64,000 nucleotides of DNA from an uncultured bacterium. GTDB taxonomy: Bacteria; Patescibacteriota; Minisyncoccia; Phycocordibacterales; CAIZLB01. The stretch spans positions 38,315 to 102,314 of the forward strand of contig CAIZVZ010000005.1 of assembly GCA_903936565.1 (NCBI GenBank), written 5' to 3'. The position numbers and the translations under genes are program-made. The notes below the pieces were generated by a model, which saw nothing but the letters and a program-made list of their open reading frames with translations, ran no database searches and was not told the origin of the DNA. Numbering within the stretch: position 1 is the first letter of the stretch; the number at the start of each line of letters is the position of its first letter. Shown piece by piece: positions 1 to 64,000 of this stretch.

Positions 1-1
1 G

Positions 2-583
2 TTAGATGTTATTGTTATTGACTCTGTTGCAGCGCTAACTCCCAAGGATGAGATTGAAGGAGATATGGGTGCGTCACACATGGGCAAGCAAGCAAGACTA
101 ATGTCTCAGGCACTTAGAAAACTAACTGCGATCGTTGCAAGAAGTAAAACTATTGTAATTTTCATTAACCAAATTAGAATGCAAATCGGTGTTATGTTTG
201 GTAATCCAGAGACAACCCCAGGAGGTAAGGCTCTTAAATTCTATACATCCGTCAGATTGGACATTAGAAGAATTGCTCAGATTAAGAAGGGTGAAGAAAT
301 TATGGGAGGACGTGTTCGAGTTAAGGTCGTGAAGAATAAGGTTGCTGCCCCATTCAGACAAACTGAGTTTGATTTGATGTACAACGAAGGTATTTCAAAG
401 GAAGGAGAAATTATTGCCCTTGGCGAGAAGTTAGACATCATCAACAAAAGCGGAACAAGTTATTCTTACGGAGAAGAAAAGTTGGGTCGTGGATATGATG
501 CAACTCGTCAATTCCTTCGCGCAAACACAAAAATCAGTAATGAAATATTGAAGAGGATCAGAGAGCATTTGAAGGATCTGTAG
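2..583 (+). CDS. recA: Recombinase RecA, C-terminal part (5' end lies outside window)
   Basis: The reading frame is open from the window start. The translation [15 protein letters not shown]...[19 protein letters not shown]...[38 protein letters not shown] is the canonical RecA core and C-terminal domain. Stop at 581-583. Confidence 0.9.
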
Positions 584-601
584 GAAAAGATTACTAGGAG
601 C

Positions 602-1204
602 ATGGACATCTCCCCTCTTATGGTCTACAATGGCCATATTATGTATGATTATAATGAAATTACAGTAAGAAAGTTTATCGTTTTCGAGGGTGAACCATAT
701 GAAGTTATGAGTTCTCATATTTTCAGAAAGCAAATGAGAAAGCCAGTTAACGATACAAAATTAAAGAACTTATTAAACGGTAGAATTGTAGAGCACTCGT
801 TTGGTGCAACTGACAAAGTATACCAAGCTGAGATCGACTCAAAGAAGATCAAATTCCTATATTCAAACAAAGGAGAATGGTGGTTCTGCGAAGAGAACAA
901 TCCAGCTGCTCGTTTCAAGATAGATGAGAGTGTACTAGGAAATAGTGGTAAATTCCTTAAGCCAAACACTGTGGTTGAGGCTTCAGTTTTTGATGAGCAC
1001 ATCTTTAGAGTAGACCTTCCAATTAAGGTAGAGCTAGTTGTTAAAGAAGCTCCCCCAGTTCTAAGAGGTGACTCTTCAAAGAGTGGAAACAAGCTTGTTG
1101 TTCTTGAAACCGGAGCAGGGCTTAACGTCCCAATGTTCGTAGTTGAAGGAGATGTTGTTAGAATCAACACAGAGACAGGTGAATATGTAGAGCGAGTCAA
1201 ATAG
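602..1204 (+). CDS. efp: Elongation factor P (true start probably the internal Met near 641, MYDYNEITVRKF...)
   Basis: About 190 aa with an EF-P-like N-terminus (…VRKFIVFEGEPYEV…). KOW/OB-fold organisation and length match EF-P. Confidence 0.8.
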   Translation: MDISPLMVYNGHIMYDYNEITVRKFIVFEGEPYEVMSSHIFRKQMRKPVNDTKLKNLLNGRIVEHSFGATDKVYQAEIDSKKIKFLYSNKGEWWFCEENNPAARFKIDESVLGNSGKFLKPNTVVEASVFDEHIFRVDLPIKVELVVKEAPPVLRGDSSKSGNKLVVLETGAGLNVPMFVVEGDVVRINTETGEYVERVK

Positions 1205-1255
1205 ACTTCAACTCAATACACCGACCTGGCACCACAGCTCGGTAGGCATCAAAAC

Positions 1256-1290
1256 AAAAACCCCAAGATTTCACTCTGGGGTTTTTGTTT
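1256..1290. terminator. Bidirectional intrinsic terminator between efp (+) and rpsR (-)
   Basis: aaaaaCCCCAagatttcactctTGGGGtttttg hairpin flanked by A-run and T-run, seen directly in sequence. Confidence 0.5.
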
Positions 1291-1339
1291 TATCTTCTAC
1301 AATGAGACCTGAAGATCGTTCTAATCAGGCCTAAATGAC

Positions 1340-1543
1340 CTATTGAGCGATGAATGGCAGTATAGCCATAAATCTAGCTCTCTTCACAGCTAAAGCCAGC
1401 TTACGTTGGCTCTTAGCGCTTACGCCGGTTTTCTTTCTTGAAAGAAGTCTTGCGTGTGGATTAAGAAACTTCTTTAGAAGCTCTGTATCTTTGTAGTCAA
1501 CATGCTTGATGTTGTTTTGTGAGAAATAACAATGTTTTGTCAT
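1340..1543 (-). CDS. rpsR: 30S ribosomal protein S18
   Basis: 67 aa, …KFLNPHARLLSRKKTGVSAKSQRKLALAVKRARFMAILPF, typical S18. Confidence 0.9.
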   Translation of the reverse strand: MTKHCYFSQNNIKHVDYKDTELLKKFLNPHARLLSRKKTGVSAKSQRKLALAVKRARFMAILPFIAQ

Positions 1544-1576
1544 ATTTTTAATTTAATTTTCCAGTAAGTATCTAGA

Positions 1577-2059
1577 TTAGAATGGAATATCCTCTGGGTT
1601 AATTTCTTCCTCTGGATATTCTATTGAATCCAATTGATTTAGTGCGTTTCCTGTATCATCTGCTTTTTTAGATGAGACAGTGTCAGATCCTGCTCCTGCG
1701 TTTCCGTAAGAACTTGAACTTGGAGCATCTCCAGCTCTGTTTCCAAATTGAATATTGTCTGCAATAACCTCTGTTCTATAGAGCTTCTTTCCATCAGCAC
1801 CATCCCAAGAACGAGTCTGCATTCTACCTTCAACCAGCACACTGCTTCCCTTCTTAAGATATTGAGCGGAAGTTTCAGCTTGACGACCGAACACCACAAC
1901 ATTGTGATAATCTGCCGCTTCTTGCTTTGCTCCGTTCTTATCCTTCCAAACTCTATTTGTTGCAACAGAGAATGATGTAACTGTAATTCCTGATGGCAAA
2001 GCCTTAAGCTCTGGATCACGAGTTAAATTTCCGATAATTATTGCTTTGTTTAAATACAT
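1577..2059 (-). CDS. ssb: Single-stranded DNA-binding protein
   Basis: N-terminal OB fold (AIIIGNLTRDPELKALPSGITVTSFSVATNRVWKD…), Gly/Ser-rich tail and the acidic C-terminal DIPF motif. Lies between rpsF and rpsR as in the conserved rpsF-ssb-rpsR operon. Confidence 0.9.
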   Translation of the reverse strand: MYLNKAIIIGNLTRDPELKALPSGITVTSFSVATNRVWKDKNGAKQEAADYHNVVVFGRQAETSAQYLKKGSSVLVEGRMQTRSWDGADGKKLYRTEVIADNIQFGNRAGDAPSSSSYGNAGAGSDTVSSKKADDTGNALNQLDSIEYPEEEINPEDIPF

Positions 2060-2098
2060 AATGCTTATTATATAATACTTTAGGTTTGATTAATACCA

Positions 2099-2665
2099 CT
2101 ATTCAGTTGCAATATCAGCCACTTTTTCAGTATCTACAATTTCACTAACGGCATCATCTGATGAAACAACGTCGGCAACTGCATCCTCTGCAGGAACTTC
2201 GGTAGCATCATCTTCTGTTGTTATATCCTCAACTGGCTCATCTGCAATCTTTACGATCTTTGATGATGAATCAGCTTTAATCTCGGCAACAGCTCCAAGG
2301 AAAGTGTTTTCCTTAACAGTCTTGATTAATAGAAAACGAAGCATTGGGCCAAAAGCCTTAATCTCCTTCTCTAGTGGAACTATCTCCTCAGGATTAATTT
2401 CAAACTTAACCCATCCGAAATATGATGTTAAATAATTCTTTCTATCCGCCTTTACTGTCTTACTTATTGGATACGCAAGGTTTTTAAACTTAGGCATTTC
2501 TTCTGCGATAAATTGTCCTCCGCGCTTCTCAATAAGTGACTTAAGGTGCGAGAATTGTACAGCGACCTCGTCCTCAACTATTGTTGAGACAAAGTGAAAA
2601 CCGAGTTCATAGACTCTGTTTTCAAGCTGTTGGTCCTCTTCTATAAGTTCAACTTTTTTTGCCAT
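2099..2665 (-). CDS. rpsF: 30S ribosomal protein S6 with long acidic C-terminal extension
   Basis: Contains the S6 core (…KNLAYPISK…). It sits upstream of ssb-rpsR. The C-terminal ~60 aa are a D/E-rich tail. Confidence 0.7.
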   Translation of the reverse strand: MAKKVELIEEDQQLENRVYELGFHFVSTIVEDEVAVQFSHLKSLIEKRGGQFIAEEMPKFKNLAYPISKTVKADRKNYLTSYFGWVKFEINPEEIVPLEKEIKAFGPMLRFLLIKTVKENTFLGAVAEIKADSSSKIVKIADEPVEDITTEDDATEVPAEDAVADVVSSDDAVSEIVDTEKVADIATE

Positions 2666-2772
2666 GTCAGAAGACTAACACAAAAGGCCGATATGAGCAA
2701 CCTCGTGGCCTTAATCGACAATGTCTTAAATCAGGTCTATTTTAGGGGATTTAAAGGATTTTTGGGTTGCAA

Positions 2773-3591
2773 TTAGCCGAAAAATATCTGGTTGACGTTT
2801 GCCCCAATCTGCTCCCTCGCCTCCTCAATAGAAATACCCTTAATTTCGGCTATTTTCTGTACCACAAACTTCACATGTACAGGCTCTGCTCTTTTACCCC
2901 TAAACGGAACGGGTGCGACATATGGGCAATCCGTCTCAGAAAGAATCTTATCTAAGGGTATCTCTTTGATTATGGACTCATAGTCCTTAGCAAAGGTAAT
3001 AACCCCCGTGAATGATATTGTAAATCCGCAACTTATGAATGCTTTTGCTTGCTCTATTGAACCAGCAAAGAAGTGTGCATTCCCTCGCAATCTTACACCT
3101 TGGACCCTAATGTAATTATTAAGAATTTCTAAAGTTTCGTTATAACTATCCCTACAATGCAACATTAACGGCTTGTCAATAGCTATAGAGATGTCAATTT
3201 GGCCTCTAAATATTTTCTCCTGTATTTCTTTAACTTTCATAACGTCTACATCCGGATTATATTCAGCTAATTTGAAGAAATCCAAACCACACTCTCCTAT
3301 TCCAATGACCTTTGGATGTTTTGCCAATTCCGCAAGTTCAACGAGCGTACTTTCTATCAAGCCTGCCTTTTCTAAGTCCATTACCTCGTGTGGATGAATT
3401 CCAACAATCGCATAAACCCCCTCATCATATTTTTCGGCGATATCAATAGCTCGCTTTGAAGACTCAATATCAGTTCCAACATTCACCACAAACACATCCT
3501 CGTCTAAGGCTCTTTTTAAAACCTCGTCCCTGTCTGCATCAAACTCTGGAAAGTTCACATGAGCATGTGTATCTATATATTCGAATTTCAT
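2773..3591 (-). CDS. tatD: TatD-family metal-dependent hydrolase (DNase)
   Basis: MKFEYIDTHAHVNFPEFDADRDEVL… has the TatD HxH start motif and a TIM-barrel hydrolase pattern. Immediately downstream of metG, as in many bacteria. Confidence 0.8.
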   Translation of the reverse strand: MKFEYIDTHAHVNFPEFDADRDEVLKRALDEDVFVVNVGTDIESSKRAIDIAEKYDEGVYAIVGIHPHEVMDLEKAGLIESTLVELAELAKHPKVIGIGECGLDFFKLAEYNPDVDVMKVKEIQEKIFRGQIDISIAIDKPLMLHCRDSYNETLEILNNYIRVQGVRLRGNAHFFAGSIEQAKAFISCGFTISFTGVITFAKDYESIIKEIPLDKILSETDCPYVAPVPFRGKRAEPVHVKFVVQKIAEIKGISIEEAREQIGANVNQIFFG

Positions 3592-3615
3592 ATAAATTAA
3601 ATAAAATAATCAGAT

Positions 3616-5130
3616 TTAGTCTTTTCTCAAAAACAATGGAGCCTCTGGCATCTTATGATTTGTAATACAATCAATAATCGCAGATGAAGTATTTGGCATT
3701 ACTACTGAAAGTCTATATGCACCAACCAATAATTGCTCTTGTAAATGAATCAAATCCTTACGAGCCAATTCTGGTTCAATTTTAAATTTCTTGAATGGTT
3801 GTTCTTCTTGAATAAATTGATCCAGCTTTGTAAAGTTATCAAAAATTTCTTGAACATACAGGTCTAATCTATAGTCCTCAATATGTTTATTTTCTTTTCC
3901 ATTTAGAATACCAACGGATGCCCTAGATGCCTGTATTTGTTCATTAGAAAGTTTGGCCTCGTAAGAAACCGCCATCTTCATAACTCTTGAAACTAGATTA
4001 CCAATTCCATTTGCAAGGTGCGCATTATAAACTTCCTTGAACTTATTCATCGCAAAAGGTGAATCTTCAAATGGTTGAAGCTCTTTTGTAACAAAGAATC
4101 TAAGTGCATCAGCACCATATTCCTCCACAACTTCTGTTGGATTAATTGTATTTCCCAATGACTTAGACATCTTTACCCCACCCTCACCAGTTATCCAACC
4201 ATTAATAATAATCTTGTTAGTATTTGGTAGACCCGCCGCCAAGAGCATAGACTGCCATGTTAATGCCTGGAATCTGGTATTATCCTTTCCACAATATTGA
4301 ACCGGTGTTCCATCTCTCCAGTATTTATTAAAATCGCCAATTTCCCCTTCACCCTTCTTCTCATTATTTTCATTCTCCGGCCACCCTAAGGTTGAAATGT
4401 AATTTGTAAGCGCATCAAACCAAACATACATAACATGATCATTATCCTCAGGCACGTCAATTCCCCAAGGCATTTTAGCCTTCAGTCTTGAAATACTAAA
4501 GTCCTCCAATCCCCTTTTAACAAACTCCTTCATTTCATTTAGCCTTGATTCTGGAATAACGATTTGCGGATTCGATTCAAATAAAGTATATAACTGGTCA
4601 GCAAGTGCGGATAGTTTAAAGAAATAATTTTCTTCATCGATAATTTCTATATCACGATTTGGGTGAACTGGGCATTTACCATCCACGAGCTCTGAGTCAG
4701 TTTTATTTTCCTCACATCCAACACAGTATTTTGTTTGATAATTCTTCTTGTAAATATAACCCCTTTCTTTAACTCTATTCCATAACGCCTGAGAGCTAGT
4801 TGTGTGATGCTTATCTGTAGTTCTTATAAAGTGAATATCTGACAGAATATCAAGATCGCCAATTAAATTCTTAAACTTTGAAGAAGCCTCATCCAAAAAG
4901 TCCATTATATCCATCCCCCTTTCCTTTGCTGTCTCGAACAATTTGAGACCATGCTCATCCGTTCCAGTATTAAAAAATACATCAAAACCTAGCACTTTTT
5001 TGTATCTAGCTATAACGTCGGCTCTAATTATTTCCATCGCAAATCCAATATGAGGATCACCATTCACATAAGGAAGGGTTGTAGTGATATAGAAACTTTT
5101 CTTATCTTGATTTTTTATATTTTGAGACAT
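3616..5130 (-). CDS. metG: Methionine--tRNA ligase
   Basis: Class I aaRS: …TTTLPYVNGDPHIGFAMEII… (HIGH-like) and KMSKSLGNTI (KMSKS). 504 aa. Confidence 0.9.
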   Translation of the reverse strand: MSQNIKNQDKKSFYITTTLPYVNGDPHIGFAMEIIRADVIARYKKVLGFDVFFNTGTDEHGLKLFETAKERGMDIMDFLDEASSKFKNLIGDLDILSDIHFIRTTDKHHTTSSQALWNRVKERGYIYKKNYQTKYCVGCEENKTDSELVDGKCPVHPNRDIEIIDEENYFFKLSALADQLYTLFESNPQIVIPESRLNEMKEFVKRGLEDFSISRLKAKMPWGIDVPEDNDHVMYVWFDALTNYISTLGWPENENNEKKGEGEIGDFNKYWRDGTPVQYCGKDNTRFQALTWQSMLLAAGLPNTNKIIINGWITGEGGVKMSKSLGNTINPTEVVEEYGADALRFFVTKELQPFEDSPFAMNKFKEVYNAHLANGIGNLVSRVMKMAVSYEAKLSNEQIQASRASVGILNGKENKHIEDYRLDLYVQEIFDNFTKLDQFIQEEQPFKKFKIEPELARKDLIHLQEQLLVGAYRLSVVMPNTSSAIIDCITNHKMPEAPLFLRKD

Positions 5131-5213
5131 AACTTTATTCTTATTTTAACAATACACGTAGCGATTACTCACCAGACAATATAAACATATTGAGTCTATT
5201 TAGTTTTTAATGC

Positions 5214-6287
5214 TTATTCTGCAGTAGCAGAATCTCTTTTTCGTCTCTCTACATCATCTATGTATTCCATGAGTGCAACAGAGACGGGAACTGCGAGGAT
5301 GGCGCCAACAAGACCGGCGAGTTCAGCGCCGGCAACTAGAGAGATGATTACAAGAAGAGGTGGAACACCAACAAGCTTCTTAACAACCAACGGATAGAAA
5401 ACATGAGCTTCAATCTGCTGAACAATCAAGTAGAGTCCAACAATAAACAATCCAACGCCAATTCCCCCGTCTAGTATACCTAGGAAAAATGCGGGGATTG
5501 CAGAAAGTGTCATTCCAACAACTGGGATTAACTCGAACACCCCAGCGATTAGCGCGAGCAACAGCGCATGCTTTACACCAAGTATCATCAACCCAATATA
5601 AATAAACACAAACACAACAAGACCAAGAACCAGTTGCCCCTGCATCCATCTTGCGATTTTTGTCTCAGATCTTTGCCATAAACCTCTTACGTATTTTTCC
5701 TTTTCAGGCGGCGTGACAATAGAGAGGAATTCGCCAACACCGTCTTCCCTAACAGAAAGATAGAAGGCGATCACCATAACAAGGATGGTGCTAATAATTC
5801 CTCCAAAGAACCCTGCGACAGTATCAAACATTCCTCCAGAAAAATTGGAAACAGCGTCAGTTACTCTTGAAATAATATCTCCAACAGAAATTGTACTAGG
5901 AATATCTGGGAAGAACAGCTTTGTGCTAGAGTATGCGTTTTGGTTTATTGGACTAAATATATCAATAGTTTTGATATATTTTGGAATACTATTAACAGCT
6001 GAAACTGTTTCACCAAGTAGTATCGGAACAGCAAAGGAGAATAAGGCTGATATTGCACCTATAATCAAAGCATAGACAAAAATTGCAGATAGCGCCCTTG
6101 GGACATTCTTTTTAACAAAGTATTTGACAGCGGGCTCTACAACTGAGGCGATAACGATACCTGTAAGAATTATTAGACCCAGCCCCCTAAGGGCAAACAG
6201 GAAGTACACCCCCAATAAAAATACAGCTATTTTGAAGAGTGTCTTAAAGCTTATATTTAAATTTATTGAATTAGTCTTATCAGTCAC
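5214..6287 (-). CDS. AI-2E family transporter (PerM/UPF0118-type permease)
   Basis: 357 aa polytopic membrane protein. The overall hydropathy pattern and conserved central region are typical of AI-2E/YhhT permeases. Confidence 0.65.
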   Translation of the reverse strand: MTDKTNSINLNISFKTLFKIAVFLLGVYFLFALRGLGLIILTGIVIASVVEPAVKYFVKKNVPRALSAIFVYALIIGAISALFSFAVPILLGETVSAVNSIPKYIKTIDIFSPINQNAYSSTKLFFPDIPSTISVGDIISRVTDAVSNFSGGMFDTVAGFFGGIISTILVMVIAFYLSVREDGVGEFLSIVTPPEKEKYVRGLWQRSETKIARWMQGQLVLGLVVFVFIYIGLMILGVKHALLLALIAGVFELIPVVGMTLSAIPAFFLGILDGGIGVGLFIVGLYLIVQQIEAHVFYPLVVKKLVGVPPLLVIISLVAGAELAGLVGAILAVPVSVALMEYIDDVERRKRDSATAE

Positions 6288-6351
6288 AATTAAAGAATAC
6301 CACTAGTTGGCTTGGACTGCAAAGGTTAAAATTTACTTGTATCAAGTTGCC

Positions 6352-7707
6352 CTAAAGCGCCTTCTTCACAACATCTAGGATTTGCTCTATAGACAATCTA
6401 TCTTGAGTAGCGGAATCTCTATATCTCAAAGTCATAGTTTGATCCTTCTCTACAGTGTCAAAATCCACAGTTATACAATACGGTGTACCAATTTCATCTT
6501 GTCTTCTGTATCTTTTACCAATGTTTCCATTATCATCAAACATTATTCTTCCAGGAAATTCCTTCTTCAACATTGAATATACTTCCCTAGCCTTCTCAAC
6601 CAGTTGTGGCTTATTTTTAAGCAAAGGAGAAACTGCAATTAAAACCGGAGCGATCTTTGGTGACAGTTTTAGATAAACCCGCTTCTCTCCGCCAACCTCA
6701 TCTTCCGAATAGGCATCAGTAAGAACTGCCAACACCGTTCTGTCGACACCAAGCGATGGCTCAATACAATGTGGAATAAATCGCTCTTTTGTTTCCTCAT
6801 CAAAGAAAGACAAATCAGTTCCAGATGCTTCAGAGTGACTCTTTAAGTCAAAGTCAGTTCTATAAGCAAGACCATAAAGCTCCTTTTGACCCATTGGAAA
6901 ATCAAACTCAAAATCAATTGTTCTCTTTGAATAGTGGGCCAAATCCTCTGGAGCAATTTCAACATCGTGGATTTTAGCTGGAGTTAAACCAACATCATCA
7001 GCAAAAGCATGTACTTGTTGTCTAAAATGCTCAAATGATTCTTCCCAACTATTTGGATTAACAAAATACTCAATTTCCATTTGCTCAAACTCACGAGTTC
7101 TAAATATAAAGTCCCTTGGGGCAATTTCATTTCTAAAAGCCTTTCCAATTTGAGCCATACCAAATGGTAGCTTTGGGTGGAATGAGTCTAGGGTGTTTTT
7201 AAAGTTTACAAACATTCCCTGTGCTGTTTCGGGACGAAGGTATGATACTGAATCTTCATCTTGATTTGCCCCAACGTGGGTTGTGAACATCATTTTGAAT
7301 TGCCTAACATCGCCAAGTGCATTTCCTTCCGGACTCTTGATTCCCTTTTCTTTTATTGCAGCATCCATTTCTTTTAGTGACATTCCCTTGATATCAACAC
7401 CAGCTTCTTGTAGTAAGTGATCAGCTCTGTATCTTTTGTTAGTTTTAATGTCGTCAACGAGAGGATCAAAGAATCCCGCAACATGACCACTCGCTTTCCA
7501 AACATTTTGATTCATTAGAATTGCAGCATCGACTCCGTACATATCGTCTCGATCTAGAACAAAACGCTTCCACCAAGTATTCTTGATGTTATTTTTTAGT
7601 GCCAAACCTAAGTGCCCATAGTCCCAAGTTCCAGCAAGACCTCCATAAATTTCTGAACCTTGGTATATAAAACCGCGTCTTTTAGCCAATGCAATTATTT
7701 CTTCCAT
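6352..7707 (-). CDS. glyQS: Glycine--tRNA ligase (class II, alpha2 archaeal/eukaryote-like type). The ORF-track start at 7803 is probably spurious and Met at 7707 (MEEIIALAKRRGF…) the likely start.
   Basis: MEEIIALAKRRGFIYQGSEIYGGLAGTWDYGHLG… is the hallmark N-terminus of dimeric GlyRS, with class II motifs further on. Confidence 0.85.
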   Translation of the reverse strand: MEEIIALAKRRGFIYQGSEIYGGLAGTWDYGHLGLALKNNIKNTWWKRFVLDRDDMYGVDAAILMNQNVWKASGHVAGFFDPLVDDIKTNKRYRADHLLQEAGVDIKGMSLKEMDAAIKEKGIKSPEGNALGDVRQFKMMFTTHVGANQDEDSVSYLRPETAQGMFVNFKNTLDSFHPKLPFGMAQIGKAFRNEIAPRDFIFRTREFEQMEIEYFVNPNSWEESFEHFRQQVHAFADDVGLTPAKIHDVEIAPEDLAHYSKRTIDFEFDFPMGQKELYGLAYRTDFDLKSHSEASGTDLSFFDEETKERFIPHCIEPSLGVDRTVLAVLTDAYSEDEVGGEKRVYLKLSPKIAPVLIAVSPLLKNKPQLVEKAREVYSMLKKEFPGRIMFDDNGNIGKRYRRQDEIGTPYCITVDFDTVEKDQTMTLRYRDSATQDRLSIEQILDVVKKAL

Positions 7708-7737
7708 ATATTGATATAGTAGCAGTTTTTTAGGGAA

Positions 7738-7768
7738 AGCAAAACACCGCGACCCTAGGGCCGCGGTG
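7738..7768 (-). terminator. Intrinsic terminator downstream of the small membrane ORF 7787..8044
   Basis: Minus strand reads CACCGCGgccctagggtCGCGGTG followed by TTTT. Confidence 0.5.
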
Positions 7769-7786
7769 TGGTTGGCACTACACCTC

Positions 7787-8044
7787 TCACATACGAGAAA
7801 CAAGCCAGAAGTAAATTGCCGGGGTGGCTACCGCACCGATGAGTGCGATATCCCTCGCCCAACGGAGGACCGAGGAACCTTTCCAGGTCACATCGATTCT
7901 TTCCCTTGCGGCTGCCCGCTCTTTCTTAGCCTCATCGCCGTCGTGCCAAAAGACACTCTTGATGATGTAGGCCAAGGTCACCAAAATGGCAACCAGAAAC
8001 GAGGTGGCGGCTAATGCCAATAGCATAAGTAACACGGTGTTCAT
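7787..8044 (-). CDS. Small two-TM membrane protein of unknown function in a locally GC-rich patch
   Basis: 85 aa: two hydrophobic helices separated by a charged loop (DGDEAKKERAAARER). Local GC is markedly higher than the flanks. Followed by a terminator. Confidence 0.4.
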   Translation of the reverse strand: MNTVLLMLLALAATSFLVAILVTLAYIIKSVFWHDGDEAKKERAAARERIDVTWKGSSVLRWARDIALIGAVATPAIYFWLVSRM

Positions 8045-8211
8045 TTGTCAATTTTTCATGCCGGAGTGTAGGACTATGTATGGGTTTAAACGGAACTGCC
8101 CGCAGAAACTTCATATAAAATCCAGTTCAGTTTTGGCTTACTGTTCCGTCTAATATTTAATCATATAATAGGTCAAATGTCAATACCTCCATAAATCCAC
8201 ATCAGGGAGAT

Positions 8212-10320
8212 CTACTTCCTCAAAACCCTATCCAAACTCATGTCATATTTTGAATCTGACCTTATTTGAGTATTTAAAGAATACCCATTTGCACTAACTA
8301 CAGTATTGGTAAAGCTATCTGTTCCGGCAATCTTCTGTGAATTAACGATAATTGGTGATTGATTAACCTGTGAGAGGCTCGGTAAAAACTCAACCTGATA
8401 AGACATTTCCTTTGGATTAGAAACATATCCGGTTCCTGGGGCAACATCTCCTGCCTTCCATGTAATTGTTCTGTTCGCTGAATCATACAAAACAGTTGAG
8501 CTGGCGGTTGTTGGCGAAACCTTACCCAACCAATTAACATAAATTGGAAGTTTTGCTGTATAGATCAAACCCCTAACACTATTGAATGAATTACTTATTT
8601 TTACATTAACTGTGTATGTTGTTTTATTGTTTGCCTTGGCTGGCATTGGACCAGTGTTTGTAAAAGGACCGTCGTGATAAAGGAGACTGGTCTCCAAACC
8701 AAGATCACTAACGATTCTTATTTTACGAGACGATTGCGATGTAACAACCTCAGCAACCTTATTCTCATTTAACCTGTTTCCCTTGACGGTAAAATTCAAA
8801 GTGATCTCAGGTCGTCTTATGTTTGATGCCAAATCCTTTGTTAAATCAAATACTTTCATATTAAAGTTTGAAGTTCCGCTTTTATTTGGTGCCACATCCT
8901 CCATCTGTGGATCGTTGCTTTTTTCCCAATAAAGCGTATCGTTGTCAGACTTATAAAATCCATTTGGAACCGCTACACTATTTCTATCAACCATAACACC
9001 AGAAAGTTTCCCTTCAATTGAAACATCGTGTATCGAGACGTCTAGATTATTTTTCCATATGATTTCACCCTGCAATAATTGACCACTATTTGCAACAACA
9101 ATCTCGTCTCCGCTACCATTAACCGCAACATCAGCACCCAAGAACGGCGCGCTTAAATTAATTGTATTTATTGCAGAGGCAAAAATTGTATCAATCTCGT
9201 TGGGGTTTTTATTCTGAGCAGTTCCCGCAAAAAATCTAACTGTTCGCTCTTGGTTTACCTGACCAAATATTTTGGCATTAATTTCAATCTTCTTCACCTC
9301 CCCTGGCGCAATGTCCCCTAGTCTCCAATGATCTGTTGCCAAAGAAGGATCTGGATCTGCTGAAACATAATCAAAGCCAAATGGGTATTCCGCACTAAGA
9401 ACAACATCTTTAATAACATCAGCGGAGTTAGATTTTACAGACACTACAAATTTTGTAGATTGTTCTGGAATGATTTCTTTTACAGAGTCTACTGTAATAG
9501 AAACAGGCCCAGCGCCAATACCGATCGGGTAAGTCTTTTGCTTAGCAAATAAACTATTTGTTCCAGGAAGTTTATATTCCAATGAAACACTGATATTCTT
9601 TGTAGAACCCTCCTCACCTAAGATAATAGACTTAACCGATGTTCGTTGAGTTCCCCCAGCCACTATCGTACCCAAGGGGATTCTGTCAGTTATAAGACTT
9701 GTCACCTTATCGTCAGCTCGTCTCGTACCGTCTGGATACGTCATGATTAAATCAACATCTTCCAGCGCATCGGAATTATTATTGAATACATTTACATCAA
9801 GCGATAATTCCTGACCTGCTGAAATTATAATCGGACCGGAAACACTAAGCTCAATGTTGGCGCCTGATATAATGTTTGGGTTTATTGTGAAATAATAATA
9901 AGCAACGGCTGCAGCAATTACCAAGAAGACAACAGAGAAAACCGTTAAGCCTTTCAAGAAAGAGTATATTTTGGACGCGTCACTGTTTTTGTCAGTAGAT
10001 TTTGTTGATCCAGAAGCTGTATTTGCATTATCAACTATGTAGGTAGCAGAAAAAGGATCCTCTTTTTTACCACCTTCCTCAACCACCCTGTCGTTGTCAC
10101 CATCATCCTCATCACCCCAGTTTCTATTTACAGAAACATGATGATCGTGCATTTTGACATGCTTCATCTTTGGCAGGTCACCAGATATAGAATCTAGCTT
10201 CTTTTTTAATTCCGCTATTTTTCCTTCGTCTTTCATGCGATAAATTATATCACCCTTTGGGTAATTAAGTACAATCACCGGGTAATAAACGAACAGGTAA
10301 TTACAGCTGAGTCTCAGCAA
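8212..10320 (-). CDS. Large membrane-anchored surface protein, unknown function (real start probably Met near 10236, MKDEGK…)
   Basis: About 670-700 aa. One TM helix (LTVFSVVFLVIAAAVAYYYF) is followed by a long extracytoplasmic region, rich in T/S/N/V, that looks like repeated beta-sandwich modules. Confidence 0.45.
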   Translation of the reverse strand: MLRLSCNYLFVYYPVIVLNYPKGDIIYRMKDEGKIAELKKKLDSISGDLPKMKHVKMHDHHVSVNRNWGDEDDGDNDRVVEEGGKKEDPFSATYIVDNANTASGSTKSTDKNSDASKIYSFLKGLTVFSVVFLVIAAAVAYYYFTINPNIISGANIELSVSGPIIISAGQELSLDVNVFNNNSDALEDVDLIMTYPDGTRRADDKVTSLITDRIPLGTIVAGGTQRTSVKSIILGEEGSTKNISVSLEYKLPGTNSLFAKQKTYPIGIGAGPVSITVDSVKEIIPEQSTKFVVSVKSNSADVIKDVVLSAEYPFGFDYVSADPDPSLATDHWRLGDIAPGEVKKIEINAKIFGQVNQERTVRFFAGTAQNKNPNEIDTIFASAINTINLSAPFLGADVAVNGSGDEIVVANSGQLLQGEIIWKNNLDVSIHDVSIEGKLSGVMVDRNSVAVPNGFYKSDNDTLYWEKSNDPQMEDVAPNKSGTSNFNMKVFDLTKDLASNIRRPEITLNFTVKGNRLNENKVAEVVTSQSSRKIRIVSDLGLETSLLYHDGPFTNTGPMPAKANNKTTYTVNVKISNSFNSVRGLIYTAKLPIYVNWLGKVSPTTASSTVLYDSANRTITWKAGDVAPGTGYVSNPKEMSYQVEFLPSLSQVNQSPIIVNSQKIAGTDSFTNTVVSANGYSLNTQIRSDSKYDMSLDRVLRK

Positions 10321-10897
10321 GTACTAACGCTGATTCTCTTTTTAACTCTTCAATTAAAACAACCCCCAAGTCTCTGATCTCACTATTCCAAAATGGAGAA
10401 TAAACTATACCCTTCAGCTTTTCACTCGGAGTACCATAACCAAAATGATGAGCAATTCGAAGATAAGCAAGATTTTCGACGGAAATTAAATCGTCATGAT
10501 TCCTAATAAATTTTGTCGTAATTAGTGCTTCGTACATTTTACCAAATTCTTCAAACACCACTTTATTAACCGCCTCTCCAGGGGAAAGTCGTTTAATAAA
10601 GTTCAAAACTCGAGCTAGTGACTGTTTGACTTGTACTGGGATATTTTTATCATAGATATTTGTAATTTTCTCAGCTCCAGTAATTCTCCATATTTCCTTA
10701 CCTCGAACCAATGCAAACTTAGCAAAGGTTAAATCCTGCAAGCTATACCTTAGTTTCGACTGCAATTTACGAACACCCTGTGCTGTGGCAATAATAGTAC
10801 CCAATTCACTCGTTAAGATAGTAAAGGTTTTATTGGATTCTCCTGAATCTCCGCTGTCTATAATATAACCTTCTGTGTGATAAATTCTATATGACAC
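10301..10897 (-). CDS. recO: DNA repair protein RecO (short form)
   Basis: N-terminal OB-fold pattern: YHTEGYIIDSGDSGESNKTFTILTSELGTIIATAQGVRKLQSKLRYSLQDLTF matches RecO (…givL….yGE.d.i….T.e.G.i.aiakGarr.kS…). 198 aa is shorter than canonical RecO. Confidence 0.5.
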   Translation of the reverse strand: MSYRIYHTEGYIIDSGDSGESNKTFTILTSELGTIIATAQGVRKLQSKLRYSLQDLTFAKFALVRGKEIWRITGAEKITNIYDKNIPVQVKQSLARVLNFIKRLSPGEAVNKVVFEEFGKMYEALITTKFIRNHDDLISVENLAYLRIAHHFGYGTPSEKLKGIVYSPFWNSEIRDLGVVLIEELKRESALVLAETQL

Positions 10898-10906
10898 ATT
10901 TATTAT

Positions 10907-13900
10907 TTATTTTACAGGCTTAATGATAAATCTTATTTCTTGATCACCCACAGATACCGCCTCCCCTCCCTCTATATCATCTAGGATTAGACTCTCTGCC
11001 AAGACTGTCTTGGAGATCATCTTAGAATATTTTTCCATCAACATCTTTCCAACATTAGAATCCTCTATTTCCAAAATAATTTTATCCTGTGGAGAAAAAC
11101 CAAACGCCTTTCTAGCCTCCTGAACAGCCCTAATTAGGTCTCTAGACATTCCCTCCTCTTTCAATTCTTCAGTTAGTGCTGTATCGAGAATTATTTCATT
11201 TCCAATGGCAACATTTTTTACATTCAATTCATCCTTTATGATTTCTTCCAATTCCTTATTTAATGGTTTACCCTCCTTGTTATTGTAAATAAACGAAGCC
11301 AATGGTTGTCGAACCTTCAATTGAGACTTGGCACGAAGCGATAGACCGGTTTCAACCAAAGCTCTTGCGGATTCCATGTTTACCAGCAATATTTCTTCTT
11401 TTTCTGATAGAGCCCCCAAATCTGGCCAATCTTCCAGGTGAACACTTAGCATTCCATTCTTTTTATTAGTAGAACTATTAATTTGATCGCAATCGGCTAT
11501 TTTGACCTTCTGATATAAATCCTCTGCTGAAAATGGAACAACTGGTGCAATTATTTTTGACAGATTCAACAAAACGGCACGGAGAGTTGATATTGCAAAA
11601 TTTCTATCCACAATGTTGTCGCCTTTAAATCGATCTCTCGATCTTCTCAAATACCAAGTAGACAAATCGTCAATGAATGACGCAATTGGTCTAACCGCCC
11701 TAGAAACCATATATGCGTCCAAATCTCTAGTCATGTCATAGTTCAACTTTTTCAATCTTGCCCAAATCCATTGGTCTAATACATTTTCTGATTTAAGTAA
11801 ACAGAAACTATGAGCAGAGTCCTCCCCAAACATCTCTGAATACGTTTTGTAGAATGTATAAACGTTATCTAGTCTATTGAATATTTTCTTATTTATCTCG
11901 TCTAGTGATTTTTCAGAGAATGCCACCTCTTCAGCTGTTACCGCAGGAGATGTAACAAGGAAATATCGGAGTGAATCTGCACCATACTTCTCAACTATAC
12001 CCATTAGTTCTGGATAGTTATTCAAACTCTTTGCCATCTTTCTACCGTCTTCTGCTAGAATCAAACCATTTACAGAAACATTCTTAAATGGAGATTTACC
12101 AAACAGACTTACCCCCAAACACAATAATGAATAAAACCAGCCTCTAGTTTGATCTAGCCCTTCAGCAATAAAGTCCGCCGGGAATAACTTACTATCAGGC
12201 TTTTCAAACTCTTCTTTGTTTTCAAATGGATAGTGTTGTGAAGCAAAAGGCATAGCGCCTGAGTCATACCAAACATCAAAGACATCGGGGATTCTTCTCA
12301 TAATCTCTCCATCTTCATTTTTCCAAGTAACGGTGTCGATTAGCGGTCTGTGAATATCTAATTCAAAGTTTTCAGTATGTGGCCATTGCACAAAATCAAT
12401 ATAGTGAAGTGAGCCGTTTGGATCTGATACATCACTCCATCCACTTCTAACCATATCTCGTGTTGTTCTTCCGTTGGCAACCTCCCTCATCATCCTAAGT
12501 GGTAATCCGTGAGTAATAATCAAAATATTTTCATCCTTATTTTCCGAATCTATTGAGTAAAGCGCTCCCGCAACACGCTTCTTCACATCAAAAGCCGACT
12601 CACCGTCTTTTGGAGCAGAAAAAACTCTATCTTCCTCATTTTTAAACATTCTTGGTCTCTCTTCCCATGAACCACCCTCCAACACACCCCCGTCACACTC
12701 TCTAAGACGAGGATCATAAATTATTTTTGACTCATCAAGACCAAGGGCTTCTGCAACAATTTTTGTTGACTCTTTAGTCCTTCTGAAATCAGAAGCGTAG
12801 ATTTTTGTAACTGGACGATTAGCATCACCACCACCCAACACACCGCCAGCTTTTAGTTTTTTAGCAGACTCCATTATTTGAGATGCTCCCTTTTCAGTTA
12901 ACCCATATAGATTTAGATCGTGTGAATTTACAACCCCCCTCACATTTGACTCGGATTCCCCGTGTCGCATCAAGACATATTTATTATTATTTGAGCTTTG
13001 TCTAATTTTTTCTTTTAAATCAGAAAATGATCCAATTATTTCCGTTTTACCACTTTCAGATTTCCACATTGGAACAGGCGCTCCCCAATATCTAGTTCTT
13101 GAAATTGCCCAGTCTCTTATGTTTTCCAACCACTCCCCAAAACGGCCAGAGCCAATTTCTTTTGGCACCCAGTTTATTTTATTATTTTCTGCAATCAATT
13201 CATTTTTCAAAGATGTAGTCCTTACAAACAAACTTGTTGTTGCAAAGTTTATAAGTGGAGTCTCACATCTCCAACAGTGAGGATATGAGTGAATCATTTT
13301 TTCCTTTGCAAGAAGAACGCCTTTACCTGCCAAGATTTTTATTATTTCAACATCCGCACTTTGATGATCTTCTTTTGGTTTTGCTGGTTTACCCATCATT
13401 TCTGTTATCAAGTCGATAAAACAACCGTCAAAACCGACATGTTTAATAACAGGAAGATTATTAGCCTTAGATAACTTCATGTCATCATCTCCATAGGCTG
13501 GAGCAATATGAACAATTCCCGTTCCGTCCTCAGCGGTAACAAAAGCAGCGTCGCAAACCTTCCAAATATTTTGTCTATTCTTTTCAGATGTTTCCAATGT
13601 TCCCTCTTTTTTGTAATAGTCAAAAACTGGCTCGTATGAAATGCCAACCAAATCTTTTCCAGATAATGGCTTATTAGGATCTATTAATGGAAGCACTGCG
13701 CAATCCTCCGAAACTACCTTTTTGGTTTTCAATGTTTCAAAAAGACTTTCTGCAAAGATATAATTTTCTACTCCAACTGAAACGCAAACATAATTCAATT
13801 CTGGGTTCACTGCAAGCGCCACGTTTCCAGGAAGTGTCCATGGAGTTGTCGTCCAAGCTACAAATGATGTTTTTACAGACGCGTCGATATTATAAAAAGA

Positions 13901-14635
13901 TTTAACCTGCCCTAGCGACTCATTTTTAATTTCAAATTTAACAAAAACTGAAATGTCGGCAATGTCCTTATAGCCCTGTGCTACCTCAAAGTTTGAAAGC
14001 GGAGTTCCACAGCGAGGACAAATTTGCATCACCTTGTAATCTTCGAATACCAAACCCTTTTTATCAAGCTCCTTAAATGACCACCAAACAGACTCGGTAT
14101 AACTTGAATCCATTGTTCTATAATCATTATCCATATCCGACCATCTACCAATTCGTTGTATTCTATTTTTCCACTCATCAGCATAAGTCAAAACACTTTC
14201 CCTTGCTGCACTGTTAAATTTATCAATACCGTATTCCTCAATAGCTTTTTTATCCTTTAATCCAAGTTTTTTCTCTATTAAGTTCTCGATAGGTAGACCG
14301 TGACAGTCCCAACCCCACTTTCTATCAACATGAAATCCGCGCATGGTTTTATACCTCGGAATCAAGTCCTTTAGAGAGTTTGGCAGGATATGTCCAAAGT
14401 GAGGAAGGCCGGTTGCGTAAGGAGGACCATCGTAGAATACGAAGTTACCAAGCGGTGATTCCTTTTTAAGAGTTTGTTCAAAAATATGATTCTCATTCCA
14501 GAAAGCAAGTACGGCATTTTCTTTTGTTGAAATTGCACTAACCGCACCCTCAACCTGTGTACCCTGCACATTTTGTGCCGCGGGAACCTTCCCATGCCCT
14601 TTATCTTCAGGCATTTTATTATTTAAATCGTTCAT
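10907..14635 (-). CDS. ileS: Isoleucine--tRNA ligase, type 2 (eukaryote-like), carrying an inserted histidine-phosphatase-like domain
   Basis: FYDGPPYATGLPHFGHIL (HIGH region), TTTPWTLPGN (CP1 editing) and KMAKSLNNYP (KMSKS). 1242 aa. Confidence 0.9.
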   Translation of the reverse strand: MNDLNNKMPEDKGHGKVPAAQNVQGTQVEGAVSAISTKENAVLAFWNENHIFEQTLKKESPLGNFVFYDGPPYATGLPHFGHILPNSLKDLIPRYKTMRGFHVDRKWGWDCHGLPIENLIEKKLGLKDKKAIEEYGIDKFNSAARESVLTYADEWKNRIQRIGRWSDMDNDYRTMDSSYTESVWWSFKELDKKGLVFEDYKVMQICPRCGTPLSNFEVAQGYKDIADISVFVKFEIKNESLGQVKSFYNIDASVKTSFVAWTTTPWTLPGNVALAVNPELNYVCVSVGVENYIFAESLFETLKTKKVVSEDCAVLPLIDPNKPLSGKDLVGISYEPVFDYYKKEGTLETSEKNRQNIWKVCDAAFVTAEDGTGIVHIAPAYGDDDMKLSKANNLPVIKHVGFDGCFIDLITEMMGKPAKPKEDHQSADVEIIKILAGKGVLLAKEKMIHSYPHCWRCETPLINFATTSLFVRTTSLKNELIAENNKINWVPKEIGSGRFGEWLENIRDWAISRTRYWGAPVPMWKSESGKTEIIGSFSDLKEKIRQSSNNNKYVLMRHGESESNVRGVVNSHDLNLYGLTEKGASQIMESAKKLKAGGVLGGGDANRPVTKIYASDFRRTKESTKIVAEALGLDESKIIYDPRLRECDGGVLEGGSWEERPRMFKNEEDRVFSAPKDGESAFDVKKRVAGALYSIDSENKDENILIITHGLPLRMMREVANGRTTRDMVRSGWSDVSDPNGSLHYIDFVQWPHTENFELDIHRPLIDTVTWKNEDGEIMRRIPDVFDVWYDSGAMPFASQHYPFENKEEFEKPDSKLFPADFIAEGLDQTRGWFYSLLCLGVSLFGKSPFKNVSVNGLILAEDGRKMAKSLNNYPELMGIVEKYGADSLRYFLVTSPAVTAEEVAFSEKSLDEINKKIFNRLDNVYTFYKTYSEMFGEDSAHSFCLLKSENVLDQWIWARLKKLNYDMTRDLDAYMVSRAVRPIASFIDDLSTWYLRRSRDRFKGDNIVDRNFAISTLRAVLLNLSKIIAPVVPFSAEDLYQKVKIADCDQINSSTNKKNGMLSVHLEDWPDLGALSEKEEILLVNMESARALVETGLSLRAKSQLKVRQPLASFIYNNKEGKPLNKELEEIIKDELNVKNVAIGNEIILDTALTEELKEEGMSRDLIRAVQEARKAFGFSPQDKIILEIEDSNVGKMLMEKYSKMISKTVLAESLILDDIEGGEAVSVGDQEIRFIIKPVK

Positions 14636-14706
14636 GAAAATATACTAGCACAAAATTGCAGTTTTGGTAGTTTTCAGATAAATTACCAGACAATCATCAA
14701 AGACTA

Positions 14707-16506
14707 TTACATCCTACTTGGGACTTTGATTCCCAAAACATTCAAACCGTTGGTTAGAACGGTTAATACAGCCTTAGTTAACAGCACCTTATATGGAGTC
14801 AGAACATCTCCCTCAACTACAATTTGAGTGTTCGCATAAAAAGAATTAAATTCGGATGCAACATCCAAAAGGTACTGCCCAACATAGTGAGGTGCATGTT
14901 CTGTCTCAGCTCTCAGGAGGACCTCAGGGAATCTAACGAGCATCTTCTCTAATTTACCTCCCGCCCAATCTAGTTGACATATTTTTGGACTATTTGAATT
15001 ATTCAAATCTTCTAGATTAATATTCTCCACAATAGTTGAAACACCCTGCTTCTGCGCTTTTTCTAATATCGATTTAGCACGTACACAAGAATATTGTAGA
15101 TATGGGCCAGAGTCTCCTTCAAATGACAGTGATTTTTGTGGATCAAATATTATATCCTTCCCGATTGTTTGTCTAAGTATCGTGTATTTAATTGCGGCAA
15201 CAGCGATTTGCTCCGCTATTTCCTTCCTTTCTTCCTCCTCAATCTCACGATCCTTCATTTTTTCAAGCGCCATCTCAGTCATGTCATGCAACATTGATTC
15301 CCCCGTAATCACATCTCCAGTTCTTGAAGACATCTTTCCCGTAGTTAGACGAAGCATCCCATGTGAGAGTAGAAAATTCTTCTTTTCAATTTCTGGATAT
15401 ATTTGTTCAATTGCCTTATAAGATACAGCCAAGACATTATCTTGTTCATTGGCAGTAATTGTATAGGAAATATCATACGGATCCTTATTGTATTTTAGAA
15501 GTGCCAGACCAATTTCCTTTGCTTCGTAAGTTGGTAGCCCAAATTTATTTATAAAGACACGAGTATTTAGTCCGTAGTTTTCACCCTTAAAGATAACGGC
15601 CCCCTCACTCTCTTCAAAAATTCCGTTCTTTAATCCTTTCTGAACTTCCCCCAATCCCACCACAGAGCTATCGCTCTCAAAGAAGTACTCGTTGAATTTA
15701 GTTCCAAGTACCTTATAAATTTCCTCGAAGTGTTCCATGCTCCACTTCTTCCCTAAGTCATAAAGTGCATTCAATTCCGAATCAGATTTATCGTAAATCT
15801 TTTTATTTATTTCTTGGACAATAGATTCATCCTCCGAGTGATCCTTGAAATGAGTTGCACCCTTGGCGTATATTTTACCCAAAAAAGCAACCTTGTCGCT
15901 AAGCGGCATTGAATCACTTGGCCACTCCACCCCTTCTTCATTTTTCAGCAGATCAAAGCCATAGAAGGTAAAAGCAACATGTCTACCAACATCACCTTGA
16001 TAACAATATCGTTTAACATTTCCCCCAGACCATTCCCCAAGTCTTGCTAACGACTCTCCGATAGCGTTGGACATAAGGTGACCAATATGAAATTGTTTAA
16101 ATGGATTTGGATCTGTATACTCGTAAATCATTTTCTTACCAGCATGCAAGTTGGATTTTCCATAATTATCTCCCCCATTTGTTTTGTCTAATATTTCCTT
16201 CATCAATTCAAAACCAACGACCTCCGTCAGATAGAAATTAATAAATCCAGGACCTGCCACATCAACCTTTTTAACCCCGCTCAACGAACCCTCAGAAACT
16301 GCACTTTGTAGCTTTTCTGAAATCTGTTTTGCCAACTCCACAGGCTTAACCCCAAGTTTTGGTGCTAATATCATAGCCACGTTCGTGGAATAGTCCCCAT
16401 GAGATAAATCCCCCGGTCTATCCAATAAATTCTTTCCAGACAAAAAATCCAAAAGATTTACATCTTCCACCGACTTTAGTATTGCTTCAGTTATAGCTTT
16501 ATTCAT
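14707..16506 (-). CDS. argS: Arginine--tRNA ligase (likely start MNKAITEA…; the ORF-track start at 16545 is an alternative start codon)
   Basis: N-terminal Arg-tRNA-synthetase add-1 domain, FHIGHLMSNAIGESL (HIGH), and KMSSRTG in place of KMSKS, typical for ArgRS. C-terminal anticodon-binding (DALR) region. Confidence 0.85.
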   Translation of the reverse strand: MNKAITEAILKSVEDVNLLDFLSGKNLLDRPGDLSHGDYSTNVAMILAPKLGVKPVELAKQISEKLQSAVSEGSLSGVKKVDVAGPGFINFYLTEVVGFELMKEILDKTNGGDNYGKSNLHAGKKMIYEYTDPNPFKQFHIGHLMSNAIGESLARLGEWSGGNVKRYCYQGDVGRHVAFTFYGFDLLKNEEGVEWPSDSMPLSDKVAFLGKIYAKGATHFKDHSEDESIVQEINKKIYDKSDSELNALYDLGKKWSMEHFEEIYKVLGTKFNEYFFESDSSVVGLGEVQKGLKNGIFEESEGAVIFKGENYGLNTRVFINKFGLPTYEAKEIGLALLKYNKDPYDISYTITANEQDNVLAVSYKAIEQIYPEIEKKNFLLSHGMLRLTTGKMSSRTGDVITGESMLHDMTEMALEKMKDREIEEEERKEIAEQIAVAAIKYTILRQTIGKDIIFDPQKSLSFEGDSGPYLQYSCVRAKSILEKAQKQGVSTIVENINLEDLNNSNSPKICQLDWAGGKLEKMLVRFPEVLLRAETEHAPHYVGQYLLDVASEFNSFYANTQIVVEGDVLTPYKVLLTKAVLTVLTNGLNVLGIKVPSRM

Positions 16507-16618
16507 ATTTGCTATATTATCACGCAATAAAATAATCACAAACAAAACCTCACGGTTTATCCATGAGGTTTTGTTACGAGACCTTTGCGGGTCCTAATCC
16601 ATTATCAGAATGAGTATA

Positions 16619-17044
16619 TTACGCTACAACGTCGATTCCAAGTGAAGCACATGTTCCTTCTATCATCTTCATTGCCCCCTCTATATCCTTTGAGTTCAGG
16701 TCAGGCATCTTTCTCTCAGCGATCGCCTTAACTTGAGCCTTTGTAATCTTTCCAACTTTCTTTGTGTTTGGATGACCTGATCCCTTCTCAACTCCAATTG
16801 CCTTTAATACAAGAGAAGCTGCGGGAGGAGTCTTAAGAACAAAATCAAAAGTTCTGTCCTCAAAGACTGAGATAACTACAGGCACAATGTCACCTGCCAT
16901 AGAAGCTGTCGCATCGTTGAATCTCTTTACGAATTCACCAATGTTAACACCAGCTTGACCAAGTGCAGGACCTACTGGTGGAGCAGGATTTGCCTTTCCA
17001 GCAGGAATTTGTAATTTTAATGATTTGATTATTTTTTTTGCCAT
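16619..17044 (-). CDS. rplK: 50S ribosomal protein L11
   Basis: [43 protein letters not shown]… is near-identical to the L11 consensus. Confidence 0.9.
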
Positions 17045-17132
17045 AAATATATATTAATTGTTTTTCTTTATTTATGGCCACAATCCGCGAGAGAAGCGCA
17101 GGCGTATCTGGCCAAAGTTCTTATAAAATACC

Positions 17133-17675
17133 TTAAATTGTCTTAACTTGCAAGAAGTCCAGCTCAACAGGTGTCTCACGACCGAACATTGATACAAGGA
17201 CCCTAACCTTTCCCCTGTCTGTATCAACCTCTGAAACCTTACCTTCTAGGTCCTTAAATGGGCCGTCGGCCACCTTAACGAGGTCTCCGATGTTTAGATT
17301 AATGGTGTGTTTTATGTTATCACTAGACATTCTTCTGAATAATTCTTCAACCTCCTTCTTTTCAAGAGGAACAGGAGTTGTACCAGAACCAACGAATCCA
17401 GTAACTCTAGGGGTATTTCTAACCATATACCATGTATCATCGTTCACAATCATATCAACCAAGATATATCCTGGGTAGATTTTTTCATCCTCCTCTATTC
17501 TCTTACTTCCCTTTATTTTAATCTTCTTTTCTGTTGGAACAATTACATTGAATATACGATCATCCATACACAATGACTCAATACGCTGCTTAAGATTTCT
17601 CATAACAGCATTCTCATATCCAGCGTATGTGTGAATTGCATACCAATTCCTCTCTCCTTGCTCTTGTTTTGACAT
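17133..17675 (-). CDS. nusG: Transcription termination/antitermination factor NusG
   Basis: NGN domain (WYAIHTYAGYENAV…) and C-terminal KOW (GDLVKVADGPFKDLEGKVSEVD). Lies between secE and rplK. Confidence 0.9.
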   Translation of the reverse strand: MSKQEQGERNWYAIHTYAGYENAVMRNLKQRIESLCMDDRIFNVIVPTEKKIKIKGSKRIEEDEKIYPGYILVDMIVNDDTWYMVRNTPRVTGFVGSGTTPVPLEKKEVEELFRRMSSDNIKHTINLNIGDLVKVADGPFKDLEGKVSEVDTDRGKVRVLVSMFGRETPVELDFLQVKTI

Positions 17676-17695
17676 GGTTATTTAAAAATTAGCTT

Positions 17696-17884
17696 TTAAA
17701 ATGAACGTAATATTAGGCTCTTGAACAAGCCTGTAAAAATGGTATCAAGACCAGAAACGTACAAAGCTACAATCAACGAAACAGCAATAACTAGTGCTGT
17801 ATAGACAATAGTCTGCTTTCTTGTTGGCCAACTTACGTGTTTCATTTCTGATGTTGTCTCACTTATATATTGTTTTATTGACAT
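17696..17884 (-). CDS. secE: Preprotein translocase subunit SecE
   Basis: 62 aa with a single C-terminal TM helix, positioned directly upstream of nusG. Confidence 0.7.
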   Translation of the reverse strand: MSIKQYISETTSEMKHVSWPTRKQTIVYTALVIAVSLIVALYVSGLDTIFTGLFKSLILRSF

Positions 17885-18119
17885 ATATTTTGGTATTTTA
17901 AAACACCCTTTCGGGCGCTCTAGATGTTATTTTAACGTATGGAAGTATATAGCGTCAAACGCAAAATGTCAATATTTTGACTTTCTTACTGGATATTACA
18001 TACTATTACATAGATTTGGTTCATTATTTGCTTTACTGCATTAATCAACCCCCTACCTACCCATCGGGTTTGAAACATTAGGAGATTGAAAGTGCAGTCA
18101 ACCAAAAACATCAGCAAAA

Positions 18120-18347
18120 ATGCAAACAACGTTAGAATCTTTTAATAATTATGTCATAGCAAACCAGATGATGGCATCGATCTACTTTGCTTGTGGATGG
18201 CTTCTGTGGGGATTCATCATGTTTTTCGTCTACCATCTCTGGAACAATTTTCAGGAATGGCAGTCAAAAAGCTTTGGATACCTAACTCTTGAATTCTTCG
18301 TATTCGGAGGGATGGGGCCAATCAGCACGGCAACCCTCGTTCAATAG
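18120..18347 (+). CDS. Small hydrophobic membrane protein, unknown function
   Basis: 75 aa, two predicted TM helices. Followed by a strong intrinsic terminator. Confidence 0.35.
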   Translation: MQTTLESFNNYVIANQMMASIYFACGWLLWGFIMFFVYHLWNNFQEWQSKSFGYLTLEFFVFGGMGPISTATLVQ

Positions 18348-18379
18348 AGCAACATCGCACAATTCCTGGTACAACACCC

Positions 18380-18416
18380 AGCCCCGCCGTTAACCAACGG
18401 CGGGGCTCCCCTTTTC
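18380..18416 (+). terminator. Intrinsic terminator
   Basis: AGCCCCGCCGTtaaccaACGGCGGGGCT followed by cccctttt. Confidence 0.6.
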
Positions 18417-18422
18417 ATAATT

Positions 18423-18453
18423 AAACAAAAAGGGCCCTTTTACTAAGGCCCTT
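18423..18453 (-). terminator. Intrinsic terminator for the minus-strand SIMPL gene
   Basis: AAGGGCC-cttttactaa-GGCCCTT perfect 7-bp inverted repeat, with a T-run on the minus strand. Confidence 0.5.
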
Positions 18454-18490
18454 GAAGTATTGAAATCCCACCAACTGAGAATGGGGTAAT

Positions 18491-19471
18491 CTATTTTATA
18501 CTGTAAGTAATACTTACATCCGACGTAATCTTATCTTCTCCAACCGGTAGATTAACAGACGCTGAATCAGTAACCTCAACCATTTTTGCACTCATCATCA
18601 TGGGGTATGGATAACCATCACCGACATTCTCTGAAAAAGATGTTATCTTGCCCAACCTTACACCCAAACTCTCCGCAATATCCTGTGCCTGAACCTTTGC
18701 CTTTTGAATAGCCTGATTTCTAATGCTTTGTTTTGTCTTATCTACATTGTCTACAAAACTTGTAAGTTCACCGACCGTTACCCCAACCTTACCAACCGCA
18801 GCAACTAGTGCGCCAGCCAAATCTGGGTTTTTACTAATGTCTGTAATTTTGACCTCTATCGACTGACTAGTCTCATAACCAACAATCTCTGAAGTTCTAT
18901 CGACACAAGGAGAATTAGATGGAGCACTTACAACAGCAACAGAAACTTTGCTGGCCACCACCTTAGCTGACGCTGGTGCAACTGGTGCTGAGACCTCCTT
19001 AGCGTCCGAATTTGTCGCAGCTGCTTTAACAACAGGAGTTATCACCTTACCCTTCACAGGCGAAGTCGGTGCTGTCACACAGGAAGTTGTTCTTGAACTA
19101 TATTTTGGATACGTATTGAAATTTAGTGTCTTAATATTTTTATCCAAAACTCCATTTTGTTTTAAGATAACAATAGCAGCATTAATTTTGTTTGTCGCTG
19201 CATCTTGTGATGACTTAATATCTTTAGCAGACTCTGCTACGGTTATTGTGAACTTGGTTGTATCGGGCTTAACACTAATTTCACTGTGTCCTGACACGGT
19301 AATTGTGTTCTGATTAAAACCCTTATCACCTTCTCCATCTAATGAAATTTTAGATATAGCGAGAATTGTTGCTGATAATATGAATAAAATTGAAACGAAC
19401 TTTAATAATGAATTTAGTTCTAGAATTTTTTTGGACTCATTAGTATTTTTAATATCTTTTTTGATTGTCAT
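18491..19471 (-). CDS. SIMPL/DUF541-domain periplasmic protein (YggE-like) with a low-complexity A/V/S/P-rich insert
   Basis: N-terminal TM/signal, then SIMPL-like blocks (…ITVSGHSEISVKPD…, …AQDIAESLGVRLGKITSFSE…). Likely start MTIKKD at about 19471. Confidence 0.55.
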   Translation of the reverse strand: MTIKKDIKNTNESKKILELNSLLKFVSILFILSATILAISKISLDGEGDKGFNQNTITVSGHSEISVKPDTTKFTITVAESAKDIKSSQDAATNKINAAIVILKQNGVLDKNIKTLNFNTYPKYSSRTTSCVTAPTSPVKGKVITPVVKAAATNSDAKEVSAPVAPASAKVVASKVSVAVVSAPSNSPCVDRTSEIVGYETSQSIEVKITDISKNPDLAGALVAAVGKVGVTVGELTSFVDNVDKTKQSIRNQAIQKAKVQAQDIAESLGVRLGKITSFSENVGDGYPYPMMMSAKMVEVTDSASVNLPVGEDKITSDVSITYSIK

Positions 19472-19478
19472 GCATACA

Positions 19479-20417
19479 TTATAGCAGAGTATTGTGAAAA
19501 GATTCAAATAAATTTTCAAATAAAGATGCAACAGTTAGTGGCCCAACACCACCAGGCACAGGAGTTATAGCATTTACGATGTCAGACACATCATCAAATG
19601 CAAAATCCCCACACACTTTTCTAATATTTTCTCCTTCCCCGGTTAGTATATCAACAGATGTAATTCCAACATCAATTAAAATTTGTCCGTCTGTTACAAA
19701 ACTTTTATCAATGAAACCCGGAACACCCATCGCTGATATTAAGACATCAGATGACTTGGTTATTTCTTTTAAGTTGGAAGTTTTTGAATGACAAATTGTA
19801 ACTGTGGCATCTTTTGCCAGCATTACAAGAGAAATTGGCTTGCCAACCAAAACAGATCGTCCAATCACGCAAACCCTTTTGCCTGAAACATCAATGTTAT
19901 ACTCATTTAACAAACTTAAGATTCCCTTAGCTGTAGCTGGGATAAAGCCTTTGAATGTAGGCTCAATAAACGTGTCTACACCCCCACTCAAGGATTCATC
20001 CATCTTAAAGTTTCTCTGAACCAAAAGACCCAAACTCGTACCACTTAATCCATCTACATCTTTTCTGTAATCGATTGCATTTGTAATATTATGAACGGAC
20101 AAATGTCTTGGTAAGGGCAATTGAACAATTATTCCATGCACAGAATTATCTGCGTTGTAATTTTGAATCTCAGCAATTAAGTCTGATTCGCTAATATATT
20201 CCTCCAGCGTAATATGTAAAACTTCTGCACCAATATACTCAGCAAACTTTTTCTTTTGCCCAATATAAACCGTTGAAGCTTTATTATCACCTATTTGAAA
20301 TATTACGAGCGTTGGAGGAATAAAACCATCCTTCTCCTTTTCTTTTATCTCATTAATACGAGAACGTAAATTTTCTTTTTTATTATCTCTAATATCAGTT
20401 CCTCGAAGTAAAATCAT
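19479..20417 (-). CDS. folD: Bifunctional methylenetetrahydrofolate dehydrogenase / methenyl-THF cyclohydrolase
   Basis: …ILVGDNKASTVYI… type N-terminus, Rossmann domain, and a C-terminal PVPGGVGPLTVASLFENL identical in pattern to the FolD terminus. Confidence 0.85.
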   Translation of the reverse strand: MILLRGTDIRDNKKENLRSRINEIKEKEKDGFIPPTLVIFQIGDNKASTVYIGQKKKFAEYIGAEVLHITLEEYISESDLIAEIQNYNADNSVHGIIVQLPLPRHLSVHNITNAIDYRKDVDGLSGTSLGLLVQRNFKMDESLSGGVDTFIEPTFKGFIPATAKGILSLLNEYNIDVSGKRVCVIGRSVLVGKPISLVMLAKDATVTICHSKTSNLKEITKSSDVLISAMGVPGFIDKSFVTDGQILIDVGITSVDILTGEGENIRKVCGDFAFDDVSDIVNAITPVPGGVGPLTVASLFENLFESFHNTLL

Positions 20418-20435
20418 TTTTGAAATTTGAAATGT

Positions 20436-21167
20436 TTATTTAATTTGAAATGAAGCCTTAACTGTAACCATTACATCCTTGTCAATAGTTGAGGTATCAT
20501 AAGATCCATAATCAGAGACATCATTAGAACCAGAGGTCATAACCTGAACAACACCAGCTCCTGCTGATTTGATTTTTCCGACCGAACTTCCTGCTAATTT
20601 TACAATTGCATCAGCTCTTGCCTTGGCATCCTTAAGAGCTTCTGGCAGTAAACTAACCTTAATTTCCTGCAAACCAGAGAAATAGTATTCAGGATTCTGT
20701 GGAGAGACAACAACACCTGCGAAAACCAAATCCTTAATATTTTTAGACATAACATCTACCAACTTAACATCATTCGATGAAATACTGATTGTTTGGTTTA
20801 AATTATACTTCTTAACGGATGAACTTGGGTTGCTTTCATAAACTTCATTCATGAGAACAGGAGTTATTTTCAAATCTGCCTCATTAAAACCGTTTTTAAC
20901 AAAGAAAGCCTTAACGATTTTCAAATCCTCGTCCATTCTAGAATACCCATCTTTCACTGTATCAAGCGTCACAGGCCTCATAAAATTAACTGACCACTTA
21001 GCCTGATCTGCAACGACACTTTTCCTTGCTGAACCCGTTACCGAAACTGAATCATCCATCGCCTTTATGCTGTAAAAAGCGTAGGCACCAATAATAGCCG
21101 ACAAAAGTATTGCAACACCAATTACAAAACTTGATTTAAACATTTGAGAATTATTTTCTTTATTCAT
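20436..21167 (-). CDS. SIMPL/DUF541-domain protein, second paralog
   Basis: 243 aa, N-terminal TM, SIMPL-like pattern (…SVTGSARKSVVADQAKWSVNF… …ARADAIVKLAGSSVGKIKS…). Confidence 0.55.
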   Translation of the reverse strand: MNKENNSQMFKSSFVIGVAILLSAIIGAYAFYSIKAMDDSVSVTGSARKSVVADQAKWSVNFMRPVTLDTVKDGYSRMDEDLKIVKAFFVKNGFNEADLKITPVLMNEVYESNPSSSVKKYNLNQTISISSNDVKLVDVMSKNIKDLVFAGVVVSPQNPEYYFSGLQEIKVSLLPEALKDAKARADAIVKLAGSSVGKIKSAGAGVVQVMTSGSNDVSDYGSYDTSTIDKDVMVTVKASFQIK

Positions 21168-21214
21168 ACCTAAAGTCTATACCACAAAGCCCTACAATAC
21201 AATGACGTGTGGCA

Positions 21215-22015
21215 TTATAACCCAGAAGTAGAGAGTAGGACCAAAAATATGATACCCACAATTATTCTGTAATAAGCAAACCCTATGAAGTTGTGCTTCT
21301 GAATATAACTTATAAATCCCTTAATGGCGATAATGGCGACGATAAAAGCGGTAATGAACCCTGTTGCCAATAGGCCAATTTCATTATTACTGATTTCCCC
21401 CACCCCCTTATATAGATCCAAGACGGAAGCCGCCAACATCGTTGGTATTGCAAGTAAAAATGAGAACTCCACAATATCCACCCTAGAGACTCCGGATATT
21501 TGTCCTCCAATAATTGTTGCGGCAGACCTAGAAACTCCGGGTATCATGGCAATCGCCTGATAAAAACCAATCTTAACAGCCTGTATATATCCAATTCGCA
21601 GATCCACCCCTCCATCCCCCTGAATACTCAGTTTTGACTGACGTTTTGCATTATGCTTCTCGAACCAAATAATCAAAATACCTCCAACAATTAATGAAAT
21701 GGATACGACCCAAGAGCTGCCTAGTAAATATCTTTTAACCACATCATGAAGCGCCAAGCCAAGAATGGCTGTAGGAATAAATGCAACAATCACTTTTATT
21801 ATAGTATCTTTAGAAGTCAAAAGCCTCCTAAAGTACAAAACCACAACTGACAATATAGCACCTAACTGAATGAATATTTCAAAGGTCTTCAGAAAGTCAG
21901 TTTCTTGTATTCCAAGTAGTTTAGAGACCAATATCATATGCCCCGTGGAAGATATCGGCAGGAATTCCGTAATACCCTCAACCACACCTAAAATTATTGC
22001 ATGGAATATATTCAT
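21215..22015 (-). CDS. uppP: Undecaprenyl-diphosphatase (BacA/UppP)
   Basis: MNIFHAIILGVVEGITEFLPISSTGHMIL… is the diagnostic UppP N-terminus. 8-TM protein. Confidence 0.85.
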   Translation of the reverse strand: MNIFHAIILGVVEGITEFLPISSTGHMILVSKLLGIQETDFLKTFEIFIQLGAILSVVVLYFRRLLTSKDTIIKVIVAFIPTAILGLALHDVVKRYLLGSSWVVSISLIVGGILIIWFEKHNAKRQSKLSIQGDGGVDLRIGYIQAVKIGFYQAIAMIPGVSRSAATIIGGQISGVSRVDIVEFSFLLAIPTMLAASVLDLYKGVGEISNNEIGLLATGFITAFIVAIIAIKGFISYIQKHNFIGFAYYRIIVGIIFLVLLSTSGL

Positions 22016-22065
22016 AAAAGCATTGTATCACTCAGTGAGCAATTCTTCAAAATTACCTAATTAAA

Positions 22066-22638
22066 TTAATCTATATTCAACTCCTTCTTCCTGAAGAAGT
22101 TTTCAAATATAAAGACAGAAAGGGATGAAATTAATAAGCCGAGTATAATACCTACAACTACATCACTTAGATAATGGACAGATAAATACACCCTACTGAA
22201 TGAAATAGCGAGAGCAGAGATAGAAAGAATTATAATGAACAATAATCTCAGAAAGACATTTTTTATGTGGTCCTTGTATGCAAATATTAACAACGAACAA
22301 AAAAGTGTCGCGACAGTTGCGTGACCACTTGGAAATGAGTACCCGCCAACCTGAATGAGGGCCGCAACTGGTCGTGGTTTAGCAATCAATATTTTCAAAA
22401 CATATACCGATAAATAACCCACTCCCAATGTTACAATGAATTGAATTAAATAGTATGGCTTTTTGTATAACCAGAAAATCATGACAGCAGCAATGGCCAA
22501 CAACAAAAAAGAGTATGGGCTTCCAATGTTACTTACAAACAACGCCACCTTAACACCAAACGGTGTTACAAATGAAGACATTGCGCCGATGACATCTAAG
22601 TCAATCTTATTTGCAAACAAGAGTATGTGGGAATTCAT
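22066..22638 (-). CDS. PAP2-family (type 2 phosphatidic acid / undecaprenyl-PP) phosphatase
   Basis: PAP2 motifs KPRPVAAL… / FPSGHAT / SRVYLSVHYLSDVVVG. Confidence 0.7.
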   Translation of the reverse strand: MNSHILLFANKIDLDVIGAMSSFVTPFGVKVALFVSNIGSPYSFLLLAIAAVMIFWLYKKPYYLIQFIVTLGVGYLSVYVLKILIAKPRPVAALIQVGGYSFPSGHATVATLFCSLLIFAYKDHIKNVFLRLLFIIILSISALAISFSRVYLSVHYLSDVVVGIILGLLISSLSVFIFENFFRKKELNID

Positions 22639-22641
22639 ATA

Positions 22642-23013
22642 TTAAATTAAGTGTCTAAATATAATTATCGCACCCACAACCACAGCAGATAACGAAGCAA
22701 TTAGAACCGACCCTGCCATTGTGTCCTTAATTATTCCAACAACAGGGTGGTGATTTGGTTCTAATTTATCCCAGGTATATTCAATAGCACTGTTTACCAT
22801 CTCAGCCACAAAAACTATCGACATAACAATAATTAAAATTGCAAATTCAATTGAACTAAAATTCAAGTAATATGCAAAAAACAAAACAACAACAGCAATC
22901 GTAATATGTAATCTGAAATTTCTCTCATTCCTAAAGACGTGTTGAATACCCTTTATTGCACAGCCGAATGAATCGAAAAAAGGATTTACTTTTTTGTTAG
23001 CAAAATTTGTCAT
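22642..23013 (-). CDS. dgkA: Diacylglycerol/undecaprenol kinase DgkA
   Basis: 123 aa, 3 TM. …NFRLHITIAVVV…AEMVNSAIEYTWDKL… matches the DgkA family. Confidence 0.8.
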   Translation of the reverse strand: MTNFANKKVNPFFDSFGCAIKGIQHVFRNERNFRLHITIAVVVLFFAYYLNFSSIEFAILIIVMSIVFVAEMVNSAIEYTWDKLEPNHHPVVGIIKDTMAGSVLIASLSAVVVGAIIIFRHLI

Positions 23014-23043
23014 ATTTATAGTATACTACCTAAATAAAAGAAG

Positions 23044-24246
23044 ATGATTTTAGATATCCCCAAATTAAGTAAAATTAAGAACAATACAATAAAATTAGGC
23101 CTTTTAATAGTCCTGATATTAACAACTGTTCAAACAACCCCTTATTTTGCACCGCCGTCCATTGCGTTTATTAAACGCGCAGATGCAATAACAACCCCAT
23201 ATTCCCCATCCATAGACATATTAAACGCGAGTAGCACCGAAAAACATACACCACTCAACAACAGTTCGTCATCGATTATACAAATTAACGCAGTAAAAGT
23301 TTGGCAAGAGAACGGTGATTTTTCTCGAACATTAAAGAAGGGGTCTCGCGGTAATGACGTAATAGTTCTACAAATTATCCTAAAATCACTGACCAATGAC
23401 AAGACCAGGAATTCAGCCAATGGATATTTTGGACCAAACACCTATAACAATTTAAGAACAGTACAAGCCAAGCTAAATTTGCCAATAACAGGTGAGCTGG
23501 ATTCTGATACAAGATTGGCAATTAATAATTTAATGTTTAAAGAACTTTGCCCAACCGCAATTAGAGTTATTGGTCAGGACAACATGGTGGAAAGTGATTT
23601 TGATAAGGTTTTTGAAAACCTAAACAGATCCAAATCAATCCCCCTTGATTACATCCCCCAGGATTTGGTTCGAGTTCCAAATTCAATTAAGACGGTTGGA
23701 GTAATGTGCGTATCAGATAGAATAATGCGACATTTAAATGAAATGATTGGTGACGCAAAAAAACAAAAACTAGATATAGCAGTCACGTCATCTTACAGAA
23801 GCGCCGATATGCAGAAGTTTCTATACTCAATGTGGATTAACAAGAGAGGTAATGCAGCCAAGGCAGGAATTGCAGAAGCGGGACACTCCGAGCATCAACT
23901 TGGAACAACAATAGATGTTTCCGGTAAAAGTATCGGCTTTGCTGGTGTAAGCCCAAGTTTTGCAAATAGCAAAGAAGGAAAATGGATGGCACAGAATAGT
24001 TACAAGTACGGTTTCATAATGAGTTATCCAGATAAAAAACAAAAAGAGACCGGATACATATACGAGCCGTGGCATTTTAGATACATCGGGGTAGATAACG
24101 CCAATGACATCTTCACAGAGAAGTTAACCATTCAAGACTTCTTGAATTTTTCAAACGCAACAACATCCAACACTACATCAACAAGTAACACAACAGAGGA
24201 TGTAGACCCGAAAACCCCAACATCAACACCCTCTCTAAGTTTTTAA
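23044..24246 (+). CDS. M15-family D-Ala-D-Ala carboxypeptidase (VanY-like) with a peptidoglycan-binding domain
   Basis: PG_binding_1-like segment (LKKGSRGNDVIVLQIIL…GYFGPNTYNNLRTVQ). M15 catalytic signatures SEHQLGTTIDV and EPWHFRYIG. Confidence 0.7.
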   Translation: MILDIPKLSKIKNNTIKLGLLIVLILTTVQTTPYFAPPSIAFIKRADAITTPYSPSIDILNASSTEKHTPLNNSSSSIIQINAVKVWQENGDFSRTLKKGSRGNDVIVLQIILKSLTNDKTRNSANGYFGPNTYNNLRTVQAKLNLPITGELDSDTRLAINNLMFKELCPTAIRVIGQDNMVESDFDKVFENLNRSKSIPLDYIPQDLVRVPNSIKTVGVMCVSDRIMRHLNEMIGDAKKQKLDIAVTSSYRSADMQKFLYSMWINKRGNAAKAGIAEAGHSEHQLGTTIDVSGKSIGFAGVSPSFANSKEGKWMAQNSYKYGFIMSYPDKKQKETGYIYEPWHFRYIGVDNANDIFTEKLTIQDFLNFSNATTSNTTSTSNTTEDVDPKTPTSTPSLSF

Positions 24247-24323
24247 ATAAAACAGTTTTCGGAAAGATCACCCTTCGACTTGGCTTTAATTTATATATTA
24301 TAGTTTTTCACTATTTTAATAAA

Positions 24324-25037
24324 CTATCTAACCAAATCATAACCACTATCACTCCGCTTAAAAAAGAAGGCAGTTATCGTATTACGAGTCCAAGTCCACA
24401 AAAGTCTGGGCCACCCAACCTTATGCGGCCTTCTTCCTGTATGATAAATATTTAAACCAACCGGCAACCTAGTCCTACCAATCTTAGTTAGTCGCCAGAA
24501 CAAATCCATGTCCTCGCTGATAGCTAGGCGCTCATCAAAACCACCAACCTTATTAAAAGCCTCACGCTTAATCATTTGAAATTCTCCCCCTGCAGCTCCA
24601 AAACCAATAAAATTTAGAAACGAAAAATAAAGCGCCAACGATTGAAAGATGATATTGTCGAACATCCTTGCTGTTTCTTTGTACACCAAACACCCAGCAG
24701 TGACAGCAACCAACTTAGGGTCTTCTTTATAATATACTTCAATTTTTTTTATAAAATTATCTATATCTGGAACAGTAACATCGGCATCAACAAAAACAAT
24801 GTATTCACCTCTCGCCTCTTTTGCCCCAGCATTTCTTCCTTTTGCGATATTCTGCCTCGTCAAACCATCGTGAACTATAATTTTGTCAGCATATTTCCTT
24901 ACCACTTCGACAGTTCTATCTGTACTTTTTCCATCAGAAATTATAATTTCCTTTTCCCCTGAATATGCGGAAATCGATTTAAGCGTTTTTTCTATTGTCT
25001 TCTCCTCGTTTAATGTTGGTATTATGAATGAAAGCAT
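24324..25037 (-). CDS. Family 2 glycosyltransferase (dolichyl/polyprenyl-phosphate glycosyltransferase-like)
   Basis: MLSFIIPTLNEEKTIEKTL…ISDGKSTDRT…FVDADV, a GT2 DxD pattern. Confidence 0.75.
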   Translation of the reverse strand: MLSFIIPTLNEEKTIEKTLKSISAYSGEKEIIISDGKSTDRTVEVVRKYADKIIVHDGLTRQNIAKGRNAGAKEARGEYIVFVDADVTVPDIDNFIKKIEVYYKEDPKLVAVTAGCLVYKETARMFDNIIFQSLALYFSFLNFIGFGAAGGEFQMIKREAFNKVGGFDERLAISEDMDLFWRLTKIGRTRLPVGLNIYHTGRRPHKVGWPRLLWTWTRNTITAFFFKRSDSGYDLVR

Positions 25038-25065
25038 GGTTGTGTTTTTATTTAGTTGATTAATA

Positions 25066-25671
25066 TTATAATTCCCTACTCTTCTTGCTAATGTAGCGAG
25101 AGAAGAAATAGAACGAAGAGAGAACTAGTACTGCCACAGTTATCAAAAATCCAATCTTGAAATTATCTGAGATGTTTAAATACACCTGACCAAAGAAGTA
25201 TCCGACTGAAAGTAGGACGGCCACCAAGAAGAATTCCCCTATTATATTAATAATCATATACTTTTTAAAAGGAACCTTTGCCATCCCCGCCGCCGCCAAA
25301 ATACCAACAGCAAAACCCAACCCCAGTGTAAGTTTAGAAAATATCAATATCTTCTCATGATACTTGGAAAATAATTCGTTTATTTTTTCAAATCTTTCTG
25401 GGGTAATCCCAACAAACTTACCTTTTTTACTTAAAATTGGATGTGCAAAATATCTACCAGCAACATACCAAATAACATCCCCCACCAAATCACCTATGAG
25501 AATCGCAATAAACAAAGGGACTATTGCAAAAAAACCAGTTCTATACAAAAAACCTGAGGCAATCATAAGGATTGGACCTTCGAATATTGTACCAATAGCA
25601 ATAAGTGGATATCTGTAATAAGAAGCAAATCCTAAAATATTGTTTAAAAGTATAACCGGATCGATCATCAC
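25066..25671 (-). CDS. DedA/VTT-domain membrane protein
   Basis: 201 aa polytopic membrane protein with a DedA-like core (…GTIFEGPILMIASGFL…). Confidence 0.6.
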   Translation of the reverse strand: MMIDPVILLNNILGFASYYRYPLIAIGTIFEGPILMIASGFLYRTGFFAIVPLFIAILIGDLVGDVIWYVAGRYFAHPILSKKGKFVGITPERFEKINELFSKYHEKILIFSKLTLGLGFAVGILAAAGMAKVPFKKYMIINIIGEFFLVAVLLSVGYFFGQVYLNISDNFKIGFLITVAVLVLSSFYFFSRYISKKSREL

Positions 25672-25680
25672 ATTATTGTA

Positions 25681-25938
25681 CTATATTTTTTTAAAAGAAC
25701 CATTGATTAAATCTAACTTTTTGGCTTTTGTATATCTTTTAAGTTCTGCTTCCCTACCTCGAGCTTCCAAAAGGGTTTGAAAATTCTCTGAGTATTTCAA
25801 AGATACTGGGCGTCTAATCTTTGTATAATGAGCGCCAGATTTTAGGTTATTGTGTTGGTTGAGTCTTTTTTCAAGGTCATTGGTACAGCCAACATAGAGT
25901 GTTTTATCAGAGCATTCGAGGACATAGACGGTGAACAT
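25681..25938 (-). CDS. GIY-YIG nuclease-domain protein (UPF0213-like)
   Basis: MFTVYVLECSDKTLYVGCTNDLEKRLNQHN… is a canonical GIY-YIG motif. 85 aa. Confidence 0.8.
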   Translation of the reverse strand: MFTVYVLECSDKTLYVGCTNDLEKRLNQHNNLKSGAHYTKIRRPVSLKYSENFQTLLEARGREAELKRYTKAKKLDLINGSFKKI

Positions 25939-25949
25939 TTTCTTTTTTA

Positions 25950-26733
25950 TTATTTAACACCATTAATGAAATCGGTGATCGTAGAATAGGTTTCTTTATA
26001 AGTGAACAGATCATTATGGCCACCACCTTTAATTGTTACCAATTTATTTTTATGGTCTATAGATTCAAATAATTTTAAACCCAACTTATATGGAATAACC
26101 GCATCATTATTGCCGTGAATAATTAATATGCCCCCCCCCCTTAAAGTCCTGTAGGGCTTTAACATTATCAAAAGCATTGTTCACCATCCACGATGTTGGG
26201 TAAAACCAGAATGTATTAGAAGCAATATCTGCCAGGCTTGTAAATGGGGATAAAAGAATCAATTTTTCAGGAGGCTTTTGTGATACATGATGAGAAGCTA
26301 CACCCGTACCAATACTTTCACCTACCACAACAACATCGGTGATTTTATTGTCATCAAGATAAGAAATTACGTTACGTACATCCTTCTTAATTAACTCATG
26401 AGATGGTTTAACTTTATCATTACTATAACCAGCATATTCTACGATTATATAACCGTAATTTGATTGGGTAAAAATATCAGCATAGAGTGATCGGTCGCAG
26501 GCCGACCCAGCATTACCGTGATATAAAACAAACACAGGTTTTGTTGTATCTTTTACATACATTCTAGTTCCATTAACTTCCACTTTTTTTACATCTTTGA
26601 AAGCGGGGCAATTTACAAAGCTTTGATTATCTGGATGGTAGACAACTTTTTCTTGAAAGACTGTTATTACAACACCGAACAATACGTAAAACACAACCAA
26701 AATCCCGATAACTATTTTATTGATCTTTTTCAC
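25950..26733 (-). pseudogene. Alpha/beta-hydrolase (prolyl-oligopeptidase/esterase-like) gene split by a +1/-1 frameshift inside a G10 homopolymer
   Basis: ORFs 26107..26733 (…HGNAGSACD…VVVGESIGTG…) and 25950..26177 (…GGGILIIHGNNDAVIPY…GGGHNDLF) are the two halves of one hydrolase. They join if the G-run 26131..26140 has 9 instead of 10 G. Confidence 0.6.
26131..26140. repeat. 10-nt C/G homopolymer tract (site of frameshift)
   Basis: cccccccccc on the plus strand, seen directly. Confidence 0.9.
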
Positions 26734-26787
26734 AATATAATTATATCAGAAGCGTAAAAATCTAACATATAATTTAATTGCTAATTA

Positions 26788-26863
26788 TTGGGGTGCCTAG
26801 AGAGAATCGGACTCTCGATACCGGTTCCACAAACCGGAGTTTTACCACTAAACTATAGGCACC
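26788..26863 (-). tRNA. tRNA-His (anticodon GTG) with G-1 and encoded CCA
   Basis: Minus strand reads GGTGCCTATAGTTTAGTGGTAAAACTCCGGTTTGTGGAACCGGTATCGAGAGTCCGATTCTCTCTAGGCACCCCA. It folds as a cloverleaf with an extra 5' G pairing to the discriminator C, which is characteristic of tRNA-His. Confidence 0.8.
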
Positions 26864-27005
26864 ATGTGTTGGCGTTATTGAGTATTTATAATACCCGCTG
26901 ACGCTCACTATATATATCACAAATATTGTCTTTTGACGAGTTTTTGCCCCACCTCAACCCTATCACCCTACCAAACCTTGCAAACCATAAAATCCAATCA
27001 GACGA

Positions 27006-28271
27006 CTACTTAGCCACCGAATTCAAATAATCCACATACTCCTTAAATGTCACACATTTTACCTTAGGCTTTCCACAAACATCCTCCGCAAACGATTTCA
27101 TAACCTCCCAATAAACACCATCGTTCCAAGTAGAAAAATGGTGTCCAATCACAACCGGCGCATGATTTCCTTCGTAATTCTTATTGAAATAGCCCAAATA
27201 TGCATCCTTCATTTCCCCAAAGAAGCTGTTCCAAAGGGGTGTTCCCTTCTTAGCGGTATTCCTAACGTTTGACTGCATCATCCAAAAGTTATAGTCCATA
27301 GAAAGGACGTAGCTACTTTTATTGGAAGCGTCTGGGTTATTTAGTTTTGAATGCAAATCTGGAGCCTTAATTATACCAAGTCCAATATGCCAAATTCCAT
27401 TTTTATCTTTAGTTGGATACTTGGTTGGCATCCTCATTCCACTTGTGTCATATAGATATTTCTTTTCGGATAGGACTTTATATAAATTACTATTTACGCC
27501 AAGTTCTGGTGCCCTAAATCCAACAAACTCAGATATATTAAAGTTCCATGGTGGAATAACCACATTAGGATTATTCTTTTGTACATTCATGATTATAGAA
27601 TCAAAAGAATTAGACTCTTGAAGCCACTCATCGTGACTCCATTTTGATCCATTGTAGTGACCGACATTATGAGATCCAATCTCATTTCCCTCACTGTATG
27701 CCAAATTTATTTGCTCAACTCGATTTTTAACGTCCTGCTCACTATCAGCGTATCCAATCAAAGAGGCTCCCATTTGGGCTCTTGGCGGCCGGTAGACATT
27801 CTTTGCTGTACTCTTGGTAATTAGATAAATTGGATTAATAAAATATGTAAAATGAACCGGCTTACCTTTTGCTGTCATATCTTTTGCAAACTGACGAGTT
27901 TCATTCCACATAGACAAAGACCTTGAACCGTCAAAAGAAAGAATGACATATTGAATGTCAGAATATGGAGCTACTGTCGATGAAGTTGAAGATATCGCTA
28001 GTGACTCTAGTGTTCCAGTAGCGTGTCGACTAATCTTCTCAACGGTTTTTACAATTTCTGCATCCCCCTCAGATACAGAGTCGGCGTCTCCATTTAGATA
28101 CCCCCTACTCTCCACAGAATCAGAAACGCCCGCCCAGCTAATTAGTAAATTACCACTCTTATATATTAAAAAAGATAAAGCCAAAACAAATATAATCACC
28201 CCAATCAGGGTTTTAAATACTATTATAATTTTTGAATATTTATTTTTTGTCTTTTCTATATCTGGCGGCAT
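27006..28271 (-). CDS. Membrane-anchored polysaccharide-deacetylase-like (CE4/NodB-like) protein, divergent
   Basis: N-terminal TM, then NodB-like blocks (ILSFDGSRS; IGSHNVGH; FRAPELG). Assignment is tentative. Confidence 0.35.
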   Translation of the reverse strand: MPPDIEKTKNKYSKIIIVFKTLIGVIIFVLALSFLIYKSGNLLISWAGVSDSVESRGYLNGDADSVSEGDAEIVKTVEKISRHATGTLESLAISSTSSTVAPYSDIQYVILSFDGSRSLSMWNETRQFAKDMTAKGKPVHFTYFINPIYLITKSTAKNVYRPPRAQMGASLIGYADSEQDVKNRVEQINLAYSEGNEIGSHNVGHYNGSKWSHDEWLQESNSFDSIIMNVQKNNPNVVIPPWNFNISEFVGFRAPELGVNSNLYKVLSEKKYLYDTSGMRMPTKYPTKDKNGIWHIGLGIIKAPDLHSKLNNPDASNKSSYVLSMDYNFWMMQSNVRNTAKKGTPLWNSFFGEMKDAYLGYFNKNYEGNHAPVVIGHHFSTWNDGVYWEVMKSFAEDVCGKPKVKCVTFKEYVDYLNSVAK

Positions 28272-28386
28272 TTTATTTTATTTTTATTTTATTTTATAAT
28301 ATCACTCTTTAGATGATTGCGCTGAATCAAACAACAAGCGAGACCAACAGAGATTCTGTTGAATAGTATGATAAATCACCATCGTA

Positions 28387-28953
28387 CTATTTGTAAGTAG
28401 GGGCATCCTCTGATAAACCATTGAAGTGATTAGCCAACCTTGCCATTACATATAGAAGTGAGGACAATCTATTTAAATACGCGAGTGTCCATTTTCCTAT
28501 AGCTCGACTTTCATCACCCTCATCTACGATAGCAATCACCCTTCTCTCTGCCCTCCTAGCCATTGTCCTTGAAATATCGCAAAGAACCGCCATTTCTGTT
28601 CCACCTGAAATAAAGAAGTTCTTTATGGGTGGTAATATCTTTTCTCCCTCATTAGCATAATTTTCACATTCTCTTAATTTTTCTTCTGCAATTGTCATGT
28701 CAGAACCAGCTACTTCCGCTTGAATTATAAAAAGATTTTGCTGTATGTTGTTAGCTATTTTATCAAAACCGTCTCCAAGTATTTCCATCTTAACAGATCC
28801 ACCCACCGTCTTGACCTTAATCAACCCCAAGAATGAATTGATCTCATCGAGCGCACCTAACGCCTCGGTAACATTCGAGCTCTTAGAAATCCTCTGATTG
28901 CAACCAAAAGTCTTTGTTGTACCATCGTCTCCTTTTCCTGTATATAATGTCAT
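28387..28953 (-). CDS. PduO-type ATP:cob(I)alamin adenosyltransferase family protein
   Basis: MTLYTGKGDDGTTKTFGCNQRISKSSNVTEALGALDEINSFLG matches the PduO/MMAB N-terminal signature. Confidence 0.7.
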   Translation of the reverse strand: MTLYTGKGDDGTTKTFGCNQRISKSSNVTEALGALDEINSFLGLIKVKTVGGSVKMEILGDGFDKIANNIQQNLFIIQAEVAGSDMTIAEEKLRECENYANEGEKILPPIKNFFISGGTEMAVLCDISRTMARRAERRVIAIVDEGDESRAIGKWTLAYLNRLSSLLYVMARLANHFNGLSEDAPTYK

Positions 28954-29009
28954 GTTTTAGCTAAATTATTGGGGCTGTTAATAAATTGTGATAATGATAT
29001 CATACCAAC

Positions 29010-30323
29010 ATGATTAAGAAAGAACAAAACAAAATCCCCAAAATAGCCTTTGACCCATATGACTATAAGAAGCAGACATACAAGGGTGTGAACATCTACA
29101 CCAGACCACTTCCTTGGGCAAACTGTACATTTTTTAAATGGGTCATAAACCACGGCGCACAAGATGACAAGGTTGGAGCGGACGGTACAGCACACTTTTT
29201 GGAGCACATTGTCTTTGATGGTAATGACTTACATGAAGACAAAAAATCTATCGATCTTTTCTCAAAAGAGCATCTACTGGACTCATTGAATGCCCACACT
29301 CGTTTCACCGACACGTGTTATGTCTGTAAATTCCTACCACAAAAAGTCGCCCCCGCCCTAGAAGGGATGTATCATATTATTTTTAAGCCACTAATGCGTG
29401 AAGCCGACATTGAACACGAGAGAAAAGTTATTACCCAGGAGGGCTGGGGTTATTTGTTAAACGAAAAATACATAGCCTATCTTAAAAAGTGGAGTAAAAA
29501 TCTATATAGCGATATTCCAGAAAAAAGCAGAATGTTTTCCCCCTTAGGCTGGATTGAAACAGTAGCAACAATTAGCAAAAAAGATCTAATTTCAGCTCAT
29601 AAAAATTACACTAAAGAAAATTCAACCATAATATTAGCGGGGGTTGTTAATGATTCAATTATTAAGGAGGTTAAAAAGATTATTGACCTAGTTCCAAGTG
29701 GTAAAAAAATACCACCGTTTAAAATTCCTTCAAAAATTAGCATTCCGAAAGAAAAGCGATGGGTTAAAACTTATACTGAAATCGGGCGAACTGAGAATAA
29801 ACAAGCTCTGCTTGAAATAGACAGGCTATTAGAATTAACAAAAACTGATGAATACACTCTTGGCCTAATAGAAACGGTTTTACGAGAAATATTATACAGA
29901 AGACTTAGACACGACAACAGCTGGTGTTATGGAGTTGGAGTTAATTTTTTCAAAAATCCAAAACACATTTCTCAAAACATTTGGGTTAAGGTGGCCCCAG
30001 AAAATCTCAAAGATGCAGAAAATATAATTTGGGACACAATCGATAGATTTATCAAAGGCGAATACAAAGAAGATTGCGAACGAGAAAGGAAAATTGTCAT
30101 AGACAGAACCCTCGCTAGCGAGTTCCTCAGTGGAGACATAGCAGAATCTGCAGAGAGACAAATCGCATCCGGAAAGGAGATCCGAACAATAAATGAATAT
30201 TTAGAGGGCGTAGTAAAAGCCGATTATGACAAAGGAGCAAAACACCTATCATTGTATTTTAAAAAAGAGGATGTCTTTACTGAGATAAATATCTCTGAGG
30301 AGTTCAAGGGGAAGGTTAAATAG
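29010..30323 (+). CDS. M16-family (insulinase/pitrilysin-like) zinc peptidase
   Basis: Inverted zinc motif HFLEH (…GTAHFLEHIVFDG…) and a downstream E. 437 aa. Confidence 0.75.
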   Translation: MIKKEQNKIPKIAFDPYDYKKQTYKGVNIYTRPLPWANCTFFKWVINHGAQDDKVGADGTAHFLEHIVFDGNDLHEDKKSIDLFSKEHLLDSLNAHTRFTDTCYVCKFLPQKVAPALEGMYHIIFKPLMREADIEHERKVITQEGWGYLLNEKYIAYLKKWSKNLYSDIPEKSRMFSPLGWIETVATISKKDLISAHKNYTKENSTIILAGVVNDSIIKEVKKIIDLVPSGKKIPPFKIPSKISIPKEKRWVKTYTEIGRTENKQALLEIDRLLELTKTDEYTLGLIETVLREILYRRLRHDNSWCYGVGVNFFKNPKHISQNIWVKVAPENLKDAENIIWDTIDRFIKGEYKEDCERERKIVIDRTLASEFLSGDIAESAERQIASGKEIRTINEYLEGVVKADYDKGAKHLSLYFKKEDVFTEINISEEFKGKVK

Positions 30324-30394
30324 AATCTAGTGCGCGAGAGAGGACTTGAACCTCCACACCCTTACGGGCACATCCACCTCAAGGATGCTTGTCT
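30311..30394 (-). tRNA. tRNA-Leu (anticodon GAG), type II with long variable arm, CCA not encoded
   Basis: Minus strand reads GCGCGAGTGTTGAAACTGGTAGACAAGCATCCTTGAGGTGGATGTGCCCGTAAGGGTGTGGAGGTTCAAGTCCTCTCTCGCGCA. Anticodon loop is CTTGAGGT. Confidence 0.8.
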
Positions 30395-30440
30395 ACCAGT
30401 TTCAACACTCGCGCATGGCTATATTATGCATAAAACCCAA

Positions 30441-30476
30441 TAACAAAACAAGACCACCTAGGTGGTCTTGTTTTGT
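30441..30476. terminator. Bidirectional intrinsic terminator
   Basis: AAAACAAGACCACCta GGTGGTCTTGTTTT palindrome. Confidence 0.5.
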
Positions 30477-30499
30477 ATAGTGAATGATTTTTATTTAAA

Positions 30500-31003
30500 T
30501 TATTCTGTTGCTGTAGTTTCCTCCACTGCCGCCTCTACCACTTCCACCTCAGGCTCTAGCGCTGCTGTTGCAGCCTCCTCTGCTTCTAATCTTGCAGCTT
30601 CTGCTTTAGTTAGATGAGATGAATCACGCTTTGTCATTTCCATCTTCATTCTCTTACTAATTTCTTTAGCTGCTTTGTCTCTGATGTAGTAAAGCTTAGC
30701 ACGACGAACTTTGGCACGCTTTGTAACTTCTATTTTATCAATATTAGGTGAGTACAATGGGAAGATTCTTTCTACTCCATAGCCTCCTGAAACCTTTCTA
30801 ACGGTAAAAGTACCTCCGGCTTCACTTCCATGCTTTCTAGCAAGAACAAGCCCCTCAAAAACTTGAAGACGAGTCTTACCTTTTTCTTGAATTTTTTGAT
30901 ACACCTTAACTGTATCGCCTACGCGCATATCAAAATCCTTTCTAGTAGCATCTGTTTTAGCCACCTTAATATCCTTTTTAACTGTTTTTATAGCTGCTGT
31001 CAT
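30500..31003 (-). CDS. rplS: 50S ribosomal protein L19 with charged C-terminal extension
   Basis: …[67 protein letters not shown]… is the L19 core. Likely start MTAAIK. Confidence 0.85.
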
Positions 31004-31060
31004 AGGGAGCAATATAGCAGAGATGCTGGGTTTTTGCAAATATCATTAGACAATAAACAC

Positions 31061-31942
31061 CTACGACAGGGATTCGGTAGCTTTTTTGAAATCAGCTGGA
31101 AGTTCAGCCTCAAATTCACTCATTTCTCCACTTACCCCACCTTCATCACTCATTGATGCATCGGATGGTAAAATTAGCTTTAATTTACGTGCATGAAGGG
31201 CTAGACGCTCAAATCCCAGGGCCTTAGGATGATTCTCGGCATACAAACTATCTCCCACCACAGGATGATTTATGGCCTTAAAATGAACCCTGATTTGATG
31301 TGTCCTTCCAGTTAGTGGATGAACCTCAACAAAAGTAAACATTAGGGGTATTTTGGAATTACCCTTGCCAACCATTATGGCACCCCGCTTCATTACAGGA
31401 TCTCCATCGAATCTCTTCAAAACCTTATATTCTGTAACAGCTGGACGAAGCTCTCCTCGAGAAAAACGTTGAGCGCTCCACTTTCTAAAGTCCCCCTTAC
31501 TTCTTCCAATATGTCTATCTATCACACCCTCATCTTCCTTAACAAAACCCCATACAAAAGTATTGTATGTTTTCTTGATTATATGATCCTGAAATTGTTT
31601 TTTGAGTATTTCAAATGCAGCCTGATTTCTAGCTACAACCATAACACCCGAGGTTTCCTTATCTAGTCTGTGCACAATCCCCGGCCTTCTTAGTGTGGTA
31701 GGCTCTTTGTTCGGCCCCCTACCGATTGTCATAGGTTCTCCCACGTCTTTAGTCTCAGGAAATTCTTCCTCAACAAAATCACACAAGGTTTTCTCTTCTG
31801 TCTTTCCGTCGCCATGAACCATAATGCCCGCTGGCTTGTTTATGATCAAAACGTCCTTATCTTGGTATATTATCGATAACATTACCGTTATCATACTTGA
31901 TATTGATATTATTTCAATAATAGTATATATTATGGGAACCAA
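31061..31942 (-). CDS. RluA-family pseudouridine synthase (no S4 domain)
   Basis: …DKDVLIINKPAGIMVHG… and …RPGIVHRLDKETSGVMVVAR… contain the catalytic Asp motif HRLD. Confidence 0.8.
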   Translation of the reverse strand: MVPIIYTIIEIISISSMITVMLSIIYQDKDVLIINKPAGIMVHGDGKTEEKTLCDFVEEEFPETKDVGEPMTIGRGPNKEPTTLRRPGIVHRLDKETSGVMVVARNQAAFEILKKQFQDHIIKKTYNTFVWGFVKEDEGVIDRHIGRSKGDFRKWSAQRFSRGELRPAVTEYKVLKRFDGDPVMKRGAIMVGKGNSKIPLMFTFVEVHPLTGRTHQIRVHFKAINHPVVGDSLYAENHPKALGFERLALHARKLKLILPSDASMSDEGGVSGEMSEFEAELPADFKKATESLS

Positions 31943-31946
31943 ATGA

Positions 31947-32022
31947 GGGCGATTAGCTCAGTTGGTAGAGCAACTCATTTACACTGAGAAGGTCAGGGGT
32001 TCGAGTCCCTTATCGCCCACCA
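31947..32022 (+). tRNA. tRNA-Val (anticodon TAC), CCA encoded
   Basis: GGGCGATTAGCTCAGTTGGTAGAGCAACTCATTTACACTGAGAAGGTCAGGGGTTCGAGTCCCTTATCGCCCACCA. Confidence 0.85.
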
Positions 32023-32027
32023 AAGAA

Positions 32028-32064
32028 AGAAAATAACGCATACGTAAGTGTGCGTTATTTTCTT
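32028..32064 (+). terminator. Putative terminator after tRNA-Val
   Basis: AAATAACGCA-tacgtaagtg-TGCGTTATTT hairpin then tctt. Confidence 0.4.
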
Positions 32065-32299
32065 GATTATTTTATTAGTTATGATTAAATATATCTTGGA
32101 TTCACAGTACGGATCCGCTCTCAACCATAACTACAAAAATCAGTGAACACCCGATCCAAGAAGAACGGTAGCCAACCAAAGAAAACAAGCCTAAAGGGCG
32201 TGAAAAACGGACCAGGCAAACCAGGCTGTCACCCACGTCCAGTTTACAGTGGCAGGGTCACCAACCACAGCAAAGGCTAGGCACCGTTTAACTCAACCC

Positions 32300-32334
32300 C
32301 GGCAGGCGTGGGAATCCCACGCCTGCCTTTTCTT
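32300..32334 (+). terminator. Strong intrinsic terminator ending an unassigned ~270-nt GC-rich plus-strand unit
   Basis: GGCAGGCGTGGG-aatc-CCCACGCCTGCC (12-bp perfect stem) followed by ttttctt. Confidence 0.65.
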
Positions 32335-32370
32335 ATCTAAGATTTTATTTCATTCAGTCCTAAGCGCCCC

Positions 32371-32396
32371 ACAAAAAAAACACCTTGTCGGTGTTT
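32371..32396 (-). terminator. Intrinsic terminator (minus strand)
   Basis: Minus strand reads AACACC-gacaa-GGTGTT followed by TTTTTTTT. Confidence 0.55.
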
Positions 32397-32402
32397 TAAC
32401 GG

Positions 32403-32422
32403 TTGTGCTCTCGGTAGGAATC
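32403..32422. repeat. 20-nt direct repeat of the 3' end (T-arm/acceptor) of the tRNA-Arg gene at 32566..32585
   Basis: ttgtgctctcggtaggaatc occurs identically at 32403-32422 and 32566-32585. Confidence 0.7.
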
Positions 32423-32535
32423 TTCCCCTACGGGGACGGTACAGGTTTCGTATCATGCTCGCTACGCATCGCACAATATACTCAACCTTTTCGATTCCTA
32501 CGCGCAAGCCAAACGGTTGGCTTGCTCTCGAGCCC

Positions 32536-32562
32536 AAAACTAAAAACGCCTTTCGGCGTTTT
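32536..32562 (-). terminator. Intrinsic terminator directly after tRNA-Arg (minus strand)
   Basis: Minus strand reads AACGCC-gaaa-GGCGTT followed by TTTTAGTTTT. Confidence 0.55.
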
Positions 32563-32568
32563 GTTTTG

Positions 32569-32640
32569 TGCTCTCGGTAGGAATCGAACCTACATTAACG
32601 GCTTAGAAGTCCGCAGTTCTATCCATTGAACTACAAGAGC
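32569..32640 (-). tRNA. tRNA-Arg (anticodon TCT) with 4-nt variable loop and one A·G mismatch closing the anticodon stem. CCA not encoded.
   Basis: Minus strand reads GCTCTTGTAGTTCAATGGATAGAACTGCGGACTTCTAAGCCGTTAATGTAGGTTCGATTCCTACCGAGAGCA. Acceptor, D and T arms pair well. Confidence 0.6.
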
Positions 32641-32699
32641 ATGCAAATACAATAGCATATTTTTTAGATTTTACCAGCCCCACCCCATCTAAGTAAAAC

Positions 32700-33080
32700 C
32701 TAGCGCTTAATGTTGGTTGTGGTACCAGAAGTTGTTGAATTTCCCACCATAGAGGTTCCAACGACCGCATTATTATTTTCATAAGTAGCCTTGGTGCTTG
32801 TTGCTACTACCCCCCAAGACACCTCCCTGATTTGATATTTCTCAATTACGCTTTTAATCTCCGCCTCCTTATCCTTTACAGGAACAAAGTCTGTCGCTTC
32901 ACCTGCATCAGACATTAAAGTTGACTGAACGGAAAAATAGAAAAAATAACTCCAAATAAAAACTCCTAGTATTATAGAAAAAGATATAATCATAATTCTT
33001 TGCCAATCCTGAACAGGTCGACTGCCGAATATATACATATTCTTTAATTTACTTCCAAATTGTCCTAGTTCTATGTTCAT
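32700..33080 (-). CDS. Small single-TM protein at the distal end of the pilMNO cluster (PilP-like position), unknown function
   Basis: 126 aa with one TM, then a soluble S/T-rich C-terminus. Co-oriented and abutting pilO. Confidence 0.35.
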   Translation of the reverse strand: MNIELGQFGSKLKNMYIFGSRPVQDWQRIMIISFSIILGVFIWSYFFYFSVQSTLMSDAGEATDFVPVKDKEAEIKSVIEKYQIREVSWGVVATSTKATYENNNAVVGTSMVGNSTTSGTTTNIKR

Positions 33081-33081
33081 A

Positions 33082-33627
33082 TTATTTTTCTTTGACTACT
33101 AATATTTGTAAATCTAACTGTTGGGAACTCGTCGCAGTCTGCAGTCCACCGACTTTTGCAGTAGAATAACTTTTTATCTTTATATTAAAAGGCAGAGATT
33201 CAACTTTATCAACAAAATTTGAGACTGATAACTTGGTACCAGAAATACTTTCCTTTATACTTAAATATTCTTTATTAAACTTAGATAAATTACCGTCCTG
33301 TACTATCTCAATGGCATTTGTACTGAATGTTAAATTGTTTAATGTTGCCAAATCTTCTATCGTCTGTACAAACTTTATAGAACCTTCATTATCAACTGGA
33401 ACAATGTACTTCATCAAATCTGCATTTCTTGCGTCTGCATTCTGAGCAACTCTCTTTATGGAATTCAGGCTATCTTCCTCCTTTTTTAAATCATTAGATT
33501 TCTTATAAATACTTACCAAATCTCCTCCCATACCCCCAACATAAACCACAGCAAAACAATATCCAGAAATAGATGCTAGGGCAAGTATTATCGATATTAT
33601 TAATGTGTAGAAAGTTTTTTTAGTCAT
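33082..33627 (-). CDS. pilO: Type IV pilus assembly protein PilO-like
   Basis: 181 aa, N-terminal TM, coiled-coil then a ferredoxin-like periplasmic domain. Position after pilM/pilN. Confidence 0.5.
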   Translation of the reverse strand: MTKKTFYTLIISIILALASISGYCFAVVYVGGMGGDLVSIYKKSNDLKKEEDSLNSIKRVAQNADARNADLMKYIVPVDNEGSIKFVQTIEDLATLNNLTFSTNAIEIVQDGNLSKFNKEYLSIKESISGTKLSVSNFVDKVESLPFNIKIKSYSTAKVGGLQTATSSQQLDLQILVVKEK

Positions 33628-33630
33628 TGT

Positions 33631-34182
33631 CTATTTTTTTACAGACTTAATTAAATTAAAATTAAATGAAAAACTTAAATCTTTCTTTCTTGTAAAGCTT
33701 GTAATTGGTATATTTATACTTGTAAATTCTGGGTTTGAATTAATTTTCTTCTGTAATTCTATTAATTTGTCTCTATCTGGAGCAACACCACTTATGCTAA
33801 TTGAAGCACTGTTATCATCAATCAATCCATAGGTGTATCTATCAATATAAACCCCCTCTGGTAAGCTGTTTAAAATCTTATTATATGCCTCTTTGGGGGA
33901 TAATATATTTATAGATGTTTTAAGAGCTTCCAAACTTGAATTGACTAACTTAATTTTATCTTGAAAGTTTTGATCCTTTAATACCTGAACGGACCTTTCT
34001 TTTATTTGGTTCTCGCTCTTAATTATATTCACCCTACCTACAGCAGATAGATAACTCGGAAGAAGGCAAGCTAACCCAACCAAAGATATAAACACAATAA
34101 TCCAACAAATCACAATAACAAGCCTCATTTTATACTCTTTGATAACCTTTTTCTTTTGTGATTCTGATAATAGGTGTAACAT
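33631..34182 (-). CDS. pilN: Type IV pilus assembly protein PilN-like
   Basis: 183 aa, short cytoplasmic N-terminus (binds PilM), single TM, periplasmic coiled-coil. Gene order M-N-O. Confidence 0.5.
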   Translation of the reverse strand: MLHLLSESQKKKVIKEYKMRLVIVICWIIVFISLVGLACLLPSYLSAVGRVNIIKSENQIKERSVQVLKDQNFQDKIKLVNSSLEALKTSINILSPKEAYNKILNSLPEGVYIDRYTYGLIDDNSASISISGVAPDRDKLIELQKKINSNPEFTSINIPITSFTRKKDLSFSFNFNLIKSVKK

Positions 34183-34186
34183 CTTT

Positions 34187-35308
34187 TTATTGATCTTTTA
34201 ATAAAGCCAGGCCAAAAGCAGTACCATACCCCAAAGATTCTCGCATGGAAATCTCTGGTATTTCATTCTCAAACGATAGAATGTTAGTCCAAACATTCGC
34301 AACCTCAACCGGAGTCTTTAGTGATATTGCGAGGAAGTCTCTAAAACCAACAACACCAGCTTCCTTTCCCGCTATTAATATCTTCTTGACTCCCGCTGAT
34401 GAATTACCGTTATTTGGTAAACCAGAAACCGCATCAACATTACTCTTAAAATTATTTATACTATTCCAGTAAATAAACACCTTTCTAATTTCCTCGACCA
34501 ACAAATTAGCAGTTGACATCAACGCATTAGAAACGGCCTCATTACCAATGTCTCGTGAAAAACCCTTCTCGAACTTTATTGAAACAGCAGCATCTTCATC
34601 GAGGGACGCACCTTTCATAATGGCGTTAGTAAAATCTTCGGATCCAATAGCGATCGTGGAGGTAAACTGAACAGCCTCATCGTTCACAACCGACAAGACA
34701 GTACTCTTGTGACTAATGTTAACAATGAAATAATTTTCTCTGTCCCCTTTTTTGATAATAGCTCGAGATAATGCTTGGTTTTCAATAAGAAAGGAAATTG
34801 GAAACATTCCGCAAGACTCAAACAACTCAATATATTCATTTATCACAACAACTGGCACAACAGAGACGGCCAAAAATTGCATACCCGTACTCTCATTTTT
34901 CTTTATTCTATGATAATCAAAAATTGCATCATCTAACGATAATGGCACATTTTCTTCAAGGTGCATCTCTATTCTATTTCTAATTTCTTCTTTTGTTCCA
35001 TCGACCACCTCGATAGTGAACAGATAAGCCTTCTCTTCTGGAATAGATATCTCTACAAACTTTAACTTATATTTTTTTTGAATCTTTTTTAATATATCTA
35101 TTAGATTTTTATTAGACAACAGTGATTCATTCGGCAAAATCGGTGATTCCAACTTTTCCTCGGTACAACATTTTAATTTTAACCCCCTAGCAGTTCTAAT
35201 AATTTCAGCCATATGAACAGCGGAGGAGCTGATATCAAAACCAGCATGGGACATTTCTAGATAGTGCGAAGTTGGAAAATATTTATTTAATGTATCTAGG
35301 TACGACAT
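34187..35308 (-). CDS. pilM: Type IV pilus assembly protein PilM (actin-like ATPase fold)
   Basis: 373 aa. Architecture and motifs of the FtsA/PilM family (…ILIAGKEAGVVGF… …GYGTAFGLALL…). Heads the pilMNO cluster. Confidence 0.65.
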   Translation of the reverse strand: MSYLDTLNKYFPTSHYLEMSHAGFDISSSAVHMAEIIRTARGLKLKCCTEEKLESPILPNESLLSNKNLIDILKKIQKKYKLKFVEISIPEEKAYLFTIEVVDGTKEEIRNRIEMHLEENVPLSLDDAIFDYHRIKKNESTGMQFLAVSVVPVVVINEYIELFESCGMFPISFLIENQALSRAIIKKGDRENYFIVNISHKSTVLSVVNDEAVQFTSTIAIGSEDFTNAIMKGASLDEDAAVSIKFEKGFSRDIGNEAVSNALMSTANLLVEEIRKVFIYWNSINNFKSNVDAVSGLPNNGNSSAGVKKILIAGKEAGVVGFRDFLAISLKTPVEVANVWTNILSFENEIPEISMRESLGYGTAFGLALLKDQ

Positions 35309-35386
35309 GTACTACTATTCTATCATAACAAAAAGATTTTGTTATAGTTATTTTGAAACTTTTTTCAGTTTTTATTTTAATTAAGA

Positions 35387-36250
35387 CTATTTTAACTTTG
35401 TACCATTTGGTAAATCCTTACTTGGATTAAGTAGGGCTAAATTGTCACCTGAGTTGCCAGCTAAAATCATAGCCTGACTCTCTTGCCCCATCATCATTCT
35501 AGGAGCTAGGTTTGTAACAAATGGAAACTTCTTTCCCAGAATTTCTTCCATTTCTACATATTTTGCAATTCCCGATAGAACCTGCCTTGGCTTTTCTTCA
35601 CCAAAATCAACTGATAGTTTCAATAACTTATCAGACCCTTCTATCTTTTCTGCGGATAAAATCTGGCCAATCTTTATTTCAACCTTAACAAAATCGTCTA
35701 TTGTAATATAGTCTGGAGTTTTAGGTACCCCTGCCTCTGGAGCCCTGTCGGCAGATGCCGCGTTGTCCACAACTATTTCATCCCCTGCTGTTGTTTGTGT
35801 ATTCATATTTTTAAATTTTATTCTATCTAGATAACTTTGTAAAATTATAGCCGCTGCTGATGCATCTACGTTCTTATTCTCACCTTGAAACTTAGTAGCT
35901 TGAACCGTGGAGTATAATTCTGGTTCATATACAACATCAAATCCAGCTTCTTCAAGTTTTGATCCAAAGAACCTAGCATCCACCATTATTGTATTATCAA
36001 CCCCCTTCAAATCTACCGAGTGTCCAATTATAACAGTCTGGGCCTGCTTTTCTTTTATAATATCAAACACCTCCTGCAAGGCCAACCTTATCCTTTCCTC
36101 CCTCTTATCTGTATCGTGACCAAAACCAGGAACCACCGACAAAGGAAATGCTAATAAACCAAGCTCATCCGAGACAGCTACGCCGATTCTCTTTGATCCA
36201 AAATCTAGCCCTACTATCCTTTTGTTTACTTCAGAGACATCTTTATTCAT
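35387..36250 (-). CDS. ruvX: Fusion protein: Holliday-junction-resolvase-like RuvX/YqgF (N-terminal) plus Trbp111/CsaA-type tRNA-binding domain (C-terminal)
   Basis: N-terminus RIVGLDFGSKRIGVAVSD…DASAAAIILQSYLD equals the YqgF/RuvX signature. C-terminus DFVKVEIKIGQILSAEKIEGSDKLLKLSVDFGEEKPRQVLSGIAKYV…FVTNLAPRMMMGQESQAMILA equals the PF01588 tRNA_bind OB fold. Confidence 0.8.
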   Translation of the reverse strand: MNKDVSEVNKRIVGLDFGSKRIGVAVSDELGLLAFPLSVVPGFGHDTDKREERIRLALQEVFDIIKEKQAQTVIIGHSVDLKGVDNTIMVDARFFGSKLEEAGFDVVYEPELYSTVQATKFQGENKNVDASAAAIILQSYLDRIKFKNMNTQTTAGDEIVVDNAASADRAPEAGVPKTPDYITIDDFVKVEIKIGQILSAEKIEGSDKLLKLSVDFGEEKPRQVLSGIAKYVEMEEILGKKFPFVTNLAPRMMMGQESQAMILAGNSGDNLALLNPSKDLPNGTKLK

Positions 36251-36371
36251 GATTATTTGTAGTCTATCAAAAAGAATGGTTTGTGGCTAATTATGATAAT
36301 AAGAGCCGTGAGATGTTGACCAAATCCTCATCTATTGTTTTTTTCTTTATTTTTGCTAATATGACAAGCAC

Positions 36372-36458
36372 GGAGGAGTGGCAGAGTGGTCTAATGCACT
36401 TGTCTTGAAAACAAGAGTCTCTTTACGGGGACCGTGAGTTCGAATCTCACCTCCTCCG
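36372..36458 (+). tRNA. tRNA-Ser (anticodon TGA), type II
   Basis: GGAGGAGTGGCAGAGTGGTCTAATGCACTTGTCTTGAAAACAAGAGTCTCTTTACGGGGACCGTGAGTTCGAATCTCACCTCCTCCG. Confidence 0.85.
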
Positions 36459-36469
36459 CCGATATTTAA

Positions 36470-36496
36470 AAAGCGCCCAGCGGGGGCGTTTTTTTA
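36470..36496 (+). terminator. Intrinsic terminator after tRNA-Ser
   Basis: aaaaGCGCCCagcGGGGGCGttttttt. Confidence 0.6.
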
Positions 36497-36523
36497 TTTA
36501 CAAACCTTGGGTTTTATTTTGAT

Positions 36524-37228
36524 CTACCAAGGCATTCTCTCCTTTCCAAACCAGAAGCCTCCGGTCTCCTTATCTGAAACAACAACACTATAAATACCTA
36601 GAGCAGCCTCTTCTGCTGTTATATCAGCCTCTGGTCCACCAAGATCGGTCCTAACCCATCCAGGGTGAACCGAAGAAACTATTATATCTGACTTCTTCAA
36701 CCTCTGCGCCAGAGTGCATGTATACATATTTAGCCCAGCTTTTGAAATTTTATAGCTAGGATAATGATATGGATAGTGGCTCTCAACCCTACCTGCTTTT
36801 TCCAGCGACCCCGCAGAAGACGAAATATTTATAATTTGTCCACCAGAATTTATTTGAGAAATCAGCCTTTCTGTAAAATCGATTGGCCCAACCAGGTTGA
36901 CCTCTAGTGTTTTTCTAAGTTTATCAACAATCACACTTGTGTCATCCTCATCAAAAAGTGCGCCTGCGTTATTTATTAAAATATCAATTTTTGTCCCTGT
37001 TTCAATTATTTCATTAGCACACCTTTCTATACTTTCAGGTGAAGATAAATCTAGCTCGAAGATTTTTGCTTTAGGTACCCCGTCGCAAGATTCAGTCCCT
37101 GTTTCGGTGTTAATTTTACCAACCCCAGTATAAACCGTTCCCAAAACATCAAAGCCTTCTTTTGTAAATTTAAGACGAAGCGCCTCCCCTATTCCTTTTG
37201 AAACCCCTGTAATTAGTACTGTTTTCAT
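36524..37228 (-). CDS. Short-chain dehydrogenase/reductase (SDR) family oxidoreductase
   Basis: MKTVLITGVSKGIGEAL (TGxxxGIG), NNAG, and catalytic YxxxK (YKISKAG). Confidence 0.75.
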   Translation of the reverse strand: MKTVLITGVSKGIGEALRLKFTKEGFDVLGTVYTGVGKINTETGTESCDGVPKAKIFELDLSSPESIERCANEIIETGTKIDILINNAGALFDEDDTSVIVDKLRKTLEVNLVGPIDFTERLISQINSGGQIINISSSAGSLEKAGRVESHYPYHYPSYKISKAGLNMYTCTLAQRLKKSDIIVSSVHPGWVRTDLGGPEADITAEEAALGIYSVVVSDKETGGFWFGKERMPW

Positions 37229-37299
37229 ATTGTAAGCATATCATGAATTTTTCAACACTTAAATATTTTATTCGAGAATAACATTTATCAAAATACGAA

Positions 37300-37806
37300 A
37301 TGGGTGATATAATTATTTTAATCATGGACAATGAACCACAAGTCAAATCAATAACCTGGGAAACTTACGAGCATGAACATCGGGAAAAAAGTAAAGACTG
37401 GTATTGGTCTCTTGGAATTTTAATTGTCACAGCGTCAGTTCTGTCTATAATTTTTGGTAATTATCTTTTTGGAATACTACTTATCGTTATAGGTGTATCA
37501 CTTGCGGTTGTTGGATCCAAACATCCAAAGTTAACCATTTTTGAATTAAACAAGATGGGTATCAGAATTGGCAATAAACTATTTCCCTACGCCACCCTTG
37601 AGGCTTTTTGGGTTCAGGATAATGGGGAACACGACCGACCATCTCAATTATTGGTTAAGTCAAGAAAGACAATGGTACCTTTATTGATAATCCCAATCGA
37701 AGGAATAGAGACTCACGAGATTAGGGATTTCTTATTGTATAATCTACTTGAAAAGGAGATGGAGGAGTCCCTTTCACAGCTAATACTAGAAAATTTGGGT
37801 TTTTAG
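37300..37806 (+). CDS. Membrane protein, unknown function (two TM then soluble domain, possibly bacterial PH-like)
   Basis: 168 aa. Hydrophobic hairpin WYWSLGILIVTASVLSIIFGNYLFGILLIVIGVSLAVVG. Confidence 0.35.
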   Translation: MGDIIILIMDNEPQVKSITWETYEHEHREKSKDWYWSLGILIVTASVLSIIFGNYLFGILLIVIGVSLAVVGSKHPKLTIFELNKMGIRIGNKLFPYATLEAFWVQDNGEHDRPSQLLVKSRKTMVPLLIIPIEGIETHEIRDFLLYNLLEKEMEESLSQLILENLGF

Positions 37807-37833
37807 CAAATCTGTGGTACTTTTTATGGTATC

Positions 37834-37905
37834 GCTCTCGTCGTTCAATGGATAGGACATGACTTTGCGGAAGTTAAAATGTAGGTTCGATTCCTACCGG
37901 GAGCA
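37834..37905 (+). tRNA. tRNA-Arg, paralog of 32569..32640. Anticodon reads GCG by eye. 4-nt variable loop. CCA not encoded.
   Basis: GCTCTCGTCGTTCAATGGATAGGACATGACTTTGCGGAAGTTAAAATGTAGGTTCGATTCCTACCGGGAGCA. Shares the D-loop and T-arm with the other Arg tRNA. Confidence 0.6.
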
Positions 37906-37937
37906 CAAAAATAGAATGTTTTATTATTGGGTGTGTT

Positions 37938-38228
37938 TTGAAATTCTGTGATAAAATACTGAGTATGAATAATTTACCTCTTGTTATCCCCGTAATATAT
38001 TTATTGATATATTGGGTGGGAGCATTCTTCATTGTATATCACCTGCTTAAATACGGTATTACATACTGGCCCAAAAGAGTGGCGGCAGTATTCCTAGCTG
38101 GATCTATAGTACTCAGCGTACTCAGCTTTATGCTCTTTACCCAAATAGATTTTCAACAGCTTTTCGATGGAAAGCTCTTACAAAGCAATAACAGCTTTTT
38201 AGAAAATTTTAAGCAAAAAACACAATAA
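37938..38228 (+). CDS. Small membrane protein, unknown function
   Basis: 96 aa, two predicted TM helices. Confidence 0.3.
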   Translation: MKFCDKILSMNNLPLVIPVIYLLIYWVGAFFIVYHLLKYGITYWPKRVAAVFLAGSIVLSVLSFMLFTQIDFQQLFDGKLLQSNNSFLENFKQKTQ

Positions 38229-38229
38229 T

Positions 38230-38904
38230 ATGCCAAAAATAGTACTTAGAAAACAAAATTGGTTTTTCGACGGTAAGGAGGACGAAGAGGATGTAATTCT
38301 TGTTTTACACAGGCACGTTGTCACGTTAGTGGCTAAAATAACCCTGATTGTATTTTTTGCTTTTTTGCCATTTGTTTTTTTGGTTGTTTTTAGTTCCGTA
38401 ATTGTTAAATACAACCTAATATCTGTTTATTCTTTTGCTTGGATTACCTACTACTTATTCCTATGGTTCTGGTTATTTTACGTAATAACGATGTATTCCT
38501 TGGATAACTGGGTAGTTACAACAAAAAGAGTTGTAGACAGCCTTCAAACAGGATTCTTTAACAGGAGGGTCGCTGAGTTGCAGCTCGACAAGATTCAGGA
38601 CGTTTCATACAAAGTACAAGGCCTAATACCAACATTCTTTAATTATGGATTGGTAGAAATACAAACCGCAAGTAAGGACAACAAATTTTTCTTTGAGCAG
38701 GTTCCTAATCCCCAGAGAGTTAAAGACGTCATAATGGAGCTCATAATTGAAGAGGAGGAGGAAACCGAATCTGGAGGAGATAACAAACACCCCCATCCAC
38801 ATAGACATGTTTTGGTTGCAAACCATGGAATCCCAACACACCTAGTAACAGAAAACGCGGAGGATGTTGCTGAAGTTGATAAGGATATTCAATCTGGAAT
38901 TTAA
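38230..38904 (+). CDS. Membrane protein with probable bacterial PH (bPH_2/DUF304-like) domain and His-rich acidic tail
   Basis: A TM hairpin followed by a ~80-aa soluble domain (…VVTTKRVVDSLQTGFFNRRVAELQLDKIQDVSYKVQGLIPTFFNYGLVEIQTAS…), arranged as in YdbS/YdbT-like proteins. Tentative. Confidence 0.35.
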   Translation: MPKIVLRKQNWFFDGKEDEEDVILVLHRHVVTLVAKITLIVFFAFLPFVFLVVFSSVIVKYNLISVYSFAWITYYLFLWFWLFYVITMYSLDNWVVTTKRVVDSLQTGFFNRRVAELQLDKIQDVSYKVQGLIPTFFNYGLVEIQTASKDNKFFFEQVPNPQRVKDVIMELIIEEEEETESGGDNKHPHPHRHVLVANHGIPTHLVTENAEDVAEVDKDIQSGI

Positions 38905-38924
38905 AACCATAAAAAACATCGAAA

Positions 38925-38958
38925 CAAAAAAAACACCCGTCGGGTGCTTTTTTGTTTA
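38925..38958. terminator. Bidirectional terminator between the 38230..38904 ORF (+) and rpsT (-)
   Basis: aaaaaaaaCACCCgtcGGGTGcttttttg. Confidence 0.5.
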
Positions 38959-38976
38959 TTTAAAAGACTTAATAAA

Positions 38977-39237
38977 TTAGCCTAATTTCTTAACCATCTT
39001 ACTTAGTCTTGACTTCTTTCTGTCTGCTGCACCTTTCTTGATAAGACCACTCTTTGCAGCCTTATCTAATTCCTTATAAGCCTTAGATAGAGCTGTTTGA
39101 GCTGTAGCCTTGTCTGTTGCTGTAAGACTCTTAACACCCTTAACTGCGATGTCTACCTTCTTCTTACGACGGACATTAACAACTCTCTTTCTCTCTGAGC
39201 CTCTAAGTGCTTTTTTTGCTGATTGGGTTATTGGCAT
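38977..39237 (-). CDS. rpsT: 30S ribosomal protein S20
   Basis: MPITQSAKKALRGSERKRVVNVRRKKKVDIAVKG… is typical S20. Confidence 0.85.
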   Translation of the reverse strand: MPITQSAKKALRGSERKRVVNVRRKKKVDIAVKGVKSLTATDKATAQTALSKAYKELDKAAKSGLIKKGAADRKKSRLSKMVKKLG

Positions 39238-39358
39238 ATGTATTGCAAACAATAGCAGAAAAGTTGTTTTTTGACAACTCCAAACCTAGATTACAGTAAC
39301 AAGCACTAGAAAGGTAGGTGTTTTAGCAAAACCAACAACTGGGTGGTATAATACCTCC

Positions 39359-39976
39359 ATGATTGGATATCTAAAAGGAGACATTATTTATAGGGATTTG
39401 AAGTTTTTGATAATAAATACAGGGAGTGGTCAAAATGGTGTTGGCTACAAGGTATATACAACCCCAGACTTTATTACGGAAACTGAAAATTTAGACCGTG
39501 TTGAAATGTGGATTCACACCGTAGTTAAAGACGACGCTATAGATTTATATGGATTCAAAAACAAGGGATCTTTGGACTTCTTCGATCTCCTTCTAAGTGT
39601 TTCTGGAATAGGACCGAAGTCCGCCCTGAATATTCTCGGACTAGCCAACACCCAAAACTTAAGACAAGCGATTGTTTCTCAGGATATCTCATACCTAACA
39701 AATGTTTCTGGAATTAGTAAAAAAATAGCGGAAAAGATAGTTTTGGAATTAAAAGGAAAGGTTCTTGGTGGGGACGATGATGAATCTGATGGAGTCGGAA
39801 TATTGTCCAGCAATAAACAAAGTAGAGGTGTTGAAGTTGAGGCACTTGAAGCTCTCAAGGCGTTGGGATATACTCAGCGAGAAGCAAGGGAGGCGCTCGA
39901 AAATGTATCTAAAGAAATTAAGGATTCAAAAGATATAAGTGCTATACTAAAGGCAACACTCAAGGTTTTAAGTTAA
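39359..39976 (+). CDS. ruvA: Holliday junction DNA helicase subunit RuvA
   Basis: MIGYLKGDI…, HhH motifs (LLSVSGIGPKSALNIL; VSGISKKIAEKIVLELKGK), C-terminal domain III. Confidence 0.85.
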   Translation: MIGYLKGDIIYRDLKFLIINTGSGQNGVGYKVYTTPDFITETENLDRVEMWIHTVVKDDAIDLYGFKNKGSLDFFDLLLSVSGIGPKSALNILGLANTQNLRQAIVSQDISYLTNVSGISKKIAEKIVLELKGKVLGGDDDESDGVGILSSNKQSRGVEVEALEALKALGYTQREAREALENVSKEIKDSKDISAILKATLKVLS

Positions 39977-40019
39977 TTAACACCCAAAACACCTCCCCTG
40001 CTCCGACATAAATAACAAT

Positions 40020-40994
40020 ATGCCTGAACTACCAGAAGTACAGACAACCGTTAATGGTTTAAATAAAAAAGTTAAGGGCGCAAAAATAATTGACGTCTGG
40101 AGTATTTACAATAGTCCATATTATAAATCAAAAGAAAATATTAAAGATCCAAAGTTTTTTAAGGAGTTTAAAGAAAGAATAATCGGATCTAAAATTATTA
40201 ACGCGGAACGGCGGGCAAAAAATATTCTAATCTATTTGGATAACAAAGAAACAATTTTAATTCACATGAAGATGACGGGGCATTTGATGTTTGGGGAATA
40301 CACCAACACTAATAAAACAAATGACCCATGGAAACCAACAGACCCAAACAACGAAGCCCTCAATGACCCGTTCAACACTCACATAAGACTTGTTTTTAGC
40401 CTTGAAATGCCAGGTACGAAAAAAGGTGTTGAGAAAGTTAACCTTGTTTTATCTGACACTAGAAAATTTGCAAAAGTAACTGTTATTAAAACGGACGGCA
40501 TATTCCACTCCCCTGATTTGTCTCATCTCGGCCCAGAGCCACTCGCTAAGGAATTTAATTTTAAAATATTTAAGGATCAAATAAACAAAAAACCGAACGG
40601 AAAGATTAAGACAACGCTCTTGGATCAAACTATAATTGCCGGCATTGGCAATATTTATTCCGACGAAGCATTGTGGCTTTCAAATATTCATCCAGAGAGT
40701 TTAGTTAAAAATATTCTAGACACCGAACTTAAAAAACTTTTTAATTCGGTTTTAATTGTTCTTAAAAATGGAATAGACTTTGGTGGTGATTCAATGTCAG
40801 ATTACAGAAACATTGATGGCGAGCGAGGCTCATTTCAAGAGAGACATAATGCATATAGAAAAACAGGACATATTTGTTCAAAACCGGCATGTAAGAAAGA
40901 AAACAAACTAAATCTTAAGATTGGTATAATTAAGAGAATTGTCGTCGGAGGACGAAGTACTCATTATTGTGAAAATCATCAAACCAAGTATTGA
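40020..40994 (+). CDS. mutM: Formamidopyrimidine-DNA glycosylase (Fpg/MutM)
   Basis: MPELPEVQTTVNGL… N-terminal catalytic Pro/Glu, H2TH region, and a C-terminal Cys-rich zinc finger. Confidence 0.8.
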   Translation: MPELPEVQTTVNGLNKKVKGAKIIDVWSIYNSPYYKSKENIKDPKFFKEFKERIIGSKIINAERRAKNILIYLDNKETILIHMKMTGHLMFGEYTNTNKTNDPWKPTDPNNEALNDPFNTHIRLVFSLEMPGTKKGVEKVNLVLSDTRKFAKVTVIKTDGIFHSPDLSHLGPEPLAKEFNFKIFKDQINKKPNGKIKTTLLDQTIIAGIGNIYSDEALWLSNIHPESLVKNILDTELKKLFNSVLIVLKNGIDFGGDSMSDYRNIDGERGSFQERHNAYRKTGHICSKPACKKENKLNLKIGIIKRIVVGGRSTHYCENHQTKY

Positions 40995-41635
40995 AACAAA
41001 ACGATTCCCGCTGTCACTGCAACATTTAAAGACTCTTTCTTTCCATTCATTGGTAATTCAACACAAACATCGACTTTATCTAAAATCTTTTTAGGTAGCC
41101 CTAAAACCTCATTGCCAAAAATAAATGCTATTTTTTTGGCCGAAGAGCCCACATCAGACTCAGAATCACATTCATCTTTAAACAAGTTATTAAAATCTAG
41201 ATCTTTATAATTTATGGAGTTCTTCGTCTGTTCAACTGCAATAATTTTATAACCATCCTTTTTTAACTTATTTAGCAACGAGGTGTGACTTTTAAAATAT
41301 TTCCAAACAAGACTCTTCTCTGCACCCAATGCGGTCTTGGCAATTTCAGGTTGAGGTTTGTTAAATTTATTTAACGGTGTCGGAGTATAACCAGATAAGT
41401 ATACAGCGCCAACTCCAGCGGCATCTGAGGTTCTAAAAATAGATCCCACATTATGTGCACTTCTTATATCAGGTAAAACAACAACCACTTCAAAAACACC
41501 CTTTTTATCAGCGCAACACTCAGAATTATTAGCTAAATTATAGCTTTTTTCGTCTTTTTTGATTTTATTCCCTTTAATATTAGACATTTCTTGTTTTTTT
41601 GATATAGTTTTAACATTATTTGATAATACGTACAA
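40979..41635 (-). CDS. SpoU/TrmH-family RNA 2'-O-methyltransferase
   Basis: SPOUT motifs …NVGSIFRTSDAAGV… and …IFGNEVLGLP…ESLNVAVTAGIVLFQ. Confidence 0.7.
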   Translation of the reverse strand: MYVLSNNVKTISKKQEMSNIKGNKIKKDEKSYNLANNSECCADKKGVFEVVVVLPDIRSAHNVGSIFRTSDAAGVGAVYLSGYTPTPLNKFNKPQPEIAKTALGAEKSLVWKYFKSHTSLLNKLKKDGYKIIAVEQTKNSINYKDLDFNNLFKDECDSESDVGSSAKKIAFIFGNEVLGLPKKILDKVDVCVELPMNGKKESLNVAVTAGIVLFQYLV

Positions 41636-41660
41636 GAAATTGAACGTACGACAAATATAC

Positions 41661-41733
41661 CCGCTCGTAGCTCAGTCGGTAGAGCACCTGCCTTTTAAGC
41701 AGAGGGTCGTAGGTTCGATTCCTACCGAGCGGA
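41661..41733 (+). tRNA. tRNA-Lys (anticodon TTT)
   Basis: CCGCTCGTAGCTCAGTCGGTAGAGCACCTGCCTTTTAAGCAGAGGGTCGTAGGTTCGATTCCTACCGAGCGGA. Coordinates are ±1 nt. Confidence 0.85.
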
Positions 41734-41752
41734 CAAATATTAAATGCTTTAA

Positions 41753-42085
41753 ATGAACGATATAATCTTAGTATCCTTTGTATTTGTTTTAATTTTTTCC
41801 ATGTCGATAGGTTATAGTGCAGTATCTTTCTATAGAGGTGTTCTAAGATTATCTTCTGGTGAGGACTCTTTTGTCTTTTACAATTTTGGGGACGACAGAA
41901 ACGACAGGATTATTAGAGGCAAAAGTGCCCGTATTGTGTCGTTCATTATTATACTAGTATACACACTAGCTATTTATCTATTCTATAAAACAAACAATTT
42001 TATTATAAACAACTATGTTAGTAATTTAATAACTATTGTATTGGGATTGTTTTTGGGATCTTACTGTTTTAAACAACCAAAATAG
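41753..42085 (+). CDS. Membrane protein, unknown function
   Basis: 110 aa, three hydrophobic helices. Confidence 0.3.
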   Translation: MNDIILVSFVFVLIFSMSIGYSAVSFYRGVLRLSSGEDSFVFYNFGDDRNDRIIRGKSARIVSFIIILVYTLAIYLFYKTNNFIINNYVSNLITIVLGLFLGSYCFKQPK

Positions 42086-42086
42086 A

Positions 42087-42815
42087 TTAAAGTCCAAGAG
42101 AGAGACCTTCCAACTCCACCATCAAGTCTCCGCCACCACGGTGGGCTTCGTGATATATTTCAACCAACTTATCTAGCAATACGTTTAATTCCTTAAGTTC
42201 CCAACCCTTAGACAGTCTCAAGGCCTTCTGAAATGAATATGGGGCTAGGCCAGACTCATCAGCAGTTTTAGAAAACTTTGCCAAATAGACAGACTTCATC
42301 TGCCACCACAAGACACCATGTATCTCCTCCCCCGCAAGCTCCGCTTCTTTAAGTTTTATAAATTCACTCCACGCTCCAACTTTATTTTTACTAGCAAACT
42401 GCTCTGCAAAATCAAACGCTAGAGGCCGCTTTTTTTCAGAACCACCTTGTGCGCCAATAGAATCATTAAAATCAAAAACCTTATAGGCAAACTTTTCTAT
42501 TTTTTTAAGATTAGGAGCTGATACCTTATCTTCTAGAATTATCCAGGCATGCTCACTTACCTTCATTTCTTCTAGTGCCCCAATAACCTCCGATCCAATC
42601 TCCTTATCTTCCAACAACTTATCTAATGTCACAATATATTTTGCCAAAAACAAACCCTGACTACCCAACAATTCTTCAAGTGAAAAATCTTTCCAGTTTT
42701 CTGTGGTTACTCGATAAACAGAAACATTAGGTTGTTTGCTCTGCATAATACCAACAAGCTCTTTTTGTTTGGCTCTTATTTTATTTGTATTTGTTCCGTA
42801 TATTAAATAAAGCAT
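42087..42815 (-). CDS. holA: DNA polymerase III delta subunit (HolA)-like, short
   Basis: MLYLIYGTNTNKIRAKQKELVG… resembles the HolA N-terminus. Lies immediately upstream of polA. Tentative. Confidence 0.45.
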   Translation of the reverse strand: MLYLIYGTNTNKIRAKQKELVGIMQSKQPNVSVYRVTTENWKDFSLEELLGSQGLFLAKYIVTLDKLLEDKEIGSEVIGALEEMKVSEHAWIILEDKVSAPNLKKIEKFAYKVFDFNDSIGAQGGSEKKRPLAFDFAEQFASKNKVGAWSEFIKLKEAELAGEEIHGVLWWQMKSVYLAKFSKTADESGLAPYSFQKALRLSKGWELKELNVLLDKLVEIYHEAHRGGGDLMVELEGLSLGL

Positions 42816-42828
42816 TTTGGTTTGTATT

Positions 42829-45423
42829 TTATTGCTCAGCCATCTCACCCCAATTCAATCCAATGTTTGATGAGGTTACAATCGGCACCCCCTTTGATTG
42901 TTCATTAGTTAAATTGTTTTGCATAATATCTTGAATCTTTTTAGAGATTTTCTTTATAAATTCCTTATCGTTCTCCACCTCAAATACTAATTCATCATGA
43001 ACCTGTAGAAGCATCTTCACTCTTCCATAAACCTCCTTATTTTTTGAATCGTTTATATAATTATAAACTTTTCTCATACTAATCTTTATTATATCTGCTG
43101 AAGTCCCCTGTATTGGGGCGTTAATGGCCATACGCTCAGCAGCAGCTCTAATGAAGGGTAATTTAGACCTTATGCCCTCAAAGTATCTCCTGCGGCCAAA
43201 CAACGTCTCTGTGTAACCGTTTTGTTCAGCAAATCTTTTTGTTTCCTCAAGAAATTCTGCAACCCTACTGAATGTTTTGAAATATTCATTATAAAAAGTT
43301 TGAGCTTCATCTTTTGTACTTCCTAAATTAGTCTTAAGAGCATTTACACCCATTCCATACAATATTCCAAAGTTAATAACCTTAGCTTGTCTTCTCATAT
43401 CCTTTGTAACCTCACTTTCTTTTACATTAAAAACTCTAGAGGCCACTCCAGTATGGACATCTTCACCTTTTTTAAATATTTCTATCAAATTTTCATCACC
43501 CGACATTATAGCGGCGATTCGAAGTTCGATTTGAGAATAATCAAACGATAATAAAACATGACCTTTTTCTGCTATAAAACCACCCCTAACCTTTCTTCCT
43601 AAATCAGTCTTTGTTGGAATGTTTTGAATATTTGGATTTTGAGACGACATTCTACCCGTGGTTGTACCAGCCTGCAGAAACCTTGCATGCAACCTGTCTT
43701 TTGAGTCAGTTAGGAGAGGTAATGGATCAATATAAGTTGAAAGAAGTTTGGCTAATTCTCTATATTCCAATATTTTATCAACTATCGGATGAACCCCTTT
43801 AAGTTTTTCTAGTTCCGATTCTTTAGTAGAGCGAGCACCGCCAGCTGTTTTTTTGAGACGTTTTGCGCCCATTCCCTCTCCAAGATTCATCTCATCAAAA
43901 ATAACCACACCCAATTGTTTCGGTGAATCAACATTAAATTCTCGGCCTGCCATTTTCCAAATCTCACCCTCCAACCTACTCAGTTCCTTGTGATAATCTT
44001 CGGATAACTTCTTTAAATATTTTTTATCAAGTAATATTCCGTCTTCCTCCATCTTAGAGACAACTGGAATAAGCGGCCATTCAATTTCTTTCAGAACATA
44101 GGTCAGTCCTTGTTTTTCAATTTCTCCCAGCAGGTATTTTTCTATTTGTTCATACTTCTTGGATTTTGTGTATTTCAAAACGTCTTCGTATGCTGGGTTT
44201 GTTAAACTAGAATTTAGAACCCACAAAGCAATACAGACCCTCGCTTTTTGCTCTTCCGCTATATCCTCTACCGGCTCAATTTCTACTTTTGAATGACTAC
44301 CCTCAAACACTCCACTACTGTTGGTCGCAACAACGTTTCCAAACAAGCCACCCAATTCCGAATTTGACCCAGAGACATCAACACCATTTTTCCCCATGAT
44401 ATTTTTCAACCTTGTTCCAAGAGTTCTAAACTCAAATTCATCAAATATTTGTTCTGCTTTATTTATATCAAAAGAATCCTTCCAAGTTTTTTCTGGAAGT
44501 TCAAACTTAATTGGAGCATCCCTCCTTATTGTTGCGAGCATTTTACTAAACACAGCCTCGTCTTCACCTTTTTCAAGTAAATCAATAATCCTATCGGTGA
44601 TTCCAAGTTTCTTTATTTCATTTGGCCCACCCTCCTTTTTCAAAGTTACATATATATTTTCAATTGTATGAAAATGAGAAATCAATGTCGTTGCTGTTTT
44701 TTCACCAATTCCAATAATTCCAATAATATTATCCGATGTATCCCCTCGTAAACCCTTATAGTCCGGTAGATATTCTGGACGGAAGCCAAATCTCTCAACA
44801 ACAGCGTCTTCATCGTATGTGACAGTATCTTTTATTCCCTTCTTTAGAGTAAAAACTTGTACCTCCTTGTCGCGCACTAACTGTAGTGTATCCATATCTC
44901 CTGATGCAATCACCACTTTTAAACCTTTTATATCTTTTGTTTGTTCAACAATAGTTCCAAGCATATCGTCCGCTTCAAATCCAGGTTTGTCGAACATTGG
45001 AATATTAAAATTCTCAAATATCTTTCGTGATGATTTTAATTGATCCACCAACTCATCATCACTCTTTTTTCTTCCAGCTTTATAATCTTTATATGCTTCA
45101 TGTCTATAGGTCGGTTGAGGAAGGTCATAACAAGCAACAATATAATCTGGATTGAACTTTTCAATTATTCCAATAAGCATTGAAGATAGTCCGTAAAGCG
45201 CCCCCGTCGGCACACCCTTGGAAGTAGCAAAGTCAGGAAGGGCATGATATCCACGATGAATTATCGCATGGGAGTCTAATAAGACCAGGGTTTTATTTAA
45301 AGCCTCTTTTTTAGAGTCACCCACTTTATTGGCGACCACTTTTTTATCAGTTATTGGTGTTTTTTTCACGTCGGGTACATTATACCCTATTTGTCTTTTT
45401 GACTGAACCTTATATAAAACCAA
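42829..45423 (-). CDS. polA: DNA polymerase I
   Basis: N-terminal 5'-3' exonuclease (…LVLLDSHAIIHRGYHAL…), polymerase motifs A/B/C (…RRQAKVINFGILYGMG…, …QVHDELVFE…). 864 aa, so the 3'-5' exonuclease region is reduced. Confidence 0.9.
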   Translation of the reverse strand: MVLYKVQSKRQIGYNVPDVKKTPITDKKVVANKVGDSKKEALNKTLVLLDSHAIIHRGYHALPDFATSKGVPTGALYGLSSMLIGIIEKFNPDYIVACYDLPQPTYRHEAYKDYKAGRKKSDDELVDQLKSSRKIFENFNIPMFDKPGFEADDMLGTIVEQTKDIKGLKVVIASGDMDTLQLVRDKEVQVFTLKKGIKDTVTYDEDAVVERFGFRPEYLPDYKGLRGDTSDNIIGIIGIGEKTATTLISHFHTIENIYVTLKKEGGPNEIKKLGITDRIIDLLEKGEDEAVFSKMLATIRRDAPIKFELPEKTWKDSFDINKAEQIFDEFEFRTLGTRLKNIMGKNGVDVSGSNSELGGLFGNVVATNSSGVFEGSHSKVEIEPVEDIAEEQKARVCIALWVLNSSLTNPAYEDVLKYTKSKKYEQIEKYLLGEIEKQGLTYVLKEIEWPLIPVVSKMEEDGILLDKKYLKKLSEDYHKELSRLEGEIWKMAGREFNVDSPKQLGVVIFDEMNLGEGMGAKRLKKTAGGARSTKESELEKLKGVHPIVDKILEYRELAKLLSTYIDPLPLLTDSKDRLHARFLQAGTTTGRMSSQNPNIQNIPTKTDLGRKVRGGFIAEKGHVLLSFDYSQIELRIAAIMSGDENLIEIFKKGEDVHTGVASRVFNVKESEVTKDMRRQAKVINFGILYGMGVNALKTNLGSTKDEAQTFYNEYFKTFSRVAEFLEETKRFAEQNGYTETLFGRRRYFEGIRSKLPFIRAAAERMAINAPIQGTSADIIKISMRKVYNYINDSKNKEVYGRVKMLLQVHDELVFEVENDKEFIKKISKKIQDIMQNNLTNEQSKGVPIVTSSNIGLNWGEMAEQ

Positions 45424-45431
45424 TTTAAGTG

Positions 45432-45989
45432 TTAGTTTGTTGCAGAATCTTCTTCACCTTGTAATTCCATAGTGTTTTGAGATGGACTAAAATACATCTT
45501 TCTGGTGTTTTCATCGACAAATTCAAATTCAACAATCGGAGCATTTTTTGGAAGAATGTCTATATCAGAAACCATTTCTGGCCATTCGAAGCATATTAAA
45601 TTTTTAGGGTCTTTTAATGTTTCCTCAAAATCAATAGCTAATATTTCTTTTCCTGATTCTAGCCTGAAAGCGTCAATGTGAATTAAAGTTTCTAAACCGC
45701 AGGTTTCGATAGTATCCTTATATTCAGATGAATTGTGGTCGACATGTATTTTGTACCTTTTTTCTATCGAAAAAGTTGGACTAGTTATTTCCCCATCAAC
45801 ATCCAATATTTCACCAATACATTTAGTAAAAGCTGTTTTTCCGGAACCGAGATCTCCCTTTAACACCAAAACAGTGGCTTTTTTTTCGCCACCATTAGTT
45901 ATTTTCTCCTTATTATTTAAAACCTCCTTCAACACAAGATGTGCAAACTTTTTTGTTTCCTCAAGAGAGTATGATGTCGCTTTATACAT
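45432..45989 (-). CDS. tsaE: tRNA t6A37 threonylcarbamoyladenosine biosynthesis protein TsaE (YjeE)
   Basis: P-loop LKGDLGSGKTAFTKCIG and the downstream SPTF motif. Confidence 0.8.
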   Translation of the reverse strand: MYKATSYSLEETKKFAHLVLKEVLNNKEKITNGGEKKATVLVLKGDLGSGKTAFTKCIGEILDVDGEITSPTFSIEKRYKIHVDHNSSEYKDTIETCGLETLIHIDAFRLESGKEILAIDFEETLKDPKNLICFEWPEMVSDIDILPKNAPIVEFEFVDENTRKMYFSPSQNTMELQGEEDSATN

Positions 45990-46007
45990 TATTTAGACAA
46001 TCACTTA

Positions 46008-46340
46008 TTATTCTTTATCAATTTTTTGCAAGATTTCATCATCTGTCGCTAGGTCCACAGCGGCAACAGTCAGATCGTCGTCTAATTTTTCTAACATCTC
46101 AGAAATAGCAATATTGTCTTCTTCGTCCGTAGCGGCCTCGTCAATATCAGGCATGTTTTTAACATCTTCGCATATATCTGCAAGTGGATTATATATTTGA
46201 TCAACCTCATCTGTGTGAGACTGTAATCTATCAGTAAGGGTTTTTTCCAAATCTTCCCCGTGAAGATTCAAAATTTCTTCCTCCGTTATAATATTATTGG
46301 AGGTTGAGGTATTAGAATTGTTTTTTTGTATTTGATCCAT
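46008..46340 (-). CDS. Small highly acidic protein, unknown function
   Basis: 110 aa, roughly 30% D/E, no TM. Confidence 0.4.
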   Translation of the reverse strand: MDQIQKNNSNTSTSNNIITEEEILNLHGEDLEKTLTDRLQSHTDEVDQIYNPLADICEDVKNMPDIDEAATDEEDNIAISEMLEKLDDDLTVAAVDLATDDEILQKIDKE

Positions 46341-46358
46341 ATTTTTTATTATTAAATG

Positions 46359-47774
46359 TTACTTAATTTCCTTCAAGCTATCCTCACTGAAAGTTTTTAT
46401 ACTTGGGACAATTCCATCGATGACCGATCCTTTCCCTTTACTTTTTATTTCTCTAATAATTGGGTTCATTTTACCTACACAAGCTCTTATTTTAGCCTTT
46501 TGTACATCTGGAGTCACGTCCATTTTAAGCAACAAACCGAATGATTCAGAAAGAGTTACCAAAGCCCCCTTCATTTGATTTTTAGTTTTAGGTGATGGAG
46601 GTAGTGAAGAGTTCTTTTTTAATGATTCAAGAGCTTCTTCAACTTTTCTAGTTTCCTCTTCTCTTCTTTCATTCTCATTAACGTCTAAAACCTCTACCCC
46701 CTCCTCACCAGTCTCAGAAGCACCTCCTGCAGTTTCAGGTGTTGATGCCCCAGCCGCTGCTCCAGCCTCCGATGTTGGACTCCTTTGTGAGTTTTCTCTT
46801 AAAATATCTACCTTTCTTGTTGTATATTCAGCTTTAACATCTTCAAATTTTGAAATTCTTTTATCTGTTGCATCAATAGAAGATGAAAGTTTAGTTCTAG
46901 CACCCTCAAGATTACTAAGTTTTACCTTGCTTTCTTTTATCAATTTATTATACCCTTCCATAGCCCCTTTAATTACGGCCTTATCTTCACCACGGGCCAA
47001 CTCATAAGATCTTTTAAGGGCATTGTACTGATTACCGGCATCATTAATTACATTAGTTAGTTTATCTATTCCACCATCAACACTGCGAAGTCTTTCTCTG
47101 TTTTGTTCATAGTTAGTACTTTGTTTAATTCGCTCAGACCTTCCATCTGCACTTGCAATAAAACCATCAACTATTACAACCCTCCTGTTTTTATAACCCT
47201 CAAGAGCGGATGTTAAAGCTTTTTCTTCCGCTTTAAGATCTTCCATTTTAGTGGTTGCCATCTTAGCGGTTGCTTCAGCTTCCAATTTTTTAAAAACAGC
47301 GACCAATGCAGGGTTATTATTGAGTTCAGCCTCCTTAATATTTTGTTTTATTCCATCAAGTACAGCCTTGTTTGCTTGGGTTTGAGCCTCCGCTCTTGAT
47401 TGGTTTTTTTCAATTTTTGCCTTAACCCTTTCAATTTCTTGGACTTTTTTTGCTATCATCTGCTCATTAGCAGAATTTTCACCATTCATATTGGATTTTT
47501 CTTTAGTTGAAAGCGCCTTGAAACTTCGGTAGTCAGAAAACCAAGCTGTTTTACGTTTCAACACATCCCCAATGCTAGCAAAAAGACCTTTGGCTTCCTT
47601 GTGATCCACAAGAGATGCCGTTATAGCATCAGCCTCAAGGCTGGCTGCGGTAGTTCTGTTTAAAACAGACTCTTTTGGAGCAGCGGCTGCCGCTGTTCTT
47701 CTTGTTATTGCTGGTGGTGTTGGGGATGTTGGAGTTGTTTCTGCTGGCGGTGTTGTTGGTGCTGATTCTGTCAT
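46359..47774 (-). CDS. Coiled-coil protein with Pro/Thr/Ala-rich N-terminus, unknown function. Divergently transcribed from pilB.
   Basis: 471 aa. Long heptad-like K/E/A-rich segments and a low-complexity N-terminus. Confidence 0.45.
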   Translation of the reverse strand: MTESAPTTPPAETTPTSPTPPAITRRTAAAAAPKESVLNRTTAASLEADAITASLVDHKEAKGLFASIGDVLKRKTAWFSDYRSFKALSTKEKSNMNGENSANEQMIAKKVQEIERVKAKIEKNQSRAEAQTQANKAVLDGIKQNIKEAELNNNPALVAVFKKLEAEATAKMATTKMEDLKAEEKALTSALEGYKNRRVVIVDGFIASADGRSERIKQSTNYEQNRERLRSVDGGIDKLTNVINDAGNQYNALKRSYELARGEDKAVIKGAMEGYNKLIKESKVKLSNLEGARTKLSSSIDATDKRISKFEDVKAEYTTRKVDILRENSQRSPTSEAGAAAGASTPETAGGASETGEEGVEVLDVNENERREEETRKVEEALESLKKNSSLPPSPKTKNQMKGALVTLSESFGLLLKMDVTPDVQKAKIRACVGKMNPIIREIKSKGKGSVIDGIVPSIKTFSEDSLKEIK

Positions 47775-47912
47775 AATTTTTATTTATTATTTAACAATAT
47801 AATAATTGTATTCCTGTCAAGTTTTTTTGTCAAACTAAAAGCAGAACATCCTTTGCTAAATTTTATATATTTATTTATGGTAAATTATTAAAAAACAGTA
47901 TAAAATATCACT

Positions 47913-49628
47913 ATGACAATCCACTTTGATGAAGATAAACAAAATACTAGAATGAAGAAACTCCTTCTTGATGAGGAGGAAGCGGCAATGCAAATGTTGG
48001 CAGAGAAGTACAGTGTTACATACATAGATTTAACAACAGTTTCTATTAACTCAGATGGACTGAAGTTAATTGAAGAAAAAACAGCCAGAGAAAGCCTAGT
48101 GGCTATTTTTGATATTGTTGGAACCAAGATTTCTATTGCAGTCCACTCCCCTGAAAGCAATGACACAAAGGACGTATTAGATACTCTGGAAAGGAGTGGT
48201 TACAAGGCAACTGTTTTTATAGCCTCAATTCACAGCCTAGAGAAAGCCTGGGAGCGTTACAAGGATATAAACTTCGCCACAGAAACAGAAGCTGGATCAC
48301 TTGATATTTCAAACGAGGAAATCGAGTCGTTAGTCCAAAGAACCAAGAATCTTGAGGATATTTCTAAGTGGATAGCAGAAGCCTTGGAGATGAAAAAAAC
48401 CCACAGGGTGTCAAAAATGCTTTCTATTGTTATGGCCGGAGCGCTTTCCACCAAATCTTCCGACGTTCACATAGAAGCCGGGGAACTAAAAGCACGCCTT
48501 AGGTATAGAATAGACGGTGTTTTAACAACGGTTTCAGAATTTGACAAGGAAACTTATGAATTAACACTCTCTCGTATTAAGTTACTTTCTGGTTTAAAAC
48601 TAAATATCAAAGAAAATGCACAAGACGGCAGATTCACAGTTAAAATCAAGAACACTGATATTGAGATAAGAACCTCCACGATTCCTGGTTCTTACGGTGA
48701 GTCTGTGGTTATGCGTATTCTTAATCCTGAATCCATTATGGTTACTATGGATAAGTTAGGTATGTCAAAGCGTTTTCTTGAGGCGGTAAGAAAGGAAATT
48801 GCTAGACCAAATGGCCTTATTTTAACAACCGGACCAACCGGTTCTGGAAAAACTACAACTCTTTATGCATTTTTAAGGGAGGTGTCTAATCCTGAATATA
48901 AAATAATCACGATTGAAGACCCCGTTGAATACCACCTTCCTGGTATTGTTCAAACACAAGTTGAAGAATCTAAGGGTTACACTTTCGAAGCGGGACTGAA
49001 GTCTGCAATGAGACAAGACCCTGACATCATAATGGTTGGAGAAATTCGAGATGCCGAAACTGCAATTACAGCAATTAATGCGGCGCTGACGGGACACCTT
49101 GTATTCTCCACCCTTCACACAAACAATGCCGCTGGAACATTTACTAGATTAATAGATCTAGGTGCAGATCCAAAAACACTAACGTCTGCAATCCACGCCG
49201 CTATCGCCCAAAGACTAGTTAGAGTTATCTGTGACAAATGCAGAAAGAAAGTTCCGATACCAACAGAGCGGGTTGCTTTAGTTGATGATGTTTTAGAATC
49301 AATAAAGAACATGGAAGAGGGTAAGGAGTTTATAGAAAAGCCAACTGAAATTTATATACCCGTTGGATGTGAGGCTTGCAACAACACAGGTTATTTTGAC
49401 AGAATTGGAATTCACGAATTAATTTTAACTGACGCTTCGATTGAAAAAATAGTTAGAGAAAATCCAAGTGAAAGAGAGATTAAAGCTGTGGCTAAAAAAC
49501 AAGGCTTTATGGACATGAGACAGGATGGTGTAGTGAAAGTTTTACAAGGTATTACATCATTCGATGAATTGGAACGTGTTATTGATTTAGCCAAGGATGA
49601 TTTCATAGAAGAAACACCTCTTGTATAA
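47913..49628 (+). CDS. pilB: Type IV pilus assembly / type II secretion ATPase (PilB/GspE family)
   Basis: T2SSE_N-like N-terminus, Walker A GPTGSGKTTTLYA, Asp and His boxes, and a C-terminal tetracysteine (CDKC…CEAC). Confidence 0.85.
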   Translation: MTIHFDEDKQNTRMKKLLLDEEEAAMQMLAEKYSVTYIDLTTVSINSDGLKLIEEKTARESLVAIFDIVGTKISIAVHSPESNDTKDVLDTLERSGYKATVFIASIHSLEKAWERYKDINFATETEAGSLDISNEEIESLVQRTKNLEDISKWIAEALEMKKTHRVSKMLSIVMAGALSTKSSDVHIEAGELKARLRYRIDGVLTTVSEFDKETYELTLSRIKLLSGLKLNIKENAQDGRFTVKIKNTDIEIRTSTIPGSYGESVVMRILNPESIMVTMDKLGMSKRFLEAVRKEIARPNGLILTTGPTGSGKTTTLYAFLREVSNPEYKIITIEDPVEYHLPGIVQTQVEESKGYTFEAGLKSAMRQDPDIIMVGEIRDAETAITAINAALTGHLVFSTLHTNNAAGTFTRLIDLGADPKTLTSAIHAAIAQRLVRVICDKCRKKVPIPTERVALVDDVLESIKNMEEGKEFIEKPTEIYIPVGCEACNNTGYFDRIGIHELILTDASIEKIVRENPSEREIKAVAKKQGFMDMRQDGVVKVLQGITSFDELERVIDLAKDDFIEETPLV

Positions 49629-49772
49629 TTTCATTTATTTGACACTTCAAATAAATAATTATCCAAAACAAAACTGTGTAAATCTCCGTTGACTTAGAAT
49701 GACCTCACAGGTATTGTTATGTTATCAATTTAGCGTGCTGGGAAATAAGTTCAAAAATTGATAACAAAAAAA

Positions 49773-49936
49773 CAGCACTTTAAATCTCTAAGCGATGCTT
49801 TAAGTCCTAAGACCTAAAGCCCGATAGTTCTTTAAGGATAGTTCCAGGAACGTGGCGTAAAGCCCGCACCAGAACGTCCTTTAAGAAAAACCGATAGACC
49901 CGCAAAGGTTGTATCGCTTAGAGATTTAAGGAGCTG
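49773..49936. repeat. 164-bp element bounded by 17-bp perfect (21 of 24) terminal inverted repeats: MITE-like element or structured ncRNA
   Basis: cagcactTTAAATCTCTAAGCGAT … ATCGCTTAGAGATTTAAggagctg followed by tttt. The interior has internal repeats (ctttaag ×3, ccgatag ×2). Confidence 0.5.
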
Positions 49937-50125
49937 TTTTATTCCATAAGAATATCACACAAAGATAAATCCCTTTTTGTATCTTAACTACAAAAACCTA
50001 TTTTAACATGCCAAAACCATCTGGCAAGCATCTTTCAAGTTCATAAGTATCGTAGCATACTTATTTTTTAATGTCAAGCGGTCTTTCTATAGATTACGGG
50101 TTAAAATACATAAAAATAAACCCAA

Positions 50126-51187
50126 ATGACTCAAGATTTTAATACAAATTTCTCAAATAACCCTTTAAATACAACAATAACCGATGAGGTATTGGAAAAG
50201 ATTGGGGACAAGGTACTAGATCAAGAACTAAGGCCTGGTAATTTTGAGGAGTATATTGGACAAGAACAGATCAAAAACAACCTTAAAATACTACTTACCG
50301 CAGCAAAAGAGCGCAACCACCCACCAGAACACTTGTTGTTTTATGGTCCACCAGGACTGGGTAAGACCACACTCGCCCACCTTATCGCTAAAGAGACGGG
50401 TTCACAGATCAAAATCACATCAGGGCCTGTTATAGAGCGCGTAGGAGATCTTGCTTCAGTTTTAACAAACCTATCACCAGGGGACATTCTGTTTATTGAT
50501 GAAATTCACCGTTTAAACAAAACTGTTGAAGAGGTACTTTATCCCGCTATGGAATCGGGTCAAATTGATATTATAATTGGAAAAGGCCCATCAGCTCGAA
50601 CTATTCAATTAGACCTACCTCCGTTCACCTTGATTTCCGCAACCACAAGGGTTGCCATGGTCTCCTCCCCTCTCCGCTCAAGATTTTCTGGAGGTGTATT
50701 TCGTCTGGAGTTCTATACAGAATCTGAAATATCAAAAATAGTTTCTAGATCTGCCAACATTCTTAATTTAAATATCGACAATGGCGCAATAGATGAAATT
50801 GCAAAAAGAAGTCGTTCTACCCCACGTACCGCAAACTATCTATTAAAGAGATGTAGAGATTATTCACAGGTTCTAAAAAAACAATTAACAAAAGAGGTGG
50901 TCGAGGAAGCTCTGTCGCTTCTTTCAATCGACAGACGAGGACTAACAGCAATGGATCGTTCTATACTTTCAACAATAATAGAAAAATACGACGGTGGACC
51001 CGTTGGTCTTGGAACAATCTCAGCTTCACTTTCTGAAGACGAAGCCACTATTGAAGAGTTCAGTGAACCGTATTTGATTCAACTGGGTTTTATTGAAAGA
51101 ACCCCTCGAGGACGTGTTGTTACAGCTCAGGGTTATGCTCACTTAGGAATAGATTATCCAGCTGAAAGACAAATTAAATTTGCTTAA
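50126..51187 (+). CDS. ruvB: Holliday junction DNA helicase RuvB
   Basis: LRPGNFEEYIGQEQIKNNLKILL…LLFYGPPGLGKTTLAHLIA… is the RuvB AAA+ domain with a winged-helix C-terminus. Confidence 0.9.
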   Translation: MTQDFNTNFSNNPLNTTITDEVLEKIGDKVLDQELRPGNFEEYIGQEQIKNNLKILLTAAKERNHPPEHLLFYGPPGLGKTTLAHLIAKETGSQIKITSGPVIERVGDLASVLTNLSPGDILFIDEIHRLNKTVEEVLYPAMESGQIDIIIGKGPSARTIQLDLPPFTLISATTRVAMVSSPLRSRFSGGVFRLEFYTESEISKIVSRSANILNLNIDNGAIDEIAKRSRSTPRTANYLLKRCRDYSQVLKKQLTKEVVEEALSLLSIDRRGLTAMDRSILSTIIEKYDGGPVGLGTISASLSEDEATIEEFSEPYLIQLGFIERTPRGRVVTAQGYAHLGIDYPAERQIKFA

Positions 51188-51195
51188 TTATTTTA

Positions 51196-51669
51196 ATGAA
51201 AATATTATCAATAGATCCAGGGTACGAGAGGTTAGGTATAGCAATAATTGAGAAAGAGCAGGGTAAAAAAGACTTTCTTTTATATTCTGAATGTTTCAAG
51301 ACCAATGCAAAAATTCCTTTTGAAGACAGGTTATTAGAAATTGGGAATAAGGTGGAAGAACTAATATGTAACTATTCACCTTTTATATTAGCAATAGAAA
51401 CATTATTCTTCAGTAAAAACACGAAGACAGCGATGAGGGTTGCTGAGACTAGAGGCACAATTATTTACATTGCTAAAAAAAATAAATTAAATATAAAAGA
51501 AATTAATCCAATGGAGATTAAATTAGCGGTAACCGGTGATGGAAAAAGTGACAAGCAACAAATGACAAAAATGGTTCAGTTGATTTTAAAAATGGATAAA
51601 AAAGCAACCGATGACGAATATGATGCAATTGCTTGCGGTCTAGCGTGTTGCGCTCTAATTAGATATTAA
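51196..51669 (+). CDS. ruvC: Crossover junction endodeoxyribonuclease RuvC
   Basis: MKILSIDPGYERLGIAIIE… with the RuvC catalytic D/E pattern. 157 aa. Confidence 0.85.
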   Translation: MKILSIDPGYERLGIAIIEKEQGKKDFLLYSECFKTNAKIPFEDRLLEIGNKVEELICNYSPFILAIETLFFSKNTKTAMRVAETRGTIIYIAKKNKLNIKEINPMEIKLAVTGDGKSDKQQMTKMVQLILKMDKKATDDEYDAIACGLACCALIRY

Positions 51670-51801
51670 TTAAAGTTTTCTTAGAATTTTTACACTTTAA
51701 AGAAAGCCTCCATACAATATCCACAGTTTTACTTGCATATTTCTGTTTATGTGATAAATATATCAAATAAGTTTTAATAAAATAATCAAACAAAAACAAA
51801 C

Positions 51802-52101
51802 ATGACTGACGACCTATTGAATGATTCACTTACGGATGACACTTCTGAGGACGAAGTTCCAACTGAAGATACAGACCTAGATGAGATCGATGCCGATCTT
51901 GAGGAGAGTGATGTTGATCCATTATTAAGTACTCCGCTTGACGAAGATGCAGATGAGCTACCTGAAGATGCTGAAGTCGCACCAGACGATGAAGACCCCT
52001 TTGGTTTTGGAACACTTAAGATGGATGAAAATGGAGAGGTTGTAGAAGATGATGTGGATGAAGATGATGTAGAGGAGGAAGTTGATGAAAACTTATTTTA
52101 A
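51802..52101 (+). CDS. Small extremely acidic protein (about 45% D/E), unknown function
   Basis: 99 aa: MTDDLLNDSLTDDTSEDEVPTEDTDLDEIDADLEESD…. Confidence 0.4.
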   Translation: MTDDLLNDSLTDDTSEDEVPTEDTDLDEIDADLEESDVDPLLSTPLDEDADELPEDAEVAPDDEDPFGFGTLKMDENGEVVEDDVDEDDVEEEVDENLF

Positions 52102-52201
52102 TTAAAAAAACAACCTTAAACTTGGTTTTTAAAACTCAATCAACACACTGTAAAAAGTGTGTTTTTTGTTGTACAATAGGCAACATCATTATAATAATAA
52201 A

Positions 52202-54637
52202 ATGTTTAAAAAATACAACACAAAACGCTTCAGATTCATCCTAAAAAACACTATTTTAATTGCAATAATTGCTATTGTAGTTTTGACAGGAATATTCTTA
52301 ATCTGGGCATCTACAATCAAGACCCCCGATCTTTCTTCGTTCGACGATAGATTACTTGGTCAATCTGCAAAAATTTATGACAGGACAGGTAATGTTCTAC
52401 TTTATGACTTGAGCGAAAAAGTAAGAAGAACAGTTACACCTTTTGACCAAATATCTCCTTATGTAAAGAAGACAACTATAGCCATTGAGGATGTTGATTA
52501 TTATAATCACGGGGGAATTAAAATAACTTCAATAATTAGAGCTATTTTTGCAAACATTTTTAGCTTAAAATTCAGCCAAGGTGGATCAACCATTACCCAG
52601 CAGGTTGTTAAAAACTCCCTACTCTCTCAAAATAAAACTGTAACTAGAAAAATTAAGGAGTGGATTTTAGCTATTAAATTAGAACGAACCGCGTCAAAAG
52701 ATACTATTCTAAACATGTATTTAAATGAGGCTCCATACGGTGGAAATATATATGGAATAGAAGAAGCCAGTTCTTTATTTTTTAATAAGAAATCAAAAGA
52801 TCTAACTTTAGCTGAATCTGCATACCTAGCCGCTCTTCCTCAATCCCCCACAGTGTTGTCTCCTTACGGAAAAAACAAAGCTAAATTGGAGGCCAGAAAA
52901 AATCTAGTTCTTCAAAAGGCCTTGGATGCTAAAATGATAACAAAAGAGGAATATGATAAAGCTATGGCTGAAAAAGTAGTATTTCAACCAAAATCAATGG
53001 CTGGAATAAAAGCACCACACTTTGTAATGTATGTTAAAGACTATTTAGTTGATAAGTACGGGGAAGAACTATTAGCAAAAGGTGGTCTAAAAATTACAAC
53101 CACGCTAGATTACGAATTACAGCAAAAATCCGAAGAATTAATTTATAATTATGTAACAAAAAGTGGTCCCTCATTTAAAGCAACTAACGCAGCTTCTGTT
53201 GCGATAGACCCTAAAACAGGACAAATATTAATGATGGTTGGATCAAAAGATTATTTTGATAAAGAAAACAACGGTAACTTTAATGTTACAACAGCCCACA
53301 GACAACCAGGTTCATCTTTTAAGCCCTTTGCTTATGTAACCGCCTTTATGAAGGGGTATATTCCAAGCTCACCACTTTTCGACGTTCAAACCGAGTTTAA
53401 TGTAAAATGTGAACCACTAATTAACGAAAAAGACAAAGAAAAGCCGGGTTGTTATACACCACAGAACTACGAAGGTGGTTTTAAGGGATTGATGACATTC
53501 AGATCAGCACTCGCTCAATCAAGAAACATTCCATCTGTTAAAGCTCTTTATTTAGCTGGGGTAGACGACACAATCAAAACAGCAACAAAGATGGGTATTA
53601 ATGATTTAGGCCCAGCTTCACAATATGGATTAACATTAGTCCTTGGAGGGGGTGAAGTCTCACCCCTTGATATGACATCTGCTTATGGGGTTTTTGCCAA
53701 TAACGGTAAAAAAACACCGATAATTTCGGTTCTTAAAATTGAAACAGATAAAGGTGAGGTACTAGAAAAAACACCGGAGCAAGTTAAAGAAGAGCAAGTT
53801 ATAACAGAGCAATCTGCAAAACTGATAAACGATATTCTATCCGATAAACAAGCTCGATCTTCAATTTTTGCACCGAGTATGTTCGGAGACAGGGCTGTTG
53901 CAATAAAAACAGGTACAACAAACAACTCCAGAGATGCCTGGGAAATTGGATATACACCGAGTATTTCAATTGGTACCTGGATGGGAAATAATGACAACAC
54001 ACCCATGGCACAGCAAGCATCGGCCAGAATCGTTGGTCCTCTATGGAAAAGTATCATGGATTTTCAACTAGCGAGAATTCCAGTTGAAAGCTTTGACACC
54101 CCAGAACCAACAGAAAAAGGTCTTAAACCATTCTTAACTGGCGCATGGATGGGCCCAGGTAATGAAGTTCACTCGGAATTATACTGGGTAGATAGAAGAG
54201 ACCCAAAAGGGTCGGTACCTGGAATTAATTCAAACGATGAACAGTTTAGAAACTGGGAATATGGAGTGTTGAACTGGTCAAGAGGAGCTCAAGCTTCAAC
54301 ATTGATTCAGAACACTCCGATTACAACACTATCAAACCCAGGTTCAACAAATCAAATAGTTAATAATATATTCAAAATTACACAACCTACAAACTTTGCA
54401 ACAATTGATAAACAATCAAGACAATCAATTATTGTATCTGGTTTTAAAAACAACACTGTATCAGTCGAATATTATATAAACGGTATCTCAATAGGTAAAT
54501 CAACAGAACCCCCATTCGTTTATTCTTACACACCAAAAGACACACCCTCCAGTGATTTTGAAGATGAATTAAAGGCAATAGAGAGAGATTCGGACGGTAA
54601 TCAAAGAGAAACAACCGCCGTTTATTCAATTAAATAA
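52202..54637 (+). CDS. mrcA: Class A penicillin-binding protein (PBP1A-type transglycosylase/transpeptidase)
   Basis: GT51 motifs (…IAIEDVDYYNHGGI…GGSTITQQVVKN…), a transpeptidase domain (SxxK region, KTGTTNN) and an N-terminal TM. Confidence 0.85.
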   Translation: MFKKYNTKRFRFILKNTILIAIIAIVVLTGIFLIWASTIKTPDLSSFDDRLLGQSAKIYDRTGNVLLYDLSEKVRRTVTPFDQISPYVKKTTIAIEDVDYYNHGGIKITSIIRAIFANIFSLKFSQGGSTITQQVVKNSLLSQNKTVTRKIKEWILAIKLERTASKDTILNMYLNEAPYGGNIYGIEEASSLFFNKKSKDLTLAESAYLAALPQSPTVLSPYGKNKAKLEARKNLVLQKALDAKMITKEEYDKAMAEKVVFQPKSMAGIKAPHFVMYVKDYLVDKYGEELLAKGGLKITTTLDYELQQKSEELIYNYVTKSGPSFKATNAASVAIDPKTGQILMMVGSKDYFDKENNGNFNVTTAHRQPGSSFKPFAYVTAFMKGYIPSSPLFDVQTEFNVKCEPLINEKDKEKPGCYTPQNYEGGFKGLMTFRSALAQSRNIPSVKALYLAGVDDTIKTATKMGINDLGPASQYGLTLVLGGGEVSPLDMTSAYGVFANNGKKTPIISVLKIETDKGEVLEKTPEQVKEEQVITEQSAKLINDILSDKQARSSIFAPSMFGDRAVAIKTGTTNNSRDAWEIGYTPSISIGTWMGNNDNTPMAQQASARIVGPLWKSIMDFQLARIPVESFDTPEPTEKGLKPFLTGAWMGPGNEVHSELYWVDRRDPKGSVPGINSNDEQFRNWEYGVLNWSRGAQASTLIQNTPITTLSNPGSTNQIVNNIFKITQPTNFATIDKQSRQSIIVSGFKNNTVSVEYYINGISIGKSTEPPFVYSYTPKDTPSSDFEDELKAIERDSDGNQRETTAVYSIK

Positions 54638-54647
54638 ATTACACAAA

Positions 54648-54690
54648 AAAAACACTCTCTCCCATATCCAGGAGAGAGTGTTTTTTTATT
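54648..54690. terminator. Bidirectional intrinsic terminator
   Basis: aaaaaaaACACTCTCTCC-catatcca-GGAGAGAGTGTttttttt. Confidence 0.6.
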
Positions 54691-54946
54691 AAAAGCTAAT
54701 TGTATCAACCATTCTATCGGGTACAGATGTTTTAATTACTTCCAACAACTTATCCTTTCTAATAAAAAGAAAACTCTTTTGAACCGAATTAACCTTTAAA
54801 ATTAGAGTGTTTTTTCTAAAAAAAACCTGACTACTTTCAATTTCTAAACCAAAAGTGTTTTTAACAACATCAGCAACAACCCTCTTATCATCAAGGGGAT
54901 TCCTAATCTTCGTATAAGCACCTAATAAATCACCTATATTTATCAT
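54689..54946 (-). CDS. DUF721/DciA-like small protein downstream of dnaN
   Basis: 85 aa. Pattern …VVADVVKNTFGLEIESSQVFFRKNTLILKVNSVQ…VDTISF resembles the DUF721 (DciA) consensus. Position next to dnaN is typical. Confidence 0.45.
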   Translation of the reverse strand: MINIGDLLGAYTKIRNPLDDKRVVADVVKNTFGLEIESSQVFFRKNTLILKVNSVQKSFLFIRKDKLLEVIKTSVPDRMVDTISF

Positions 54947-54951
54947 TTATA

Positions 54952-56052
54952 TTATTTATTCATCGGCATCAATAGATACAGAAAACTTTGTTCCCCAAAA
55001 GCCTTCATAATCATCGGTTTATTAACCCCACTAAAAGATAGTGTTAAGCTGTCGGAACCTATAGAAACCAAGGCGTCCATTATATATTTGTAATTAAAGT
55101 TAATATTCAACGCCTCCCCCGTTATATTCCCTGGTATTGTAACGGTATTTTCACCAACGTTATTGTTTTTTGTAACAACCTCAATATTTTTCTCCTCTGG
55201 GTGAATTATAAACTTAGTGTGATTAAATGAATCTGTAAAAATTGAACTTGTTTTAAAACAATTCACCAAATCCTGCTTTAGGATTGTAATTTCAGAAACA
55301 AACTCCTTTGGAATAATAGCTTTGTAATTAGGAAAATTACCTTCGACAATCCTGGAAACCAAATATATATCATTATAACTTATTGCTATTTGATTTTGTT
55401 CAATGGTAATTTTTAAATCATCATTAATACCTTCAAAAAATCTAATTATCTCGACTGCATTCTTAACCGGTATCAGAACCTGAGAAAAATCAATCATCTT
55501 TTTAAGTTTTAATGTTTTTTCCGCTAGACGTAATCCATCCGTTGCAACAAACACAATAGAATCGTCCTCAGGAGTCACACAAACGCTGGAGAGCTCAGGT
55601 TTAATACTCGAAGTAGCAGAACTATACCAAACAGACTTAATACCTCCCACAAGGCTTTCTGCGGGTATTTCAATATATTTAGACATATCAACCTTAGGTA
55701 TTATCGGATAATCATCATTTGGAAATATTTTAATGATTGTATTTGTCTTTGGAGTTGATACAAGTAGATTTCCATCCTGTAAATCTAAGGTAACTGTTTT
55801 TTCGAGTTGTATACTATTCAAGAATGAGTTCAACACAGAACCTGGTATTGCAACAGATCCTTCAACCTCAACTTTTGCAGGTATTTTAATTTCAATACCA
55901 ACATCTAGATTTGTTGAGTTAATGAATAAACTATTTTCAGTTGCTTTTAAAAGAATACAACTAAGAACTGGTAATGTATTGTTCTTACTTGTAATCTTTT
56001 CAGCTTTTGAAACAGCTTCAGCTAACCTCTCTCTTATGCATTCTATTTTCAT
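54952..56052 (-). CDS. dnaN: DNA polymerase III beta subunit (sliding clamp)
   Basis: MKIECIRERLAEAVSKAEKITSKNNTLPVLSCILLKATENSLFINSTNLDVGIE… with three-domain clamp length (366 aa). Confidence 0.9.
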   Translation of the reverse strand: MKIECIRERLAEAVSKAEKITSKNNTLPVLSCILLKATENSLFINSTNLDVGIEIKIPAKVEVEGSVAIPGSVLNSFLNSIQLEKTVTLDLQDGNLLVSTPKTNTIIKIFPNDDYPIIPKVDMSKYIEIPAESLVGGIKSVWYSSATSSIKPELSSVCVTPEDDSIVFVATDGLRLAEKTLKLKKMIDFSQVLIPVKNAVEIIRFFEGINDDLKITIEQNQIAISYNDIYLVSRIVEGNFPNYKAIIPKEFVSEITILKQDLVNCFKTSSIFTDSFNHTKFIIHPEEKNIEVVTKNNNVGENTVTIPGNITGEALNINFNYKYIMDALVSIGSDSLTLSFSGVNKPMIMKAFGEQSFLYLLMPMNK

Positions 56053-56424
56053 GGTGTATTAATTATATATCTTTATTAATAAAAAAGCTTATCACTACTA
56101 TAGCTGTGGATATGTGGACTTTTTGATATACCCTTTAATTTAACTCTTTTTTGATAAAAGACAAACTAAGAGACAGTGTTTCTGATGGTGGCTTAAATAA
56201 TGTCTTTTAGAGGTATGTTGATAAGTACACATAGAACTAACATCGTATACAGAGTACTATACAGCTTTTATACAGGATAAACATATAATACCAACATGTT
56301 ATGCACATACTTATACACATTTTCAGCTACAAATATATGTTGTTTAATAAGAAAAACAGCGGTTTTGGACGCTGTTTCCGTATATTAACCCAGGTTTAGG
56401 GGTATAGGTATGGAACTCTTTTAA
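56053..56424. promoter_or_regulatory. Candidate oriC / dnaA-dnaN intergenic region with DnaA-box-like 9-mers and AT-rich tract
   Basis: TGTGGATAT (56105-56113), TGTGGACTT (56113-56121), TTATACACA-like boxes and an AT-rich stretch at 56250-56400. Classical rpmH-dnaA-dnaN neighbourhood. Confidence 0.45.
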
Positions 56425-57759
56425 TTAGATCATTGCCTTGATTTGATTGATTTCGGATTGTAGTTCGGTGTTAATTTTAAGTTCATTCTTAATTTTTTCA
56501 CAGGAGTGTATTACGGTTGTATGGTCTCTTCCCCCTAATTTTTGACCGATTGACGGTAGGGATATGTTGTAAAACTCTCTTAATATGTACATCGTTAGTT
56601 GTCTTGGTTTTACCACCTCCTGTCTCCTTGTTTTGTTGTATATTGCCTCTTCTTCTATGTTGTAGAAAGCTGATACTGCTCTAACAACATCCTTAACAGA
56701 TACGTTCTTATGGGGCTTACCTGAGTTCTTTGTGAATTGTTTAACTTCATTCAGTGTCAAATCTCTACCTTTAAGTTGAGATTGGCATATAACTGTATTT
56801 AAAATACCCTCTAATTCTCTTATACTTCCCCCAACAGAGGTTGCTAAACACATTGCAATTTCATTGGAAAGTGAAAAGTTGTTAATTCTAGCCTTGGTCT
56901 TTAGGATTGCCATTCTTGATTCTGTGTCAGCTGGTGAAATGTCAATGATCATTCCGGCCATGAACCTTGATTTTAAACGATCCTCAATGTTAGGTAGATA
57001 GTTGACGTGAACATCTGATGAAAATATGATTTGCTTATTGTTATCATATAAGTGATTAAATAGGTGAAACAACTCCTCCTGGGTTTTTTCCTTATTTGAA
57101 AGGAATTGTATATCATCTATGATTAAAACATCATATTTCCTATACTTATCCTTAAAATTATTGATTTTTCCTGCTTGTAGTGAGGTTATGTAGTCTGTTG
57201 TGAACTTTTCAGAAGTAACATAAAAAACCCTTCTGTCTTTATTGTGGTTCTTTATATGATTTCCTATGGCCTGCATTAAGTGAGTTTTACCCAACCCTGT
57301 GTTGCCGTAGTAAAAAAGAGGGTTATAAGCAACAGGCTTCTTGATTATTGCCTGAGCTGCAGCGTGCGCTAACTCATTAAACTGTCCCACAACAAAGTTT
57401 TCAAAGGTATAACGAGGGTTTAGATTGTCTTCTGGATTAATAAACAGACCACTAAGAGGTAAATCCTTACTTATCGATGATTCCCCTTCTTCACCATCCT
57501 CCTTCTTCTTTTTCTGTGCAGCAATTATATATTCTACAGATCTGATATTTTCATCCTCTGTTCGCAATATTTCAAGAATTTTTTTGTGATATCTTTGTGA
57601 TAACCATTCTTTTGCAAAAGTATTTGGTACAGCTAGATAAACAATACCCCCATCTATCTTATTTATATAAGTGTCTTTAAACCATGTTGAAAAATTAGCT
57701 CTTGAGACTTCGATTTCCATTTGTGCTAATACTCCATCCCATAGTTTTTTTATCTCCAT
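56425..57759 (-). CDS. dnaA: Chromosomal replication initiator DnaA (likely start MEIKKLWDG…; the ORF-track start uses an upstream alternative codon)
   Basis: Domain I N-terminus, AAA+ Walker A (YYGNTGLGKTHLMQAIGN), and C-terminal DNA-binding helix-turn-helix (…DHTTVIHSCEKI…). Confidence 0.9.
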   Translation of the reverse strand: MEIKKLWDGVLAQMEIEVSRANFSTWFKDTYINKIDGGIVYLAVPNTFAKEWLSQRYHKKILEILRTEDENIRSVEYIIAAQKKKKEDGEEGESSISKDLPLSGLFINPEDNLNPRYTFENFVVGQFNELAHAAAQAIIKKPVAYNPLFYYGNTGLGKTHLMQAIGNHIKNHNKDRRVFYVTSEKFTTDYITSLQAGKINNFKDKYRKYDVLIIDDIQFLSNKEKTQEELFHLFNHLYDNNKQIIFSSDVHVNYLPNIEDRLKSRFMAGMIIDISPADTESRMAILKTKARINNFSLSNEIAMCLATSVGGSIRELEGILNTVICQSQLKGRDLTLNEVKQFTKNSGKPHKNVSVKDVVRAVSAFYNIEEEAIYNKTRRQEVVKPRQLTMYILREFYNISLPSIGQKLGGRDHTTVIHSCEKIKNELKINTELQSEINQIKAMI

Positions 57760-57828
57760 ATTGCTAAATATTATACCCTCTGCTTTTTTAAAAGAAACTT
57801 GAAGAAAATATAAAAGTATGTTCATACC

Positions 57829-57837
57829 TGTGGATAA
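57829..57837. promoter_or_regulatory. Perfect consensus DnaA box (TGTGGATAA, complement of TTATCCACA) in the dnaA upstream region
   Basis: Sequence acctgTGGATAActcg, about 70 nt upstream of the proposed dnaA start. Confidence 0.5.
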
Positions 57838-57936
57838 CTCGTTTACTTTATGCAAAAATGTTTCTTAATTTTTAAGACCATATTTAAAGGGTGATTAAAG
57901 TTTACAAAAAATCAAAAATGATGTAATATCCTTGTT

Positions 57937-58071
57937 ATGTCTCAAACATACCAACCAAATAAGAGAAAGAGAGCTAAAACACACGGTTTCCTTGTGAGAA
58001 CATCAACACATGGAGGACGTCGTGTTTTGGCGGCTCGTCGCGCTAAAGGTAGAAAGAAACTGTCAGTATAG
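57937..58071 (+). CDS. rpmH: 50S ribosomal protein L34 (below the ORF-track size cutoff)
   Basis: Translation [44 protein letters not shown] is the canonical L34. Upstream of rnpA and divergent from dnaA. Confidence 0.85.
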
Positions 58072-58121
58072 CCCCTGTTTACTTTGGTGTGTTTCTTAAG
58101 CACCCTTAAATAAAGCCATTC

Positions 58122-58535
58122 ATGACCATAAAAAGCCTTTCTTCCTCGCAAATCGCAGAAATTATGAAAAAGGGAAAAGCCTATAATTCAGGCTTTTTTC
58201 TTTTGAAGGTGGGTGAAGGTAGGGGTGTAAGGGGTTTAATAAATGATAATAATGTCGGTGTTGTTGGTGATTCAATAGAAAATGGTTACAACGACCTCAA
58301 AGGATCGTTTTTGTCTTCCAAAAAGGTCTATTTAAAAGCTGTAGATAGAAATAGAACTAAAAGAATACTAAAAGAGGCTTTTATTAAGGCTATCAAGGAC
58401 GTTAACAGTGATAATTTAAAAGTTTCTATCCCCTATTTTGTGATTCTTTCTAATAAAAACACAATTAAGGAAGAATTTGCTGATATTGTTAAAGATGTAA
58501 AGCAAATTTTATTAAAAGATTATATAATAAGATAA
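58122..58535 (+). CDS. rnpA: RNase P protein component
   Basis: …KAVDRNRTKRILKEAF… equals the RnpA RNR motif. Lies between rpmH and yidC. Has a Gly-rich insertion. Confidence 0.7.
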   Translation: MTIKSLSSSQIAEIMKKGKAYNSGFFLLKVGEGRGVRGLINDNNVGVVGDSIENGYNDLKGSFLSSKKVYLKAVDRNRTKRILKEAFIKAIKDVNSDNLKVSIPYFVILSNKNTIKEEFADIVKDVKQILLKDYIIR

Positions 58536-59269
58536 TGATATCAAATTTTTTTAGCGTAACATTTTATAACCCCCTCTATAATGGACTTGTTTTTATAATT
58601 AATAATACCCCTGGAGCTGATTTGGGTGTAGCTGTTATTATATTTACATGTATCGTTAAGTTTATTTTAATTCCCCTTTCAAAAAGCTCTGTTGTAACAC
58701 AGTTAAAAATGAAGGCATTAGAGCCTGAATTAAATAAAATTAAAGAAAAGTATGCGGATAATAAGGAGGAGCAAGCCAGAAAGATGTTTGAGTTCTACAA
58801 GGAAAATAAGCTTAATCCATTTTCTGGAATATTCTTATTGCTAATTCAGCTACCAATCATCCTTTCTCTTGCTAGTATATTCTATACATCAGGTCTACCT
58901 AATATTAATGCAAATATTTTGTATGATTTTATTCCAAACCCCCAGACGGTAAATACTTTTTTCTTGGGTTTTTTGGATGTAACAAAAAAGAATTTTTGGT
59001 TAAGTGTTGTTGTTGGAGTCACTCAATTTATACAAATTAGATACTCTGTCCCTGCTTATAAGTCATCAGGAAAAGCTGGAAAACAAGAGGAGTTTGCAAA
59101 AAGTATGAATATTCAAATGAGATATACAATGCCTGCAATTGTATTTTTAATATCATTTAGCTTAACCTCCGCTATTTCTCTATATTGGATAACCTCGAAT
59201 ATCTTTGCAATCGCACAGGAAGTGTACTTTAGAAAAACAGTTAAAAAAGACCTTGAAAATAAACAATAA
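58535..59269 (+). CDS. yidC: Membrane protein insertase YidC/Oxa1 (short form)
   Basis: 244 aa with the five-TM core (…MKALEPELNKIKEKY…KMFEFYKENKLNPFSGIFLLLIQLPIIL…). Confidence 0.8.
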   Translation: MISNFFSVTFYNPLYNGLVFIINNTPGADLGVAVIIFTCIVKFILIPLSKSSVVTQLKMKALEPELNKIKEKYADNKEEQARKMFEFYKENKLNPFSGIFLLLIQLPIILSLASIFYTSGLPNINANILYDFIPNPQTVNTFFLGFLDVTKKNFWLSVVVGVTQFIQIRYSVPAYKSSGKAGKQEEFAKSMNIQMRYTMPAIVFLISFSLTSAISLYWITSNIFAIAQEVYFRKTVKKDLENKQ

Positions 59270-59308
59270 AATCAAGATCCTTCTTTTAAAATTAGTCTAA
59301 ATAAACCT

Positions 59309-60820
59309 TTATTTGGCGGTTGTTGTTGATGTGGAGTTTGTACTTGTCCCGTTCTTAACACTGGTTTTTGTATTAGAGGAAGCCTTAGTGCTTTTGGTTG
59401 ATGTGGCTGTTGACGTTGCTTTTTGAGGCTTTTCAATTTGAAGACCCCATAAACTAAGATCCTTTTTGTTTGTAAAAATAAGGTAATCCTCGTTTTTATT
59501 TAATGATATGTTAGTAACATCTACCCCATCCTTTACGGTATCTTTTACTACACATAATAGTTTGTTTTCTAATGTATCAAGGTTTATTTTCCAAATATTA
59601 TCATTGAAGAAAACTAATCCTTGGTACCAAGCATCTGGGTATGGAGCATAAACAATTGATTCACTAGCCGCACAGAATATTGTGTTCTTTTCTAATAACG
59701 ACCAAGTACACTTCTCTGGTAAGGTCCTTATGAAAATATCCTTAATTGAGTTTGTTTTTATGTTTAAAACACTTAGCTTTGTACTTCCATCTATACTTTC
59801 TCCAATTAAGACGTTTTGACCATCAGGAGAAACGAGTGTTGTTAAACCTGGTTGACCCCCAGTAATTCTTTTAAATGACTTTGTTTTTGTATTTATTGAG
59901 TAAGCAAAACCTTCAGAATAAAACGATGGTTTGGTGTTTAGAACCAGCATGTCCTTGTTTGGCCAAGACAATAGCCACTCTCTAAAGGGTGATTTATATA
60001 GATTTATAACACCTGTGCCATCTAATCTACCTATGTTGACCGAAGATCCAACACCTTTTTGCTCAACATAATAAGCAAAAGAATCTCTTTCTGGTGACAG
60101 GGATACTGACAAAAGATTGTATGGTAGGTCTTTTGTAATTAAAGACATTGACGTGGAGGTTGGGGACTCAAATATTGTGGCGCCAAGCCTGGTTTGAATA
60201 TTATCAGAATTACCAAGTAAACCTCTTAATAAAATATTTTCACCCTTTTTGTCAAAAAAAGCCTCGGTAATTCTAGTGTGAGTTGAGTTTGTAATTCTCT
60301 CAACTACTGTTGTTGAAGATTTAGCCTCATATACTCTACCTGTTCCTTTTTCTATATATCTTATGTTTTCTTCTTGGGCTAGTATTTTAGGTTTAATTAC
60401 TGTTGTTTTTTTAGAAGATACTGTTTTCGTTGTTGGTTTTGTAGATGTGGAATTTGTAGATGTTGAGATGTTTTGTTGTAATTGAATTGATGAAGATGAT
60501 GTTGTTGCAACAATATCCCTAATAACGAAAGCTGCACCAGATATGGGGCTGGAGGTAATCATTCTTAAGGGGTTTATCTTTGGGGTAGTTGTAGCTTGGG
60601 GTTGGTCGTTTATATTACCGTTTTCAGGCGGAACATTGTTAGTATTGTCTGTTGGAAGGTCTGTTCTAACACCTCCTATTCCACCAAAAATTGTCTTGTC
60701 GGTCGGTGTAGGTTTTACAGGTGGGGTTGACTTCTGTGTATAAAAATAAAAACCAGCAAGTACACCAAAAGCTATACTGATAATTATTAATATTGTTATT
60801 GTTAACTTTGTTTTAGACAT
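59309..60820 (-). CDS. Secreted/membrane-anchored protein with beta-propeller-like domain and S/T-rich linkers, unknown function (first gene of the T4SS-like cluster)
   Basis: 503 aa, N-terminal TM, a T/S/N-rich spacer, and repeated beta-strand blocks (…DGQNVLIGESIDGSTKLSVLNIKT…). Confidence 0.4.
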   Translation of the reverse strand: MSKTKLTITILIIISIAFGVLAGFYFYTQKSTPPVKPTPTDKTIFGGIGGVRTDLPTDNTNNVPPENGNINDQPQATTTPKINPLRMITSSPISGAAFVIRDIVATTSSSSIQLQQNISTSTNSTSTKPTTKTVSSKKTTVIKPKILAQEENIRYIEKGTGRVYEAKSSTTVVERITNSTHTRITEAFFDKKGENILLRGLLGNSDNIQTRLGATIFESPTSTSMSLITKDLPYNLLSVSLSPERDSFAYYVEQKGVGSSVNIGRLDGTGVINLYKSPFREWLLSWPNKDMLVLNTKPSFYSEGFAYSINTKTKSFKRITGGQPGLTTLVSPDGQNVLIGESIDGSTKLSVLNIKTNSIKDIFIRTLPEKCTWSLLEKNTIFCAASESIVYAPYPDAWYQGLVFFNDNIWKINLDTLENKLLCVVKDTVKDGVDVTNISLNKNEDYLIFTNKKDLSLWGLQIEKPQKATSTATSTKSTKASSNTKTSVKNGTSTNSTSTTTAK

Positions 60821-60824
60821 TTAT

Positions 60825-61565
60825 TTAAGGTGTTGTTACAGCTGAGGGTGATTGGAATATATCCCCTTCCCCGTTTTTAACTAATTCTGGATTAATGGTG
60901 TAAAGCAAAACATATGAAAATAAAGCTATAAAAAGTCCTGCCAAGGCGGCATTAACCTTCTTTCTTCCAGAGTCTGTTCCTGATACAGAATCTGTTGTTG
61001 CTAATTGAAGTCCGCCGAAGGTAATCATAACAATAGCTAATCCAATAGCCGCCATTACACCCACTCTGTAAACCTTTGAAAAGAATTGGCGAATACCGCT
61101 GGTGGAAAGATCTAAACTCTCCACAGTGTCTCCTCCGGTTCCAGTTATTTTGTCACCAACTAAACCGTTCATTGGTGCAAGTAAACAATAATTCCATTTG
61201 CCGTCTTTTGGTGAGATTCCACAGGTGGCGGATCCTGAAGGTGATGTTTGGTCAAGTAGTGCTTGTGGTTGTTGATTTGGTGTTATAACTGGTGATTGTG
61301 GTGCTATGTATTGTGGTGTCCAGGTTTGAACTCCGTTAATTGTTTGTGGTGCGCCTGTTGGGTTGGGGGGATATCCTGGGTTTGAAAAATTTGGTTGGGC
61401 ATTCCAGTTGGCACCATTTGTAAAATCATTTGGATCTGAAACAATAGCGTGTGTAATGTTGGTTGTATTAAAAATCAAAAAAGAATAACAAAACAAAGAG
61501 ACTATAGAAAGTGTTGATAAAACTTTCATGCCTGAGTTTGTAGTTTTATTATTAAAAATATTCAT
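60825..61565 (-). CDS. Candidate VirB2/TrbC-like T4SS pilin (signal peptide, Pro-rich spacer, C-terminal two-TM hairpin)
   Basis: C-terminus VGVMAAIGLAIVMITFGGLQLATT…AALAGLFIALFSYVLLYTINP is a hydrophobic hairpin typical of VirB2-family pilins. Weak, context-based. Confidence 0.3.
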   Translation of the reverse strand: MNIFNNKTTNSGMKVLSTLSIVSLFCYSFLIFNTTNITHAIVSDPNDFTNGANWNAQPNFSNPGYPPNPTGAPQTINGVQTWTPQYIAPQSPVITPNQQPQALLDQTSPSGSATCGISPKDGKWNYCLLAPMNGLVGDKITGTGGDTVESLDLSTSGIRQFFSKVYRVGVMAAIGLAIVMITFGGLQLATTDSVSGTDSGRKKVNAALAGLFIALFSYVLLYTINPELVKNGEGDIFQSPSAVTTP

Positions 61566-61629
61566 TACTAATATAATACAATAAATAATGATTGGTGTAT
61601 ATTTAATAACATATACAAAATCAAATTAA

Positions 61630-62715
61630 CTACTTATTGTTAAACAAAAAATCTATAGCGTTCTGAGTCGTCTGCATTATGTGGGTTGGGTTTGACAGGT
61701 CAACCAAAACGCTTGCTAAATCAATCTTTTGAGTATCATTCCTTTTAATTGTTACTGTATTTGTGTTACTTGGAATTTTTATTTTCTCGGAGTTTACATA
61801 CCAAGTATATTCTAAGCCAGAATTTTTATTATCCACACTAAAATTATATGGAAAAACACTTATCTTTGATTCATTTCGGCTTCCAAGGTTTATTCGATTT
61901 GTAAGTGAATAATTAAACATTATTCCGTTGGTTGGGTTATCCTCGTAAAATAATGCGAAAGAGTTTTTGGTTGATAGGGTTGTTTCCCCCACACCTTTTT
62001 TTGATTCTTGTCCAACTGGATATGCTTCCACAGACATATCTTTGTCTAGGGATATTATATCAGCCTTATATTTGAAATAATTTTTACCGTACCCAGAATC
62101 ATCACCCATTACCTCCCTGTCCATACTCCATTTATATACAACATTTGAATCATTAACTCTCGAATTGCCGCTTACAAAGTTTGGTATAGCAACCATTGTT
62201 ACTGATGATTCTGGGGAAAATAAAGCCTTTCCTTTATAGAATGGTGGTGTGTAGGTTTCAGCTTGCCATAATAAATCTACGTTCGAAGGGTTAAAGACAA
62301 ATACCCTTGTAATTTGAGGTTGGTTTCTTGGAAATATATTTAGTGTTATTTTACTCTCCCCCGTTGAACCTACGTTAAAAGAAAGGTTTTTTTTACCAGC
62401 GCCTCTTAAAAACTCCTTCCCGTTAATTATCCACTGTATATCTGTAGAGTTTAGATCTAATCCGTATGTCTCAATTGTGATAGTTACATTGTCATTAGGC
62501 TTTGGAGTTTCCGGAGAAATATTTATATCTAATTGTTGCTTAATTTCTTTCATTTGTGCTGGTAGTGGGGAATTATTAACCCCTAACAGATCAGCAGTTT
62601 GAGCTGTAGCTTTATTGAACAGGTTAAAACCCTCAGATTGACTAAAGGTAAACAACATAAAAACTAAACCAGAAGTTAGAAGAATTTTTATATTTTGTTT
62701 ATTTAATTTAAGCAT
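61630..62715 (-). CDS. Secreted protein, unknown function (signal peptide, beta-rich)
   Basis: 361 aa with an N-terminal signal/TM and N/S/T-rich beta-sandwich-like repeats. Confidence 0.4.
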   Translation of the reverse strand: MLKLNKQNIKILLTSGLVFMLFTFSQSEGFNLFNKATAQTADLLGVNNSPLPAQMKEIKQQLDINISPETPKPNDNVTITIETYGLDLNSTDIQWIINGKEFLRGAGKKNLSFNVGSTGESKITLNIFPRNQPQITRVFVFNPSNVDLLWQAETYTPPFYKGKALFSPESSVTMVAIPNFVSGNSRVNDSNVVYKWSMDREVMGDDSGYGKNYFKYKADIISLDKDMSVEAYPVGQESKKGVGETTLSTKNSFALFYEDNPTNGIMFNYSLTNRINLGSRNESKISVFPYNFSVDNKNSGLEYTWYVNSEKIKIPSNTNTVTIKRNDTQKIDLASVLVDLSNPTHIMQTTQNAIDFLFNNK

Positions 62716-62801
62716 CCTATTAATTATCCTATTAATTATACATTGAAAATAACTTTTTGTTTAGATTTTATACACAAATATATAAAAATCACAAAAAGAA
62801 T

Positions 62802-63260
62802 TTATTTTTTTGTCATGGACATCGCTTTTTGAACCTTATTTGCAACAGCTGCACCCCCCGGTATTTTATCAGATAAACCCGCAACCATTGGCCCGAGATT
62901 TAAAATAACAGCCAACATAAAGGTTGGAATAATACTTACAAAAGGAACAAATTTAGCCAAGTCACATCCGCCAAATTTTAATACATTCTTAAGGTGAAAT
63001 TTAACACCAAGCGCTAAATAAATAAGGATTAAAATTATAGAACTTAGTCCCCAGCCTATAAGTGGAACTAAACCAAGTATATCCAAACATAAACCGACGA
63101 TTAGCATTATAATGAAGGTTGTCATTGTAATTTCCTTTTCACCCTCACCTGCACTTGATACTTCTGGATAATCTTCACTGTCAAAATCACTGGAGGAGTC
63201 CCGCCCAAGATGTCCTCCTGTTGATAAGCGATGTTGTGCTCTAGCTTGCCTTTCGTTCAT
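62802..63260 (-). CDS. Small polytopic membrane protein adjacent to the VirB4-like ATPase (VirB3-like position)
   Basis: 152 aa. A charged N-terminus, then three to four TM helices. Confidence 0.35.
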   Translation of the reverse strand: MNERQARAQHRLSTGGHLGRDSSSDFDSEDYPEVSSAGEGEKEITMTTFIIMLIVGLCLDILGLVPLIGWGLSSIILILIYLALGVKFHLKNVLKFGGCDLAKFVPFVSIIPTFMLAVILNLGPMVAGLSDKIPGGAAVANKVQKAMSMTKK

Positions 63261-63358
63261 TATATATATATTAGCAGACTAATTACTAATAAAAAAGGGA
63301 TTTACAAACTAGTTTGTAAATCCGCTTTTAAATAATTAACAATATCTCCGTTGGTCTT

Positions 63359-64000
63359 TTAAATACTTTGTTTAAGATTACTCATCTCTGTTGCTCTTTG
63401 TTCTGCTAATTCCGCCTTTTCTTTTTTGATTTGTAAAACTTCAGATGGTTTTGATGTAATAATTTGGTTTTCTGTGTATGATGCGATGACTTTGATTGCC
63501 ACATGCTTAAGTCCTGCAAAGAACATTCCCTCTCCAACATCCGATTCAAGAAGAAGATATTTTTCTTCGTCTGTTAAATTAAAGGTTTTTTGGACAATAT
63601 CTATTGAAGACGGAGACTGTTTTAATAGGATTTGAATAGAGGAGTTGGAAATAATTGGTAATCCATAAGGAGATTTTAGGAAGTCTTCAACGTCTTGTGT
63701 AATTGTTGCAAGGCCTAAATAATACTTTCTTCCTCTCTTTGCTAATCCAAGTAAGAATGACGCGGTGTCCTCAGATTTCATCAGGTACCACGCCTCGTCA
63801 ATAACTAAAAGTCTCTTCTTTAATTCTTTTCTAATAGCATTCCAAATGTGGTGCATAACTATATACATCGCAACAGGCTTCAATTCCTCCTCCATGTCTC
63901 GGAGTGAAAAAACAACGAATTTCTTATTAATATCTATATTTGAAGGCCTATTAATGAATCCAGCCCATGTTCCTTTGGTATACTTTGTTAATCTCTGGGT
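63359..64000 (-). CDS. VirB4/TrbE/CagE-family type IV secretion ATPase, C-terminal part (the gene continues beyond the window end)
   Basis: …RLLVIDEAWYLM… (Walker B DEAW), …RGRKYYLGLATITQDVEDF…, …GEGMFFAGLKHVAIKV… match the VirB4 C-terminal motifs. The reading frame stays open to position 64000. Confidence 0.7.
   Translation of the reverse strand, partial: TQRLTKYTKGTWAGFINRPSNIDINKKFVVFSLRDMEEELKPVAMYIVMHHIWNAIRKELKKRLLVIDEAWYLMKSEDTASFLLGLAKRGRKYYLGLATITQDVEDFLKSPYGLPIISNSSIQILLKQSPSSIDIVQKTFNLTDEEKYLLLESDVGEGMFFAGLKHVAIKVIASYTENQIITSKPSEVLQIKKEKAELAEQRATEMSNLKQSI

Follow-up and report, generated by a model that had tools for sequence, protein, structure and literature searches.

A predicted small RNA gene with a covarying four-way junction on the minus strand of the pilB-ruvB spacer in Patescibacteria

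Genes and features of the pilB-ruvB spacer

The analysed DNA is a stretch of 64,000 nucleotides from a patescibacterial contig, which we refer to as the window; all positions are counted from its first letter. The spacer between pilB and ruvB had been singled out in the original prediction as unusually long, and we measured 497 bp (49629-50125). Pfam confirmed both flanking genes, a T2SSE/PilB-type ATPase and RuvB, with RuvC coming after RuvB. No ORF of at least 40 aa was found in the spacer. The features of the locus are listed below; those of the RNA gene are predictions from motif scans, folding and covariation.

47913-49628, plus strand: pilB-type T2SSE ATPase gene (Pfam), convergent with the RNA gene
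49689-49717, plus strand: promoter-like site TTGACT-17-TATTGT, candidate promoter of a ruvB leader, reading through the element to ruvB
49766-49772, minus strand: run of seven Us straight after P1, likely 3' end or terminator tail in this clade
49769-49940, minus strand: structured core of ~172 nt, four-way junction P1-P4 (MFE, consensus structure, covariation)
49769-49796, minus strand: 3' strand of P1, AUCGCUUAGAGAUUU...GCUGUUUU, partner of 49913-49940
49797-49820, minus strand: hairpin P4, GCUUUAGGUC-UUAG-GACUUAAAGC, with a variable top (covariation, fold)
49821-49894, minus strand: P3, long irregular hairpin with a variable apical stem-loop (covariation, fold)
49898-49909, minus strand: P2, short hairpin ACCU-UUGC-GGGU (predicted fold)
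49913-49940, minus strand: 5' strand of P1, with a variable outer part (P1a) and a nearly invariant inner part (P1b, AAAUCUCUAAGCGAU)
49941-50042, minus strand: variable 5' leader from the predicted start to P1, with a local hairpin at 49967-50003
50000-50027, minus strand: second promoter-like site, TTGCCA-16-TAAAAT with TG, of uncertain status (motif scan)
50049-50077, minus strand: RNA promoter, −35 box TTGACA at 50077-50072, 17-nt spacer, extended −10 box TATGC-TACGAT at 50059-50049
50071-50077, plus strand: relic ATGTCAA, the ancestral ruvB start, overlapping the −35 box of the RNA gene and out of frame in the window
50126-51187, plus strand: ruvB (Pfam), invariably next to the RNA gene on its promoter side

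The inverted repeat reported for this spacer was confirmed, with perfect 17-nt arms at 49780-49796 and 49913-49929. A repeat search lengthened the arms to 31 nt (49766-49796 and 49913-49943, 90% complementary) with 116 nt enclosed between them. The element also shows the GC enrichment that had been reported, with 0.445 compared to 0.368 in the window. A chance origin had been called very unlikely on account of the arms, and the folding energies agree with this. For the plus strand we obtained a minimum free energy (MFE) of −72.2 kcal/mol with a shuffle mean of −34 (z = −10.1), for the minus strand −79.7 kcal/mol with a shuffle mean of −42 (z = −8.9), and not one of 200 shuffles folded as well as the element. 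The short internal repeats, CTTTAAG in three copies and CCGATAG in two, exist as described and can be explained as paired strands of the helices P3 and P4. Just before the element the plus strand carries a run of seven As (49766-49772), which is the U7 run on the minus strand.

Fold, covariation and transcribed strand

Read on the minus strand, the element is predicted to fold into four helices around a junction. P1 is the closing helix of ~28 bp. Its outer part is variable and G-U rich. The inner 15 bp, AAAUCUCUAAGCAAU / AUUGCUUAGAGAUUU, hardly vary and contain Watson-Crick pairs only. At the position of P2 we found a hairpin of unrelated sequence in ~70 of 73 homologues, and P2 lies outside the covariance model. 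P3 has a conserved core AGGAC...CUGG / CUGG..UAUCCU, which consists of an AGGA/UCCU helix, a C/UA internal loop and a CUGG/CUGG segment; a U-G pair was present in this segment in 76 of 81 sequences. The base of P4 (CUUU/AAAG) is conserved as well. The linkers between the helices are only 0-3 nt long in the predicted fold, so that the four-way junction would be tight. The apical loops of P2, P3 and P4 vary among homologues and many of them are UUCG-like.

We counted covariation over the 55 pairs of the model, using 81 sequences outside its building set. In these non-seed sequences 90.2% of the cells were paired, compared to 74.1% for shuffles and 39-53% when the partners were slid against each other. 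Compensatory changes were observed in 45 of the 55 pairs, and the covariation score was 0.491 against 0.191, with none of 500 shuffles reaching 0.491. The changes are spread over the helices: 7/7 pairs of P1a and 8/9 pairs of P4 showed compensatory changes, and so did 13 of the 17 pairs of P1b, which were 97% paired (figures again from the non-seed sequences). Folding and covariation analysis had been suggested as a check of the element, and both support the four-way junction.

RNAalifold on the plus strand already revealed many compensatory changes in the closing helix, and the first covariance model was built for that strand; it was dropped once the energies and the G-U counts favoured the minus strand. 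We folded both strands for 74 homologues and found the minus strand to be more stable in 70 of them, on average by 11.9 kcal/mol. The alifold consensus energy of the 14 closest sequences was −59.9 for the minus strand and −38.8 for the plus strand. Over the model's 55 pairs there were 447 G-U cells and 91 A-C cells on the minus strand, and the 81 non-seed sequences gave 526 and 107, with G-U exceeding A-C in 80 of the 81. As an A-C mismatch on one strand is a G-U pair on the other, this asymmetry identifies the transcribed strand and excludes a DNA cruciform. The covariance model matched the element of the window with 204.7 bits on the minus strand. Judged by these sequence patterns, the RNA is encoded by the minus strand, in antisense to both flanking genes. 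A structured small RNA had been among the options of the original prediction. Covariation supports that option, and the plus-strand orientation in which it was read is contradicted by the G-U/A-C asymmetry, the promoter and the terminators.

A plus-strand reading would make the element a cis-regulatory leader of ruvB (a riboswitch, an attenuator or a thermosensor) or a terminator of pilB, and some observations fit it. The fold of the plus strand is strong as well (−72 kcal/mol, z = −10), promoter-like sites precede the element on this strand in 31 of 99 loci, and in the window the stem is followed by TTTT (49937-49940). This tetranucleotide is present as reported, although its interpretation as a terminator fails with the change of strand. 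On the plus strand the 526 G-U cells of the RNA strand become A-C and only 107 cells change the reverse way; it was also the less stable strand in those 70 of 74 homologues. The plus-strand covariance model generalised worse, with 93 versus 113 bits for locus L025 and 83 versus 109 bits for L048. A scan for plus-strand terminators between 49500 and 50250 found none, and a pilB terminator would have a stem enclosing 116 nt and a tail that is mostly not U-rich across lineages, unlike the short G+C-rich hairpin with an adjoining U tract that makes an intrinsic terminator. The region past the stem is, moreover, occupied by the RNA's own leader and promoter. We therefore consider a plus-strand leader or terminator highly unlikely.

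The same data bear on the proposal that the element acts as DNA, either as a cruciform or as a palindrome bound by a protein, for example a ruvB operator. Two almost invariant, purely Watson-Crick arms of 15 bp within the ruvB upstream region are what one would look for in such an element. The arms are 116 bp apart, however, and their spacing varies among homologues (131-152 bp arm to arm). Double changes keep them complementary, the other, inner helices accept G-U on one strand only, and dedicated promoter and terminator signals stand on both sides. The protein-binding palindrome of the original prediction finds no support in these observations, and we rate a function at the DNA level as even less probable than a plus-strand leader.

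Distribution, promoter and overlap with ruvB

Relatives were gathered with the RuvB protein of the window, keeping one genome per species. This resulted in 80 loci, all from Patescibacteria MAGs with a RuvB identity of 65-97%, which are labelled Taylor-, Zambryski-, Vogel-, Nomura- or Campbellbacteria, or Paceibacterota/Parcubacteria. Homologues of the element were detected with nhmmer, a simple arm pattern and covariance models. They were found in 73 of the 75 genome loci with enough upstream DNA and lie in the same slot, 50-400 nt upstream of ruvB; conservation at this locus in relatives, together with covariation, was thus present where the original prediction had asked for it. Across Paceibacteria/Parcubacteria the arrangement is pilB> <RNA ruvB>. 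In five loci the gene on the other side is not pilB, and the adjacency to ruvB is still kept. A further 26 members came from metagenome contigs that had been retrieved by the internal P3 motif only, with no context information. Every such contig that reaches far enough has ruvB on the promoter side in the same relative orientation. The two related genomes without the RNA at this locus have a pilB-ruvB gap of ~10 nt, i.e. a pilB-ruvB operon.

This distribution decides against a miniature inverted-repeat transposable element (MITE), one of the earlier options, and against mobile or repeated DNA of other kinds. The terminal inverted repeats, the size (~164-178 bp; MITEs share the range of ~170 bp) and the AT-rich host genome are indeed MITE-like. 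We found only one copy in the 64-kb window, however, and in ~1.3 Mb of related loci the element occurs at the orthologous site only, which is the opposite of the multiple copies that would have indicated a MITE. It occupies this slot in ~100 genomes or contigs, and relatives with as little as 65% RuvB identity still have it, with compensatory changes; it also has its own promoter and terminator, in which it differs from a MITE. We searched for a target-site duplication, and the flanks ...GATAACAAAAAAA| and |TTTTATTCC... share no direct repeat. In viral contigs the arm pattern had no matches. The P3-motif pattern had 120 chance matches there, and the first 80 listed, tested with the covariance model, included no members; these 80 double as a negative control for the model. 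A mobile element has next to no chance of being the right explanation. Even when the plus-strand leader or terminator, the DNA palindrome and the MITE are taken together, we consider it quite improbable that one of them is correct. The case calls for some caution with 'terminal inverted repeats' of AT-rich genomes, which can turn out to close the fold of an RNA encoded by the opposite strand. A non-coding RNA of the retron, bridge RNA or omega-RNA type was also considered and rejected, since no matching enzyme gene adjoins: around the element lie genes for the PilB-type ATPase, RuvB and RuvC, and none for a reverse transcriptase, recombinase or nuclease.

The signals flanking the core fit a separate transcription unit. 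Of 99 loci, 92 have a TTGACA-N17-TGnTAnnnT motif upstream of the element on the minus strand, and in the window it is the only perfect TTGACA promoter with a TGn extension within the 64 kb. It predicts a transcription start near 50042. Depending on the locus, 7 to 120 nt separate the −10 box from P1, and this variation suggests that the 5' leader is dispensable or processed. The second promoter-like site (50000-50027) was found only in near-identical relatives, where conservation is uninformative. At the 3' end, where the window has its U7 run, other lineages have a U-run after P1 as well or, close behind it, a separate hairpin of the canonical terminator type. The element has a promoter of its own, a U-run or terminator at its 3' end and no ORF. 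As predicted from these signals, it is a stand-alone minus-strand gene for a structured small RNA, with a core running from 49940 to 49769 and a near-consensus σ70-type extended −10 promoter from 50077 to 50049. That such a gene exists here and belongs to an undescribed family is in our judgement very probable.

The RNA promoter is entangled with the start of ruvB. In 66 loci the heptamer ATGTCAA (Met-Ser) starts the ruvB frame, in frame and open into RuvB, and this heptamer is the reverse complement of TTGACAT, i.e. the −35 box of the RNA promoter plus one base. From ATGTCAA to the conserved motif LDQTLRP, RuvB differs greatly in length among the loci, and the frame is always kept. The ATG of ATGTCAA is thus a real start codon, and the RNA gene and ruvB share nucleotides. 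By this reading of the sequences, the RNA gene overlaps the expression signals of ruvB (−35 hexamer/start codon) in about two thirds of the relatives. A −35 box that overlaps the start codon of a neighbouring gene is unusual. In the window and in its two closest relatives, loci L002 and L003, the heptamer is frameshifted and the promoter is retained; RuvB of the window starts at 50126.

We also asked from where ruvB might be transcribed. Just upstream of its ATG we found no conserved plus-strand −35/−10 pair or Shine-Dalgarno sequence apart from the RNA promoter read in mirror image. The missing Shine-Dalgarno sequence is not special, as only 3 of the 52 ORFs in the window carry one. The plus-strand promoter-like site at 49689-49717 is kept in all group-1 relatives. 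Of all 99 loci, 31 have plus-strand promoter-like sites left of the RNA gene, compared to 4 with such sites on the opposite strand of this region and ~8% of shuffles; in about two thirds of the loci no plus-strand promoter was recognisable on either side. The sites to the left of the RNA gene, the ~10-nt pilB-ruvB gap in genomes without the RNA and the lack of a conserved promoter close to ruvB together suggest that ruvB is reached by transcription which crosses the RNA gene in antisense and runs head-on towards the RNA promoter.

Relation to known RNAs and proposed function

Patescibacteria/CPR genomes are tiny, and beyond the universal RNAs we know of almost no conserved non-coding RNAs described for them. 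An RNA of ~170 nt that is supported by covariation, sits at one locus throughout a class and has no Rfam match would be a new family in a poorly charted phylum. With Rfam 15 we obtained no family match at the gathering threshold in the window or in 20 diverse loci, and at a permissive threshold (E ≤ 10) three divergent members gave only chance matches of microRNA type. The check for a known family that had been proposed for the element hence came back empty at both thresholds. The small SRP RNA, RNase P RNA and tmRNA were rejected on the same grounds. Inspection by eye found no K-turn, SRP helix-8 or RNase P P4 motif, and a literature search on non-coding RNAs of CPR/Parcubacteria, 6S RNA, RNA motifs at ruvB and the literal arm sequence returned nothing relevant.

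6S RNA is the widespread bacterial non-coding RNA that is most often missed by homology searches, and there was no 6S match in the DNA examined. Both points speak for a divergent 6S-like RNA, which would bind the RNA polymerase holoenzyme as a mimic of an open promoter. The length of ~170 nt fits, as do the 5' and 3' ends paired in a long closing helix, the strong promoter of housekeeping type and a primary sequence that is weakly conserved outside a few helices. 6S RNA is, however, rod-like and opens into a large single-stranded bubble at its centre, whereas the new RNA has a tight four-way junction with linkers of 0-3 nt and with P2 and P4 supported by covariation. RF00013, RF01685 and any other 6S-type model remained without a match at E ≤ 10 in the three divergent members. 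By analogy with 6S RNA such a role is conceivable, and we find it very doubtful.

Two other groups of RNAs are comparable. Y RNA and 4.5S/SRP RNA also combine an end helix that is conserved in sequence with a variable distal part, and variable leaders imply processing of the ends. The new RNA differs from them in having no SRP helix-8 motifs, no GNRA tetraloop and no model match, and no gene for Ro/Rsr or another partner is located nearby. Orphan classes from comparative genomics such as the raiA, OLE, HEARO and ROOL-type motifs (PMC5737381, PMC10861870) resemble it in being defined by covariation only, in their restricted taxonomic range, and in their multi-stem junctions and conserved internal loops. 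The new RNA stands apart from these classes by lying outside Rfam 15, by its restriction to Patescibacteria (Paceibacteria) and by its strictly fixed slot overlapping the signals of ruvB.

What the RNA does can be approached from where its conservation lies. The conserved positions are in the helices and the junction and the loops are variable, which points to an RNA bound by a protein rather than one that pairs through a seed. We looked for conserved or mutually complementary apical loops that could serve as kissing loops or as a seed and found that the loops vary; in the rest of the 64-kb window there is no site complementary to the RNA. A trans-acting small RNA with seed pairing was rejected as a candidate, as apical loops and junction linkers are variable and provide no conserved single-stranded seed. 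From the pattern of conservation the RNA most likely works via a putative protein partner, as an RNP or in the manner of a decoy, and action by seed pairing with mRNAs seems unlikely.

A protein-bound RNA could be a trans-acting housekeeping RNP RNA, with a status like that of SRP RNA, 6S RNA or Y RNA, that is unrelated to ruvB and lies next to it only because promoter and start codon came to overlap and the overlap was frozen. This account would explain the strongest consensus promoter in the 64 kb, with the same architecture in 92 of the 99 loci, and the deep conservation of structure and sequence with invariant positions in helices and junction. The pairing of the ends in a long stem behind a variable leader suggests processing to a defined mature RNA, and the variable loops fit an RNA that does not act by seed pairing. 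The fixed slot could then be accidental, frozen where signals overlap in a compact genome, and have no functional link to ruvB. On the other hand, the RNA was never found away from ruvB, even in contigs retrieved by its internal motif. An essential RNA would also hardly be expected to be cleanly absent from the locus in two relatives unless its gene has moved, and these two genomes could carry the gene elsewhere. On the sequence patterns this housekeeping account has a real chance, though we would not expect it to be the right one; as far as the role alone is concerned, a purely trans-acting RNP would be nearly as likely as the combination of protein binding and action in cis that we favour.

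In this favoured combination the RNA is bound by a protein and its gene also opposes the transcription of the ruvB leader in cis. The strong RNA promoter would fire head-on at transcription nearing ruvB, whether this comes from pilB read-through or from the candidate promoter at 49689-49717. Transcription of the RNA and the transcript itself would probably lower or insulate the expression of ruvB-ruvC in cis. The route could be interference between convergent promoters, a fully complementary antisense duplex that would be a likely substrate of RNase III, or both. The shared nucleotides at the ruvB start and the orientation against incoming transcription make for a testable hypothesis of how recombination and repair genes are tuned. 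As the overall explanation, a minus-strand small RNA gene that makes a protein-bound RNA and also opposes ruvB leader transcription is the one we lean towards. That local control of ruvBC is the main role of the RNA is plausible from the arrangement of the locus, and we hold this part with rather more doubt.

Cis-antisense and convergent-promoter arrangements are exemplified by the structured antisense RNAs of the Sib/Ibs type, by GadY and by the 'sitting-duck' pR/pL promoters of coliphage 186. The new RNA shares with such modules a structured non-coding RNA of ~150-200 nt, strongly transcribed according to the predicted promoter, whose gene lies within the leader region of a neighbour on the other strand, with promoters facing each other across the element. 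In contrast to these modules there is no toxin ORF opposite to it, transcription of the opposite strand is here deduced from promoter-like sites and gene order, and the −35 box of its promoter coincides with the start codon of the neighbour. Its class-wide conservation of structure and sequence also exceeds the needs of antisense pairing. The complementary strand co-varies automatically, so antisense pairing alone cannot account for the invariant 15-bp helix, which demands another partner. A role purely in antisense pairing or interference would require neither the conserved four-way junction nor this helix.

A more specific idea concerns the protein partner. The four-way junction and the invariant helix might be recognised by the Holliday-junction enzymes RuvA, RuvB or RuvC, or by a regulator of these enzymes, and the gene would be tied to ruvB through the −35 box that doubles as its start codon. 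We consider this unlikely; if it were true, the class-wide RNA would be a decoy or regulator devoted to the processing of Holliday junctions, and it would do what LexA-type protein repressors do in other bacteria. We also checked whether RuvA is missing and found a RuvA homologue at 39359-39781.

The start of ruvB and the promoter of the small RNA

We observed that in most loci the start of ruvB coincides with the promoter of the minus-strand small RNA (sRNA) predicted between pilB and ruvB. Reverse complementing the sRNA -35 box TTGACAT yields the ruvB start ATG-TCA-A in 66 of the 99 related loci. The overlap is located as follows:

50071-50077 (+): ATGTCAA overlapping the -35 box; ~30-200 nt to the right of the RNA in the loci L004-L199

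For the window as well as for L002 and L003 the ATG at this overlap has been shifted out of the ruvB frame, and the start of ruvB lies 55 nt further downstream, at a position that is occupied by an internal Met in L004.

Only 3 out of all 52 window ORFs of at least 150 aa showed a GGAG/GAGG/AGGA motif at -20 to -4; Shine-Dalgarno sequences are essentially unused by this organism. The DNA upstream of the ORFs is A/U-rich and in several cases carries a -10-like box near the ATG, and on these grounds the mRNAs may be leaderless.

Inverted repeats and promoter-like sites around the RNA gene

Several further elements were detected on both sides of the RNA gene:

49633-49656: perfect 10-nt inverted repeat ATTTATTTGA/TCAAATAAAT with a 4-nt loop, 5 nt past the pilB stop codon
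49689-49717 (+): promoter-like site left of the RNA gene
49714-49731 / 49755-49772: 18-nt inverted repeat, 89% complementary, directly past the U-run of the RNA
49967-50003: hairpin with 15-nt arms, 80% complementary, within the predicted sRNA 5' leader
50027-50000: second promoter-like site, TTGCCA-16-TAAAAT, just upstream of the leader hairpin

The 18-nt inverted repeat overlaps a -10-like hexamer on the plus strand and shows a compensatory change in L004; it may act as a second terminator element or as a 5' hairpin in the leader of ruvB. The second promoter-like site was found only in near-identical relatives. As the repeat behind pilB consists of A and T only and is not followed by a U tract, it would be a weak terminator at best.

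Plus-strand promoter-like sites comparable to the one at 49689-49717 also occur left of the RNA gene in other loci (e.g. L011 2576, L064 2639 and L110 4719). In 19 loci these sites contain a palindrome, (T)GTCAATTGA(C)A, with a -35-like hexamer on both strands; it could be a bidirectional -35 element or the binding site of a regulator.

Gene context and lineage-specific variation

Two related genomes have no RNA gene at the pilB-ruvB locus (L023, 2860-2880; L035, ~2905-2915). There only ~10 nt lie between the stop codon of pilB and the ATG of ruvB, which implies a pilB-ruvB operon. A RuvA homologue is encoded in the window at 39359-39781 (+); its alignment with E. coli RuvA spans 142 aa at 35% identity (E = 2e-21). 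The 10-kb distance of this homologue from ruvB-ruvC indicates that the usually intact ruvAB operon is split in this lineage.

Within the 64-kb window there was no Rfam match to rRNA, SRP RNA, RNase P RNA, tmRNA or 6S RNA, and the only matches were six tRNA genes within 26792-41733. In single lineages the RNA is expanded by long additional hairpins, with the core retained in every one:

L033 2696-2910 and L079 2741-2952: extra hairpin in the short hairpin P2
L024 and L043, ~2709-2904: extra hairpin in the loop of hairpin P4

Follow-up and report, generated by a model that had tools for sequence, protein, structure and literature searches.

The 64,000-nt stretch of DNA analyzed here (hereafter, the window) ends in a region, positions 59309 to 64000, that is probably the downstream third of a 12-gene, Patescibacteria-specific chromosomal type IV secretion system (T4SS), derived from monoderm conjugation machinery, of an uncultured freshwater bacterium belonging to the Paceibacteria. 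This interpretation of the locus is supported, but it has already been published: Wang et al. [quoted passage not shown] 2025 described the same relaxase-less T4SS at a near-origin site (dnaA/ksgA/rnpA/rpmH; PMC12102498). The residual novelty lies in three unannotated protein families that are near-universal in the clade: a 152-aa membrane protein, a triple-Ig protein, and a beta-propeller protein.

All five minus-strand ORFs of the original prediction are present where it placed them, and extending past position 64000 on contigs 100% identical to the window recovered the remainder of the ATPase. The full cluster consists of 12 co-directional genes, with uvrD/ksgA on one side and yidC-rnpA-rpmH/dnaA on the other. 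In order, these encode a 282-aa protein, an SLT/VirB1-like hydrolase, an extended VirB6-like protein, two small proteins, PrgI/VirB3, a TrsD-like piece, VirB4, and the 152-aa, triple-Ig, pilin, and propeller proteins. The rpmH-rnpA-yidC operon (57937..59269, plus strand) is convergent with the T4SS cluster across a 39-bp gap and is its conserved right-hand boundary; yidC follows the propeller gene in 48/48 loci. Coordinates and annotation confirm the predicted adjacency to yidC (58535-59269, plus strand; Pfam 60KD_IMP), rnpA (58122-58535, plus strand; Pfam Ribonuclease_P), rpmH (57937-58071, plus strand; L34 translation), and dnaA (56425-57855, minus strand; Pfam domains), with dnaN beyond a spacer. 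That spacer (56053-56424) holds four near-consensus DnaA boxes (sites at 56105, 56216, 56299, and 56311), and the cumulative GC skew reaches its minimum near 56-58 kb. Together, dnaA and the dnaA-dnaN spacer (56053..57855) are probably the oriC neighborhood, with a putative origin function.

The ATPase is represented in the window by its C-terminal 214 residues (63359..64000, minus strand), in a frame that stays open to the window edge for 214 codons. This is the C-terminal ~35% of a 615-aa ORF, which was read from a contig identical to the window, and so less than the C-terminal half that had been predicted. The fragment matches Pfam P-loop_TraG (4e-19), and the full ORF scores 363.5 bits against NCBIfam conju_CD1110, above the cut-off of 325, which upholds the VirB4-family assignment and rules out an FtsK/TraG-like identity. 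Walker A (GSGKS) and Walker B (VIDEAW) motifs are both present, the latter inside the window as LLVIDEAW. By these matches, we classify the ATPase as a monoderm-type (FATA) VirB4. Genetic code 25 was considered for the seemingly truncated ATPase and rejected, as the frame is open to the edge and table 11 gives intact long ORFs. Upstream of virB4, at a distance of 44 nt, is a separate 221-aa TrsD-like ORF; it matches Pfam TraC_F_IV (29.1 bits, cut-off 28.1) and, below cut-off, NCBIfam TrsD (8.3e-6), and it is separate from virB4 in 79/79 relatives. VirB4, identified by homology, is here encoded as a TrsD-like N-terminal protein plus the 615-aa ATPase, and would power both assembly and transport. 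The best 80 GTDB species-representative VirB4 matches (98% identity to L007, 76-85% to the other 79) are all MAGs. Those with a taxon name all carry Patescibacteria labels (Paceibacterota, Parcubacteria, Taylor-, Campbell-, and Zambryskibacteria, and Saccharibacteria), although the Saccharibacteria label is probably a mislabel.

The membrane and cell wall components lie upstream of virB4, beyond the window. A 145-aa protein is identified as PrgI/VirB3 (41.1 bits, cut-off 27), and the VirB1-like hydrolase carries an SLT domain (24.9 bits, cut-off 21.3). The VirB6-like protein (881 aa, polytopic) has no family match from its own sequence; 9/47 of its orthologs match Pfam TrbL/VirB6 (best 1.9e-7). 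By homology, PrgI/VirB3 and the extended VirB6-like protein would form the membrane translocon, while the SLT-domain protein would open the cell wall. The 282-aa gene is present in 47/53 loci, counting only those that reach far enough. Neither its family profile nor that of the VirB6-like protein gave meaningful matches to PDB sequences. Two of the upstream proteins, of 248 and 114 aa, resemble each other only marginally (E=0.018), and we do not claim paralogy.

Also inside the window is the 246-aa VirB2-like pilin (60825..61565, minus strand), in which a signal peptide is followed by a ~85-aa P/N/Q-rich insert and a C-terminal two-helix T4SS_pilin domain (aa ~120-235). Its own Pfam T4SS_pilin match is weak (E=0.044; 14.3 bits, under the 26.6 cut-off), but 52/58 syntenic orthologs match PF18895 (best 2.4e-10), so we assign it to the T4SS_pilin family on the basis of orthology. 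Four orthologs also match TrbC/VirB2 (8.3e-7). These matches bear out the predicted VirB2-like hairpin, and the family alignment shows the two hydrophobic helices with a conserved loop as well as conserved Y-x-LL-x-PLP and TINP motifs. Most orthologs carry C-terminal coiled-coil extensions of 150-290 aa. Searched against PDB sequences, the pilin domain profile had no meaningful match, including to solved pilins, and the full-length profile returned only coiled-coil noise from these extensions. The protein may polymerize, and the resulting VirB2-like pilus or tube would extend to the host cell.

The two extracytoplasmic candidates were predicted as a secreted beta-rich and a secreted beta-propeller-like protein, and structural models agree with both descriptions. 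The 361-aa protein (61630..62715, minus strand), secreted or anchored through an N-terminal signal/anchor helix, is modeled by AlphaFold2 (mean pLDDT 87.5) as three tandem Ig/FnIII-like beta-sandwich domains, with phage Hoc (6.8e-10), fibronectin FnIII tandems, and adhesin stalks as top Foldseek matches. It has no Pfam family by direct scan, and at E<=1e-30 its family counts 2321 representatives of 50%-identity clusters. The 503-aa protein (59309..60820, minus strand) is predicted to be a membrane-anchored beta-propeller, with a transmembrane helix (aa 3-28), disordered linkers, the propeller (~146-461), and an S/T-rich tail. Its model (mean pLDDT 85.2, >95 inside the propeller) matches WD40/RACK1 and TolB propellers in Foldseek at about 1e-9, and the family profile has a weak TolB match in the PDB (2.8e-3). 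Two invariant cysteines, C371 and C383, fit an extracytoplasmic location. A few propeller homologs carry a precomputed PF26549 annotation, which a Pfam scan of P0078 did not recover.

The 152-aa protein (62802..63260, minus strand) was expected to be a small polytopic membrane protein at a VirB3-like position. The first part stands: it has about three hydrophobic helices, and two residues are invariant in the family alignment, an Asp in helix 1 and a Pro. The second part fails, as the gene is downstream of virB4 while the true PrgI/VirB3 is upstream, and hhalign gives only 0.6% probability against the cluster's own PrgI/VirB3 family. A second pilin was likewise rejected (1.7% against the pilin domain). 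None of 52 family members matches Pfam, and the family profile has no meaningful match among PDB sequences. Iterative HMM searches place the family directly after virB4 in 63/77 loci reaching far enough. From its sequence, we regard it as a separate, conserved, and unannotated three-helix membrane family.

Are these proteins T4SS subunits? We consider it possible, though at somewhat less than even odds, that the triple-Ig, propeller, and 152-aa (and 282-aa) proteins are genuine, undescribed subunits of the Paceibacteria T4SS that surround the VirB2-like pilus outside the cell as a base, stalk, or host-binding module, replacing VirB8/9/10 and adhesins. It is unlikely, by our estimate, that the four genes after virB4 instead constitute an independent envelope or adhesion operon. 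Such an operon would account for the terminator-like hairpin (63298..63323, minus strand; 11-12 bp stem, then a T-run) found between virB4 and its downstream neighbor, the 152-aa gene; the hairpin has similar counterparts directly 3' of virB4 in L007, L013, L029, L047, L070, and L071. This putative hairpin may be an attenuator or transcript boundary, and could make the four genes a separate transcription unit. A promoter scan found no enrichment over shuffles (29 found, 32.8 expected) and carries no weight here. Also in favor of an independent operon, Ig and propeller folds are common to surface proteins in general, the models match no known T4SS subunit in Foldseek comparisons with known structures, and the 152-aa gene is missing in about 14/77 relatives. 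However, the group includes a T4SS_pilin-family gene, and we know of no role for that family outside T4SSs. Its genes are tightly packed (4-86 bp gaps), and the order and orientation of the triple-Ig (68/68 loci), pilin (55/56), and propeller (49/49) genes are invariant even where DnaN is only about 50% identical. Pilin genes near virB4 also appear in published work (PMC12102498). As T4SS subunits, the triple-Ig and anchored propeller proteins would be extracellular, as envelope-spanning scaffold or host-binding parts, and may take the place of VirB8/9/10 or of adhesins, which the system lacks; the 152-aa protein would be an accessory membrane subunit. Synteny, predicted topology, and fold point to these roles.

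Gene order across the whole cluster is conserved in 80 species-level Paceibacteria genomes (the best GTDB matches), as are the uvrD/ksgA and yidC/rnpA/rpmH/dnaA/dnaN flanks, with the same genes in 47-48 or more species. Counting only loci that extend far enough, most cluster genes are present in 49/49 to 79/79. The accessory proteins had been described as lacking recognizable homologs; this holds for curated families, with nothing above threshold in Pfam/NCBIfam scans of the four ORFs, but not otherwise, since they have many homologs in conserved synteny. They had also been proposed as novel components or substrates, and their conservation as cluster members argues against variable substrates. 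VirB4 is more conserved than DnaA, both to L007 (98% vs 94% identity) and to the distant relatives L011 and L075 (77-83% vs 58-72%), which indicates strong purifying selection on its sequence, whereas the envelope parts diverge fastest (43-57% identity). A highly conserved ATPase with fast-evolving envelope parts is a pattern that fits host-specific adaptation.

These data also bear on whether the locus is mobile. Were it an integrative conjugative element, now degraded or cryptic, with a relaxase or integrase just outside the region, this would explain a VirB4 of conjugative MPF-FATA type, and gene content was covered, by scans or precomputed Pfam annotation, for the window and only about 9 kb beyond. 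Yet we found no relaxase, integrase, or coupling protein among the cluster genes, on either flank (20 window-side CDS), or among window ORFs of at least 420 aa, in line with what had been predicted. No tRNA flanks the cluster (the nearest is at 41.7 kb), its GC content is like that of its surroundings, and VirB4 is under stronger constraint than DnaA. Dozens of species keep the cluster between uvrD-ksgA and yidC-rnpA-rpmH-dnaA-dnaN, with the order unchanged. On synteny and flank content we reject a degraded mobile element, and we consider a conjugative element of this kind extremely improbable. The housekeeping flanks, conserved synteny, monoderm VirB4, and lack of a detected relaxase favor the chromosomally fixed machine of the original prediction. 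A coupling protein or relaxase could be encoded elsewhere in the genome; in many genomes, VirD4 homologs are far from virB4 (PMC12102498).

Because no relaxase or coupling protein was found, we propose that the machine is not used for conjugation and would instead support an epibiotic lifestyle, moving macromolecules between epibiont and host. A working DNA-transfer system, either conjugation-like or importing DNA in a Ced-like manner with an unrecognized relaxase or none, seems to us highly improbable. It would be in keeping with the conjugative ancestry, a conserved uvrD/pcrA-type helicase gene two genes upstream, a weak resemblance of the ATPase to NCBIfam CedB (1e-10, far below cut-off), and the suggestion of import of DNA or other macromolecules in PMC12102498. 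However, neither a coupling protein nor a relaxase was detected nearby, uvrD is a housekeeping gene, and in Southlakia the T4SS is essential while comEC natural transformation is dispensable (PMC10633639, summarized in PMC12857230). Acquisition of host RNA by a cultured Microgenomatia strain is accompanied by tubular connections from parasite to host, which have been suggested to be T4SS pili (bioRxiv 10.64898/2026.06.21.733656). We infer host contact and transfer of material as the function of the cluster, and tentatively favor acquisition of host material over effector export.

The Patescibacteria-clade T4SS (PMC12102498) shares with the locus an MPF-FATA-like VirB4, separate TrsD, PrgI/VirB3, VirB6, VirB1-like hydrolase, and PF18895 pilin, the lack of a nearby relaxase or T4CP, and adjacency to dnaA, dnaN, rnpA, rpmH, and ksgA. 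Nothing essential differs, and the locus is an instance of that system in a Paceibacteria arrangement; the triple-Ig, propeller, 152-aa, and 282-aa families characterized here do not appear in the main text of that paper. The T4SS of S. epibionticum ML1 (SEML1_0006-0019; PMC10633639) is also chromosomal and relaxase-less, with Gram-positive-like subunits and pilins, and, judging by its low locus-tag numbers, it lies close to where the chromosome starts. However, Southlakia is in another class, Saccharimonadia, and has a six-pilin array rather than a single pilin gene, and peptidase and lysozyme genes downstream of virB4 in place of the 152-aa, Ig, and propeller genes. Essentiality for epibiotic growth is reported for Southlakia, whereas the Paceibacteria version is known from genes alone. 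Gram-positive MPF-FATA T4SSs (pGO1 Trs, pCF10 Prg/Pcf, and CTn2 CD1110 type) share the VirB4 family (best model CD1110), the TrsD split as in pGO1, PrgI, a VirB6-like protein, and a cell wall hydrolase. Those conjugative systems reside on plasmids or ICEs with a relaxase, T4CP, and adhesin (PrgB) and without VirB2 pilins, while the present cluster sits on the chromosome and has a pilin but none of the three. Like Gram-negative VirB2/TrbC pilins, the pilin here has a signal peptide and then a hairpin of two hydrophobic helices with a charged loop, and four orthologs match Pfam TrbC directly; it differs in the low-complexity insert before the pilin domain.

To our knowledge, no T4SS other than that of the Patescibacteria has been shown to be essential for the growth of the cells that carry it, and the Patescibacteria system is a leading candidate for how ultrasmall epibionts tap their hosts. 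The locus adds nothing to this published concept. What it does reveal, for a large clade of Paceibacteria, is that three near-universal unannotated families belong to the cluster, beside the pilin gene. If these are indeed subunits, the architecture would be distinct from both Gram-positive and Gram-negative T4SSs, and the three families offer structural and genetic targets for learning how pilus assembly and host contact work in a monoderm T4SS.

The original prediction placed five ORFs of a type IV secretion system (T4SS) cluster on the minus strand at 59309-64000, and all five are present: a 503-aa propeller protein (59309-60820), a 246-aa pilin-like protein (60825-61565), a 361-aa triple-Ig protein (61630-62715), a 152-aa membrane protein (62802-63260), and an ATPase frame of 214 codons that is open up to the window edge (63359-64000). 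Next to them are yidC (58535-59269), rnpA (58122-58535), and rpmH (57937-58071) on the plus strand, followed by dnaA (56425-57855) and dnaN (54952-56052) on the minus strand. Four near-consensus DnaA boxes lie inside the dnaA-dnaN spacer, and the cumulative GC skew reaches its minimum at ~56-58 kb of the window; thus, it is reasonable, though inferred, to place the cluster next to the replication origin.

Searching for exact matches to the 152-aa protein sequence, we found six metagenome contigs, from freshwater lake samples (ENA) and one JGI sample, that share 99.99-100% identity with the window across up to 11.2 kb. On the extending contig (L002), window position 64000 falls at locus position 9261, and more cluster genes follow on the same strand, in the order ksgA, a 282-aa bitopic protein, a 656-aa protein whose C-terminus is an SLT lytic-transglycosylase domain (24.9 bits; cut-off 21.3), an 881-aa polytopic protein, soluble proteins of 248 and 114 aa, a 145-aa PrgI/VirB3 protein (41.1 bits; cut-off 27), a 221-aa TrsD-like protein (L002 7346-8011) that matches the VirB4/TraC N-terminus and NCBIfam TrsD, and a 615-aa ATPase (L002 8055-9902) whose last 214 residues are inside the window. 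We assign the 881-aa protein as an extended VirB6 because 9 of 47 orthologs match TrbL/VirB6.

The 615-aa ATPase scores 363.5 bits against the NCBIfam "VirB4-like conjugal transfer ATPase, CD1110 family" (curated cut-off 325), and its Walker A and Walker B motifs are intact. By homology, this identifies it as a monoderm-type VirB4, in line with the predicted VirB4/TrbE family, and rules out an FtsK/TraG coupling protein, the first of the alternatives named in the original prediction as refuting it. The TrsD-like N-terminal piece and the ATPase are separate ORFs, 44 nt apart, in 6/6 identical contigs and 79/79 relatives, so the split is real and not a frameshift artefact. Such a TrsD/VirB4 split is already known from pGO1 and from a recent survey (PMC12102498).

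A VirB4 query against GTDB species representatives gave, as the best 80 loci, sequences of 76-98% identity, all from MAGs. Every taxon-named MAG among these is labelled Patescibacteria, with names including Paceibacterota, Parcubacteria, Taylor-, Campbell-, Zambryski-, and Nomurabacteria, plus several Saccharibacteria labels; the remaining MAGs are named simply "bacterium." Many MAGs with a Paceibacteria-type cluster (L008, L014-L018, and others) are titled "uncultured Candidatus Saccharibacteria bacterium," which is probably a blanket mislabel by the submitting pipeline.

After calling ORFs in every locus, we screened them with the proteins of the cluster as queries and, for the divergent 152-aa protein, with an iterative HMM. 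Order and orientation are constant across loci: from the uvrD end, uvrD, ksgA, 282, SLT, VirB6-like, small proteins, PrgI, TrsD, VirB4, 152, 361, 246, and 503, then yidC, rnpA, and rpmH, then dnaA and dnaN. Among the loci long enough to cover a given gene, we found TrsD in 79/79, PrgI in 74/75, the VirB6-like protein in 61/61, the SLT protein in 56/57, the 282-aa protein in 47/53, the 152-aa protein in 63/77, the 361-aa protein in 68/68, the 246-aa protein in 55/56, and the 503-aa protein in 49/49, with yidC adjoining the cluster in 48/48. The claim that the accessory proteins lack recognisable homologs holds for curated families (no match for the 361- and 152-aa proteins) but not for related genomes, where homologs of all four occur in conserved synteny.

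In distant relatives, too, uvrD/pcrA and then ksgA precede the cluster, and the next 20 genes on the window side are housekeeping genes (PBP1A, RuvABC, PilB, TsaE, PolA, SpoU, Fpg). No coupling protein or relaxase was found among window ORFs of at least 420 aa. Together, the flanks and this absence from the genes scanned exclude a mobile element that was inserted recently or is decaying and, with the conserved order, bear out the view that the cluster is chromosomally fixed.

Elsewhere in the window, there are type IV pilus genes for a PilB/T2SSE ATPase (47913-49628, plus strand; 1.3e-116) and PilM (34187-35308, minus strand; 2.6e-25), and a 471-aa ORF adjoining pilB (46359-47774, minus strand) had no match in a Pfam scan; the pilus and T4SS genes are at most 15 kb apart near the origin. 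A 1242-aa isoleucyl-tRNA-synthetase-like ORF (10907-14635, minus strand) has a Pfam histidine-phosphatase domain (His_Phos_1, PGM-like; aa 554-730) between its catalytic and anticodon-binding parts, an unusual fusion or insertion. The window also encodes a 702-aa protein with a DUF11 surface-repeat domain (8212-10320, minus strand) and an extremely Asp/Glu-rich 99-aa ORF (51802-52101, plus strand).

The 246-aa protein itself matches T4SS_pilin (PF18895) below threshold (Pfam, E=0.044). Among its syntenic orthologs, 52/58 match PF18895 (best 2.4e-10) and four match TrbC/VirB2 (8.3e-7); its assignment as a T4SS pilin thus stands by orthology. The family's conserved core consists of Y-x-LL-x-PLP, a hydrophobic helix, a G-K-rich loop, a second hydrophobic helix, and TINP. 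In the window pilin, an unusual P/N/Q-rich insert of ~85 aa separates the signal peptide from the pilin domain; most orthologs (L007-L086) instead have C-terminal coiled-coil extensions of 150-290 aa, while the window pilin and a few others (L007, L036, L040) have the N-terminal insert without this extension. Single orthologs carry 3D, SLT, NlpC/P60, or M15 peptidase domains, and such pilin-wall hydrolase fusions are unusual.

The 361-aa protein, modelled with AlphaFold2 from a 120-sequence alignment, gave a confident structure (pLDDT 87.5), in which an N-terminal signal/anchor helix precedes three tandem Ig/FnIII-like sandwiches; this fits the prediction of a secreted, beta-rich protein; Foldseek matches include phage Hoc, fibronectin, and adhesin stalks. 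An exhaustive profile search yielded representatives of 2,321 clusters (50% identity) at E<=1e-30, almost all of them ~340 aa, and every homolog that carries a name is a "hypothetical protein" of Parcubacteria or Paceibacterota. The AlphaFold2 model of the 503-aa protein (pLDDT 85.2, core >95) combines a TM helix (residues 3-28) with disordered linkers and ~28 strands, which we read as a seven-bladed propeller. Foldseek matches to generic WD40/RACK1 and TolB propellers agree with this predicted fold, and the family profile matches TolB weakly. Two cysteines invariant in the family would fit an extracytoplasmic location.

The 152-aa family comprises small membrane proteins of ~three helices, in which one Asp (first helix) and one Pro are invariant, and has no relatives in Pfam or PDB. 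Profile comparison relates it neither to the PrgI/VirB3 family of the cluster (probability 0.6%) nor to the pilin domain (1.7%); therefore, the original "VirB3-like" label is wrong, and the real VirB3 is encoded upstream of virB4, outside the window. The main rival to a single system, which we consider unlikely, is that the four in-window genes form an envelope operon of their own. In its favour, the virB4 stop is directly followed by a terminator-like hairpin and T-run (63298-63323, minus strand), and similar GC-rich hairpins occur 3' of virB4 in L007, L013, L029, L047, L070, and L071, including loci without the 152-aa gene. Against it, the pilin gene belongs to the same four-gene group, whose synteny with virB4 is invariant.

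Between the window and the closest species representative (L007), identity is 98% for VirB4, 94% for TrsD and DnaA, 92% for YidC, 86% for DnaN, 77% for the triple-Ig protein, 71% for the propeller, 57% for the VirB6-like protein, 56% for the pilin, and 43% for the 152-aa protein, the last three being among the least conserved in the locus. In more distant relatives, VirB4 is still at 77-83%, while in L011 and L075 DnaA falls to 58-72% and DnaN to 48-55%. Across relatives, conservation of VirB4 exceeds that of DnaA, DnaN, and YidC, and the motor is under very strong constraint. The envelope and extracellular parts change rapidly, which is what one would expect of host-facing components.

Similar systems are known. 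In Southlakia epibionticum, Wang et al. 2023 (PMC10633639) characterised a T4SS (SEML1_0006-0019) that is essential and has pilins but no relaxase. In a survey of 3,035 Patescibacteria genomes, Quinonero-Coronel et al. 2025 (PMC12102498) found that VirB4 forms a monophyletic clade within MPF-FATA and that relaxases are almost absent; TrsD, PrgI/VirB3, VirB6, VirB1, and PF18895 pilins are close to virB4, and for Paceibacteria and Microgenomatia the authors explicitly place dnaA, dnaN, rnpA, ksgA, and rpmH at the same site. A 2025 review (PMC12857230) draws attention to these T4SSs, and a 2026 preprint (bioRxiv 10.64898/2026.06.21.733656) on a cultured Microgenomatia strain reports that it acquires host RNA and forms tubular structures from parasite to host that may be T4SS pili. 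The window locus shows every defining feature of the surveyed system tested here: the VirB4 type, a separate TrsD, PrgI/VirB3 and VirB6, the pilin, and a chromosomal site near dnaA with no relaxase or coupling protein in the neighbourhood. Our analyses support a fixed chromosomal T4SS rather than a conjugative element; the interpretation is correct but already published, and the modest added value of the locus is its three unannotated, near-universal accessory families.

Component identities are based on homology, and we infer the remainder of the mechanism. TrsD and VirB4 would power a membrane translocon of PrgI/VirB6, with the 152-aa protein as a possible accessory membrane subunit, and the SLT protein would open the cell wall. 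The pilin would build a tube or contact organelle, while the Ig and propeller proteins may serve as an extracellular scaffold or in host binding. The T4SS would be used for macromolecule exchange with a host, not conjugation.
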